Made by a program: the position numbers and the translations under genes. The notes under the pieces were generated by a model. That model was not told the origin of the DNA, searched no databases, and worked only from the letters and a program-made list of their open reading frames with translations. DNA of 32,000 nt from Candidatus Saccharimonadota bacterium (GTDB taxonomy: Bacteria > Patescibacteriota > Gracilibacteria > BD1-5 > UBA2023), in NCBI GenBank assembly GCA_046350815.1, contig JAXLZO010000001.1:480001-512000 (forward strand), read 5' to 3'. How positions within the stretch are numbered: the stretch's first letter is position 1; every line of letters begins with the position of its first letter. Below are positions 1 through 32,000 of this stretch, one piece after another.

Positions 1-1649
1 GTATGAAAGAAATGAGTGAGCTATTGGTACTTCCTATTCTCCCTCAATCAAAGCTCGATCTAATTAAATCTGCATCTATTTCTGAGAAGGTGCCAGTGAG
101 CGGAATGCTCAAATATACTGGTCGTGAGACAAATGAAACCACGGGTGTAACAAAGTATTTCTTTGAAAAGTCAGCATCATCATCTTTTCTTGCTTCAAAA
201 CTGGTGTTTGCCTTCTACGGTGACAATACAAACGTATTTCAAGAGAGTATTGGACAGGCATCATATATTCTCCCATCGACATGAACTGGGATAAACTCTA
301 TGGGTGAGTTTCAAGAAATTATGTTGGAAATTCCAGAAGTTCTCGCCGTTTTCCCGAACATAAAAACTCTTCCATGAGAACTCAGAAAGCCGCTGTGACA
401 GAGTATTATGTTCTTGAAAAAAACATTTCCTGAGGGGACTTTTTCTTCGAATCTTCCACCGGTTATAACGAGTACTATCTTACAAGATGATCCGATTTCT
501 TATTCTGGAGTTGTTGCAAGTATTCAGGAGTGACTCAAGGCTATGAAGAAATATCCGAAAAATGATATACTTGTAACTCTTGAGCAAAATAAGAGCAATC
601 TCCAAACGCAATCCGGCACATCCCTTCCAGATCCTGGATATAGCTCTATTATTACAAGTCCGAACAATCAAAAACTTTTTGTAGCAACAGGATCATTTGT
701 GTTTCGTGGTCAAGCGCCTACTGGATCGGATTCTATGACGATCAATGGATTTCGATTGACTGAATTTCATGGTCGAGATTTTGCTTATCGTGCAAGCAAG
801 GAGATTGGTACATTAAAGAATGGTTCAAATACCTATGAGATAGTTTTCTGGAAGAAAAATACAATTCTCTCTCGAGAAAATATTGTCGTAGAATTAATGA
901 TTGATCCAGCTAAGGCTCAGATTCGATCGAGTGAAGTATATGAGCTCTATCATCCTGAAATAGCTTTGGAACGACGCACAGAAGCTATTAAGAAAATACA
1001 AATCCTCATTGATACAATTAAAACATATCCAGATACAGCATATCTCAATGAACTCTGAGAAAAAGCAACAATTACGGTTGCATCTCTCGCTCAAGAGCCG
1101 ATGAGTGATATGCTCTGGAAAAAACTAGAAACTATTTTTATAGACTCTTGATTTGAAGTAGTGCAGAAGAAGCTGAGTGTCGATGAGCTCAGGGATATGG
1201 TAAAAAATGACAAAAGAAGTTATGATCTTCTCCTCACGGGTATCTACCTTGGAAAAGAAGGGAAGGATATTTTCTCATTTCTCCACTCTCATGGCATAGA
1301 GAGTGGGTATAATTTTTGATGAGTGAGTGATATTAAACTCGATGCTTCACTTTCGGAACTCCGAGATATTGCAAGTGATGGAGCACGATTTCATACTTTA
1401 ACTAATCGAATTGCTGATAGAATAGCAAATGAATGATATCTCTATCCACTCGATATGCGCACCCAAATTGCTTATGTTCGCAAAGATATTGTGAATCGAT
1501 CATGAATAACATTGCAACGCTTGTCGAGTTTGGAAGATGTCGGTTTACTCTTTCCAGAGAGTGGTCTGAACGCAAGCTATAGACTTGATATGAACACAAA
1601 ATCTCTCAAAGGATACTTCCAATTTATCGACACTCTTTTTCACAAATAA
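1..1649 (+). CDS. Large extracytoplasmic protein, 3' part only (5' end outside the window). The C-terminal ~200 aa resemble family-5 ABC substrate-binding proteins (peptide/nickel type).
   Basis: Frame 3 is open from the window edge to TAA 1647-1649 once in-frame TGA is read as Gly. This joins track ORFs 3-284 and 543-1058. The C-terminal pattern (...SYDLLLTGIYLG...GYNFGG...LDASLSELRD...IADRIANEGYLYPL...) looks SBP_bac_5-like. Confidence 0.45.
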
Positions 1650-1655
1650 ATTTTT

Positions 1656-2732
1656 ATGTCTGAGCATGTGGTTGACCATCATCATACAGAAACTCATCAA
1701 GCAAAAGATGAGACTTTCGTTGATCATAGTCAACTTCATGAAACACACGAAGAATGACATGTATCGTCACATGATGATACACATGCTCATGGAAAATGGA
1801 ATTTTCGCACAGAAGTGGCCTATCCAGCGTGGGAGTTTTCGGCGACAAGTATTGGAAATACCGCAAAAAAATTCAATTATTTTCCTTCGCTCATAGCAGC
1901 AGTCTATCTTGCAGCAGTTCTTTTTTATCAGCTGTTTTCGACGTATAGTGTTATTTTTGGAAAAGGAAATCAAATTATCGGCATCATTCTCCAATTCTTT
2001 CATAGTATTACGGTTTGGGAAATTCTTTCCACGGTAGTTATATTTTACTGTCTCATGCTTTTTTTTGGTCCCATTGCTCATGCCGGAGTCATCTCTCTTA
2101 TTGATTCCGAAGAGCATAAGCATCATCAAAGCGCGACCAAAGCATTAGGGATAGGGCTATCACATTTTTTTGATCTTTTTGAGCTTCATAATCTCGTTGG
2201 AATTTTTAACCTTCTCTCGGTTATTACTTTTTATGCGTTTCTTCTGAGATTGTTTGATTTTAGTTATATTGTCCCTATATCTTGGTTTATTTTTATATAT
2301 TTTATCTTGGCAAATATAGCCAATATGTTGTTCTCCTATGCACCTTATCATATAGTATTTTGAAAAAAAACATCGTTTCAAGCACTTACTGCATCAGCCA
2401 TTCAAGCAATTACTCATCTTGATGTTACACTGAAAGTATACTTGAACTATCTTATCGTGAGTGTGCGAACTATTTTCATAGGTATTATCATTCTCCTTAT
2501 TCCATTTCTTGCTTCGTGGCTGATTGGATGGTTTGGCTTTGAGCCAGATATTTCTACCATATTTCTTGTGATAACTATCCTAACAGCACCTTTTATCCTC
2601 TTTCTTGCTCAGGTAAATAGCGTACTAGAAATCTTTTTGATAGGATTGTGGTATAGAGCCTATCATCTCACGAATGATAGTCATGGAGGGGCAAGCACGG
2701 ATCATCATCATCATGATGATCACCACCACTAA
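1656..2732 (+). CDS. Polytopic membrane protein with His-rich N- and C-termini; function unknown, possibly metal-binding.
   Basis: ATG 1656 lies 6 nt after the upstream stop. One frame joins track ORFs 1815-2363 and 2442-2732 through TGA, ending at TAA 2730-2732. The N-terminus is MSEHVVDHHHTETH...HETHEEGHVSSHDDTHAHG (12 His in 46 aa). The C-terminus is ...SHGGASTDHHHHDDHHH. Several hydrophobic helices lie between. Confidence 0.7.
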
Positions 2733-2809
2733 TCATATTCAGAAAGGCTTATAAACTTGACTATTTTTCCGAATCGATATCATAGTAGCTTCATTTTTAA
2801 ATAGACAGA

Positions 2810-4141
2810 ATGGAACTTGGTGCCCCCAGTAGTGGCCATAGCTCACTTGATCCGACCACTGCGATCGGACTTTTCTTTGTGCTTCTTTTTGCTCTCATGT
2901 TTTTTGCAGGGACAGAAATTCCTCTCATGAGTGTTGCAAATCATAAGATAGATGGATTTATCAAGCAAGGAAGAATCGGAGCAAAGGCTTTGAAATATAT
3001 TAAGCGGCATGCGGAGAGATTGCTCATCGTGAACCTCATTGGTACGACTATTGTGACGGTCTGGATATCTTCGCTTGCAACAGTCGCTGCATCGGGGGTA
3101 GCATCCTTGTTTTGACTCTCTTGACCTTATACGATTACAATATGCGTATTAGCCGCAACTGTGATTATTCTTCTCTTTGGTGAAATTGCGCCGAAAGTTC
3201 TCGGAGTACGTTTTAGTGATTCGGTAGCCCTCAAAGTAGCTCCGATCTACCGAGTTCTCATGTGGATACTCACTCCGCTCAATTGGATGATTGAATGATT
3301 TACACGTTTTCTGACTCTGATCACTGGTGGAAAGCATGGTGATATTCACTCTCATCGGGTGACAAGTGAAGAAGTAGAAGCATTTCTTGAAATGAGTGAA
3401 GAACATGGTGTGGTTGAGGAGATCGAGCATCGACGTATCAAATGAGTATTGGATCTTGCTGATACTCGAGCGGAGAGTGTGATGACCCCACGTGTCCAGG
3501 TAGAGTTTATATCGCTATGAAGCACCGTATGAGAGGCTCTGGAACGATTTTTCTCTGCATCTCATACAAGGTTACCAGCTTTTGGCGAGAGCCCTGATGA
3601 TATTGATTATGTCGTGAGTTTTCGCAAGGTAGTGGAGTGGCATCGTAATGGTCTCGATGAAACAGAGCTCAAAGACCTTCCTCTCGAGAAGATCATCAAG
3701 ATACCATTGACCAAGAGAATCGATGATCTTATGGAGATATTCCAAAAATCTAGAAAGCATATTGCGCTCGTCCTTGATGAGCATGGGGGAGTGGCTGGTG
3801 TTGTGACGATGGAAGATGTGATCGAAGAAGTATTCGGAGATATCAAAGATGAAAAAGATGATGAAGAGGTTTATATCCGTCATGTATCCGATGGCAGCAT
3901 CTCAGTCGTTGGCAATACTTTGATCGAAGATATTCTCGAGGAATGTGAGATCGGCGAGATCGAAGAAATTGGGTTTCGAGAAGAACACTACGGCGAAGCG
4001 ATCTCCTATCTCATCATTGAGCGACTTGAGAGATTCCCGCGTGAAGGGGAAGTGCTCACATTCTGACCGCTTCGCATCGAAGTTGATTCGATCGATGATG
4101 GTCGAATTGAGAGAGTGAGTGTATCACGAGAGAAGAAATAA
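2810..4141 (+). CDS. CNNM/CorC/TlyC-family transporter (DUF21 membrane domain, CBS pair, CorC_HlyC C-terminal domain).
   Basis: Track ORFs 2810-3115 and 3614-4066 are in one frame and are linked by TGA codons, ending at TAA 4139-4141. Motifs seen: GEIAPKVLG, EEHGVVEE..RRI.GVLDL....SVMTPR, HIALVLDEHGGVAGVVTMEDVIEEVFGDI.DE.D. Confidence 0.85.
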
Positions 4142-4150
4142 TGCTTCGGC

Positions 4151-4192
4151 AAAAATAATCCTCAATAATGAAAGCCATTGAGGATTATTTTT
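4151..4192 (+). terminator. Intrinsic terminator after the CNNM gene.
   Basis: Perfect 16-bp stem aaaaataatcctcaat (4151-4166) / attgaggattattttt (4177-4192) with a 10-nt loop and a T-run at the 3' end. Confidence 0.7.
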
Positions 4193-4283
4193 GCTTTGAA
4201 AAAAGAAATATTATTGAATATCAGCTTTTAATGTTTCGAAATTACAAATCCTAAAGAATGAGAATACATTGATATATAGTATT

Positions 4284-5036
4284 GGGTCTAAACCAGTTGA
4301 CAGGATAAATTATCCCATAAACTTGGCTCTATGATCAGTAAAACTACCTATAGGAAAAAATCACGAATTTGAGATGCAAAAATAAGAGAAATTGTGAAAT
4401 ATTTTTCTCTGGATTTTACTTCAGATAAAACAGCGGTATTAACAGGTCTCAATCCAAAAACAACACAGGATTGGTATAGATATATCAGAAAGGCGATAGC
4501 CTTTCTCTGTGAGAGAGAAAAGAATGAAATATGGACTGGAAATGTTGAGATAGATGAGAGTTACTTCTGACCAACAAGAGTCCGATGAAAGAGAGGAAGG
4601 TGAGCTGGTATGAAGACAATAGTCTTTGGTTTACTCAAAAGAAACTGAAAAGTATATACTGAGATAGTTCCTGATGTAAAAGCAAGGACTCTCGTGCCAA
4701 TCATTCGATGAAAACTTCGTATAGAAGAGTCTGAGATTAACAGTGATGGATGGTGAGCTTATGATGGGCTTGTAGATATTGGATATGAGAAACACTACCG
4801 TGTTCATCACGGAGCAAATGAATTTGCAAGATGAACTCAACACATTAATTGAATAGAGTCATTTTGGAGTTATACCAAAAGAAGACTCTCTCAATTCAAT
4901 GGAATCAAGAAAGTCTACTTCTACTATTTTTTGAAAGAATCTGAATTCAGATATAATTGTCGTATTCAATGAAAAGATATTTATAAGGAAGTGCTAAAGT
5001 TACTTCGTCAATATAACCCGTAACTGGTTTAGACCC
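4284..5036 (+). mobile_element. IS1595-family (ISXO2-like) insertion sequence, apparently intact.
   Basis: Perfect 15-bp terminal inverted repeats gggtctaaaccagtt (4284-4298) / aactggtttagaccc (5022-5036). They are flanked by the direct repeat tagtatt (4277-4283 and 5037-5043). The element encodes a DDE_Tnp_IS1595-like transposase. Confidence 0.85.
4331..5023 (+). CDS. IS1595-family DDE transposase.
   Basis: 230-aa ORF once about 10 in-frame TGA are read as Gly. Motifs seen: IDESYFGP.RVRGKRGRGAG.KT.VFGLLKR.GKVYT, SDGWGAYDGL...GY.H..V.H...EFARG..HINGIESFWSY.KRRL..F.GI. The stop TAA 5021-5023 overlaps the right inverted repeat. Confidence 0.85.
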
Positions 5037-5111
5037 TAGTATTTTATGGTTATAAATTGTTCTGCATGATTCAAATTCAGGAGGTAGTTATGCAAAAAAA
5101 TCCAGCTTTTC

Positions 5112-5585
5112 GTGCACATGCATGGTTGGATAGTTTCCAGAGCACCCAGTAGATTTTCTTTCTGGCATCTTTCTAGGTGGGTGTTCTTTGCATCTGATCT
5201 TGCTCATGCAAGGATGCTTGTGCCGATTCTTTGGGTGTTGATACTCTTTCAGTTGTTCGTCTATTGGTCAGCTAAGAGGAAGCGTGCCGATATTGCTGAA
5301 TTTGCAGTGAAAAGATTGCAAACAACGCTCAACTCCATGGTATTTGTTGTGTTTTCAGATTTTGCGATAACAACTTATCTGATCTCCACTCTACCACTCT
5401 CGCCACCTCAGCCGGAGTTGAAGCGTATTCTCAGTATTTTTCTGTTGGATTCAGGTGTGTTTTATGGACTTTCTCTTGTTCTCGGGTTTGTGATAACAAA
5501 CATCCTCGTAAGACATGATGCGAATATTCATAAAATCAAACGTTGAGGTTCAATCTTTGGCTCGCCTATGGCGGGCTTTTCTTAG
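5112..5585 (+). CDS. Hypothetical membrane protein.
   Basis: Track ORF 5112-5546 (GTG 5112 or ATG 5118) continues through TGA to TAG 5583-5585. The sequence has hydrophobic segments. It has no SD of its own, and an SD-led 20-codon mini-ORF (5090-5152) overlaps its 5' end out of frame. Confidence 0.5.
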
Positions 5586-5642
5586 ATTTCTTATTTTTGA
5601 TCATTCATCATTTATAGTACTGACAATCCAGAATCGATATTC

Positions 5643-5670
5643 TTGATTTTGCAAAAATAATACCTATGAT
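5643..5670 (+). promoter_or_regulatory. Sigma70-like promoter for the small-RNA candidate.
   Basis: TTGATT (5643-5648), 16-nt spacer, TATGAT (5665-5670). Confidence 0.4.
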
Positions 5671-5757
5671 ACCGTCAGCCCTTCGGGGTCACCTATCGAG
5701 AGAGTTCCTCCTTACCTCTCTCGTGGGTGCCGTCGCCAAATTTAGCGACGGTTTTTT
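5671..5757 (+). ncRNA. Candidate small RNA of about 80 nt; family not recognised.
   Basis: The region sits in an intergenic gap and has its own promoter. It has a CCC-UUCG-GGG hairpin (5679-5688). It has a perfect 8-bp stem cgagagag (5697-5704) / ctctctcg (5716-5723), extendable by CACC/GGUG, closing an 11-nt loop UUCCUCCUUAC. It ends in the terminator ccgtcgc (5730-5736) / gcgacgg (5745-5751) followed by T6. Confidence 0.45.
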
Positions 5758-5782
5758 GTTGTTTCTTTTCATCTCCTTTGTC

Positions 5783-5810
5783 TTGCATTCCTGAGGCTTT
5801 TCTCTAGTAT
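5783..5810 (+). promoter_or_regulatory. Sigma70-like promoter positioned for a leaderless or near-leaderless transcript of the PriA-like gene.
   Basis: TTGCAT (5783-5788), 16-nt spacer, TAGTAT (5805-5810). The ATG lies at 5817, only 7 nt after the -10 element. Confidence 0.35.
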
Positions 5811-5816
5811 GAATCT

Positions 5817-6626
5817 ATGTTATATCAAGTTGTATGCCTCGAGTCCGGGATGGGACTGGATGGTTGGACCTACCGATCAAATCAATCTCTTGCTCCTGGA
5901 ATGTTGGTGGAAGTGCCACTACGAAAGCAGCACGTTTTTGGTATGATTTTGAGAGAAATATCGAATGAAGACATGACGATTCTCTATAGTGAGATTGAAC
6001 GAATTTACGACTGAGTGAGGATTATGAGTGAACAAAAAATACAAGTACTTACCTCGCTCGCTCTTGAATATGCGATGCCAATTTCCAAGATATTTGCGCT
6101 TTTTTATACCAAAGAATTACTTGCCTCGCTCGCTCATCACAAGCCTCAATCAAAGCTCGGTACTTCTCACTCCATTATTGAACCTGGTGCTGGAGAAATT
6201 CATATTACCAAGTTTATGAATCAATTTCTCCAAGATGATGGGGTTCATTCATTTCCATATGAGCGATTGAAAATCATGGGGATCGAGAATGATATGAAAC
6301 TTATCTCATCGCAATCCACTCAAAAAGAACGTCGAACAGTATGGATAGAGAGTCTTCTTGGTCAACGTTCCTCACTCTATGGGACGAGAGAAGTACTGCG
6401 TTGTCCAGTAGAACATTATTCACAAATCACATACTATCTCCCACATATTCACGACGAATGGTATCATATGCTCCATCACTATAGAATACTCGATGTTCTG
6501 GAAACTATGCGAGTATATCTCGGTATAAAAATACGCATCGTTGCCCCACGTCTGTCGAGTGAACTCATCGGTTTGTATCATTTGCATCAATATCAACTCT
6601 TTGAAGGACATATATGAAATCTATAA
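5817..6626 (+). CDS. PriA-like protein, short and degenerate (N-terminal DNA-binding region plus a remnant of helicase lobe 1).
   Basis: Track ORFs 5817-6014 and 6015-6617 join in one frame through TGA, ending at TAA 6624-6626. The N-terminus ...GMLVEVPLRKQHVFGMIL... is PriA 3'BD-like. LISSQSTQKERRTVWIESLLGQRSSLYGTREVLRCP matches the PriA pattern lHS.ls..eR...W.....G...iviGtRSAlF.P. The Walker A position reads PGAGEIH and the DEEH position reads HIHDEWYH. There is no Zn-finger region or second helicase lobe. Confidence 0.55.
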
Positions 6627-8932
6627 ATTTTCAAAAATTTCGTTATCGAATGAATTTCATGATTCGACATATGGGTCGGCTTGAACTTCTCTCATTTTTC
6701 TTTGTCTTTGTTGCATTTATTCTGCTCTCAGCAGCTTTTCGCTACACTATTATTGATGGCGATTATTATCGCACACTTGCCGATAGGCAACAAACCGCAA
6801 AGATTACGAATAGCGTCTCTCGAGGGAGTATTTATACCAAGAATGAGCCGATCGGTGTTCTTGCTACGAGTGCTGACCTCCCAGACCTTGCTATCGATCC
6901 AACTGCAAGTGGCTCGCATGATGCACTTCTGGATTTTCTCGTGCAAGTATATCGTCGAGAAGCGTGTGGTATTGCTTTTGATCTCTCATGTGTAGAACGT
7001 TCGTATGAGCTCATGCGCATGCCGCTTGCTCAAGGAGCAAAAGTTACTTCGCAAGGTCTTGATGGGACGATCCGATCTTTTTTGCAAACGAAGTTGTCAC
7101 AAGAATATGTGACAAGCTCTCTCCTCAAAGAAAATCTCACACCCAAGGAACTTGATGCTTTTGTACAGTTCACATCGAACAATCAAGTGGGATCCGGTAT
7201 TTATTTGATTGCAAATAATATATATGTAAATCCAATGCTCATATCATTGTCTGATGATCAAAAGAAAAATCTGCAGGATATATTTGGTCTGACAAATGCT
7301 GATCTTACAAAGAGCTTGCTTCAGAGAAAAGTTCGCTATATCAAAGTTCTCTCACAAATGTCTTTTGCAACGAAGGAATTTATTGATGAGAGGCTCTCCC
7401 AAACTGCATCTCAGATGGGAAATGATGTATGAGATATCAAGAATTTTATAATCATCGAGCCGAACCCATCACGTTATTATCCACAGAAGAGTGTATGAAG
7501 TCAGATTACAGGATTTGTCGATAAGAATGGTGTTGGAAAATATGGTATTGAGGCATATTTTGAAAAAGAATTACAGTGAAGAGAGGGTGTTCGAAGTGCT
7601 AAAAAAGATATCCATGGGAGGACTATTGAGAATTTTGATCTTGATAATGACCGCACTATTAATGGTTCGGACATTACACTTACGATCGACCGTAATATTC
7701 AGAAATACCTTGGTGATCGACTGGAACGAGCTACAAAGGAGTTTCGTGCAAATCGTGTGTCTGCTGTCATTCTCAATCCAAAAACAGGAGCGGTCATTGC
7801 TATGGCGAGTGCGCCAGGTTATGATCCAAATGAATATAGTCGAGTGTATGATCTTGAAATGGTAAACCCAGATGATCATGAAGATATAGGTTTTGATTTT
7901 CTCGGAATGCCACTGTTTGTGGAAGATGCTATCAAAGGAACATCAAATGTAGTAAATGGTCAAGTAGTAAAACTACGTGATGCGACAGAAGAAGAACGAG
8001 AAAACCCACTCGTGAAGAAGTATCAATACAAGAATAGTGTGGGTCCACTTGCATACATGAGTGATCCAGTTGCATCGTTATATGAACCAGGATCTATCTT
8101 TAAGCCGATAACCGTGGCCATTGGAATCGATAGTGGTGAAATTCGTCCATCTGACGTATATTATGATGCTGGATCTATCAAGATTGATCAATTTACTATT
8201 AGCAACCTTGCAAAAGAATGTATCGGACAACATACGTATACACATGCTTTGGATTGGTCGTGTAATGTGTGAATGATTGATATTGTAAAGAAAGTGGGAA
8301 AAAATATTTTCGCAGAATATATTCGTGATTTCTGATTTGGAATTCGTACAAATATCACCATGAAGGAAGAAGTATTCGCAGAGATCGAGAACGTCGATAA
8401 GTGGAGTCGATCAAAGCTCTATACGAGCTCATTCTGACAGGGTATTGCAGCAACACTCATACAAATGGCAGCAGCGTATGGGGTTCTCGCAAATGGTGGT
8501 ATCTATATGCAGCCATATCTTGTGGATTCTATCACACTCCCGAATGGACAAGTACAAAAAACTGAACCGGTAGAGATGCGTCGTGTTGTAAAGTCCGAAA
8601 CAACAAAACTCGTGACAGATATGATGGTAGAAGGCGCAACGATCTGATATGCAAAGAAAGGTGCTGTTCCATGATATAAAATTGCTGGTAAAACAGGTAC
8701 ATCGCAGATACCATCACGAGGATGATATGAGAAGGGTCCTAATGGTGAAACTATTGGACGAACCTTTACTTCATATGGCTGATTTGCTCCTGCTTATGAT
8801 CCAAAATTTGTACTGATTGTAAAAGCAGAACGACCGAGAACAGGTCAATATGCTGAGATAACAAGTGCTATCGTATTTTCAGATATTGCAAAATATCTGC
8901 TTGAATACTATGGTATACCAAAAGATCGATAA
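6614..8932 (+). CDS. Class B penicillin-binding protein (FtsI/PBP2-type transpeptidase).
   Basis: ATG 6614 overlaps the upstream gene end. Track ORFs 6614-7432, 7757-8272 and 8465-8647 join in one frame through TGA, ending at TAA 8930-8932. There is an N-terminal TM anchor. Catalytic motifs seen: SIFKP (SxxK), WSCNVG (SxN) and GKTGTS (KTG). Confidence 0.9.
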
Positions 8933-8980
8933 AACCTATACCAAAAACTAAAACTCCGTTTGTCTACAAAAAATACCTAG

Positions 8981-10060
8981 ATTCTAACCCTAAACGCAAC
9001 AAAACTTGGAAACATATGTCATGGGGAATAGAGTATGCCGATAGGCATACTCTACAACCTATATACCACATAATTTCCTATGCAACTTACTCTTGGAGAA
9101 CTCTTTGTAATAAAGGCCTTCGTATCTGAAGGATATATCGATAGTGAGATAGCGAGAAAGGTTGGACGGAACCGATCTATCCTCACTCGATTATTTCAGA
9201 AGTATGATCGTGATACATTCGATCCTGAGAAAGTTATCCGAGACCGTACGGAAAGGAAGAAGATAAGATCTCTCGCGTATTGTCGGATTCATCCATGAGG
9301 AGAACTTGCTGGCTATATCGATACAAAGATCCGGGATGGGCTCTCTCCTGATCAAGTAGCTGGAAGCTGGATCAAATACCAACAAGAGAAAGGAATCATC
9401 GAGAAGCTCTCCAAAGACACCGTGTACGCATTCGTCTATGAGCAAATGCCAGAACTCATAAAAATATACTTTCGTCGTAAAGGAAAAAAGTATCGAGATC
9501 GCAAGCAGGAGAAGGTTGTCTGAAAGTACCAGATTCAAGAAAGACGAATGATCGATGAACGACCGAAGGAAATTGAGGAGAGAGCAAGGATTGGAGACTG
9601 GGAAGGAGATACGATCATCTGAAAAGATCGTAGGTGAGCCATCTTGACTCTCGTTGAGAGAAAAACAGGGTACCTGATGGCTCATAAGTTGGAGCAAGGG
9701 AAAAACACTGAGTGAGTCACAAGTGCAGTAGAAAAACTTTGGAGTAGTATGCCTCATGAAAAAAGAAAAACTCTCACCGTAGATAACGGACGAGAGTTTG
9801 CTGATCATAAGATGTTTGAATATAGTACCAAGACGATTATTTACTTCGCTCACCCATACCATTCATGGGAGCGAGGAACCAATGAGAATACGAATGGACT
9901 CCTAAGAGAGTATATCCCAAAGAAGACTAACTTCTCCACTATAACACAGGAGCAACTTGATATTTTCGTGGAAAAGATAAACTCCAGACCAAGAAAGAGG
10001 CTTTGATACTTTACCCCCAATGAAATGTTTCATCAAGTTTGTTGCGTTTCGGTTTAGAAT
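8981..10060 (+). mobile_element. IS30-family insertion sequence.
   Basis: Imperfect terminal inverted repeats of about 28 bp: attctaaccctaaacgcaacaaaacttg (from 8981) versus the reverse complement of caagtttgttgcgtttcggtttagaat (10034-10060). Three positions differ. The transposase stop lies inside the right repeat. The exact right boundary is ambiguous because tagaat is duplicated (10055-10067). Confidence 0.8.
9080..10057 (+). CDS. IS30-family DDE transposase.
   Basis: Track ORFs 9080-9298 and 9749-10006 join in one frame through TGA, ending at TAG 10055-10057. There is an N-terminal HTH region. Motifs seen: RIGDWEGDTIIGK, TVDNGREFA, HPYHSWERGTNENTNGLLREY.PK. Confidence 0.9.
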
Positions 10061-10062
10061 TT

Positions 10063-10100
10063 AGAATACTCAACTTCTCATTGGGTATTCTTTACTTTTC
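10063..10100 (+). terminator. Intrinsic-terminator-like hairpin immediately after the IS30 right end; possibly the displaced PBP-gene terminator.
   Basis: 11-bp stem agaatactcaa (10063-10073) / ttgggtattct (10081-10091) with one G-U pair and a 7-nt loop, followed by ttacttttc. Confidence 0.45.
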
Positions 10101-10164
10101 ATAAGAACTGTGATATTCTTACTACCATACACATACACCTTGTATTTTATTGTCATCGTATACT

Positions 10165-12408
10165 ATGCAAATCTTCTCTTCGGTGAAAAAGCATTCCGCC
10201 TTCACCCTCACCGAACTCATAGTAGTCATCACCATACTCTCTATACTATCCGTGATAGGGTTTGTAGTGATGAGTCATCAGTCATCAGTAGCAAGAGATG
10301 GAAAGAGAATTAGTGATATTAAGACATTGTCAGAGAGTGCGAGAATTACCAGTGCACAGCTTCGAAAGCTTCCTACACCTATAGCAGATAGTGTCTCTCT
10401 TAGTGTGAGTGGAACATTCATTGGATACCAAGGATTCATGAGTACGAGTATTGTGAATCCTCTTGGGTATGGATCAGATAAGATCTATGACCCTCTTGAT
10501 GGAACTCCTTACACCTATCGAGTCAATCAACACTACGATAGCGCTCAGTTCATGGCATACCTTGAGAATCCAAGGTTTGAGAGGAGTATTGAGATTGCTG
10601 GAAGAAAGTTTCATGAAAATGAGAAGATTGGAATGAATGAAGGATGATTGGATGGTGGATGAAGTGGAAGAGGAGATGATAATCTGAACAGGGGGAATCA
10701 AGAAGTTGGAGTGAATGAGTTTGGAGGACAATTGAAAGGAATACAAGAGACTGCTTCGCAGTCTCTTCCTGAAACCTTCTCAGACTTTTGAGGTATGCTT
10801 TCTGCTTCACTTCGTGAAGCTCTCCCAAGAGCTTACGCTCTCGACAGCAGCAACATTGATCTCTCTTCCAGATATCCCTACTCTGCAGGAGATAGACTCT
10901 GAATCTTTCTCTCCAAGGGAAGTAAGCAACCTCTTCAGAATGGAGTGACAGGTACAGGAAGTAGAGATATCTCTTTGAGTGATGCAAGTACGCTTGATAT
11001 CATGGTAGGATCACAGTGAGCTGATGAATATGTATCCATGGATATCTCTACTTGATCTCTTCTTTCTCTGAAGGATGGAAGCTTTGATGAGAAGGCACTC
11101 TTGGGGATGAATAGTGGTACGGGAAGTGGATCAGGTTCTGGGGGTGGTGATTCTGGAGGTGGAGGAGGATGACCGGTAAGTCATATACTTACCATGGGAG
11201 AGTATAGTATTATGGGGAATACCTACTATGGATATATAGGACCACTAACTATATCTCTCTATGCAACATTTGGCGTTACTATTACAACTGTTACTCCTGG
11301 ATCACTCGTAGATGATACCGTTGATGGATATGTGATTGATAGTATGTTTGCAAATTCTACTTTTTCAGCATGGCAAACTATTCTTGCTGGTACTACGAAT
11401 ATGCCAGCAAGTATTACATTCGAGACTCCTTATGCAAATCTTAATTGTACGAGTACATCATCTCTTGGTGATATTACTCCCTATAATTGTACCGGATCTG
11501 CAGTATCTACTGATTTTTATGTTGGGTCACAGCATGATTTGGGAATAAGCTTTAATATGATAGGAAATTGCCAAAATGGCAGTACTCTCACTGATGAATC
11601 ATACTTTACCTTCAATAGTAATAGCGGGACTATAACATGATATTCGAGTAGTGGGCCAAAACAAGTAGTTATTCCACCAACTATTGGCGGTGTAAATGTT
11701 GTAAATATTGGAAGTGCGGCTTTTGCGCTTAAATGATTGAAATGCGTTAATATTCCAAATGGCATTACAAATATTTGAGAGCTTGCATTTTTCGCAAATA
11801 GTATCACCTCTGCGGTAATATCAAATAGTGTTGTAAATATTGGCATGTGAGCATTTAATAGAAATAATCTTCCAAATAGTGATGCATTCATTTACGCTCG
11901 TAATCCAGATGGATCACAAGATACAAGTACTATTATTGGTTATGGTGGTGCTCAGCGTGATAATATTGTGATTCCAAATAGCGTAACGAGTATTGGTGGA
12001 GAAAATGCATTTTATAATAATAATATTACTTCTATTATCATTCCAAATAGTGTCACAAGTCTCGGTAATTGAGCATTTGTCATGAATCAACTCACTTCGA
12101 TCAATATCCCAAATAGTGTAACAAATATTTGAACTGGTGCATTCTCAACAAATCAGCTTACATCAGTGATGATTCCAAATAGTGTAACAAATATTGGTCG
12201 AGCAGCATTTTTCAAAAATAATCTTACATCCGTGACGATTCCAAATAGTGTGACAAACATTTGACTAGATGCATTTGGAGTTCAAACAAATTCCCCTTGA
12301 AATGGTACCGTCTATGGTCCAGCATCCTGATATGTAAAAAATACCTATATCAATAACCCAGATACACAGTTTGATAAAGTGAAACTTCCAAACTACGTTG
12401 ATCAATAA
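10165..12408 (+). CDS. Type IV pilin-like N-terminal domain fused to a Gly/Ser-rich linker and C-terminal BspA-type leucine-rich repeats; putative pilus-borne adhesin.
   Basis: One frame joins track ORFs 10150-10647 and 11194-11640 through many TGA, ending at TAA 12406-12408. The start is ATG 10165 or TTG 10150. The class III signal/methylation motif is [12 protein letters not shown]|[20 protein letters not shown]. The pilin-like core ends ...[12 protein letters not shown]. The linker reads [19 protein letters not shown]. It is followed by at least 7 repeats of the IPNSVTNIG.xAFxxNxLTSVxIPNSVT type. Confidence 0.8.
11659..12262 (+). repeat. Intragenic 66-69 bp tandem periodicity encoding the LRR units.
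   Basis: t(t/c)ccaaatag recurs starting at 11972, 12041, 12107, 12173 and 12239. The spacing is 69 bp and then 66 bp, and flanking sequence is conserved. Confidence 0.8.
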
Positions 12409-12489
12409 ATCAATTCCTACACTCAGAAATAAAAATAATACAAATAATTTTTTACATACAAGACTTTATTTGTATTATTACAAAAACCT

Positions 12490-14094
12490 ATGAAATACAT
12501 CTTTGTCACCGGTGGTGTTCTCTCCGGTATTGGTAAGGGTATCGCGGCAGCCTCCATTTGAGCGATTCTCAAATGAATGGGTCAACAGGTATTTTGTCAG
12601 AAATTTGACTGATACCTCAATGTTGATCCTGGTACGATGAGTCCATTTCAACATGGAGAAGTGTTCGTGACGAATGATGGAGCTGAGACAGATCTCGATC
12701 TCGGACATTATGAACGATTTCTCGATATTAATCTCTCAAAGCTTTCATCCTTTACTTCAGGTAAGCTTTATGAAGAAATTATTACTCGCGAGAGAAAATG
12801 AGATTATTTAGGTGGGACAGTACAGATTGTCCCACATCTGACGGATCTTGTAAAAGAAAAAATTATTCAAGCGCAAAAATCAAGCGGTGCAGATATAAGT
12901 ATAGTGGAGATTGGTGGTACGATTGGTGACATGGAGAATGAGTATCTCCTAGAATCGGCACGTCAGATGCAGCATGATCTCGGACGTGAAAATGTGATTT
13001 TTGTTCATGTAGTACTTCTTCCATATCTTTGAGCAAGCAAAGAATTCAAATCAAAACCAATTCAACACTCTGTCCGTACTATGATGAGTTATGGATTGTC
13101 TCCGGATTTTTTGGTAGTTCGTGCGGATACGGAAATTGCTGATGATATGGTAGAAAAAATCGCCCGATCATGTTGAATCGTACGTGAACATGTTATATCA
13201 GCACCAACACTTGATACGATATATCGCGTTCCTCTTGCATTTGAATCACAGAATTTCTGATATGAGCTCGCAAGAGAGCTTCATATTTCACCGGTCGTAC
13301 CAAATATGGAAAAATGGACGAATCTTGTGTGCAATATTGATAGTTCTCATGAGGTTATCAATATTGCTATGGTTGGAAAATATGTTTGACTTGAAGATGC
13401 ATATTATTCTCTCAATGAATGATTACGTGCTGCTGGTTTTGCCTTTCAGAAGCGTGTAAAAATTGAATTTATCGAAGCTGAGGATGTTGAAAAACGATGA
13501 ATATCGCTTCTGTACTGATTTGACGGAATATGTATTCCAGGGTGATTTTGAACACGCTGAGTTGATGGTATGGTCCTGACGGCACAATACGCACGTGAAA
13601 ATAACATTCCTTTCTTGGGTATCTGCCTCGGATCGCAGATTATGGCAATCGAATTTGCTCGAAATGTACTTGGTATACAGGATGCATCGAGTGAGGAATT
13701 CACTCCAGAGTGATGAAATAACATTATTCATATTATGTCCGATCAGAAGAATCTGACAACAAAAGGATGAAATATGCGTCTCGGCCTTTATCCGTGTGTC
13801 ATTCGTGATGATACGCTCGCTGAAAGGGTCTACAAGGAACAAATAGCGTCATGAACGGATAATACCGTTTTTGAGCGACATCGACATCGATTTGAATTCA
13901 ATCCGACGTATCGAGATAAGATGGAAGAAAAAGGATTCATCGTGTCTGCGAGTTCACCTGATGATATGCTCGCGGAAATAGTTGAAATCAAGAATCATCC
14001 GTATATGATAGCGACTCAGGCTCATCCGGAGCTCATATCGCGTCCATTCCGACCCCATCCGTTATTTTTAGGATTTATTGGTGCCATGCTATAA
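12490..14094 (+). CDS. pyrG: CTP synthase.
   Basis: [23 protein letters not shown]... begins at ATG 12490 and the gene ends at TAA 12492+... (14092-14094), giving 534 aa once in-frame TGA is read as Gly. ERK(TGA)[12 protein letters not shown] aligns with E. coli ERRGDYLGATVQVIPH. The glutamine amidotransferase motifs GICLG and HPE are present. Confidence 0.95.
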
Positions 14095-14161
14095 AATATT
14101 GTTTTATAACGCATGTTGTAGATTTTACAAGCCAAAATTGCATACTCGATACGATCAAACT

Positions 14162-14189
14162 TTGCACTCTTACTCGGTATTCTTATAAT
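14162..14189 (+). promoter_or_regulatory. Sigma70-like promoter upstream of the FKBP lipoprotein gene.
   Basis: TTGCAC (14162-14167), 16-nt spacer, TATAAT (14184-14189). Confidence 0.45.
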
Positions 14190-14218
14190 CTCATCACCAT
14201 TTATCAATTCTCATTTTT

Positions 14219-15085
14219 ATGAAAAAGATTGCTCTTCCATTGGTTCTCGTTTCTCTCTCGTTGAGTGCGTGTACTATGCCTTGGTCTCACAAAGACAATA
14301 GCGAATCTGTAAAGAATACAACTACAAAAACTTCTGTAAATAAAAAAGATCAGGTGGTTCATACGATCAATTATACTTTGAAAGATGGCGATAAACTTGT
14401 TGATTCGAAGTCAAATTTTCCTTTTGTGGTTGGAAAGAGAATGCCGTTCATTGCATCTGGCATGGATGAGCTCGTAGCGACTATGAAAGTAGGGGAGAAA
14501 AAGAGTATAAAAATCGCAGCTGAGAAGCTCTATGGACCTTCCACACTCAGTAGTACTGGAAATCTCGAGCAATTTGTGGATACTTTCACAACAACTGGAT
14601 CGATTGATATGTACGGTGATCGCATCACAACATCACTTCCAAAAGCCCAAGTCCTCAAGGATGGAAAACCAGAGTTTAAAGTAGGTGATGAAGTACAAGT
14701 TATGTGAGTAATCGGCATGATTCCTGGTGGTCCGGCAAAAGTTGAGAAGATCGAAGGAGATATGGTAACGGTATCAGCTGAAAATCGTATGAATCCATTT
14801 ACTGGAAAGAAGATTCAAGTAGGAACAGAGTGAAATGGTGGGAATAATCAAACATTACGAATCGAAAAGATAGAAGGAAAGGTGGTTACTATTAAACATA
14901 CTAATCCATCGGATCATGCTTTTGCAGGAGTTGACGTAAAAGTAGGTGCGGAATGGACAGACAAGCAAAATAAGAAATATCAGATCACTGCAATTGATGG
15001 CAATCGTGTAGGGTATACATTTACACCACATCAGCTCGGTGGAAAAGAACTTACTCTCGAGGTGGAAGTACTCTCAATTAAGTAA
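14219..15085 (+). CDS. FKBP-type peptidyl-prolyl cis-trans isomerase lipoprotein (SlyD-like).
   Basis: Track ORFs 14219-14707 and 14882-15085 join in frame through TGA. The lipoprotein signal is MKKIALPLVLVSLSLSAC. The FKBP core reads ...FVVGKRMPFIASGMDELVATMKVGEKK.... The C-terminus HQLGGKELTLEVEVLSIK resembles the SlyD pattern NHPLAGK.L.FEV.V. Confidence 0.75.
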
Positions 15086-15086
15086 T

Positions 15087-15116
15087 AAAAGCTCACCATT
15101 TGGTGAGCTTTTATTT
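15087..15116 (+). terminator. Intrinsic terminator.
   Basis: aaaagctcacc / ggtgagctttt stem (15087-15112) with loop attt, followed by a T-rich tail. Confidence 0.75.
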
Positions 15117-15140
15117 GATCAAAATAATGATTGGATTGTT

Positions 15141-15168
15141 TTGACATTTTTATAAAAATATCTATCAT
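15141..15168 (+). promoter_or_regulatory. Sigma70-like promoter.
   Basis: TTGACA (15141-15146), 16-nt spacer, TATCAT (15163-15168). Confidence 0.4.
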
Positions 15169-15217
15169 CCTGTTCGCACAAATTCGTGCTATCTGCATTA
15201 TGTCAAGGAGACAAAAA

Positions 15218-15499
15218 ATGCAAAAGATTCTTATGATGATGGTGGTCATTTCTGGTAGTCTTTTTACAAATGCTGTCAAGGCTGATCCAGTTGATATTCA
15301 ATTTGAACGGGCTTATTTGGCACAGACTATGCGACAATTGCCAAAAGAGTGTGAATGGGCTCAACAAACCCTCGAAGTATTCGATACACAAGTTGGCTAT
15401 CTCGAACAGATTGATTCTGATAAGTATTGGGTCATGCGATTCAACGAGAGCAACCGCCCTACCGTGGTTAATAATGTGAATCATGCATGTCGAGGGTAG
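15218..15499 (+). CDS. Small secreted protein (93 aa) with a signal peptide and two Cys; function unknown.
   Basis: SD aaggag (15205-15210) lies 7 nt before ATG 15218. The signal peptide reads MQKILMMMVVISGSLFTNAVKA|DP. The stop is TAG 15497-15499. The upstream part of the track ORF (from 15131) was ignored. Confidence 0.6.
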   Translation: MQKILMMMVVISGSLFTNAVKADPVDIQFERAYLAQTMRQLPKECEWAQQTLEVFDTQVGYLEQIDSDKYWVMRFNESNRPTVVNNVNHACRG

Positions 15500-15523
15500 C
15501 GTCGCACTATATCTATCATTCCT

Positions 15524-15550
15524 AAAAACCCACCTTACGGTGGGTTTTTA
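15524..15550. terminator. Bidirectional intrinsic terminator between convergent genes.
   Basis: acccacc (15528-15534) / ggtgggt (15539-15545) with loop ttac, flanked by an A-run upstream and a T-run downstream. Confidence 0.75.
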
Positions 15551-16213
15551 ATGCTTCAATCCTTGTGGATTTATAATTGCAATAACCATTTTTTTTGCTC
15601 CCGAACAATCTTTTGTAAGTTCTCTTCTCTCTATAGGATGAATACTTTCTTGCTGCATCGTTATGAAAAGTGGATATGATTGATAATCATCGAGATTCTT
15701 TCCACTTTGAACAATTTCATAGAGCATTCATTCATTCTTTTGTTGATCTGGACATGTAGGAATAACTCGTTGAATCACCTCGGGATCTGCTCAAATGCTA
15801 TCTTCTTGACCTGAAGATCGGTACATCATTACTCCGTACCCTTCCGGATTGGTATTGGATGGATGATCTTGCCATGATTCATTTATCCAATCCATACGAT
15901 ACTCTCTTCAGCATATTTTCCATCAGAGATTTTCGTAGTATCAGATTAGTGAGTTATTCGTTCCGCTTACATCACGTCCATATCTCGTAGCAAGAATAAC
16001 GCCGTGTGAAAATGGATCATGAGCAACGTAGGATAGTAGTGTTCAGAGAACTTTACTGGCGAGTCATTTACCTCGATAATCCGGGTGTGTCCATACGTCC
16101 TCAAGATAGTGATATCTCTTTCCATTCAATTGTATTTCCTGTGCAAATGCACGTGAAATTTCCATTCCATCGAGCTCAATAGAAAATCGGTGTGTGTATT
16201 GGGATTCTACCAT
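15548..16213 (-). CDS. GNAT-family N-acetyltransferase with a C-terminal extension.
   Basis: This gene is absent from the standard-code track because of 7 in-frame TGA. Manual translation runs from ATG 16213 to TAA 15548-15550. It gives ...RYHYLEDVWTHPDYRGKGLASKVLGTLLSYVAHDPF..., which is GNAT motif A. The start overlaps the upstream stop in an ATGGTAG arrangement. Confidence 0.7.
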
Positions 16214-16860
16214 ATTTTCCAAGATGGACATGCTTGATGGACACGTATATGCGCAAAGCCTGGATGAAGGATAGCTCGCTCGATAGTACTACTGAGGGCT
16301 GCCATATCACGATCAACTACTGCTTCAGCAAAGCCTGCTCCAAAGAGCTTTGCAGCTGCCACAGGATCGAGAGGTGGAGTGACACTTCCTTGAGGCTCTG
16401 ACTTCGTCTTGATGCCGAGAGGGGTTGTCGGAGAAGATTGTCCTGTTGTGAGAGCATAATTCTCATTATCGAGGACAATATAGGTGATATCTACATTTCG
16501 ACGACATGCATGGAGAAAATGTCCAAGCCCAATTCCATATCCATCTCCGTCACCTCCAATAGCGATCACGGTAAGGTTTGGATTGGCAAGCTTCGCTCCG
16601 ATAGCAAATGGTACTGAGCGACCATGAAGAGTTTCAGCCGCATAACCATCGATATATTGTGAGATCTTTCCGCTACAACCAACACCTGACACAATAACAG
16701 TATTTTCACGTGGTATCTGGAGTTTTTTGAGGGTATTTCGGATTGCCATGAGTGCTAAAAAATCCCCACACCCTGGACACCATTGGATCGTATTGAGAGC
16801 TGATCGCATATGAAAGTTGAGAATATGGGAATTATATGCATCGAACAATAAATTGCACAC
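16207..16860 (-). CDS. 2-oxoacid:ferredoxin oxidoreductase beta (TPP-binding) subunit-like protein; it has no partner subunits nearby and is short.
   Basis: Motifs seen: WCPGCGDF, VSGVGCSGK, HGRSVPFAIGAKLANP, AIGGDGDGYGIGLGHFLHACRRNVDITYIVLDNENYALTTGQSSPTTP. The stop is TAG 16207-16209. The start is GTG 16860 or, more likely, ATG 16809. There is no in-frame TGA, and the gene is visibly more GC-rich than its neighbours. Confidence 0.75.
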   Translation of the reverse strand: MCNLLFDAYNSHILNFHMRSALNTIQWCPGCGDFLALMAIRNTLKKLQIPRENTVIVSGVGCSGKISQYIDGYAAETLHGRSVPFAIGAKLANPNLTVIAIGGDGDGYGIGLGHFLHACRRNVDITYIVLDNENYALTTGQSSPTTPLGIKTKSEPQGSVTPPLDPVAAAKLFGAGFAEAVVDRDMAALSSTIERAILHPGFAHIRVHQACPSWKIW

Positions 16861-16873
16861 TTTGTTGTTCGAT

Positions 16874-17497
16874 TTATTTTGTCCCCGAGAAGAGAATTTT
16901 GATTCCGAGAAATGCCAGAAGAAATCACATACATTTATCGAGATAGTATCGTATTTTCACAAAACCAGCACGAATGGGTGAGATATTGAGTGTTGTCGCA
17001 AGGAATGTGAACCACATAAGTGGAACGGATGCCATAGCGACCCCATATGAGAATTGAACACCTACATTTAATTGAGGATCAATCACCTGCGTAAATACTG
17101 CAAGGAAGAAAAGAGTCGCTTTTGGGTTTAGAACGTTCGTGATAAATCCTTCTCGAAACGCTTGAAATGATGAAAGTTTGAGTGATGCATCTTTTGTGAG
17201 ATTTACATCCGAATATGATGATTTCTTGGCTCGAAGAATCTGGTATGATATCCAGAGAATATAGAGAGCACCGAGAATCTTGATAATTTGGAACGCAATA
17301 ATAGACTGAGAAATAACTACCCCAAGTCCAGCAATACAATATCCAACGTGGACAAATATAGCAGATGCAATACCAAATCCAGTGAGTATTCAAAGTTTTC
17401 GAGAGATGAGACTATTTTTAATTACTACAATAGTATCAGGTCCTGGACTCATAGCAGCAAGAAGTGTTATACCCATGAGCGTAATATATGGTAGCAT
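16874..17497 (-). CDS. LysE/RhtB-family amino-acid exporter.
   Basis: Manual translation from ATG 17497 to TAA 16874-16876 (207 aa, 2 TGA read as Gly). It gives MLPYITLMGITLLAAMSPGPDTIVVIKNSL...FREGFITNVLNPKATLFFLAVFTQ.... Confidence 0.8.
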
Positions 17498-17576
17498 AAG
17501 TATAAAAAAAGTACTCCTTATTCCAATAAAAAGAAAGGCGAATTCAATATCTTATGCTTTTATATACAACTAATAA

Positions 17577-17605
17577 TTGACATATATATTTATATATGTT
17601 AGATT
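17577..17605 (+). promoter_or_regulatory. Sigma70-like promoter with a palindromic spacer.
   Basis: TTGACA (17577-17582), 17-nt spacer, TAGATT (17600-17605). The palindrome catatata-tt-tatatatg (17581-17598) spans the spacer. Confidence 0.45.
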
Positions 17606-17626
17606 ACTCAAAGTAAATATTTTTGT

Positions 17627-19822
17627 ATGAAAGAAAAAATAATGGATCATGTCTCATACATACAACAGAGATTTGGAAAATGAGATAAAAATGAATCTTT
17701 GAGTATACGTCAGAAGATAGCCATAAGTGCTACTGTTGGTGCAATACTTGCATGAGGTGTTTATAGAGAATATTCACAACATAGTGTGTCAACTCCTATG
17801 GGTGTGGTGCGATCGAATGATAGTGCTGAAGTAGCATCTCATCCTGAGTATTATGCCACTGATAAGGTCCCCGTTGAAAGTGTAAAATGAGCCATCTCTA
17901 CACTGAATGAAGCATATCAGTTTTTATCAAAAAGTTCCGATTTTCAAGCCCTCTACCCAAATCAAGAAGATATATATGAACTTCTTCCACTCATGATCAA
18001 AGAAAGCCTACTGGATCAATCAAGAATTAGTAAAACATGAGCGGTTGGTTTGTTTCAAATGAAACCTGATGCAATAGAAGATGCAAAAAAAGCACTTACA
18101 AAAAATCTCTGAATATCAAGTGAATGACTTAACCCGAAAAAGGCACGAGACAATGCCATTCTGGGAATTGTATATTTTTCATATATTAATCCAAAACTCC
18201 TCAATGATAAGCTTCGTATTGAAAGTCAGAAAGATATGATAGATAGAGAGTTTTACTACATGTCATATAATGGATGAGCGTATCGTGTGGCGGGTATGTT
18301 GCAAAAATATCAAGAAGAATATCGAACAAAAGAATATCCAAATTGGGAGGTTTTTGCACAATGGGCTGCTAAGAAAATCGATACCCATTCAGTTCCAACT
18401 AAGAAACATTCCCCGGTATACAATACAGATTATACGAATTGGTTTTCACAATCGTTTGTTGGGGATAAACATTTAATATCGTTTTCTGGTCAAGTGCAAA
18501 CAAAAGCAGAAAAAATTCAAGAGATGATTGACTATGTGGAAGGTATCGATGCAATCGCTACAACAGATCAATCAGGCTGAACAGATGAAGAAATGGTATC
18601 ATATAGTGATGCACGATTGCCGTACAATCCATTATTAGATGTTTTTCATGGCTCTGGCCCAAAGGACCGAATGACGTACTATTTGAAGCAAAAGTTTGGA
18701 ATAACCAATAATTATGATCAGGTTGCATCTATTCCATGAAAATGAGTTCGTGCTATGCTCGACACTGCCGGTATAGATCCCACACAAGAAAATGTAGAAG
18801 AATTCTATGATTTGAATGATTTAGATGAGAGTGATCCAATTGTACGGAATGCCCGATATCTCTTGCCCCCGATTCAGGAAAAAAATGAAGAGCTGAAAAT
18901 CCCAGAATGAGATGATCTCCTTGTGGAGTCGGATATATCTACGGATATTTTTGTACAGAAAACGAAACCTGATTTTTATGCATGGTTGGAGTCGCTTCCG
19001 GTGGAAGATCAAAAACTTCGATGAAAGCTTATTATTCTAGATCCTGGTCATGGAGGTCTTGATCCATGAGCAACCCCTGTGGCACTTGGTGCTAACGATC
19101 ATCCTATTCCATATACACAAAGTGACCTCAAACCATCCAGAAGATTTGGTGAATGGAACGATACACAGAATGGTCTTTGAGATAAATATCTTCATGTCAT
19201 TGAACCAAATATATCTATGGATGTATCTCTACGACTTGCACGTGAAATACGGAAACACGGTGGAAACGTCAAAATAACGCATTATTTTCGGGATCAAATT
19301 GATAATACTGACTGGCGTTGATCGACAAGTTCCCGAGTTCCCGGACTCAGAGACGATATTGAGAAATGGGATAGCTGGGGTGATGGAAGTTGAAAATTTG
19401 ACGTGTGAGTAAAAGATGGGCTCAGAAAAAGGGTAAAGCTTCGGAATCAGTGGAAAAGTGGAAAAGATTCAGATGATGTACTCTTTCTTTCAATACATGC
19501 TGATGCAAGGCCGGGTAATCATCAATCCATTCCTCTCAATGTCTTGACGGTAAGGAATACGGGGATAATAAACCAATTTGCGCAAGATTTTGCTCAAGAA
19601 ATATGATCTGCCCGAGGTGCTGTAGCAACGGCGAAACCATCGGATAGATGACTCTATCTACTTTTACCAAAGAATTGAGCAGATAAAAAAAATGTACTTG
19701 TTGAGCTTGGTAACCTTGGATGTCCAAATACTGCTTTTGCTTTCCGATCAGCAAAAAATCGGCAAGAATATGCAGATGCTATCATTCGTGGTATACTTGG
19801 AACTATGTCAGAAAAATCATAG
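17627..19822 (+). CDS. Membrane-anchored bifunctional peptidoglycan hydrolase with a lytic transglycosylase (SLT) domain and an N-acetylmuramoyl-L-alanine amidase (Amidase_3) domain.
   Basis: One frame runs from ATG 17627 to TAG 19820-19822 with many TGA read as Gly, and it includes track ORF 18287-18580. SLT motifs seen: KESLLDQS, GAVGLFQMKP, SYNGGAYRV. Amidase_3 motifs seen: LIILDPGHGGLDPGA, VLFLSIHADA, VLVELGNL. Confidence 0.8.
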
Positions 19823-19825
19823 AGC

Positions 19826-19854
19826 ATAAAATGGGCGCTTAAGGCCCATTTTAT
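19826..19854. terminator. Bidirectional intrinsic terminator between convergent genes.
   Basis: Perfect 11-bp stem ataaaatgggc (19826-19836) / gcccattttat (19844-19854) with a 7-nt loop. Confidence 0.75.
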
Positions 19855-20852
19855 GATATACTTAAGAGAAATTCATCGAGCTTTTTGAGTGATATTTCGA
19901 TGGAAGTTTGTAGTACGGTAATTCGTTTTTTTGCAAGATCAATGTTTTGTGTGAGAGGGTTATGTGAGAACTGCTCAATATTTAGGATAGCATCTTGATT
20001 CATGAGGGCACTTTTTTGGTTTTCTAGAAATTGATATATCTTTCGTATTGGGCGGCTTGTTTCCTTTTTGAGATAGGAAATATACTTTGATGTATCAATG
20101 ACATCACCTTGTTGCATGTGTTTTTCTATGACTTCTAGTTTTTCAAGTTGATGTATTATACGAGTGAATTCTTTTGCAAGATGATTGAAGTTTCTTTCAA
20201 ATTGTGAAAAATCTTCCTTTTTAGAGCTTGTTGTAAATTGAATTACAATGTTTTCACTACTTGTTTCGAGTATATGAAGAGATTTTTCAATACTAAGACC
20301 AAGACGAACCAATCATTGGAAGGTTGATTGAAAGGGGTTATGAATGATAAAGTTTTTTCTCCCAAAGAAGAGAATGAATCCAAATACGGTAAGACCAAAT
20401 AAGTAAGGAATCCAATCTTCTTTTTTTATTTCAAGGAGCAGATATAATCCAACATAAATAATCCCAGCAAAAATCCCGAACCCCATGTCCAACTCTTCTT
20501 TGTTTGGGAGAGATAACCCAAAATCAAATGATTTGGTATATACTATTATATCCTCATAACTCACTATCTTTCACCGAAGGAGAATTCCATATGGGGTATG
20601 AAATAAAGTGTGAATAGAGAGAAAAGCTATCAGTTTCCAAATCACTCAGATGATACATACAACTCATATCCATGGGAGCACTATGCCTCCTTGGAAAAAT
20701 ATAAAAACTATGGTAATAGCAGCAAAAATAACAACCCTTGGAAAGAGGTAGAGAAAAAATATTCACCATCTCAGTCAAGATTTCACCACAAAACCCCTCT
20801 CGTAGAGTGCTTGATTTTCTTCTGATGTGAGCGTGAGAAAGTCGTATTTCAT
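19851..20852 (-). CDS. Hypothetical membrane protein: N-terminal TM helices plus a C-terminal helical soluble part.
   Basis: Manual translation joins track ORFs 19851-20312 and 20313-20564 and extends the gene to ATG 20852, which lies 4 nt after the tlyA stop. No TAA or TAG occurs in frame. Confidence 0.6.
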
Positions 20853-20856
20853 GTTG

Positions 20857-21594
20857 CTATAGTGTCATCCAGACAAGATATTCTTCATTGCCTGCTTCAC
20901 CTGCAAGAGTTGATTGGCTCATTTTTTTGAGTCTGATTCAGAATTTTTCCTTCCAAAACAATACTTCACTATCAAGCATTTTCTGAGTATCGATACTTCG
21001 ATGAACGACTCAACCTTTAGTGAGTTCTTTTGAGCTCACTTCAAATTGTGGTTTATAGAGCAAGATCATATCTCACTTCTCGCTTAAGAGTGGTATGATA
21101 GATGGGAGAATGTCACGCAGTGGACACCAGGAAATATCCCCCACAATAAGATCAAATTTTTGAAATCATGCATACTTCTGGGATTCTTCTGCATAGTCTC
21201 GAATATCCGTCTGTTCATGGGATTCAATTCTTGGGTCTCATAGTAGTTTCTTATGGAGTTGATTTGTGCCGATCTCCACTGCCACAACTTTCTGAGCTCA
21301 TCGCGAGAGCAGTACTTGAGTGAATCCACCAGTAGAGGATCCAACATCCAGACATTGCAAAGATTCAATTTGAATCTTATTTGCTTCGAGAAAGTCATCG
21401 AGCTTCACAGCACTGCGAGATACCCAATCAATCTTTCGATCTTCAATAATTTCTACGCAATCATTCTCGCCTATCTGATAACTTGCCTTTGTGATGATTT
21501 TTTTGTTTACCAATACAAGCCCTGAATCAATCCAGAATTGAGCTCGATTGCGAGTGGTTTGATAATTAGCTACGATAAAAAGATCTAGTCTCAT
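20857..21594 (-). CDS. tlyA: TlyA-family rRNA 2'-O-methyltransferase (S4 domain plus FtsJ fold).
   Basis: Track ORF 21298-21594 continues through TGA to TAG 20857-20859. Motifs seen: LDVGSSTGGFTQVLLSR(TGA=G)AQKVVAVEIGTNQL, DISWCPL, LLYKPQFEV, GEAGNEEYLVW. Confidence 0.85.
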
Positions 21595-21599
21595 AACAA

Positions 21600-22517
21600 C
21601 TATATTTTTGTCAGATAGCGAGATGAAAGATTATCACCTCATGCTTGTATTTTTGCCATGCGATTTTTGAGTTGCTTGGTTAGATCTCATACGTTTCATG
21701 TACCTATAGATCTTCCGTCGATCTCTACAATTGGTGCAAAGAAAGCGGATGTACCGCATGCAAATGTTTCATCAGCAATATAGAGTTCAGTCATGTCCAC
21801 TGTTCTTTCTTCTACCTTGATATCTTCCTCTCGAGCGATCTCAAGGATTGTTTTTCTATTGATTCCTTCCAAGATATCGCTGGAAATATTTGGAGTAATG
21901 AGTGTATTGTTACGTACAAGGAAAATATTGGCTGCTGATAGCTCGCAAACATGACCATCAAGATCAAGGAAGAGAGCGTCATCGTATCCACTATCGATTG
22001 CATCTTGTTTTGCAAGAACACTGTTTACGTAAGCACCATTTACTTTTGCGCGTGATGGAATACAAAAATCAGGATTTCGTCTCCATGGGGATGTCTTGAG
22101 TCGTACCCCATCTTGCGGGAGTATAGATTTTGCTTCGTAGAGAAATACAGAGAGTGACGTATGAAGTCATTTGCTTCGTGTTCCTGGCACAAGCTCGTCA
22201 ACATGAATGGTTACCCGAGCAAACACAGTTTCCTTTGGTTGATTTACATAAACCAACTCTTGGATAACTTTGCGAAATTTCTCAATATCGCAACATTCTT
22301 CAGGAAGGGTAATGCCGATGAGTTTCGCTGAATTTTGGAGCCTCTCAAGATGTTCTTGTAGACGAAATACTGAGTAGTTATCTCCATTTTTCAAAATAGG
22401 GAACACTGTATAGACAGAGAGTCCATAGAGCACAGCAGATGATGCTATATGAAGAGATGCTTGATTGGAATCAACAATAGCCTTATTGAACCAAATCTTT
22501 GGGAGAATATGAGTCAT
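21600..22517 (-). CDS. ilvE: Class IV aminotransferase (branched-chain amino-acid aminotransferase-like).
   Basis: Track ORF 22167-22568 continues through TGA to TAG 21600-21602. Motifs seen: KIWFNKAIVD, VFRLQEHLERLQNSAK, NGAYVNSVLAKQDA, ELSAANIFLV, ILEGINRKT, ADETFACGTSA..APIVEIDGR. The start is ATG 22517, with TTG 22568 as an alternative. Confidence 0.75.
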
Positions 22518-22605
22518 AATTGGAATTTTCTTTGAAATCTTATTGTATTCGATTCTCTCAGAAGACAAGAAAACCTACTGATGAGAGTAAGTTTTCTGTG
22601 TAGAT

Positions 22606-23442
22606 TTAGAGGGAAATAACGTAACTTTTCCAGTCATCTTTTGTCGTTACTTGACCTTCTTCCAGTTTTCTTGGTTCATACCAAATTTTTATTTGTTTAT
22701 CTCAAACAATTTCAAATTGTTTATATTCTACATTTTTCTCTATTGGTAGCTGCTCAAGTAGAATATGACGAATGTTTTTATTTGCAGAATAGAGATCAAG
22801 ATAGGGACCCTCGTCACCCCGCTCATTCCAGCCAAGTATGTACCATATATTATTCTGATAGATAATTTGTTGTGTGCTACCCACACTTCATGTGTAGGTA
22901 AGCATATCGCCTGTATTTTCATCAAAGATCCACCCATCAGATCATCCCTCATACATTAGATGACTAAGAATCGTAATTCCACTGGCTGTATATTCGCTAT
23001 TATCAAGGAGTAAAAAATACTTCTGTGCATAGATTCGTCCGAATTGCTTTTTTTGTTCTGGTGTAAATTTCTCTGGCTCTATTTCATTAGATTGCAATAT
23101 ATTTGTTATTTCTTGCTCAATAGATTGATACTCGAGAAAATCAGTATCATTTATTATGTTACTTCGTGAAGCAATCTTTTGGTTCCGAAAAAATACCGTT
23201 GTATTTTCTTCATCCTGAACAACACGAATGCTTGGTGAGAGATCTTTCTCAAAGAGTATCTTTGATGTAGTAGTACCCATTAATCCGCTTTGTACAGCAA
23301 GAGTTCCGCTTCCGCCAGCGGTTTGTCCTGTTGAGACTGCGACGGTCGATTTTGGTAGTACGACAGTACTTGTAGTGGTATTGCTTCATGAATAGGAACA
23401 ACCCACCAGAAACAACGGAAGAACGAAGAGAATTTTTTTCAT
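22606..23442 (-). CDS. Lipoprotein of unknown function.
   Basis: Manual join of track ORFs 22702-22884 and 22942-23280, extended to ATG 23442. The signal/lipobox reads MKKILFVLPLFLVGC. The stop is TAA 22606-22608. Confidence 0.65.
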
Positions 23443-23451
23443 GGTGAAAAA

Positions 23452-23484
23452 CAAAAAAATGAAAGCCGCTGGATTGTAGCGACT
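23452..23484 (-). terminator. Intrinsic terminator after aspS.
   Basis: On the minus strand, GUCGCU-ACAAUCC-AGCGGC forms 6 bp with one G-U (plus-strand 23465-23483). It is followed by UUUCAUUUUUUU (plus-strand A-run 23452-23464). Confidence 0.55.
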
Positions 23485-23524
23485 TTTCTATTCGTGGCAA
23501 GTGTGGTCGATATTTCTTCATAAA

Positions 23525-25303
23525 CTACTCACTCCGTATCTCAATATAGAGTTCTTCAAGCTGCTTTTCATCTACCAAGCTCGGTGCACGCATCATAGCA
23601 TCTTCTGCTTTTCCACTCTTTGGGAACGCATAGATTTCGCGAATATTGGTCTCATCCGAGAGAATCATGAGTACTCGATCGAACCCGAATGCAAATCCAC
23701 CATGTGGAGGTACTCCGTACCCGAATGCTTCGTACATAGCTCCGAATTTTTCTTTTACCTCTGCTTCGCCTTTTCCAACGATTTCAAATGCTTTTACAAG
23801 TGCATTCAGATCATGGTTACGAATCGATCCAGAGAGAATCTCATATCCATTGAGTGCGAGATCATATTGACATCCGTAGATGGAGAGTGGATCCACTCCA
23901 GGAGCAAAGGCATCAACCCCACCATGAGGCATAGAGAATGGATTGTGTTCGAAATCATACGATCCATCATCTTTCTTCTCATACATAGGGAAGTCAGTCA
24001 CCCATACGAATACAAGACTGTCTTTGTCAGCGAGTGAGAGCATATCGCGCAGTGCAAGTCGAACTCCACCAAGAGCCTTATTCACGCTTTCACGAGTATC
24101 AGCCCCGAAGAAGATCATATCACCTACCTCTGCTCTGAGTTTTTCTGTAAGGGCAGTAATTTCTGTCTCAGAGAGAAACTTGAGTATAGGACTCTTGGGT
24201 CCATCAGCTTCATAGGTAACATAGGCGAGACCCTTTGCTCCATTTGCACGAGCAACATCAGTGATGCTATCAATTTGTGATCGACTCAGAGTTTTCCCAG
24301 GAAGCTTAAATGCCTTCACAACGCCACCAAAATCGAGTGCTCACTTGAACACGGAGAATGCTGAATCCTGAAAAATACTCGATACATCTTCGAAGTGAAG
24401 ATCAAATCGAAGATCTGGCTTGTCTGATCCATAGAGATCCTTTGCTTGAGTATGTGTGAGCCGGATGAATTGACCACTTTCTTCAAGTCGTGCAATGGTT
24501 TTTTGTGGTGCACTATGATGGGAGAGTTTCTTGATGAAGTCTTCTGCAACAGCGAAAATATCTTCTTGATCGACAAAGCTCATTTCACAATCTATCTGGT
24601 AGAACTCACATGAGTGCCGATCTGCACGAGGATCTTCATCACGAAAACATGGTGCAATCTGGAAATACTTATCCACTCCAGCTACCATGAGAAGTTGTTT
24701 GTACTGTTGCGGTGCTTGTGGGAGTGCATAGAACTTACCTGGATGCAAGCGGGATGGGATGAGATAGTCACGAGCCCCCTCGGGAGAAGACGATGTGAAT
24801 ATCGGAGTTTGTACTTCGAGAAATCATCGATCTGAAAAATACTCACGAGTAAACCGATTCATCTTTGCTCTCAGCTCAATCTTAGCTCGCATTGCAGGGC
24901 GTCTGAGATCGAGGTATCGATATTTGAATCGAACATCCTCAGAAGTATTGGTCTTGTCAGATATCTCAAACGGAGGGGTATTTGCCTTGGTGAGAATCTT
25001 GGCTTCGCTAATGAGCACTTCGATCTCCCCTGTTGCGATCTTTGCATTCGTTTGACCTTCAGGACGTGATCGCACGATCCCAGTAAAATTCACTACGTAT
25101 TCACCACGAGCAGAATCAGCAATAGTATATGCATCAGGATGAGATATTGGATCAAATACGGTCTGAGTGATACCATAGCGATCACGAAGATCGATAAATA
25201 TGACACCACCATGGTCTCGACGAGTATCTACCCAACCAGAGAGAGTAATAGTTTGCCCAATATGAGTTGCAGTGAGTTCACCACATGTATGAGTTCGAAG
25301 CAT
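23525..25303 (-). CDS. aspS: Aspartyl-tRNA synthetase (bacterial type, 592 aa).
   Basis: Track ORFs 23525-24319, 24341-24748 and 24824-25303 share one frame and are separated by two TGA. FSDR(TGA)FLEVQTP aligns with E. coli MDDHGFLDIETP. Class II motifs seen: [36 protein letters not shown]. Confidence 0.95.
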
Positions 25304-25332
25304 AAGAGGAAAGATTAAATATTTTTTATTTT

Positions 25333-25848
25333 TTAAGGATTTATACGTATCAGATAGTTTCGCTTGCGCTCACCACCATATTCCACATGTTTGGTGAAAA
25401 TACCACCATTTTTCTCGATAACTTTTGTGGAGGCAATGTTATCAGCGAAGCATGTGAGAAGAAGTTTATCAAGTCCGATTTTCTTGGCTTCTGCGATGCC
25501 AAGTCTGAAGGCTTCCGTAGCATATCATTTACCACGCTCAGATGGGCGTATAGCGTACTCGATATTGCCACCAACTTTTTGAAGTTCATCAAGACTCACT
25601 TTGTGCCGAAGATAGAGTCCTCAGAGGATACGATTATCCTGCATAATGAAGAAGAGTGTCGATGGAGGAGTCCATTTTGAAACGATGGTACGATTCGTCT
25701 CGGTAATATTGAAGAATGAGTCAAAATCATCTCCAGCAAAGAGTGCTCTTGGTGAAACATTGTTAATATCTTCCAGAAGCGACCATTCTGCAATGAGCTC
25801 TTCCCATTGATCTTTATGTGAGTAATTCGGTATAATGAGTTCTAACAT
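25333..25848 (-). CDS. GNAT-family acetyltransferase, paralogue A of a tandem trio.
   Basis: Manual translation from ATG 25848 to TAA 25333-25335 with TGA read as Gly. It gives MLELIIPNYSHKDQWEELIAEW...GGNIEYAIRPSERGKGYATEAFRLGIAEAKKIGLDKLLLTCFADNIAS.KVIEKNGG. Confidence 0.75.
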
Positions 25849-25859
25849 AAGATTGAGCG

Positions 25860-26369
25860 TTAAAGTAAATTGATCCAATATCTTCGTGATTTTACTCAGT
25901 CTCTTTGCATATATCATTCAAACTTTCATCCATTTTCCTCGATCACTTTTACAGAAGCAATATTGTCATGATCACATGTAATGAGTATGCGGTCGATTCA
26001 TAGATTCTTCGCTTCTTTGAGGGCGAGTCAGAGCATTTGTGTTGCATAGCCTTTTCGTCTCGCAGATGGTCGGATACCATACCCAATATGTCCTCATGTC
26101 TCAATCAATTTTGGATGATTGATATGATAACGAATCTGGATAGCTCAGAGGATATTAGGTCCTGTATCGTCAACAAGAAAGAAAAGAGTAGAGTTGATCC
26201 CTCATTCATTGTCTGTGAGATCCTTGGTGACAATACGAAGAAAATCTTCGTATGTTTCTCACATAAAGAGTTTTCAGGGAGAAGTGGGTATTTCATGATC
26301 TCTCCATTCTCGTATCATCTCGATGCATTGATTCTTATGAGATTCATTGGGGAATTCCAGTTTGAGCAT
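25860..26369 (-). CDS. GNAT-family acetyltransferase, paralogue B.
   Basis: This gene is invisible in the standard-code track because of about 12 TGA. Manual translation runs from ATG 26369 to TAA 25860-25862. It gives MLKLEFPNESHKNQCIEMIREW...GGHIGYGIRPSARRKGYATQMLGLALKEAKNLGIDRILITCDHDNIAS.KVIEENGG. Confidence 0.75.
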
Positions 26370-26379
26370 ATTTTGTGAG

Positions 26380-26892
26380 TTAGACTGTAATCCAATATCT
26401 TCTTACCTTTTTCCTATTAAAATCAGCATGTCTCTCAAATGTTCATCCATTTGCTTCGATAGTACGGTAGGATCATACATTTTCATCAAGGCAGGTAAGC
26501 AATATTTTTTCTATTTCTAGGTTTTTTGCCTCTTGTTTTCCCAATCTCAGTGCTTCCGTTGCATAACCTTTTTTCCTTTCGGATGGGCGGATGCCATACC
26601 CGATGTGCCCACCTATTTCTCTCAAGAAATCATTTTCTATATTATGACGGATATCGAGAGCGCCGAGTATGCGATCTCGAGTCGAGTCTATGATAAAAAA
26701 GAGAGATGCTGGAACTCTGCCCTCTGGTGGATTATCACGAGCATCTCTTGTGATTTGGAGGAATTCTTCATAATTCGCACCTGCGAAGAGATTGTCAGGA
26801 TCAGTAGGGATGATTTCATGTTGCCCCCATTCCTTAATCATCTCAATATATCGATCTTTGTGGGATTCGTTCGGAAATTTAAGTTTGAGCAT
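26380..26892 (-). CDS. GNAT-family acetyltransferase, paralogue C.
   Basis: This is the internal part of track ORF 26473-27063, running from ATG 26892 through TGA to TAA 26380-26382. It gives MLKLKFPNESHKDRYIEMIKEW...GGHIGYGIRPSERKKGYATEALRLGKQEAKNLEIEKILLTC. Confidence 0.75.
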
Positions 26893-26917
26893 AATAACGA
26901 GATTAGTCTTAATATTT

Positions 26918-27262
26918 TTAATATCCTCGATCCTTGTTTTTCTGCACTTTTCGCTGGAGTGCCTCATCGAGACTCGTAACTCCAGTGGATTTGAGTAACA
27001 GAAGAAGGGTGATGAGTACATCGCTTGCTTCATTTTCAAGATCCTCGATACAAAACGCATCAACTTTCCTTTGAGAAAACGAGCATTTTGTGAATTTTCT
27101 CACTTCTGCCGCGAGCTCACCGACTTCTTCCGTGAGACACGAGAGTGCCGAGAGGGTATGCTCTGTCTGAGAGAGCGATTTCTTGATCGTGAGTTCAGGG
27201 GTTTTATCATGAATATGATCAATATATTGCATGAGCTCGTTCCACACGGTTTCTGAGATCAT
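26918..27262 (-). CDS. MazG-like nucleoside-triphosphate pyrophosphohydrolase (single-domain, 114 aa).
   Basis: Track ORF 26918-27271; ATG 27262 is preferred as the start. Motifs seen: LTEEVGELAAEVRK (the EExGE motif) and LENEASDVLITLLLL...LDEAL..K..KN..R. Confidence 0.7.
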   Translation of the reverse strand: MISETVWNELMQYIDHIHDKTPELTIKKSLSQTEHTLSALSCLTEEVGELAAEVRKFTKCSFSQRKVDAFCIEDLENEASDVLITLLLLLKSTGVTSLDEALQRKVQKNKDRGY

Positions 27263-27440
27263 AAAAAGCACACAAAAGAAATAAAAACTTTCATGTGCTT
27301 CGGTTCGATAGTGTGTCGAAAGGTGCCACCGAGGCTGTACTTGATTGATATTCTATGACGGGAATCTCCCGGAAGGTTCTACTCGGCAATACCTTTCTTC
27401 CTTCAGCTCGCGGGTGTTGGCCGCTCAGATGCTTTTATTA
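27263..27440 (-). promoter_or_regulatory. T-box-like riboswitch leader with competing antiterminator and terminator (or sequestrator) helices.
   Basis: Read on the minus strand: helix A1 GCCUCGG (plus-strand 27329-27335), then the bulge UGGCACC(U), which matches the T-box core GGUGGNACC. Helix A2 is UUCGA-CACACUA-UCGAA (27304-27320), and the A1 3' strand is CCGAAGC (27297-27303). A competing 13-bp hairpin AAGCACAUGAAAG / CUUUUGUGUGCUU (27266-27300) shares AAGC with A1. It is followed by UUU and the ATG of the MazG-like gene. The region is clearly more GC-rich than the surrounding intergenic DNA. I could not define Stem I or the specifier by eye. Confidence 0.6.
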
Positions 27441-27446
27441 CTAAGA

Positions 27447-27474
27447 AGTTTAGGAACCTGCACAAGAAAGTCAA
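27447..27474 (-). promoter_or_regulatory. Sigma70-like promoter for the T-box leader.
   Basis: On the minus strand: TTGACT (plus-strand 27469-27474), 16-nt spacer, TAAACT (27447-27452). Confidence 0.4.
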
Positions 27475-27511
27475 GAAAATCATTATAGTATAAATATATA
27501 AAATTAAATGT

Positions 27512-27538
27512 TTGACAACATTGAATTGTTTTTATAAT
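27512..27538 (+). promoter_or_regulatory. Possible divergent promoter for the 553-aa hypothetical gene.
   Basis: TTGACA (27512-27517) and TATAAT (27533-27538), but the spacer is only 15 nt. Confidence 0.3.
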
Positions 27539-27561
27539 GACAAAATATATATTTATGCACT

Positions 27562-29223
27562 ATGTTAGATAAAAGTAAATTATCAGATGCAAGAGAAGAA
27601 TTACCATACGATAATTTTGCTAAGAATTTCAACTTCTATGATCATCTTCTTACCTCCATTGAGACAAGCTATTTGTGGAGAGGATTTGCTGATGAAGCCT
27701 TTAAACATTATGTTTGTACACGAGATGAAATTTTGCGACTTGATCTTGTTGATGATGTGGCAAATGGACGGATCATATCAATGCCCGTAAAGAATGTGGT
27801 CACGAAAAAACAGACAGATGTTGCAGAAATACTGCGTCGTGACATTATTGGGCAGGAAAAAGGTGAGGATATGACTGATTGAGTTGAGTTCCTCAGAGGA
27901 CTCCTCCTTGCTCGATCGATACTCATACCTGAGGGTATTTATTTTAAGATCCAAAGATTTTTTCATCACGTACATCCGGATTATCATAGTCAACGATTTG
28001 ATCTTACTTTGAGTCAATGATTCGCAGGTTTAGAGAAAAAATTTGCACATATACTCAAATCGCACCATAATTTTATCACAGTTCCTCAAGATGAAGATCA
28101 GTGATTTGAGTATGAAAATAGATCTCTCCTGCAATATATTCAAAGTTCACTTGAGGAAATCTGATCTTATCACGGTAATATCACAGAGCTTTCTTCTCGG
28201 CAGCGTTATGCTTTTCTCGTGCTGAAACGTATTTGTCGTGAATTTATCTACGCGTCTCAGGCACAACTTGAACTTCATAAGAAGATTGCAGATTGGGTCA
28301 AGCAGAAAAAAAAGCAAGGAAAGTCAGAAAAATCAGATACTACCTTTACTCGTCTTTCACAGGAAAAATCTAATTTCAATGACACGAGAGAAGACAAGGC
28401 TCTCGAATACATTTACCAGTGTTTTGTTCGTATTGATAATATACGCACAAAGAATTATGAGAGAAGGACTACACTCTGAAAAATCATTGTCAGAAAAAAT
28501 GACTCTACGGAAGAGTTGCAAATCATGAAAGAGCGATTAAATATTATTCAGTCTCAATATCCAGATCTTGAGGAAACTTGTCGGTATATCTCTGAAAAAA
28601 TAGAAGAAATTGCTGGTATCAAATCTCTATGAATAGAAAGAAAATCTCGTGAGTTGGTGGAGTCCATTCTTCAATGAGATGATTTGTTGCAAGATGCGAA
28701 TTCCTGAAATAATGAAACGTACGAAGAGAGTATTATCACTCGAAAGACGATTCGCTCTATTGATAGATATATTCAATATTTGGGTACTGTTTGATCTTCA
28801 ACCAATGATACAAAATCAAATAGTGTCTGAGATGGGCTCACTTTCAATCAGACAATTCTTCCATTTTTGCGTTATATGATCAATGGTATACGCTCAGGAA
28901 AATTTTCTTCAACATCGTTGAATATTTCACAGATATTTGTTGCTTTCAAGGAAGATTTTGCTCATTCATGATCAAAGAATGGATCAAGATTACTCGAAGT
29001 ATACAAAGAGTTCTTTATGGAACAGAACGTTCAAGGTAATATTGTTACAATTTTACCCCGGATGACATTTGTACTCGATAATATTGGTGATTTTATTGGA
29101 TGATCTGCACATGGAAATCGTCAGGGTTGTGCTGTTATTACTCGTCGGAGTCGAGAATTCTTCGCAGGACCAGAGTGGAAAAAAATAGTAAGAGAGTTTC
29201 CAAAAGATTCTATTCAAAACTAA
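27562..29223 (+). CDS. Hypothetical protein of 553 aa with no domain I recognise.
   Basis: One frame joins track ORFs 27562-27882 and 28219-28479 through many TGA, ending at TAA 29221-29223. The sequence is charged and looks predominantly helical. Confidence 0.65.
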
Positions 29224-29422
29224 TTGTTGCTTCCTGTTGATTTCATAAAGCTAGATTAATACTACTTTTATCAAAAATTAACAACAAGAATAGAAAGATT
29301 GAAAGCAGAAAACATACTTATAAGTGATAGTATTATCTTTTGACAGAGTCAGATTTTGATTACAATCATATCTTTATATTCGCTTGAGATGAAAAATCTT
29401 TGTTGTCTGCTAGTTTTCATAT

Positions 29423-29968
29423 ATGAGAGATAATTTTCTGTTTTTGAAGCATGCTTTGCGAGAAATAAAAACTATATGATCTGTTACGGAGAGCTCCAAA
29501 TATCTTGTTTGCAAAATGCTTGCTCCAGTGCATTTTCAGGATGCGCATCTTATTGTTGAATTGGGTGCTGGGAATGGATGCATCACACAAGCACTTCTCA
29601 GTAAATGAGAAAGTGATAGCAGAATTGTTTCTTTTGAATTGCACCCAGTTTTCTTCAATAAGATCAAACATCTATCAAATGAACGATGCACTATCATTAA
29701 TGATAATGCAAGCAACATTCTGAATTTCGTAGATTTTCAATCAGCGGATGCAGTTGTATCATGACTTCCTTTGGCGAATATAAGTGCGGAAGATAAACAT
29801 CTTATAATGGCAGGAGTTAAAAACTCGATGAAAGAAGATGGATTATTCATTCAGTTTCAATATTCACTCTACGATTATAAATTTCTTAAAAAGCATTTTA
29901 AACATGTTAGAATCCACTTCTGCCTCCTTAATCTTCCGCCCGCATTCATTTATGTATGTAAAAAATAA
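29423..29968 (+). CDS. Class I SAM-dependent methyltransferase (small; phospholipid N-methyltransferase / rRNA adenine methyltransferase-like).
   Basis: The gene runs from ATG 29423 through TGA codons into track ORF 29771-29968. Motif I reads IVELGAGNGCITQALL. Also seen: ...DAVVSGLPLANI... and ...GLFIQFQYS. Confidence 0.7.
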
Positions 29969-29996
29969 CAGAAAGAGTTCTTTCTGTTATTTTTTA
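29967..29996 (+). terminator. Intrinsic terminator.
   Basis: aacagaaag (29967-29975) / ctttctgtt (29980-29988) with loop agtt, followed by a T-run. Confidence 0.75.
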
Positions 29997-30051
29997 TGAT
30001 AGAATGGCTCTAAGATTTGACCTCCTATGGTAGCTCGAAATGTTGATTAAA

Positions 30052-30882
30052 CTAGATCAATGAGATGCGATTTTGTGTTGCTATTTTATCGACTTCTTTG
30101 GCGAGCATGATAATATTCTCCTCTTTTCATTTTTCATCTCATATGAGAGTGCATGCCTCACACTGATCTAGTTTTTGTACTGCGATGACACTGAGAGACG
30201 TGAGTGCAGTACTGATAGCTATATATTCTGGAGCGTTTGGGTGAATTTTATCTCTCTGAAATTGGATAATTTTTTGGATTGCTTCGGAGATCTTTTGGAT
30301 TTTTGGATTGGGGTGATTTCTGAGATGTTCTTTAAATCGATCTTTGAGTAGTTGCATCCCAAGACTGGAGATATTGCGAGCTTTTTCAGCTCTATTTGCC
30401 AAGCTTTCCGCTTTTTTGATCACTGCTCATTTCTCGATGATCTTTAGTGCTTTATCTAGCACGGCAGTTATGCCTAGTACTTTTATCACGATCTCGATCG
30501 TTCATTGCCCGAATTCATATGCATTTTCTGGGATATGTGTCAAACTCTTCCATAGATTGACTATCAAACTCTTCCAATCGATAGATTGGATCTTTTGTAT
30601 AATTTCCTGGACTTTTATTTCACCCAGAGCAAGCGCGGCACCTACCTTGTCGATGATGGCATCTACCGAACCTTTAGCAAAATTTTGTGTAAATGTATTA
30701 GAGGGATCGTATCACTCCTTTCCACCTTTTACTCCAATGTATGAGTACGCCTGTTTTCGACACTCCAAAACACACCGATCTATCCGATCTTGCAGAGATT
30801 TTTCTTGATCTTGTGCAGACTCTGGAATCGGTTTTTGTTTTTTTGGAGCGAAATTAGTAGCACTATCACCAAATGATTCCAT
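30052..30882 (-). CDS. Hypothetical protein of 276 aa, helical, with no TM segment recognised.
   Basis: Manual translation extends track ORF 30139-30423 in both directions through TGA. The gene runs from ATG 30882 to TAG 30052-30054. Confidence 0.6.
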
Positions 30883-30942
30883 ACATTATCTGCAGATTTT
30901 ATCTTGCTGATAATGTATCATATGTTTTTGCTGTTGGCAAAT

Positions 30943-31731
30943 CTACCACTCCACGACGACAGGGCAATGATCTGATCCCATCATATCACTGAGATAGGTT
31001 ACTTTTGGTTTTGTTTTCTCTACAAATTTATTGTCTGCCCACCATGCATCGATCCTCCATCAGACATTTCTATCTCGAGATTTGGTGACCGGATCCCACC
31101 ATGAATACACATCTGATATGGTTGGATTCGCGGCTCTCCATACATCTTGATGACCGAGCTCTACCATACTATCGAGCCAAGATCGTTCGAGTGGATGAAA
31201 TCCTATTTTCCCATCATTTTCTTTTGGTCGAGCAAGATCAATTGGGTGATGAGCACAATTGATATCTCCTCACCAAATGACATGTTCACCACGAGCTTGG
31301 TAAATATTTGTTTGTGCTCTAAGACACTCATAGAAAGCGAGTTTATGTTGCCATGCTTCCTCGGATTTGCCACCATTTGGGAAGTAGATTCCATAGATGT
31401 GTGTGATTCCGATGTCAAGATTGAGTATTGCATGAATAATTCTTCATTCGTTCTCGACGGGATTATCGGGAAGATCATGATCGACTGATATTACTTGTGA
31501 TGCGATGCGTTCGTGAATCCAAAGTCCTACACCGCTGTATCATGCTTTTTCCGCTGAATGATAGATCGCTTTATATGGTGCTGGATGGAGTAATTCTTCT
31601 GAGAGCTGATCGGATTTTGCCTTGATTTCCTGCATAAAAATCAGATCCATATCGAGAGGATAGATATCAGAAATATGTCATTTGCGCTCGATGGCTCGTA
31701 GACCATTGACATTCCAAGAGAGGATTTTCAT
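30943..31731 (-). CDS. xthA: Exodeoxyribonuclease III (AP endonuclease, EEP family).
   Basis: This gene is not in the track as a single ORF. Manual translation runs from ATG 31731 to TAG 30943-30945. It gives MKILSWNVNGLRA...FMQEIK...GYSGVGLW...VIWGGDINCAHHPIDL...WRIDAWWA...GSDHCPVVVEW. Confidence 0.9.
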
Positions 31732-31739
31732 AGTGGGAA

Positions 31740-32000
31740 TTATTGAGAAATGTGTGCAAAAATATCTGGAGCAAGCTCTCGCAGAAGAATAGCCATTCGC
31801 ATAAAGACACCAGTCTGCACTTGGTCGAAATATCGAGCCTGTGGAAGCGAATCAATCTCGTGAGGTATCTCAGCAAGACGAGGGAGCGGATGCATGATGA
31901 TCGCATTATCTTTCAGAAGTGCTGCACGTTCAGGTGTGAGAGTAAAATCCGAGAAAGCACTATCGAAATTTGTATCTTCCGGAAGTCGCTCTTTTTGTAA
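31740..32000 (-). CDS. pyrB: Aspartate carbamoyltransferase catalytic subunit, C-terminal 86 aa (5' end outside the window).
   Basis: The minus-strand frame is open to the window edge. It gives ...AIIMHPLPRLAEIPHEIDSLPQARYFDQVQTGVFMRMAILL..., ending at TAA 31740-31742, 8 nt before the xth start. Confidence 0.8.
   Translation of the reverse strand, partial: LQKERLPEDTNFDSAFSDFTLTPERAALLKDNAIIMHPLPRLAEIPHEIDSLPQARYFDQVQTGVFMRMAILLRELAPDIFAHISQ

Follow-up and report, generated by a model that had tools for sequence, protein, structure and literature searches.

How CPR/Patescibacteria cells recognize and hold their hosts is largely unknown, and we know of no cultivated representative of Gracilibacteria. 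A gene in the window, by which we mean the whole 32-kb stretch of DNA analyzed here, comes from a very small member of this group that depends on a host, and encodes a pilin with a putative binding module of its own. An earlier note had read positions 10165–12408 as one 747-aa open reading frame (ORF) that joins a type IV pilin N-terminus to BspA-like leucine-rich repeats (LRRs), and had proposed a pilus-displayed adhesin. The coordinates proved exact and no frameshift is needed: under genetic code 25, in which TGA is read as Gly, a single intact frame of 747 codons runs on the forward strand from the ATG at 10165 to the TAA at 12408. Its parts are as follows.

10165–12408, forward strand: the whole gene, a modular pilin, with 16 in-frame TGA codons and no TAA or TAG; the identical protein (P0001) is on record from a 1,283,673-bp Gracilibacteria contig
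10165–10200, forward strand: basic leader peptide of 12 aa with Ala at −1 (Pfam and TIGR profiles, homolog alignment)
10201–10272, forward strand: mature N-terminus FTLTE with Phe+1, Glu+5 and the hydrophobic α1-N segment (N_methyl, TIGR02532, alignment A1)
10273–10602, forward strand: rest of α1 and first part of the pilin head (AF2, pLDDT about 60–80; helix aa 15–66, strands aa 77–91 and 117–121)
10603–10827, forward strand: Gly-rich insert of 75 aa (aa 147–221), four Gly encoded by TGA; a gap in most homologs, pLDDT <35
10828–11124, forward strand: family-conserved segment of about 100 aa (aa 222–320; alignment A2)
11125–11175, forward strand: flexible Gly/Ser linker of 17 aa (aa 321–337; from the sequence, pLDDT <35)
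11176–11598, forward strand: β-rich middle domain with three Cys (aa 338–478; pLDDT about 68–89)
11599–12309, forward strand: BspA-type LRR solenoid, an N-cap and eight units (11665–12300), with a 28-aa insertion at aa 573–600 (LRR_5, AF2, Foldseek)
12310–12405, forward strand: conserved C-terminal cap (VYGPASGYVKNTY...KLPNYVD), kept in the related proteins P0002, P0004, P0005 and P0007 (pLDDT 84–93)

The N-terminus has all the elements of a class III (prepilin) signal, namely a short basic leader, Phe at +1 (where Phe or Met is usual), Glu at +5 and about 20 hydrophobic residues. The prepilin motif reported in the earlier note is indeed present: Pfam N_methyl (PF07963) matches aa 8–31 with 24.9 bits against a cut-off of 21.2, TIGR02532 scores 24.1 bits against a cut-off of 16.3, and the homolog alignment shows no variation at F13, E17 or the hydrophobic columns. 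Position −1 is Ala in this protein and Gly or Ala among the homologs; Gly is the canonical residue, and Ala at −1 is tolerated by PilD in P. aeruginosa. The GTG at 10183 is an alternative start, from which the leader would be MKKHSA.

Among solved structures, the N-terminal profile matches geopilin (3.5e-9), MshA (5.9e-7 over 104 residues), S. sanguinis PilE1 (1.3e-7) and GspG (1.6e-4), and the matches to solved pilins lie mainly over α1. Modeled on its own with AF2 (mean pLDDT 65), the pilin module is predicted to have a 52-residue α1 helix (aa 15–66) followed by strands. The module keeps 75–97% identity in many metagenomes. A Foldseek search of the PDB with this model returned nothing significant (best E about 0.9), a T2SS pseudopilus model ranking second with E 0.96. 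The pilin-like globular core that had been proposed is thus favored by conservation and by the predicted order of helix and strands, but not by any significant structural match. The data support a conserved pilin-type N-terminus, with a head whose fold is a prediction.

Between pilin and LRR, the earlier note had placed some 330 aa of Gly/Ser-rich linker and a Cys-containing middle domain. The Gly-rich stretches and a three-Cys domain are there, but the region in fact has four parts: the insert, the conserved segment, the 17-aa linker and the folded β-rich domain. Positions 10606–10830, corresponding to the Gly-rich insert, are missing from the related locus L082. In the conserved segment, D227, D232, R236, P238, Y239, G242, L245, P256 and Q258 are nearly invariant across the family, and its motif recurs in distant Gracilibacteria pilins. 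The segment, modeled here with low confidence, probably makes up the latter half of the pilin head. The middle domain is lineage-specific and the most variable part between alleles. It had no match in a Pfam search and forms only eight representative clusters among 1.84 billion proteins. When the full model was compared with the PDB, the reovirus sigma1 head, the adenovirus fibre knob and T5 pb9 appeared with E values of 0.03–0.5; these matches, which probably concern the modeled middle domain, are too weak and were rejected as evidence, and a search of a viral library returned LRR proteins only.

The C-terminal module is the best defined. Pfam LRR_5 (PF13306) covers about aa 500–705 with 131.5 bits against a cut-off of 27.7 (E=2.2e-38), and about eight units of 22–27 aa, in register with one another, can be delineated in aa 501–712, where the earlier note had counted at least seven. 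The 28-aa insertion falls between units 3 and 4, and the repeats are visible in the DNA as a 66-nt period. With pLDDT values of 85–97, the region is modeled as a confident solenoid, for which Foldseek retrieved 4fd0, 4fdw, 4cp6 (PcpA), 4fs7 and 4gt6 with E values from 3e-9 to 5e-7, and to 2e-4 if 4h09 is included, all with probability 1.00. The HupY/LrrG equivalog NF047961 was not reached (81.5 bits against a cut-off of 1250), the alignment being confined to the LRR region. The C-terminal LPNYVD was considered as a sortase (LPXTG) site and this was rejected because the protein stops there, without a hydrophobic tail. Two of the checks that the earlier note had proposed thus gave N_methyl and LRR_5 hits that both exceed their curated cut-offs, and a structure prediction that is confident for the solenoid but leaves the pilin head without a significant Foldseek match.

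This architecture belongs to a class that Raynaud et al. defined in 2021 as modular pilins, in which the IPR012902 pilin motif is combined with a domain not specific to type IV filament biology (PMC8179133). Among them are S. sanguinis PilB, an adhesin composed of pilin and vWA, and PilC, composed of pilin and lectin; the binding module is thought to be displayed on the type IV filament, most probably at its tip (PMC8179133). The combination IPR012902–IPR026906, that is, pilin and BspA LRR (LRR_5), is the seventh most frequent architecture, with 18 proteins plus six that have two copies (Dataset S1), and IPR026906 is listed under 'no clear function' (PMC8179133). With N_methyl and LRR_5 encoded in one frame, the present protein falls within this definition. 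Since a single ORF encodes the class III signal, the pilin module and the BspA-type LRR, the reading as a pilus-displayed adhesin is a reasonable one; the novelty implied by the earlier note was overstated, since pilin–LRR_5 proteins were already in the 2021 catalogue. To our knowledge, no pilin–LRR_5 protein has been characterized.

Like the modular pilins of S. sanguinis, the protein consists of an N-terminal pilin module, a linker and a bulky non-pilus module; its predicted role is likewise adhesion, and the cell that makes it presumably has no outer membrane either. It differs from them by three additional parts between pilin and LRR (Gly-rich insert, conserved segment and orphan β domain), by the use of code 25 and by the mosaic family of several gene copies to which it belongs. 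It shares repeat family and fold with the BspA-type LRR proteins, such as Tannerella BspA, pneumococcal PcpA (4cp6) and the Bacteroides proteins 4fd0, 4fdw and 4fs7, which are surface-exposed and implicated in adhesion. However, sequence identity to these is only 14–27%, and their anchors are lipoprotein signals, choline-binding repeats or the sorting domains of secretion systems, not a prepilin N-terminus. Within the CPR, oral Saccharibacteria of clade T1 encode 12–24 LRR proteins per genome, with a proposed role in adherence as an alternative to the missing pilins (Shaiber et al. 2020, PMC7739484). Common to the two CPR lineages are LRR proteins proposed for adherence; in the one studied here, pilin and LRR module form a single protein. 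The value of the present case lies in a well-dissected example and in the behavior of its family; the design of pilin plus BspA LRR is already catalogued, and no new principle is involved.

No pilus machinery gene was found in the 32-kb window, and the flanking regions scanned in 44 relatives contain no prepilin peptidase motif GxGD[VI]K[LF]. A Gracilibacteria PilB query gave 7,857 homologs below 1e-80; the best 120 of these 7,857 are 68–99% identical and include none from the contig of this genome. That this genome may encode such machinery nevertheless has good indirect backing from the clade. In two loci of relatives (L036 and L030), genes for a T2SSE ATPase (389 bits), T2SSF and PilT adjoin pilins as PilB-PilC-PilT operons. 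In a third (L099), a PilT-type ATPase is encoded 3.5 kb upstream of a pilin–LRR8/pilin–LRR5 pair, where the pilin module is 77% identical to that of the protein studied here. A pilin-profile search of genome contigs reached 41–43% identity at best in a set that lies outside the close lineage and provides context for the clade only. Gracilibacteria are reported to encode and express type IV pili (PMC11452946), and in a code-25 predator pili are presumed to mediate host attachment (PMC8080830). Saccharibacteria need type IV pili to associate with their hosts, according to work cited in PMC11452946, and the pilin described here bears its own protein-binding LRR; it is therefore a concrete candidate for a host-recognition determinant.

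The explanation that best accounts for the whole, and which we consider probable, is a modular type IV pilin that displays its β domain and BspA-type LRR on a filament for binding another cell, with paralogs providing alternative specificities. A prepilin peptidase would cleave after Ala−1, whereupon PilB and PilC, the assembly ATPase and its platform, would lift the α1 helix out of the membrane and fit it into a growing type IV filament. From there, the β domain and the LRR solenoid would extend on a flexible tether, most likely at or near the tip of the fibre; positions along the shaft would be compatible with Glu+5 and the long linker, too. An outer membrane is presumably absent from CPR cells, and the displayed module would therefore not be restricted in size by a secretin pore. 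With the concave side of its LRR the protein would bind a molecule on the surface of another cell, and the two cells could be drawn together by an ATPase of the PilT type. We know of no ligand for any pilin-linked BspA LRR, and we infer that the cell held by this protein would be a host.

Display on the surface without a true pilus is a possible but rather unlikely alternative. The prepilin N-terminus would then be no more than a class III signal for secretion and anchoring, and the LRR module would be presented at the cell surface by a protein that remains in the membrane or becomes part of a pseudopilus of very small length. Comparable arrangements are the Sulfolobus bindosome, with its sugar-binding proteins that have class III signal peptides, and the pseudopilins of type II secretion. 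Consistent with it, the genes of the family are present in many copies per genome and are scattered among housekeeping genes, outside pilus operons, and the tether with its insert (aa 147–337) is long enough for outward reach from the membrane. The lack of a significant fold match for the pilin head and a weak similarity to the GspG-like NCBIfam profile TIGR01710 (E=0.008) point the same way. However, Glu+5 and the α1/head module, strongly conserved across many samples and homogenized between paralogs, suggest selection for subunit–subunit packing and not for anchoring alone, and the modular pilins studied so far form part of filaments (PMC8179133).

The reading as a filament-borne modular pilin includes the idea of alternative specificities, which comes from the family. 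Counting this gene, the 1.28-Mb genome contains at least seven paralogs, which are dispersed and mosaic; the paralogs P0198, P0002, P0004, P0012 and P0017 have scattered accession numbers on the same 1,283,673-bp contig. P0198 is a near-identical duplicate, identical over 736 aa but with its own, different leader of 37 aa; the 12-aa leader of the gene studied here recurs in P0012, while P0004 and P0017 are 5'-truncated. The pilin module is nearly constant among the paralogs and the binding modules differ, being LRR_5 with varying repeat number, classical LRR_8 or FN3. Identity profiles between paralogs are mosaic, and in related samples distinct paralogs have a 400-nt segment of the pilin module in common at 97–99% nucleotide identity. 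In L082, an independent ENA assembly, nucleotide identity is 99–100% over the LRR part and over pyrG downstream of it, whereas the middle domain is 63–72% identical between flanks of 99–100%, with a sharp breakpoint near 11530. This divergent domain is only 55–75% identical to the known paralogs and corresponds to none of them, which makes a simple chimeric assembly of L082 less likely. Judged by these alignments, segments appear to be exchanged between paralog copies. A near-constant pilin module, differing binding modules and segment exchange together indicate that the family probably supplies alternative binding specificities.

Two known systems of pilin variation invite comparison. In the R64 shufflon the alternatives arise at one locus, where Rci, a site-specific recombinase, acts on sfx repeats. 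In thin-pilus PilV of R64, a constant pilin N-terminus is joined to alternative C-terminal segments that set the recipient surface (cited in PMC7739484). The union of a constant pilin part with alternative C-terminal modules is common to both, but here the alternatives are separate, dispersed genes; at this locus we found neither 3' segments bounded by inverted repeats nor a dedicated recombinase, the only such genes nearby being IS transposases. With the pilE/pilS system of Neisseria the family shares multiple copies, a conserved N-terminal and variable C-terminal parts, 5'-truncated copies and mosaic alleles. It differs in that several copies are complete genes with their own leaders, and in that the variable unit is a whole domain of 150–700 aa instead of a short hypervariable loop. 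The mosaic alleles are consistent with gene conversion, and by analogy the resemblance to pilE/pilS may be followed as a lead. Very tentatively, the dispersed paralogs could constitute a recombination-driven adhesin repertoire, in which the homogenized pilin carrier would act as the recombination handle and cassettes of β domain and LRR, including those in 5'-truncated and IS-flanked copies, would be exchanged between loci; we regard this as a speculative extension with the odds against it. If true, a genome of 1.28 Mb could switch or broaden the host surfaces gripped by its pili, a functional analogue of pilE/pilS or shufflon variation with whole-domain cassettes. Multi-copy, mosaic and variable in repeat number, the family offers markers with which host range and variation among strains could be tracked in metagenomes.

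The surroundings of this copy bear on its expression.

8977–10064, forward strand: IS30-family insertion sequence, its end 100 bp from the start of the gene; terminal inverted repeats of 27 nt, 89% complementary
9080–10057: IS30 transposase with an rve integrase core
10063–10091: terminator-like hairpin after the IS30 element
12434–12479, forward strand: AT-rich, perfect 14-bp hairpin 3' of the stop codon, a candidate terminator (inverted repeat I3, 100% complementary)

IS elements lie on both sides of the locus, the only recombinase-type genes nearby being the IS30 and IS1595-type transposases, and pyrG is located downstream. A scan from the IS30 end to the ATG, limited to the sigma-70 consensus, found no promoter site. 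Given this result and the terminator-like hairpin at 10063–10091, expression of this copy is only putative. It might therefore be a silent or decaying copy, derived from P0198 by recent duplication, severed from the usual upstream region of the family by a rearrangement beside IS30, unexpressed and at most a reservoir for recombination, a scenario that we consider improbable. The identity with P0198 in spite of a different 5' end would suit it, as would the closeness of the IS30 end. So would the fate of other copies: in another population, the end of a small IS cuts the copy at the same locus at codon 52, and two paralogs of the same genome are 5'-truncated. Against this, the ORF is fully intact, with start codon and leader and without a single TAA or TAG in 747 codons; the same leader is used by paralog P0012; and the sequence directly 5' of the ATG (TTGTATTTTATT...TATACT) resembles an element conserved upstream of other family members. 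The promoter scan, moreover, took in sigma-70 consensus sites only.

That separate pilin and LRR genes were fused by a sequencing or assembly error, or by the wrong genetic code, is refuted, even though a table 11 reading splits the region into many short ORFs: all 16 in-frame stops of that reading are TGA (16/16, with no internal TAA or TAG), more than 10 independently assembled homologs have the same architecture from pilin to LRR, and P0198 provides a second copy within the genome. Independent support for the sequence also comes from L082, through its near-identity over the LRR part and pyrG. The earlier note had named a frameshift between two genes as the outcome that would undo its reading, and these results reject it. 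TGA is also found in frame in every long ORF of the window. Code 25 is supported from within the gene as well, because TGA occupies the conserved Gly of the NIGxxAF motif in three LRR units, in which the remaining units have GGN. A tRNA scan of the window returned no tRNA, and hence no tRNA-Gly(UCA). Many database entries of the pilin–LRR family are fragments of 110–210 aa. Gene calling with code 11 shreds these genes, and the family is therefore under-counted, which is a practical lesson for surveys of such proteins.

The target gene (window 10165–12408, + strand) opens with ATG and ends with TAA, and under the standard bacterial code its frame is interrupted by 16 stops, all of them TGA and none TAA or TAG. 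In-frame TGA codons occur in every long ORF of the 32-kb window, at 1–20 each. In three LRR units of the target, TGA occupies the conserved Gly position of the repeat motif NIGxxAF (NI*ELAF, NI*TGAF and NI*LDAF), whereas sister units carry GGN at this position (repeat units at 11746–12300), so that the sequence itself justifies translating TGA as Gly (code 25). At the sequence level, this is internal evidence for code 25 and against code 4, in which TGA encodes Trp; several database homologs, as translated, have W at these positions. With code 25, the target yields one protein of 747 aa, identical to a protein already on record (P0001, from a contig of 1,283,673 bp). In many homologs, TGA also encodes the critical −1 Gly of the prepilin cleavage site (…TCC TGA TTC…), with examples of TGA before TTC ACN CTN on contigs L081 (~10025), L083 (~10082), L087 (~7018) and L099 (~8125). 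Gene calling with code 11 therefore ends the ORF at this codon and resumes at Met36, and as a result dozens of database entries are fragments of 110–210 aa that start with MSHQSS or lack the N_methyl motif.

The earlier note had treated the pilin and LRR parts as a single gene, which would be wrong if a frameshift or sequencing error split them into two. The single intact gene is upheld by the same architecture in more than 10 homologs from independent assemblies, by a further copy within this genome (P0198) with 736 identical residues, and by L082, an ENA contig from another sample whose LRR half and following pyrG are 99–100% identical in nucleotide sequence. The protein is organized as follows.

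aa 1–12 (+): basic leader
aa 13–36 (+): mature N-terminus, with Phe+1, Glu+5 and the hydrophobic alpha1-N segment
aa 37–146 (+): pilin module, supported by conservation, profile matches and an AF2 model
aa 147–221 (+): Gly-rich insert, absent from most homologs and from L082
aa 222–320 (+): conserved segment, with many residues nearly invariant across the family
aa 321–337 (+): tether, a genuine G/S linker
aa 338–478 (+; window 11176–11598): middle domain, beta-rich, with three Cys, pLDDT ~68–89
aa 479–715 (+): BspA-type LRR solenoid (LRR_5, 131.5 bits, E = 2.2e-38)
aa 716–747 (+): C-terminal cap, conserved across the family

The prepilin N-terminus recognized in the earlier note was recovered by both Pfam N_methyl (24.9 bits, cut-off 21.2) and TIGR02532 (24.1 bits, cut-off 16.3). 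An alternative GTG start at 10183 would give the leader MKKHSA, and position −1 is Ala in the target and Gly or Ala in homologs. The pilin module recurs at 75–97% identity in dozens of metagenome fragments, and a profile built from it matches GspG and type IV pilins of solved structure, chiefly along alpha1 (geopilin, 3.5e-9; S. sanguinis PilE1, 1.3e-7; MshA, 5.9e-7 over 104 residues). In the AF2 model, of moderate confidence here, a 52-residue helix (aa 15–66) is followed by strands. Because a Foldseek search with this model returned no significant structural neighbour, the predicted pilin head fold is plausible but unproven. The head is probably completed by aa 222–320, whose RYPYxxGDxLGI motif is also present in distant Gracilibacteria pilins. 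The Gly/Ser-rich linker described in the earlier note shrinks to aa 321–337, the conserved segment before it being no linker.

The middle domain has no match in Pfam, and a phmmer search against 1.84 billion representatives found only 8 clusters, all from the target's own family, which makes it an orphan, lineage-specific domain. No other part varies as much between alleles. A weak structural resemblance to viral attachment heads (reovirus sigma1) was not significant (E ~0.03) and was discarded. The LRR_5 assignment of the repeats was confirmed, with eight units, where at least seven had been counted, plus a 28-aa insertion and a DNA period of 66 nt. The solenoid model (pLDDT 85–97) matches the Bacteroides cell-surface LRR proteins 4fd0, 4fdw and 4fs7 and the pneumococcal adhesin PcpA (4cp6). 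Assignment to the HupY/LrrG equivalog was rejected (81.5 bits against a cut-off of 1250).

At least six further relatives are encoded on the same 1.28-Mb contig, including the following.

P0198 (MFO0763754.1), 773 aa: identical to the target from SAFTLTE to the C-terminal NYVD (736 aa), with a different, 37-aa leader (MYQFKSSSSNKS…SSCSA) and the terminus …DLP instead of …DQ
P0002, 865 aa: 98–100% identity to the target over aa 151–400, only ~50–60% in the LRRs
P0012, 671 aa: leader and pilin module of the target, then FN3 and classical LRR_8
P0004, 774 aa: begins at Met36, without leader and alpha1-N
P0017, 695 aa: begins within the conserved segment

Their accession numbers spread over ~660 positions, indicating that the paralogs are dispersed rather than clustered. 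As the target shares its leader with P0012 and not with P0198, leader and body have different histories. Contig L082, recognisable as the same locus by pyrG, is 99–100% identical in nucleotide sequence from 11531 through pyrG and only 63–72% identical over 11131–11530, the middle domain; the breakpoint at ~11530 is sharp, and the divergent part is unlike any known paralog. This pattern is consistent with a recombination tract or with replacement of an allele in a single species, a chimeric short-read contig being the less likely alternative. Across related populations, members of the family are 493 to 1,376 aa long and have roughly 5 to 15 BspA units, counted with a single regex throughout, and in some cases form tandem pilin-LRR8/pilin-LRR5 pairs. 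Distinct paralogs in these populations share a ~400-nt pilin-module segment at 97–99% nucleotide identity, the rest of the genes being different.

Taken together, the paralogs, the L082 locus, the size range and the ~400-nt common segment show, as far as sequence comparison goes, a family that keeps a constant carrier module homogeneous and exchanges or replaces its variable binding modules. No shufflon is present at the target, and the truncated copies and mosaics suggest, by analogy, a possible gene-conversion system resembling that of pilE/pilS. It appears rather unlikely that the family is a domain-cassette system of adhesin variation for host switching.

No pilus machinery genes were found in the 32-kb window, and evidence that the target's genome encodes them is indirect. 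Other Gracilibacteria possess an operon of a T2SSE ATPase (389 bits), a SpoIIE-type phosphatase and T2SSF/PilC, as well as a PilT-type ATPase, with adjoining pilin genes. The phosphatase (630 aa, PP2C-like) lies between a short (~405-aa) PilB-like ATPase and PilC (contigs L036, 4270–12494, and L030, 1–5039), and its presence in a conserved pilus operon hints at phospho-regulation of pilus assembly. For the T2SSE ATPase, 7,857 homologs fall below 1e-80; the best 120 of these are 68–99% identical, and the named ones are all Gracilibacteria, several near-complete genomes included. No ortholog from the target's own genome is among these best 120. L099, which shares 77% identity with the target in the pilin module, has a cluster (861–8733) in which genes for a PilT-type ATPase (T2SSE, 170 bits), a cNMP-binding protein and an 840-aa coupling ATPase of the VirD4/TrwB kind are directly followed by tandem genes for an 860-aa pilin with LRR_8 and a 493-aa pilin with LRR_5; this type of cluster is also found on L100–L102. 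Gracilibacteria are reported to encode and express type IV pilus systems (PMC11452946), and the code-25 predator Vampirococcus is reported to have a rich pilus repertoire with a presumed role in attachment (PMC8080830).

The definition of modular pilins comes from Raynaud et al. 2021, in whose InterPro survey IPR012902–IPR026906 is the 7th most frequent architecture (18 proteins and 6 more with two copies) and the IPR026906 domain is placed under 'no clear function' (PMC8179133). IPR026906 is the BspA-type LRR, LRR_5, and the target is both a modular pilin and an LRR_5 protein by definition. DUF285, Laminin_G_3 or Flg_new/Lcl_C modules are found in other long pilins of Gracilibacteria, a clade in which the modular design is thus the rule. 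The earlier proposal of a pilus-displayed adhesin is sensible and its fusion real, but the design is of a kind already catalogued by Raynaud et al. 2021. What adds interest is that the family has several copies, recombines and sits in a minimal genome, that its middle domain is an orphan, and that the locus shows IS activity.

We propose that a prepilin peptidase would cleave the target after Ala−1 and that PilB/PilC would extract alpha1 and dock the protein into a type IV filament, where the LRR solenoid and the beta domain would be displayed via a flexible tether. The filament tip or its vicinity would be the most likely site, an argument already made for bulky modular pilins (PMC8179133); a position along the shaft would also be compatible with Glu+5 and the length of the linker. 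The concave LRR face could then bind a surface ligand of another cell, and PilT retraction would draw the cells together. The main rival to filament display is that the class III signal serves to anchor the protein at the cell surface, no long filament being formed.

The target is flanked by ftsI/PBP2 (6614–8932) and pyrG (12490–14094), with two insertion elements upstream.

~8977–10064: IS30-family element between ftsI and the target, with 27-nt terminal inverted repeats, 89% complementary
4284–5036: small IS of 753 bp, 5 kb upstream of the target, with perfect 15-nt terminal inverted repeats GGGTCTAAACCAGTT and an IS1595-like transposase

The IS30-family element ends 100 bp 5′ of the target ATG, just before a terminator-like hairpin (10063–10091), and a promoter scan found no sigma-70 consensus before the ATG; that the target is a silent IS-adjacent duplicate is the lesser rival. 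An AT-rich element, e.g. TTTGTATTTTGTTTCAAAGTATGATGAAATA or TTGCATTTTATTAAAAAGTATGATGGAATA, is conserved 45–130 nt upstream of many paralogs (L084, L086–L092, L095, L107 and others), and a similar TTGTATTTTATTGTCATCGTATACT (10127–10164) immediately precedes the target ATG; it may be a candidate family promoter. On L082, the terminal repeat of the small IS (26–40) lies at the contig end, flush against the pilin gene at the position corresponding to codon 52, so either the locus copy in that population is truncated by the IS or the assembly breaks there.

Elsewhere in the window, a multi-pass membrane protein (1656–2732, +) that matches nothing in Pfam is His-rich at both its N- and its C-terminus (…HHHTETH…, …TDHHHHDDHHH). 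Three consecutive paralogous ORFs of ~170–300 aa (25333–27294, −) share the motif GG(H/N)I(G/E)Y.IRPS.R.KGYAT and, judged by eye, look like GNAT-type acetyltransferases. A 731-aa protein (17627–19822, +) combines SLT lytic transglycosylase and Amidase_3 (N-acetylmuramoyl-L-alanine amidase) domains and is thus a two-activity peptidoglycan hydrolase that could remodel the cell's own wall or attack that of a host.

Follow-up and report, generated by a model that had tools for sequence, protein, structure and literature searches.

A compact T-box leader and a variable set of accessory genes upstream of aspS in Gracilibacteria

Organization of the aspS unit

The window, a 32,000-nt stretch of DNA, was read with genetic code 25 (TGA = Gly), as table 11 leaves the genes fragmented. 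Under code 25, the minus strand carries five intact genes, mazG-gnatA-gnatB-gnatC-aspS, with a promoter-like site and a leader RNA ahead of them (Table 1). The intergenic gaps are, in order, 25, 10, 11 and 29 nt, exactly as in the preliminary description, and the gene identities proposed there (MazG, GNATs and aspS) agree with Pfam matches in profile searches: mazG scores 32 bits against the MazG family (cut-off 22), and gnatA, gnatB and gnatC alike match Acetyltransf_3 and Acetyltransf_1. The absence of an internal terminator also holds, as no terminator-like site was found on the minus strand within 25304-27262 and the only strong terminators of the unit are at the leader and 3' of aspS. The original observation is thereby confirmed. 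In relatives, a TTGACT/TTGCAT and TATAAT-like pair lies upstream of the leader at an equal distance. Because the gaps are tight, the direction is shared and strong terminators stand only at both ends, the anatomy is that of one transcription unit, in which mazG, the three GNAT genes and aspS are most likely co-transcribed.

Table 1. Features of the aspS unit (positions in the window)
Feature	Position	Strand	Description
Promoter-like site	27447..27474	-	TTGACT (27474-27469), 16-nt spacer, TAAACT (27452-27447); consensus scan, 9/12 matches
T-box Stem I, short form	27405..27433	-	base helix AGC/GCU, K-turn-like GA/GA motif, 4-bp helix GCGG/CCGC
Stem II	27372..27404	-	covarying 5-bp base helix GAAGG/CCUUC, purine-rich internal loop, variable apical hairpin
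Stem IIA hairpin	27356..27371	-	CGGGA...UCCCG; F-box-like CCGUCA at 27361-27356
T-box discriminator (antiterminator)	27296..27335	-	helix A1 GCCUCGG/CCGAAGC, 7-nt bulge UGGCACC (27328-27322), helix A2 UUCGA/UCGAA
Leader intrinsic terminator	27263..27300	-	13-bp stem AAGCACAUGAAAG / CUUUUGUGUGCUU, 9-nt loop, U-run; MFE fold and hairpin scan
mazG	26918..27262	-	single-domain MazG-like NTP pyrophosphohydrolase, 114 aa, EEVGE motif; Pfam PF03819, 1e-7
gnatA	26380..26892	-	GNAT acetyltransferase, 170 aa, A-clade; Pfam Acetyltransf_3
gnatB	25860..26369	-	GNAT acetyltransferase, 169 aa, B-clade; 10 in-frame TGA codons; Pfam
gnatC	25333..25848	-	GNAT acetyltransferase, 171 aa, C-clade; GGNIEYAI replaces GGHIGYGI; Pfam
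aspS	23525..25303	-	bacterial-type aspartyl-tRNA synthetase, 592 aa; Pfam tRNA-synt_2 (3e-106), GAD, OB fold
Intrinsic terminator closing the unit	23452..23486	-	9-bp stem, 7-nt loop (23486-23462), T-run to about 23452; hairpin scan

Structure and conservation of the leader

The leader spans 27436-27263 of the minus strand, upstream of mazG. Its Stem I ends in a 7-nt apical loop, CCAACAC, that presents the Specifier AAC (Asn; 27418-27416) and, directly after it, an A. The internal loop of Stem II places GAAGAA opposite AGUAGAAC and is conserved and S-turn-like; in the leader alignment, GAAGAA and UAGAAC show little or no variation. The 5' arm of the leader terminator overlaps the 3' strand of helix A1, its U-run abuts the mazG ATG, and an equivalent hairpin and U-run occupies the same position in every relative. 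The discriminator bulge fits the UGGN + ACC form described for T-boxes, and the F-box CCGUCA and K-turn pattern likewise agree with the features listed in that review (PMC7583486). The Stem I distal platform, which transcriptional T-boxes generally need (2020 review), is absent from the leader, and no partner for a IIB pseudoknot was identified in it. The Rfam T-box model RF00230 matches the window leader neither at the gathering score nor at E<=10, and the best-scoring leader of a relative is likewise unmatched, even at E<=10.

Ahead of aspS in Gracilibacteria, 36 related leaders have a common architecture: the K-turn and 4-bp Stem I, Stem II with its purine-rich S-turn-like loop, the Stem IIA hairpin with F-box CCGUCA, and the 7-nt bulge UGGCACC with an overlapping terminator. 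Across them GGUGGCACC is invariant. The Stem I loop reads NN(A/G)ACAN in 33 leaders, with AAC in 30, GAC in 3 and A always next. Asn and Asp tRNAs are the two that a non-discriminating AspRS would serve. Among 19 aligned leaders, 95.6% of cells at the proposed pairs are paired, and compensatory changes occur at 17 of 27 pairs, including all four of the Stem I upper helix, all five of the Stem II base, three of five in Stem IIA (where 100% of cells are paired) and four of five in helix A2. No shuffle in 500 reached the observed values, and slid controls gave 30-45% pairing; thus, covariation support for the structure is strong. A covariance model (R1) built from relatives scores the window leader at 129 bits (E 2e-26) and matches 34 leaders in the first locus set, the window's included, and three more at loci L170-L172; all matches lie upstream of aspS and on its strand (E 1e-14 to 3e-30). 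Between the window and L086, the leaders are 99.4% identical, with aspS synonymous sites 24% different.

Could this be some different type of conserved 5' element (a simple attenuator, for example, or a leader bound by a protein), with a coincidental match to GGUGGCACC? The failure of RF00230 at every threshold tried and a Stem I of just 4 bp plus a K-turn would fit such an element. However, seven independent T-box hallmarks occur together, in canonical order and with covariation: the K-turn, a codon plus purine matching the regulated synthetase, the Asn/Asp codon toggle, the S-turn-like Stem II, the F-box CCGUCA, the 7-nt UGGN-ACC bulge between two helices and the overlapping terminator. A leader outside the T-box family is thus highly improbable. 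The earlier assignment stands despite the lack of an Rfam match, and the element belongs to an unusually compact class of T-box that precedes aspS in some Gracilibacteria.

A variable slot between leader and aspS

T-boxes were expected directly upstream of the synthetase gene, and this is the arrangement in 17 relatives, where the leader terminator ends 20-38 nt before the aspS ATG with nothing between. At other loci, cargo is inserted in at least 11 other configurations, co-directional in every case and without strong internal terminators. This cargo includes MazG, HD and HD_3 hydrolases, one to four GNATs, and Mrr/Mrr_cat, T5orf172, DUF4357/GIY-YIG, Fic, NYN, DsbA-like and DUF4440 proteins. 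The Mrr, GIY-YIG, Fic and T5orf172 proteins match four PADLOC families (PDC-S02, 5e-83; PDC-S14, 7e-81; PDC-S04, 8e-90; PDC-S57, 1e-70), which are defence candidates only and not validated systems; the window GNATs have no PADLOC match. A 1.5-kb cassette of a GNAT and a PDC-S14 gene is present or absent among strains that share 97-99% identity in aspS. The slot showed no mobile-element genes.

A survey of synteny in other code-25 genomes had been suggested for the mazG and GNAT set; in relatives, the set proves inconstant, with other cargo or nothing in its place. Certain elements do recur. A nucleotide hydrolase (MazG, HD_3 or HD) comes first after the leader in three lineages, an A-clade GNAT occupies the slot in three lineages, and a GNAT of the same family immediately precedes aspS in one lineage of Clostridia (loci L013 and L077), a hint that some of the cargo is non-random. 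Only 10 mazG homologues were found, and every examined context reads leader-mazG-...-aspS.

The genes might instead be mere neighbours, the T-box being a relic or controlling mazG only, internal promoters serving the GNATs and aspS, and the compact layout reflecting genome streamlining alone. Several sigma-70-like hexamer pairs do lie on the minus strand within gnatA, gnatB and gnatC, and tight gene packing is usual in small genomes. Promoter-like sites are, however, no more common than in shuffled sequence (15 vs 11.7 +/- 3.4), the leader is conserved far beyond synonymous sites, an aspS-appropriate Specifier is kept 2-3 kb from aspS at four loci (L086, L088, L170 and L171), and the cargo keeps its direction and freedom from strong terminators throughout. 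Adjacency without co-regulation is therefore quite improbable. By contrast, if co-transcribed, the accessory genes are T-box-controlled by position, and their co-regulation by tRNA charging is, on this anatomy, very probable.

The accessory enzymes

The window MazG is a single-domain protein whose nearest solved structure is Bacillus subtilis YpjD (2gta, E 0.005); the parallel drawn earlier to the two-domain E. coli MazG is rejected. The GNATs share 56% (A-B), 46% (A-C) and 43% (B-C) identity, which reverses the preliminary estimate that B and C are about half identical and A more diverged: A and B are closest, and C is the outlier. As the three fall into separate clades of the GNAT tree, the paralogues are old, as proposed; the triplication is not maintained as such, since close relatives carry one to four GNATs in differing combinations. 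GnatA groups with slot GNATs of four loci (L092, L105, L107 and L096), gnatB is sister to free-standing Gracilibacteria GNATs (L006-L009), and gnatC is 95-96% identical in L086, L088, L092 and L170. All four accessory genes are under purifying selection (dN/dS of 0.14-0.35 for mazG, 0.05 for gnatA, 0.10-0.16 for gnatB and 0.05-0.09 for gnatC), with aspS at 0.05.

These enzymes were suggested to form a starvation or translation-quality module. In concrete terms, they would act on AspRS-related chemistry. In one version, processed microcin C and other mimics of aspartyl-adenylate would be detoxified by N-acetylation and nucleotide hydrolysis; MccE and RimL are precedents for the N-acetylation. 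In another, the enzymes would modify aminoacyl-tRNA. Either would account for the T-box, as a blocked AspRS raises uncharged tRNA. The recurrent hydrolases and A-clade GNATs, the Clostridia GNAT and the purifying selection on all genes are consistent with such a role, as are the Acetyltransf_3 assignment and weak RimL matches (NCBIfam and PDB profile search, E about 0.03 in the latter). Processed microcin C inhibits AspRS and is acetylated by both MccE and RimL (PMC4964394). On the other side, most leaders drive aspS alone, the cargo is heterogeneous and polymorphic within one species, and homologues of the GNATs at other sites lack any conserved neighbour or aaRS context. No close solved relative of the window GNATs was found: Foldseek gives generic GNAT matches only (SpeG, a putative PAT; TM about 0.65, 15-19% identity), with MccE outside the top 50. 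No antitoxin gene lies beside any GNAT (gaps 10-29 nt), and the idea of TacT-like toxins is rejected on this ground. A dedicated tRNA-charging module is unsupported because the slot is variable, its content differing even at 97-99% aspS identity, and we consider it unlikely. The first interpretation is thus partly supported, in its co-regulation by tRNA charging and not in its specialized module.

Proposed mechanism

The favoured explanation, given a probability of roughly 0.7, is that the leader is a genuine compact T-box upstream of aspS and that the accessory genes are functional cargo on the aspS mRNA. Uncharged tRNA-Asn (anticodon GUU), presumably a substrate of AspRS, would pair with the AAC Specifier in the apical loop of the 4-bp Stem I, with the K-turn, the S-turn-like loop of Stem II and the Stem IIA/F-box element expected to aid codon-anticodon pairing. 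With its free 3' end, the tRNA would then pair with UGGC of the 7-nt bulge and lock the antiterminator. Charged tRNA would be unable to do so, such that the overlapping 13-bp terminator would form and transcription would halt just ahead of the mazG ATG.

The ancestral order was probably aspS directly after the leader, with co-directional, terminator-free genes later lodged between leader terminator and aspS in several lineages. In the window's lineage, mazG always comes first, and aspS is preceded by a rapidly changing set of GNATs and of defence candidates that resemble nucleases. Carried on the aspS mRNA, the four accessory genes of the window would therefore be induced when charging of tRNA-Asn/Asp falls, and need not act on tRNA or AspRS themselves. 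In closely related genomes, the gap between riboswitch and aspS holds differing genes, both accessory ones and candidates for phage defence.

Comparison with known systems

The window MazG resembles YpjD-type MazG proteins of B. subtilis in its length of about 115 aa, all-alpha MazG domain and EExxE motif, but is very divergent. The GNATs share a fold of about 170 aa with the aminoacyl-tRNA-acetylating toxins TacT, AtaT and ItaT, and differ in lacking an adjacent antitoxin, standing three in tandem and being under purifying selection. With RimL and the C-terminal domain of MccE they share the Acetyltransf_3 family, and they adjoin the gene for AspRS, the microcin C target; the likeness is nonetheless remote.

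The leader shares with canonical transcriptional T-boxes (RF00230; B. subtilis tyrS and glyQS) the K-turn at the Stem I base, Specifier plus purine, 7-nt UGGN-ACC bulge between A1 and A2, competing intrinsic terminator and control of an aaRS gene. By contrast, its 4-bp Stem I carries the codon in the apical loop, and it lacks the Specifier side bulge, the AG bulge and the distal-loop platform for the tRNA elbow; Stem III is absent from most leaders of the class, to which the Rfam model is blind. Also similar in form are the translational ileS T-boxes of actinobacteria with ultrashort Stem I (Mycobacterium tuberculosis and Nocardia farcinica; PDB 6UFG and 6UFM; reviewed in PMC7583486), which have a short Stem I, apical-loop Specifier, K-turn, Stem II S-turn and a Stem IIA/B region with F-box CCGUCA. 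Their expression platform is a Shine-Dalgarno sequestrator, whereas that of the window is a hairpin and U-run, read as a transcription terminator; the window leader also differs in its Asn/Asp codon, aspS gene and code-25 Gracilibacteria host, and no IIB pairing was found for it.

A survey of Firmicutes (PMC2494555) describes T-box operons that do not begin with the synthetase gene and that similarly combine one leader, a multigene unit and a downstream aaRS gene; in the window type, the partners are instead MazG, GNATs and nuclease-like genes, which differ from strain to strain. Core defence hotspots and defence islands, such as the core hotspots of Pseudomonas aeruginosa (PMC10250203), likewise have a fixed site with conserved flanks, whose accessory or defence-type content differs from one related genome to another. 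Unlike these, the slot described here lies inside a riboswitch-controlled operon of an essential gene, with the riboswitch terminator on one side and the aaRS gene on the other.

Gene content and genetic code of the aspS unit

The genes of the window were read with code 25, in which TGA encodes glycine. The standard bacterial code yields only scattered short ORFs in the region, whereas code 25 yields five intact minus-strand genes, and the gaps of 25, 10, 11 and 29 nt between them given in the preliminary description are borne out by these calls. Pfam shows the aspS product to be a bacterial-type AspRS, with an OB fold at its N-terminus, a class II core and a GAD insertion. In gnatB, TGA encodes 10 of 17 glycines (0.59), the highest share in the window; the other genes range over 0.00-0.38, with aspS at 0.05. 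A divergent 553-aa ORF is a conserved neighbour upstream of the leader, also in the related loci L001, L086 and L088; the 300-nt intergenic region must carry both promoters. A 227-aa ORF with a GNAT-like acetyl-CoA motif has a position unrelated to the aspS unit.

Features of the aspS unit, its surroundings and selected related loci (L handles).
Locus	Feature	Coordinates	Strand	Description
Window	promoter-like site	27474-27447	-	upstream of leader
Window	mazG	26918-27262	-	code 25 ORF; Pfam MazG domain
Window	gnatA	26380-26892	-	code 25 ORF; Pfam Acetyltransf_3/Acetyltransf_1
Window	gnatB	25860-26369	-	code 25 ORF; Pfam Acetyltransf_3/Acetyltransf_1
Window	gnatC	25333-25848	-	code 25 ORF; Pfam Acetyltransf_3/Acetyltransf_1
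Window	aspS	23525-25303	-	code 25 ORF; Pfam bacterial-type AspRS
Window	terminator	23486-23462	-	after aspS
Window	553-aa ORF	27562-29223	+	no Pfam match on record
Window	227-aa ORF	15548-16231	-	GNAT-like acetyl-CoA motif (HPDYRGKGLASK)
L095	GAC (Asp) leader allele	1710-1858		grouped by Specifier and Stem II apex
L118	GAC (Asp) leader allele	3286-3434		grouped by Specifier and Stem II apex
L097	AAC (Asn) leader allele	4635-4783		grouped by Specifier and Stem II apex
L106	AAC (Asn) leader allele	3293-3434		grouped by Specifier and Stem II apex
L008	tmRNA gene	4886-5335		another Gracilibacteria MAG
L013	GNAT-aspS locus	4605-9325		Clostridia MAG, syntenic with L077
L077	GNAT-aspS locus	5995-10223		Clostridia MAG, syntenic with L013

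A compact T-box leader

Relatives of the unit were gathered by a metagenome scan with the AspRS protein, which returned 80 loci at 53-95% identity. The 9-mer GGTGGCACC lies upstream of aspS, on the aspS strand, in about 40 of the aspS loci analysed; on the opposite strand, the 9-mer occurs once and its variant GGTGGAACC twice. In L095-L118, a second motif (GGTGGAACC) some 300 nt upstream falls in apparent coding sequence of the upstream gene and was treated as chance. Alignment around the 9-mer reveals one common architecture that runs from Stem I through a hairpin and U-run.

In Stem I, a 3-bp base and a K-turn lead to a helix of 4 bp that closes a 7-nt loop, NN(A/G)ACAN. The base helix (AGC/GCU) carries a GA/GA pattern, covaries from A-U to G-C and is part of a conserved string, AGC-N3-4-GA-G[helix]...[helix]C-GA-GCU, that is predicted from its sequence to form the K-turn of a T-box. 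Stem II has a covarying base helix around invariant GAAGAA and UAGAAC strands, which are compatible with a loop-E motif (S-turn). The Stem IIA hairpin also covaries and is followed by CCGU(C/U)A; the window version, CCGUCA, matches exactly the F-box quoted for T-boxes (PMC7583486). No pairing partner for a Stem IIB pseudoknot with the F-box was found in the aligned leaders. An A-rich linker leads to helix A1, the bulge UGGCACC, helix A2 and the 3' strand of A1, in that order. The 7-nt bulge is invariant and has the UGGN-ACC form; helix A2 shows compensatory changes at four of five pairs, and A1 is 85% paired. The leader ends in a 13-bp hairpin and U-run (27300-27263, minus strand), the 5' arm of which (27300-27288) overlaps the A1 3' strand (27303-27296), such that the two folds would be mutually exclusive. 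A hairpin and U-run stand at the matching position in every relative.

RNAalifold mis-paired the A1 region, and a hand-drawn T-box structure was used instead. With this structure, pairing reaches 95.6% of cells, and compensatory changes are seen at 17 of 27 pairs; none of 500 shuffles reaches these values, and slid controls give 30-45% pairing. A long-range pairing of the K-turn strand with the linker (CUUGA/UCAAG) covaried poorly and was dropped. In T-boxes, the N of UGGN pairs with the discriminator base of the tRNA, and the Specifier with its anticodon. Bacterial tRNA-Asp and tRNA-Asn carry G73; a tRNA search of the window and of 60 related loci found a gene for neither.

The leader escapes Rfam: RF00230 does not match the window leader with either the gathering score or E<=10 as threshold, and no T-box match was returned for the window and 28 related loci (gathering score) or for two leaders (E<=10). 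A match to RF00230 serves as a practical test for the long-Stem-I class and does not define the T-box mechanism, and because the comparative structure is strong the miss was not taken as proof of absence. The leader does lack a long Stem I, and with it the distal double T-loop platform (IDTM). The IDTM binds the tRNA elbow and is typical of the transcriptional T-box class, though not universal. The published hallmarks of T-boxes include a K-turn, a Specifier placed in the apical loop where Stem I is short, a Stem II S-turn and the 7-nt UGGN-ACC bulge, and ultrashort Stem I forms without an IDTM are described (PMC7583486). The leader is classified as a putative T-box of an unusual subclass.

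Leader distribution and Specifier alleles

In the first set of loci, a covariance model made from 19 aligned leaders (model R1) detects 34 leaders, including that of the window (129 bits); L170-L172 yield three more. All matches are upstream of aspS on the same strand. Thirty leaders have AAC as their loop codon and three have GAC, always with A as the next nucleotide, as expected of a Specifier followed by a purine; the window Specifier is AAC (27418-27416, minus strand). Elsewhere, model R1 gave no match, either near other genes or in the Clostridia GNAT-aspS loci. Another 42 or so aspS loci, with 300 nt or more of upstream sequence (L108-L125, L134-L169), gave none and have no UGGNACC near aspS. 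By this model, around half of the aspS loci of Gracilibacteria type are leaderless; these loci have either another leader type or an unregulated aspS.

Four loci (L095, L097, L106 and L118) have aspS genes of 97-99% nucleotide identity, yet carry two leader alleles, GAC and AAC, which differ also in the Stem II apex. A 1.5-kb cassette encoding a GNAT and a PDC-S14 protein (a PADLOC defence-candidate family) lies directly after the terminator in two of the four and is absent from the other two, and all four combinations of allele and cassette exist. Switching between Asn and Asp Specifiers, even among alleles of one species, offers direct comparative evidence for a single AspRS that serves both tRNAs in these organisms. 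Between the window and L086, the leaders are 99.4% identical and aspS synonymous sites differ by 24%.

A probable single transcription unit

In the 11 scanned cargo-bearing loci, hairpins of at least 8 bp with a T-run are confined to two places, the T-box terminator and the sequence immediately behind aspS; none was found behind aspS in L102, L105, L106 and L146. The stretch between the leader terminator and aspS, here termed the slot, contains at most 5-6 bp hairpins of a kind also seen within aspS, and the scans found none at all in the window slot. Promoter-like hexamers are no commoner in the window than in shuffled sequence. The leader retains an aspS-appropriate Specifier although it is 2-3 kb from aspS, which argues that it still controls aspS, as there would otherwise be no reason to keep the codon. 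Co-transcription from leader to aspS, judged from this anatomy, is therefore well supported, in agreement with the single unit without internal terminator proposed in the preliminary description. By virtue of their position, the accessory genes are likely regulated by tRNA charging as well.

No spacer separates the terminator U-run (27265-27263) from the mazG ATG (27262-27260), and the U-run also abuts the mazG ATG in L086, L088, L170 and L171. In this layout, any region for translation initiation of mazG would lie under the terminator hairpin as well, which may thus exert dual control of this gene.

Variable cargo between the leader and aspS

The U-run ends 20-38 nt before the aspS ATG in 17 loci and 75-153 nt before it in four more; the premise that a T-box normally sits directly upstream of an aminoacyl-tRNA synthetase gene is right for this clade. 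In other loci, intervening genes (cargo) are present, all on the aspS strand and tightly packed. Slot content varies between conserved flanks, with six arrangements within the window's own lineage alone (aspS 85-100% identical). The defence-type cargo has matches to candidate families only (PDC-S02, S04, S14 and S57). PADLOC gave no match to the mazG and GNAT products of the window, and PHROGs gave weak generic matches. What appears non-random is a nucleotide hydrolase as the first gene, and the presence of an A-clade GNAT, in three lineages. The proposal of a dedicated starvation or tRNA-quality module is not supported, as slot content is too varied and fluid.

Slot cargo of related loci and gene order within the window lineage (A, B and C, GNAT clades).
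Locus	Slot content
L100	DsbA-like protein
L101	HD protein
L102	membrane protein + HD
L105	HD_3/YfbR-like + GNAT
L107	HD_3 + GNAT + unknown
L096, L106, L118	GNAT + DUF4357/GIY-YIG protein (PADLOC PDC-S14, 7e-81)
L146	Fic protein (PDC-S04, 8e-90)
L099	DUF4440 protein
L172	MazG + predicted membrane protein without Pfam match + NYN
Window	mazG-A-B-C
L086	mazG-Mrr_cat (PDC-S02, 5e-83)-B-C
L088	mazG-Mrr_cat-B-B'-C
L092	A-B-B''-C-small ORF (contig 5' end missing)
L170	mazG-T5orf172 (PDC-S57, 1e-70)-C
L171	mazG-B-like-A-B

MazG and GNAT proteins

The mazG product is a single-domain protein of 114 aa with a PF03819 score of 32.4 bits (cut-off 22), the MazG EExxE motif as EEVGE at residues 45-49, and YpjD as its nearest solved structure. 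The parallel to E. coli MazG and its action on alarmones is not supported, as that enzyme has two tandem domains (~260 aa) as opposed to one YpjD-like domain. Only 10 homologues were found, and each context examined is the head of an aspS unit.

The three GNATs have the GNAT fold with its acetyl-CoA-binding motif (Pfam, 1e-9 to 8e-15). A and B are the closest pair (56% identity, compared to 46% for A-C and 43% for B-C), not B and C as had been judged by eye. In the GNAT tree, the three fall in old clades of their own: (i) the A-clade unites slot GNATs of three lineages, (ii) B is sister to free-standing Gracilibacteria GNATs, and (iii) C is a long branch with the motif GGNIEYAI in place of the near-invariant GGHIGYGI of the family. 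Despite this motif, gnatC is 95-96% identical in four relatives. Another Gracilibacteria MAG has a free-standing B-clade GNAT with a tmRNA gene (tag peptide AAVKSAFTPSFALTA) some 0.7 kb upstream.

The wider GNAT family is common in Firmicutes at ~40% identity, and clustering of the neighbours of 70 non-Gracilibacteria homologues revealed no conserved partner. In two syntenic Clostridia MAG loci, L013 and L077, aspS is directly preceded by a same-family GNAT gene and followed by ORFs (92 aa and ~487 aa) that correspond in size to gatC and gatA; neither Rfam nor model R1 detects a T-box in them. The predicted model of a 54%-identical homologue (pLDDT 91) has GNAT topology, and its hundreds of GNAT matches in Foldseek are only generic neighbours, from which no substrate can be inferred. 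Sequence and profile searches of the PDB and Foldseek found no characterised or closely related solved GNAT, NCBIfam assigns no family to the GNATs or MazG, and a literature search on COG3981 returned nothing relevant. TacT, AtaT and ItaT toxins are encoded beside a small antitoxin gene (RHH or DUF1778). A toxin of this type was considered for the slot GNATs and rejected, as there is no antitoxin gene, the 10-29 nt gaps hold no ORF, and PADLOC gives no match.

Selection and a possible mosaic history

The dN/dS values are 0.05-0.09 for gnatA and gnatC, 0.10-0.16 for gnatB, 0.14-0.35 for mazG and 0.05 for aspS. Thus, all four accessory genes are maintained, and gnatC is constrained like aspS despite its altered motif. 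The dS between the window and L088 is 0.52 for aspS, 0.33 for gnatC and 1.81 for gnatB; between the window and L170, it is 0.46 for aspS and 1.37 for mazG, and gnatA reaches 1.44 between the window and L092. Such uneven dS within one genome pair (window and L088) points to allelic replacement of cargo, and suggests that the unit may be a mosaic formed by recombination.

Functional significance and relation to known T-boxes

The space between a riboswitch terminator and an essential gene is a landing site here, occupied by accessory genes and candidate defence genes, which would place cargo expression under tRNA-charging control. RimL/MccE-group GNATs inactivate microcin C-type inhibitors of AspRS (PMC4964394), and a link of the cargo to such inhibitors is speculative and rather unlikely: it would fit the leading hydrolase and the A-clade GNAT seen in three lineages, and the same-family GNAT that adjoins aspS, ahead of gatC- and gatA-sized ORFs, in one Clostridia lineage; the RimL profile matches the slot GNATs weakly (E 0.025-0.03), and MccE is absent from the top 50 structural matches.

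A joint reading, to which a probability of only about 15% is given, is that (i) these Gracilibacteria have recruited the aspS T-box as an expression platform inducible by stress, and (ii) MazG or HD proteins form with A-clade GNATs a resistance pair against aspartyl-adenylate mimics. If so, lower charging of tRNA-Asn/Asp, as might be caused by phage takeover of translation or by AspRS-targeting peptide-nucleotide antibiotics of competitors, would switch on AspRS together with the nuclease-type defence genes, nucleotide hydrolases and GNATs of the slot. As a separate point, no earlier transcription-terminating T-box would have been shown to function with an ultrashort Stem I and no elbow platform, and the leader would be the first.

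Searches of a paper library found no paper that joins 'T-box riboswitch' with defence, defence-island or anti-phage terms or with Gracilibacteria, or 'T-box' with Patescibacteria or the candidate phyla radiation. As a whole clade of leaders in an altered-code lineage is invisible to Rfam, T-box surveys based on RF00230 undercount. A natural minimal T-box of 141 nt would also be of use in kinetic work.

The T-box mechanism itself is already known, and three features are new: a compact, apparently terminator-coupled T-box class, missed by Rfam, in a candidate-phylum lineage; Asn and Asp Specifier alleles inside one species; and a cargo slot between a riboswitch and an aminoacyl-tRNA synthetase gene, with four PADLOC candidate defence families. 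As of 2020, transcriptional T-boxes were described as generally needing a long Stem I with an elbow-binding platform, with ultrashort Stem I forms mostly in translational ileS leaders of actinobacteria (PMC7583486). By contrast with those ileS T-boxes, the window leader joins an ultrashort Stem I to an apparent intrinsic terminator.

What the first reader, a model, noticed from the sequence alone, without database searches (positions are those of the whole stretch)
27263..27474. T-box-like riboswitch leader, unusually short, with a UGGC bulge implying a tRNA with discriminator G
A GC-enriched, about 180-nt minus-strand leader follows a TTGACT-N16-TAAACT promoter. It reproduces the canonical T-box antiterminator layout. 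That layout is helix A1, then the bulge UGGCACC (core GGUGGNACC), then helix A2 and the A1 3' strand. A1 overlaps a 13-bp terminator or sequestrator hairpin that abuts the first start codon. In T-boxes the UGGN bulge pairs with the tRNA 3' NCCA end. N = C predicts discriminator G73, which fits tRNA-Asp or tRNA-Asn and matches aspS in the same unit. I could not locate a canonical Stem I, K-turn or specifier; candidate codons are GAU in GGGAGAUUCCC and AAU in AGAAUAUC. The leader is much shorter than classical T-boxes. Because the hairpin touches the AUG and no SD is visible, control could act on translation rather than transcription.
Basis: partly seen in the sequence, partly recalled or inferred. 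Interest (0 to 1): 0.7.

Follow-up and report, generated by a model that had tools for sequence, protein, structure and literature searches.

The report
Minimal asparagine T-box before aspS operon
The conserved leader is a very divergent, stripped-down T-box riboswitch that most likely reads uncharged tRNA-Asn to let transcription run into a mazG-GNAT-aspS operon in a bacterium that reads UGA as glycine; it matters because it lacks two parts (long Stem I, Stem III) that textbook T-boxes are said to need and is invisible to the standard Rfam model.

Summary
Window 27263-27474 (minus strand) holds a promoter, a core of about 137 nt and a hairpin with a U-run that ends at the mazG ATG.

The core matches the crystallised Nocardia and Mycobacterium ileS T-box motif by motif. 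It has a K-turn, then a 4-bp Stem I whose 7-nt apical loop is CCAACAC (CCAUCAC in ileS). It also has the Stem II S-turn (AAGAA/AGUAGAA), the IIA/B pseudoknot with the F-box CCGUCA, and A1-UGGCACC-A2.

Nine orthologues and 50 other short-Stem-I T-boxes from metagenomes covary in every helix that varies. The loop triplet predicts the downstream synthetase without exception: AUC goes with ileS, GAC or AAC with aspS or asnS, and GUC with valS.

Stem III is absent. The spacer from the F-box to GGUGG (pseudoknot 3' strand, linker and most of the A1 5' strand) is 25 nt and unstructured. The terminator reuses GAAGC of the A1 3' strand.

Rfam RF00230 gives no hit. It also scores known actinobacterial ileS-type leaders below threshold, so that miss is uninformative.

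This is a new variant of a known kind. tRNA binding, charge sensing and termination are untested.

The parts
27469..27474 (-). -35 hexamer TTGACT
   Evidence: Consensus scan. TTGACT or TTGCTA is kept at the same distance in the orthologous loci.
27447..27452 (-). -10 hexamer TAAACT. The inferred transcription start is about 27440, 6-8 nt before the K-turn.
   Evidence: Consensus scan. Orthologues carry TAACAT, TAAAAT, TACTAT or TATTAT here. The start site itself is inferred, not mapped.
27405..27433 (-). Stem I with a basal K-turn: AGC-AUCU-GA-GCGG[CCAACAC]CCGC-GA-GCU
   Evidence: Matches N. farcinica GGC-GAC-GA-UCCGG[CCAUCA]CCGGG-GA-GCC. There is a compensatory change GCGG/CCGC to GCAG/CUGC. 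Across the class, all 7 pairs show changes on both sides and 91-95% of cells are paired.
27416..27418 (-). Specifier AAC (Asn), followed by the conserved purine A27415
   Evidence: It occupies the position of the AUC plus A19 in the ileS crystal constructs. The loop triplet agrees with the downstream synthetase in all short-Stem-I relatives. Sister locus L129 has GAC directly before aspS.
27372..27404 (-). Stem II: lower helix GAAGG/CCUUC, S-turn AAGAAA / GAGUAGAA, and capping hairpin GGUAUUGCC
   Evidence: The S-turn strands are identical to N. farcinica and M. tuberculosis (AAGAA / AGUAGAA). Both helices covary.
27350..27371 (-). Stem IIA/B pseudoknot with the F-box CCGUCA (27356-27361). IIB pairs AUUC (27362-27365) with GAAU (27350-27353).
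   Evidence: The F-box is identical to N. farcinica 87-CCGUCA-92. Pseudoknot pair 193-213 covaries, GC in 28 sequences and UA in 20, although it was not modelled in the covariance model. Within the clade, AUU/AAU changes to ACU/AGU.
27336..27349 (-). Single-stranded linker AUCAAUCAAGUACA, in the place where Stem III normally sits
   Evidence: The 25-nt spacer between the F-box and GGUGG (27331-27355), which contains this linker, folds to 0.0 kcal/mol. 35 of 57 unique relatives have a spacer of 22-26 nt with no hairpin; 22 have 30-34 nt with a 4-5 bp Stem III.
27297..27335 (-). Antiterminator: A1 5' strand GCCUCGG, T-box bulge UGGCACC (27322-27328), A2 hairpin (27304-27321), A1 3' strand CCGAAGC
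   Evidence: Invariant within the clade. A1 is recovered by RNAalifold. A1 and A2 covary across the class. A2 varies in length and sequence while keeping its pairing: CGA/UCG, CAU/AUG, CGU/ACG.
27263..27301 (-). Intrinsic terminator: GAAGCACAUGAAAG-loop-CUUUUGUGUGCUU(U), ending in a run of five U
   Evidence: MFE is -15.2 kcal/mol against -8.1 for the antiterminator. Its 5' strand uses the GAAGC of the A1 3' strand. A hairpin plus U5-6 is conserved, with sequence change, in all orthologues.
26918..27262 (-). First regulated gene: a MazG-like NTP pyrophosphohydrolase (114 aa)
   Evidence: Pfam PF03819. Orthologues P0001-P0010.
25333..26892 (-). Three tandem GNAT acetyltransferase paralogues
   Evidence: Pfam PF13302 and PF00583. 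Translation uses UGA = Gly.
23525..25303 (-). aspS, a bacterial-type aspartate--tRNA ligase (592 aa)
   Evidence: NCBIfam NF001750, 774 bits against a cut-off of 443. The mazG-GNAT-aspS gene order is conserved.

Best explanation
The element is a T-box riboswitch of the reduced, 'class II' architecture. It is specific for tRNA-Asn and controls a mazG-GNAT-GNAT-GNAT-aspS operon by transcription attenuation.

**Proposed mechanism**
1. Transcription starts a few bases before a K-turn.
2. The K-turn positions a 4-bp Stem I whose apical loop presents the codon AAC (plus a 3' purine) to the GUU anticodon.
3. The Stem II S-turn, held in place by the IIA/B pseudoknot, clamps the codon-anticodon duplex. 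This is what happens in the solved ileS T-box complexes.
4. If the bound tRNA is uncharged, its 3' GCCA pairs with the UGGC of the bulge and stabilises helices A1 and A2.
5. That ties up the GAAGC which otherwise forms the base of the terminator hairpin next to the U-run, so RNA polymerase reads on into mazG and finally aspS.
6. With charged tRNA, or with no tRNA, the more stable terminator forms.

**Biological logic**
The sensor is tRNA-Asn while the synthetase is AspRS. AspRS is therefore probably non-discriminating and feeds the tRNA-dependent route to Asn-tRNA-Asn.

**Shown versus inferred**
- Shown: the anatomy, homology, covariation, and the agreement between specifier and gene.
- Inferred: tRNA binding, charge sensing without Stem III, termination, and non-discrimination by AspRS.
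For: - **Match to solved T-boxes.** The element is identical motif by motif to the N. farcinica T99 and M. tuberculosis T87 RNAs, whose parts are defined by crystal structures.
- **Orthologues.** Nine distinct orthologous leaders are conserved with compensatory changes. RNAalifold recovers the K-turn stem, Stem I, both parts of Stem II, IIA and A1.
- **Covariance model R1.** Built from the clade alone, it hits 50 further leaders, including actinobacterial ileS-type ones, at E from 1e-19 to 1e-2 (one further weak match at E=0.38), with one hit in the window.
- **Covariation.** 93% of cells are paired, and 26 of 32 pairs show changes on both sides. Slid controls give 27-49%.
- **Pseudoknot.** The unmodelled pseudoknot pair covaries, GC in 28 sequences and UA in 20.
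- **Specifier versus gene.** AUC goes with ileS (about 30 cases), GAC or AAC with aspS or asnS (about 20), and GUC with valS, with no exception.
- **Sister locus.** L129 has GAC and lies directly upstream of a near-identical aspS. L098 has AAC, then an HD hydrolase, then aspS.
- **Bulge base.** UGGC is found only in Asp/Asn leaders.
- **Chain of homology.** RF00230 gives significant sub-threshold hits to class members that R1 links to this element: L094 at 64 bits, L105 at 45.8 and L126 at 38.4.
- **Switch energetics.** The terminator is -15.2 kcal/mol against -8.1 for the antiterminator, and they share 5 nt.
- **Precedent.** An Asn-specific T-box on a tRNA-dependent amidation operon is known in C. 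acetobutylicum (Saad 2012, cited in PMC4574755).
Against: - RF00230 gives no hit even at E<=10 on 200 nt.
- Stem III, described as indispensable for binding the tRNA 3' end, is absent.
- The conserved G-U closing pair of A2 is replaced by U-A plus an extra U.
- A1 contains a C-A mismatch.
- The K-turn bulge is 4 nt rather than 3.
- The terminator and antiterminator overlap by only 5 nt.
- No tRNA-Asn gene from this lineage could be examined. The presence of gatCAB and the absence of asnS are unknown.
- The related loci were fetched with a pattern that already required three T-box motifs, and alignment A3 is fitted to the model.
- There are no expression or binding data.
Confidence: 0.85

Rival explanations
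1. It is a T-box that works on translation. The terminal hairpin would act as a sequestrator that blocks ribosome access to the mazG AUG, as in actinobacterial ileS T-boxes. This could be the only mechanism or act in addition to termination.
For: - Short-Stem-I T-boxes described so far are mostly translational.
- The hairpin ends 5 nt before the AUG in the window.
- The genome uses no Shine-Dalgarno sequences, so initiation probably depends on an unstructured start region.
Against: - The hairpin is always followed directly by U5-6, which is the signature of an intrinsic terminator.
- The distance from hairpin to AUG varies from 2 to 14 nt among orthologues, and the AUG itself is never paired.
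- No SD-like sequence is sequestered.
- Low-GC relatives have canonical terminators that overlap the A1/A2 3' strands.
Confidence: 0.12
2. It is a T-box, but it reads a different tRNA. The candidates are tRNA-Asp, or a tRNA matching another register of the loop CCAACAC: CAA (Gln), ACA (Thr) or CAC (His).
For: - The last gene of the operon is aspS.
- tRNA-Asp also has G73 (established knowledge).
- ACA and CAC are present in both the AAC and the GAC versions of the loop.
Against: - The ..CAC tail is also present in ileS loops (CCAUCAC), where AUC is the specifier seen in crystal structures.
- Only the homologous triplet tracks the downstream synthetase.
- AAC cannot pair with the GUC anticodon at position 36.
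- UGGC does not fit the usual discriminators of tRNA-Thr or tRNA-His (established knowledge).
Confidence: 0.06
3. It is a free-standing small RNA gene with its own promoter and terminator, for example a divergent 6S, SRP or other housekeeping RNA, and is unrelated to the downstream operon.
For: - The promoter and terminator bracket an RNA of about 175 nt.
- No Rfam family matches.
Against: - Every T-box module is present in order.
- The element always sits directly upstream of an aaRS operon whose identity matches the loop triplet.
- There is no similarity to the 6S or SRP models.
Confidence: 0.02

Closest known systems
Actinobacterial ileS translational T-box (M. tuberculosis, N. farcinica; PDB 6UFG, 6UFM; 'ultrashort Stem I' class of Sherwood et al. 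2015)
   Same: - K-turn at the base of a 4-5 bp Stem I with the specifier in the apical loop (CCAUCAC there, CCAACAC here).
- Stem II S-turn AAGAA/AGUAGAA.
- IIA/B pseudoknot with the F-box CCGUCA.
- A1, a 7-nt UGGN-ACC bulge and A2.
- A variable insertion at the tip of A2 in some members.
   Different: - Specifier is Asn instead of Ile.
- No Stem III.
- The A2 closing pair is not G-U.
- The output is a hairpin plus U-run terminator instead of an SD sequestrator.
- The core is about 137 nt against 166 nt.
- The host is a low-GC lineage with genetic code 25 rather than high-GC Actinobacteria.
- Actinobacterial-type leaders score about 38 bits with RF00230; this one gives no hit at all.
Canonical Firmicutes transcriptional T-box (B. 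subtilis tyrS and glyQS type; Rfam RF00230)
   Same: - Terminator/antiterminator switch.
- The UGGN bulge pairs with the tRNA NCCA end.
- K-turn.
- The specifier is followed by a purine, with C at the third position.
   Different: - The long Stem I with its distal interdigitated T-loop platform is missing.
- Stem III is missing.
- Only 5 nt are shared between terminator and antiterminator.
- Nothing scores with the family model.
Low-GC metagenomic short-Stem-I, Stem-III-less T-boxes found here (e.g. L094 ileS, L105 aspS, L134 aspS-nondiscriminating)
   Same: Same overall architecture, including the absence of Stem III and the presence of an intrinsic terminator. The linker is related: AAUGAAGUAAAAAG there against AAUCAAGUACAG here.
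   Different: - They keep a near-consensus T-box sequence (AGGUGGUACCRCG...) and reach 35-64 bits with RF00230.
- The code-25 clade has CUCGGUGGCACCUUUCG and reaches nothing.
- Their terminators overlap A2 as well as A1.
C. acetobutylicum NT-box (Saad et al. 2012, 2013)
   Same: The regulatory logic is the same: a T-box that senses tRNA-Asn and controls genes of the indirect Asn-tRNA-Asn pathway.
   Different: It has the canonical long Stem I with a two-codon specifier loop, and it sits on a different operon.

Membership tests
T-box riboswitch | Score at or above the gathering score of Rfam RF00230 | tested here: not met
   There is no hit at gathering or at E<=10. As a control, actinobacterial-type and other short-Stem-I T-boxes also fall below gathering, at 35-64 bits against 93. 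The test therefore lacks sensitivity for this architecture.
T-box riboswitch | T-box bulge 5'-UGGN-ACC-3' between helices A1 and A2 | tested here: met
   UGGCACC lies at 27322-27328, flanked by GCCUCGG/CCGAAGC and UUCGA/UCGAA. It is invariant in the clade. A1 and A2 covary across the class. Deviations: an extra U after ACC, and a C-A mismatch in A1.
T-box riboswitch | A specifier codon in Stem I that matches the amino-acid class of the regulated gene, followed by a purine | tested here: met
   AAC followed by A sits in the apical loop. The homologous triplet agrees with the downstream aaRS in all short-Stem-I relatives examined, about 50.
T-box riboswitch | K-turn (GA motif) at the base of Stem I | tested here: met
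   The sequence is AGC-AUCU-GA-GCGG...CCGC-GA-GCU. The tandem GA/GA is conserved and the C-stem covaries, AU in 34 sequences and GC in 15. The bulge is 4 nt instead of 3, and the fold itself is not tested.
T-box riboswitch | Stem II S-turn and Stem IIA/B pseudoknot with the F-box | tested here: met
   AAGAAA/GAGUAGAA and CCGUCA are identical to the crystallised ileS T-boxes. Pseudoknot covariation is shown.
T-box riboswitch | Stem III with the flanking purine string (5'-RRRxG-Stem III-AA-3') | tested here: not met
   The 25-nt spacer between the F-box and GGUGG forms no hairpin (0.0 kcal/mol). 35 of 57 relatives are the same. A remnant purine string, AAGUA..CA, is present.
T-box riboswitch | A terminator or sequestrator that is mutually exclusive with the antiterminator | tested here: met
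   The terminator 5' strand includes the GAAGC of the A1 3' strand. The terminator is more stable, at -15.2 against -8.1 kcal/mol.
T-box riboswitch | N of UGGN complementary to the discriminator base of the cognate tRNA | not testable with these tools
   No tRNA gene is present in the window or in any related locus. Indirect support: UGGC occurs only with Asp/Asn specifiers, and bacterial tRNA-Asn and tRNA-Asp carry G73 (established knowledge).
T-box riboswitch | Binding of uncharged tRNA and tRNA-dependent read-through | not testable with these tools
   This needs in vitro transcription and binding assays.
Class II (short Stem I) T-box | Specifier in the apical loop of a short Stem I that lacks the distal T-loop platform | tested here: met
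   A 4-bp stem with a 7-nt loop, aligned to N. farcinica and M. tuberculosis.
Class II (short Stem I) T-box | Translational output (SD sequestration) | tested here: not met
   There is no SD anywhere in the genome. The output element is a hairpin followed by U5-6.

The most novel reading that the evidence does not exclude
This would be a natural minimal T-box class: a core of about 126-140 nt with no Stem I platform and no Stem III, acting on transcription. [quoted passage not shown] Alternatively, it would sense tRNA identity or abundance rather than charge. The clade in this window is its most divergent branch and has retargeted an aspS leader from tRNA-Asp to tRNA-Asn.
Probability: 0.4. Interest if true: 0.75.

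Novelty: new variant of a known kind. Interest (0 to 1): 0.6.

Why it matters
- **It tests two generalisations from structural work on T-boxes.** One is that transcriptional T-boxes need the long Stem I platform. The other is that Stem III is indispensable for capturing the tRNA 3' end. Here both parts are missing in a leader that is conserved, covaries and is paired with a terminator.
- **It extends the known range of tRNA-sensing riboswitches.** It places them in a lineage that reads UGA as glycine and belongs to the reduced-genome candidate phyla, for which the searchable literature reports no T-boxes.
- **It exposes a gap in current detection.** The family model and thresholds in use miss a whole architecture.
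- **It predicts physiology.** AspRS expression is tuned to tRNA-Asn charging, which implies the indirect route to Asn-tRNA. AspRS is also co-regulated with an NTP pyrophosphohydrolase and acetyltransferases.
- **It may be useful.** A functional core of about 137 nt would be attractive for structural work and for engineering.

Tried and rejected
1. **Single-sequence MFE fold.** It predicts a long helix, GAAAGGUAUUGCCGAG/CUCGGUGGCACCUUUC. This is rejected because orthologues replace the 5' arm by a covarying hairpin.
2. **Rfam.** Gathering and E-value scans of the window, of the 200-nt element and of an orthologue gave only noise.
3. **Other RNA classes.** 6S, SRP and other riboswitch classes were considered from motifs. 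None matched, and T-box homology explains every segment.
GAU lies in the variable IIA loop (GAU, AU, UU or AC). AAU lies in the pseudoknot/linker segment and itself changes to AGU in some orthologues.
5. **Genome-contig scan with the MazG protein.** It returned only Bacteroidales and other unrelated MazG homologues at 45% identity or less.
6. **tRNA searches.** ARAGORN found no tRNA gene in the window or in 18 related loci.
7. **Terminator scan.** The scan did not list the terminator. Its rules allow loops of 3-8 nt, while the best fold has a 9-nt loop, which may be why.
8. **Full-length M. tuberculosis discriminator sequence.** It could not be obtained, because the supplements are not held, and Sherwood 2015 could not be read. 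The discriminator comparison therefore rests on review text and on the metagenomic actinobacterial-type leaders.
9. **Literature searches.** Searches for T-boxes in CPR or Gracilibacteria, and for natural T-boxes lacking Stem III, found nothing. The library is incomplete.

Full report
**Observation**

On the minus strand the window reads as follows:
- TTGACT (27469-27474), a 16-nt spacer, then TAAACT (27447-27452).
- About 14 nt later, a G+C-enriched stretch begins.
- The stretch ends in a 13-14 bp hairpin, a run of five U, and the ATG of a 114-aa MazG-like gene at 27260-27262.

G+C is 45-57% in 27280-27430 and 13-30% in the surrounding spacer. GGTGGNACC occurs once in the window, at 27322-27330. 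That alone is weak evidence: 0.21 matches are expected, and 20 of 100 shuffles have at least one.

**Genomic setting**

Under the standard code the window has only short ORFs. Reading UGA as sense gives long ones.
- UGA codons align with Gly in the three GNAT paralogues and fill the PGGFGxRG motif of CTP synthase.
- The organism therefore uses genetic code 25. By established knowledge this code is restricted to Gracilibacteria and Absconditabacteria (SR1).

Downstream of the element, on the same strand, lie these genes:
- mazG
- three GNAT acetyltransferase paralogues
- a bacterial-type aspS (NF001750, 774 bits)
- a lipoprotein
- a class IV aminotransferase
- tlyA

None of 17 genes checked in the window has a Shine-Dalgarno sequence.

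**Conservation in orthologous loci**

MazG homologues led to contigs with the same mazG-GNAT-aspS gene order. The leader is conserved upstream of mazG in eight of them. A metagenome scan added three more members of the clade:
- L143 is identical to the window.
- L098 has the leader, then an HD hydrolase, then aspS.
- L129 has the leader directly before aspS.

The single-sequence MFE structure is not conserved. RNAalifold on the unfitted MAFFT alignment of nine distinct sequences instead predicts the following, with 8 pairs showing compensatory changes:
- a 3-bp helix enclosing a 4-bp hairpin
- a 5-bp helix enclosing an internal loop and a variable hairpin
- a 4-bp hairpin
- helix A1

**Identity**

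The review PMC7583486 describes the parts of T-boxes with a short Stem I. The supplement of PMC10651847 gives the N. farcinica T99 and M. tuberculosis T87 sequences. The window element aligns to them module by module:

| Module | ileS T-box | This element |
|---|---|---|
| K-turn and Stem I | GGC-GAC-GA-UCCGG[CCAUCA]CCGGG-GA-GCC | AGC-AUCU-GA-GCGG[CCAACAC]CCGC-GA-GCU |
| Stem II S-turn | AAGAAC / CAGUAGAA | AAGAAA / GAGUAGAA |
| IIA/B pseudoknot | GGGUGAGCCCCGUCACAGCUC | GGGAGAUUCCCGUCAUAGAAU |
| F-box | CCGUCA | CCGUCA |

After these modules come the A1 5' strand, the bulge UGGCACC, helix A2 and the A1 3' strand. The S-turn residues equivalent to the functionally critical A38, A39, A69, G70 and A71 are all present.

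**Statistics**

- A covariance model built only from the nine clade sequences (R1) finds one copy in the window. It also finds 50 further leaders in the fetched loci, including high-GC actinobacterial ileS-type ones, at E from 1e-13 to 1e-7.
- On the resulting alignment, 93.3% of cells are standard pairs and 26 of 32 pairs show changes on both sides. The covariation score is 0.507 against 0.126 in shuffles. Sliding the 3' partners drops pairing to 27-49%.
- The K-turn stem and Stem I lay outside the search pattern, and all seven of their pairs covary.
- The IIB pseudoknot was not part of the model. Its central pair is GC in 28 sequences and UA in 20. Within the clade, AUU/AAU changes to ACU/AGU.

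Two caveats apply. The loci were retrieved with a pattern requiring AGUAGAAC, CCCGUYA and GGUGGNACC. The alignment is also fitted to the model.

**Why Rfam fails**

- RF00230 gives nothing for the window element or its clade, even at E<=10.
- At gathering it detects only the one leader with a long Stem I, L123 hisS at 106.6 bits.
- In E-value mode it gives significant sub-threshold hits to other short-Stem-I leaders, against a gathering score of 93: L094 at 64 bits, L105 at 45.8, L144 at 40.5, the actinobacterial-type L126 at 38.4 and L135 at 34.6.
- These same leaders are hit by R1, which gives a transitive chain of homology.
The code-25 clade is simply its most divergent branch, with CUCGGUGGCACCUUUCG in place of AGGGUGGUACCGCG.

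**Specifier**

The apical-loop triplet homologous to the AUC of the crystal structures was compared with the first aminoacyl-tRNA synthetase gene downstream, using NCBIfam and BLAST.
- Every AUC loop (about 30) precedes ileS.
- Every GAC or AAC loop (about 20) precedes a bacterial-type aspS, a non-discriminating-type aspS or asnS.
- GUC precedes valS.

The window clade has AAC followed by A. The closely related L129 has GAC in the same position, directly before a near-identical aspS.

UGGC occurs only in Asp/Asn leaders. All Ile and Val leaders have UGGU. This fits G73 in tRNA-Asp and tRNA-Asn and A73 in tRNA-Ile and tRNA-Val, by established knowledge. No tRNA gene of the lineage could be inspected.

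**Expression platform**

- The terminator GAAGCACAUGAAAG...CUUUUGUGUGCUUU plus the U-run folds at -15.2 kcal/mol. The antiterminator folds at -8.1.
- The GAAGC at the base of the terminator is the 3' strand of A1.
- A hairpin plus U5-6 is kept, with sequence changes, in all orthologues. Its distance to the AUG varies from 2 to 14 nt.
- I therefore favour transcription attenuation. In a genome without SD sequences, a hairpin 5 nt from the AUG could also lower initiation, so a dual effect is not excluded.

**What is unusual**

1. Stem III is missing. The spacer between the F-box and GGUGG is 25 nt and unstructured. Among 57 unique pattern hits the spacer length is bimodal: 22-26 nt without a hairpin in 35, and 30-34 nt with a 4-5 bp Stem III in 22. 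The review calls Stem III indispensable.
2. [quoted passage not shown]
3. The core is about 137 nt, against 166 nt for the M. tuberculosis core.
4. A2 is closed by U-A with an extra U rather than by the G-U wobble. A1 has a C-A mismatch. The K-turn bulge has 4 nt.
5. An Asn specifier controls a bacterial-type aspS. This implies a non-discriminating AspRS and the indirect route to Asn-tRNA, with the C. acetobutylicum NT-box as a precedent for the logic.
6. The host uses genetic code 25. The searchable literature holds nothing on T-boxes in candidate phyla or on natural T-boxes lacking Stem III. The library is incomplete, and Sherwood 2015 could not be read.

**Verdict**

The T-box interpretation is supported, with a corrected specifier (Asn) and a corrected output (termination). 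The element is a member of a known kind in a new variant form.

Confidence by claim:
- T-box identity: about 0.93.
- Asn specificity: about 0.8.
- Transcriptional output: about 0.75.

Function, meaning tRNA binding, charge discrimination without Stem III, and termination, remains to be shown experimentally.

Noticed in passing
whole window; e.g. 12448-14091 (+) pyrG, 25333-26892 (-) GNAT paralogues: UGA is a sense codon read as glycine (genetic code 25). UGA positions align with Gly in the paralogues and fill the PGGFGxRG motif of CTP synthase. The standard-code ORF list is badly fragmented.
   Followed up: yes
17 gene starts across the window: There is no Shine-Dalgarno-like sequence upstream of any gene checked. 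The upstream regions are A/U-rich, which suggests SD-independent initiation across the genome.
   Followed up: partly
window 26918-27262 (-); L098 9266-9916; L112 about 5920-6500: In this code-25 lineage each T-box is followed first by a nucleotide-hydrolase gene and only then by the synthetase. The three cases are MazG (plus 1-3 GNATs) then aspS, an HD phosphohydrolase then aspS, and an ITPase/XTPase-like NTPase then ileS. The reason for this co-regulation is unknown.
   Followed up: partly
L004 1680-1740, L006 1640-1690, L010, L106 2960-3010 (tip of helix A2); absent in the window: A module of about 40 nt, CCUCCGCCC-loop-GGGCACCUCC-loop-GGAGG, is inserted at the apex of A2. It occurs in some Asn T-boxes and also in the Ile T-box of the same lineage. 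It could be a shared structural add-on or a small mobile insertion. It has no Rfam match.
   Followed up: no
L091-L152 (metagenome loci): Dozens of low-GC contigs carry ileS, aspS or asnS leaders with a short Stem I, no Stem III and canonical terminators. All score below the RF00230 gathering score. Some, such as L097 (126 nt), even lack the hairpin that caps Stem II. Their taxonomy was not determined.
   Followed up: partly
window 4292-5020 (+) and 9074-10054 (+): Two transposase genes are present: one IS1595/ISXO2-like (PF12762) and one with an rve integrase core (IS30-like).
   Followed up: partly
window 27562-29220 (+): A divergently transcribed 553-aa ORF next to the T-box promoter has no Pfam match.
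   Followed up: no
window 25333-26892 (-); L001-L003: The number of GNAT paralogues between mazG and aspS varies from 1 to 3 among orthologous loci. L002 has a T5orf172/GIY-YIG-like gene inserted there.
   Followed up: no
L094 1736-5221: The IleRS downstream of a short T-box carries an internal insert of the histidine-phosphatase (phosphoglycerate mutase) family, at residues 502-596.
   Followed up: no
L152 1344-1401 (+) and 5335-5393 (-): Two near-identical ileS T-box copies lie in inverted orientation on one 6.7-kb contig, with frameshift-like differences. This is probably an assembly artefact or an inverted duplication.
   Followed up: no
L123 225-379 (-) and 3490-3689 (-): This contig holds a 6S RNA (54.9 bits) and a canonical hisS T-box with a long Stem I (106.6 bits). 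It served as the positive control for Rfam.
   Followed up: yes
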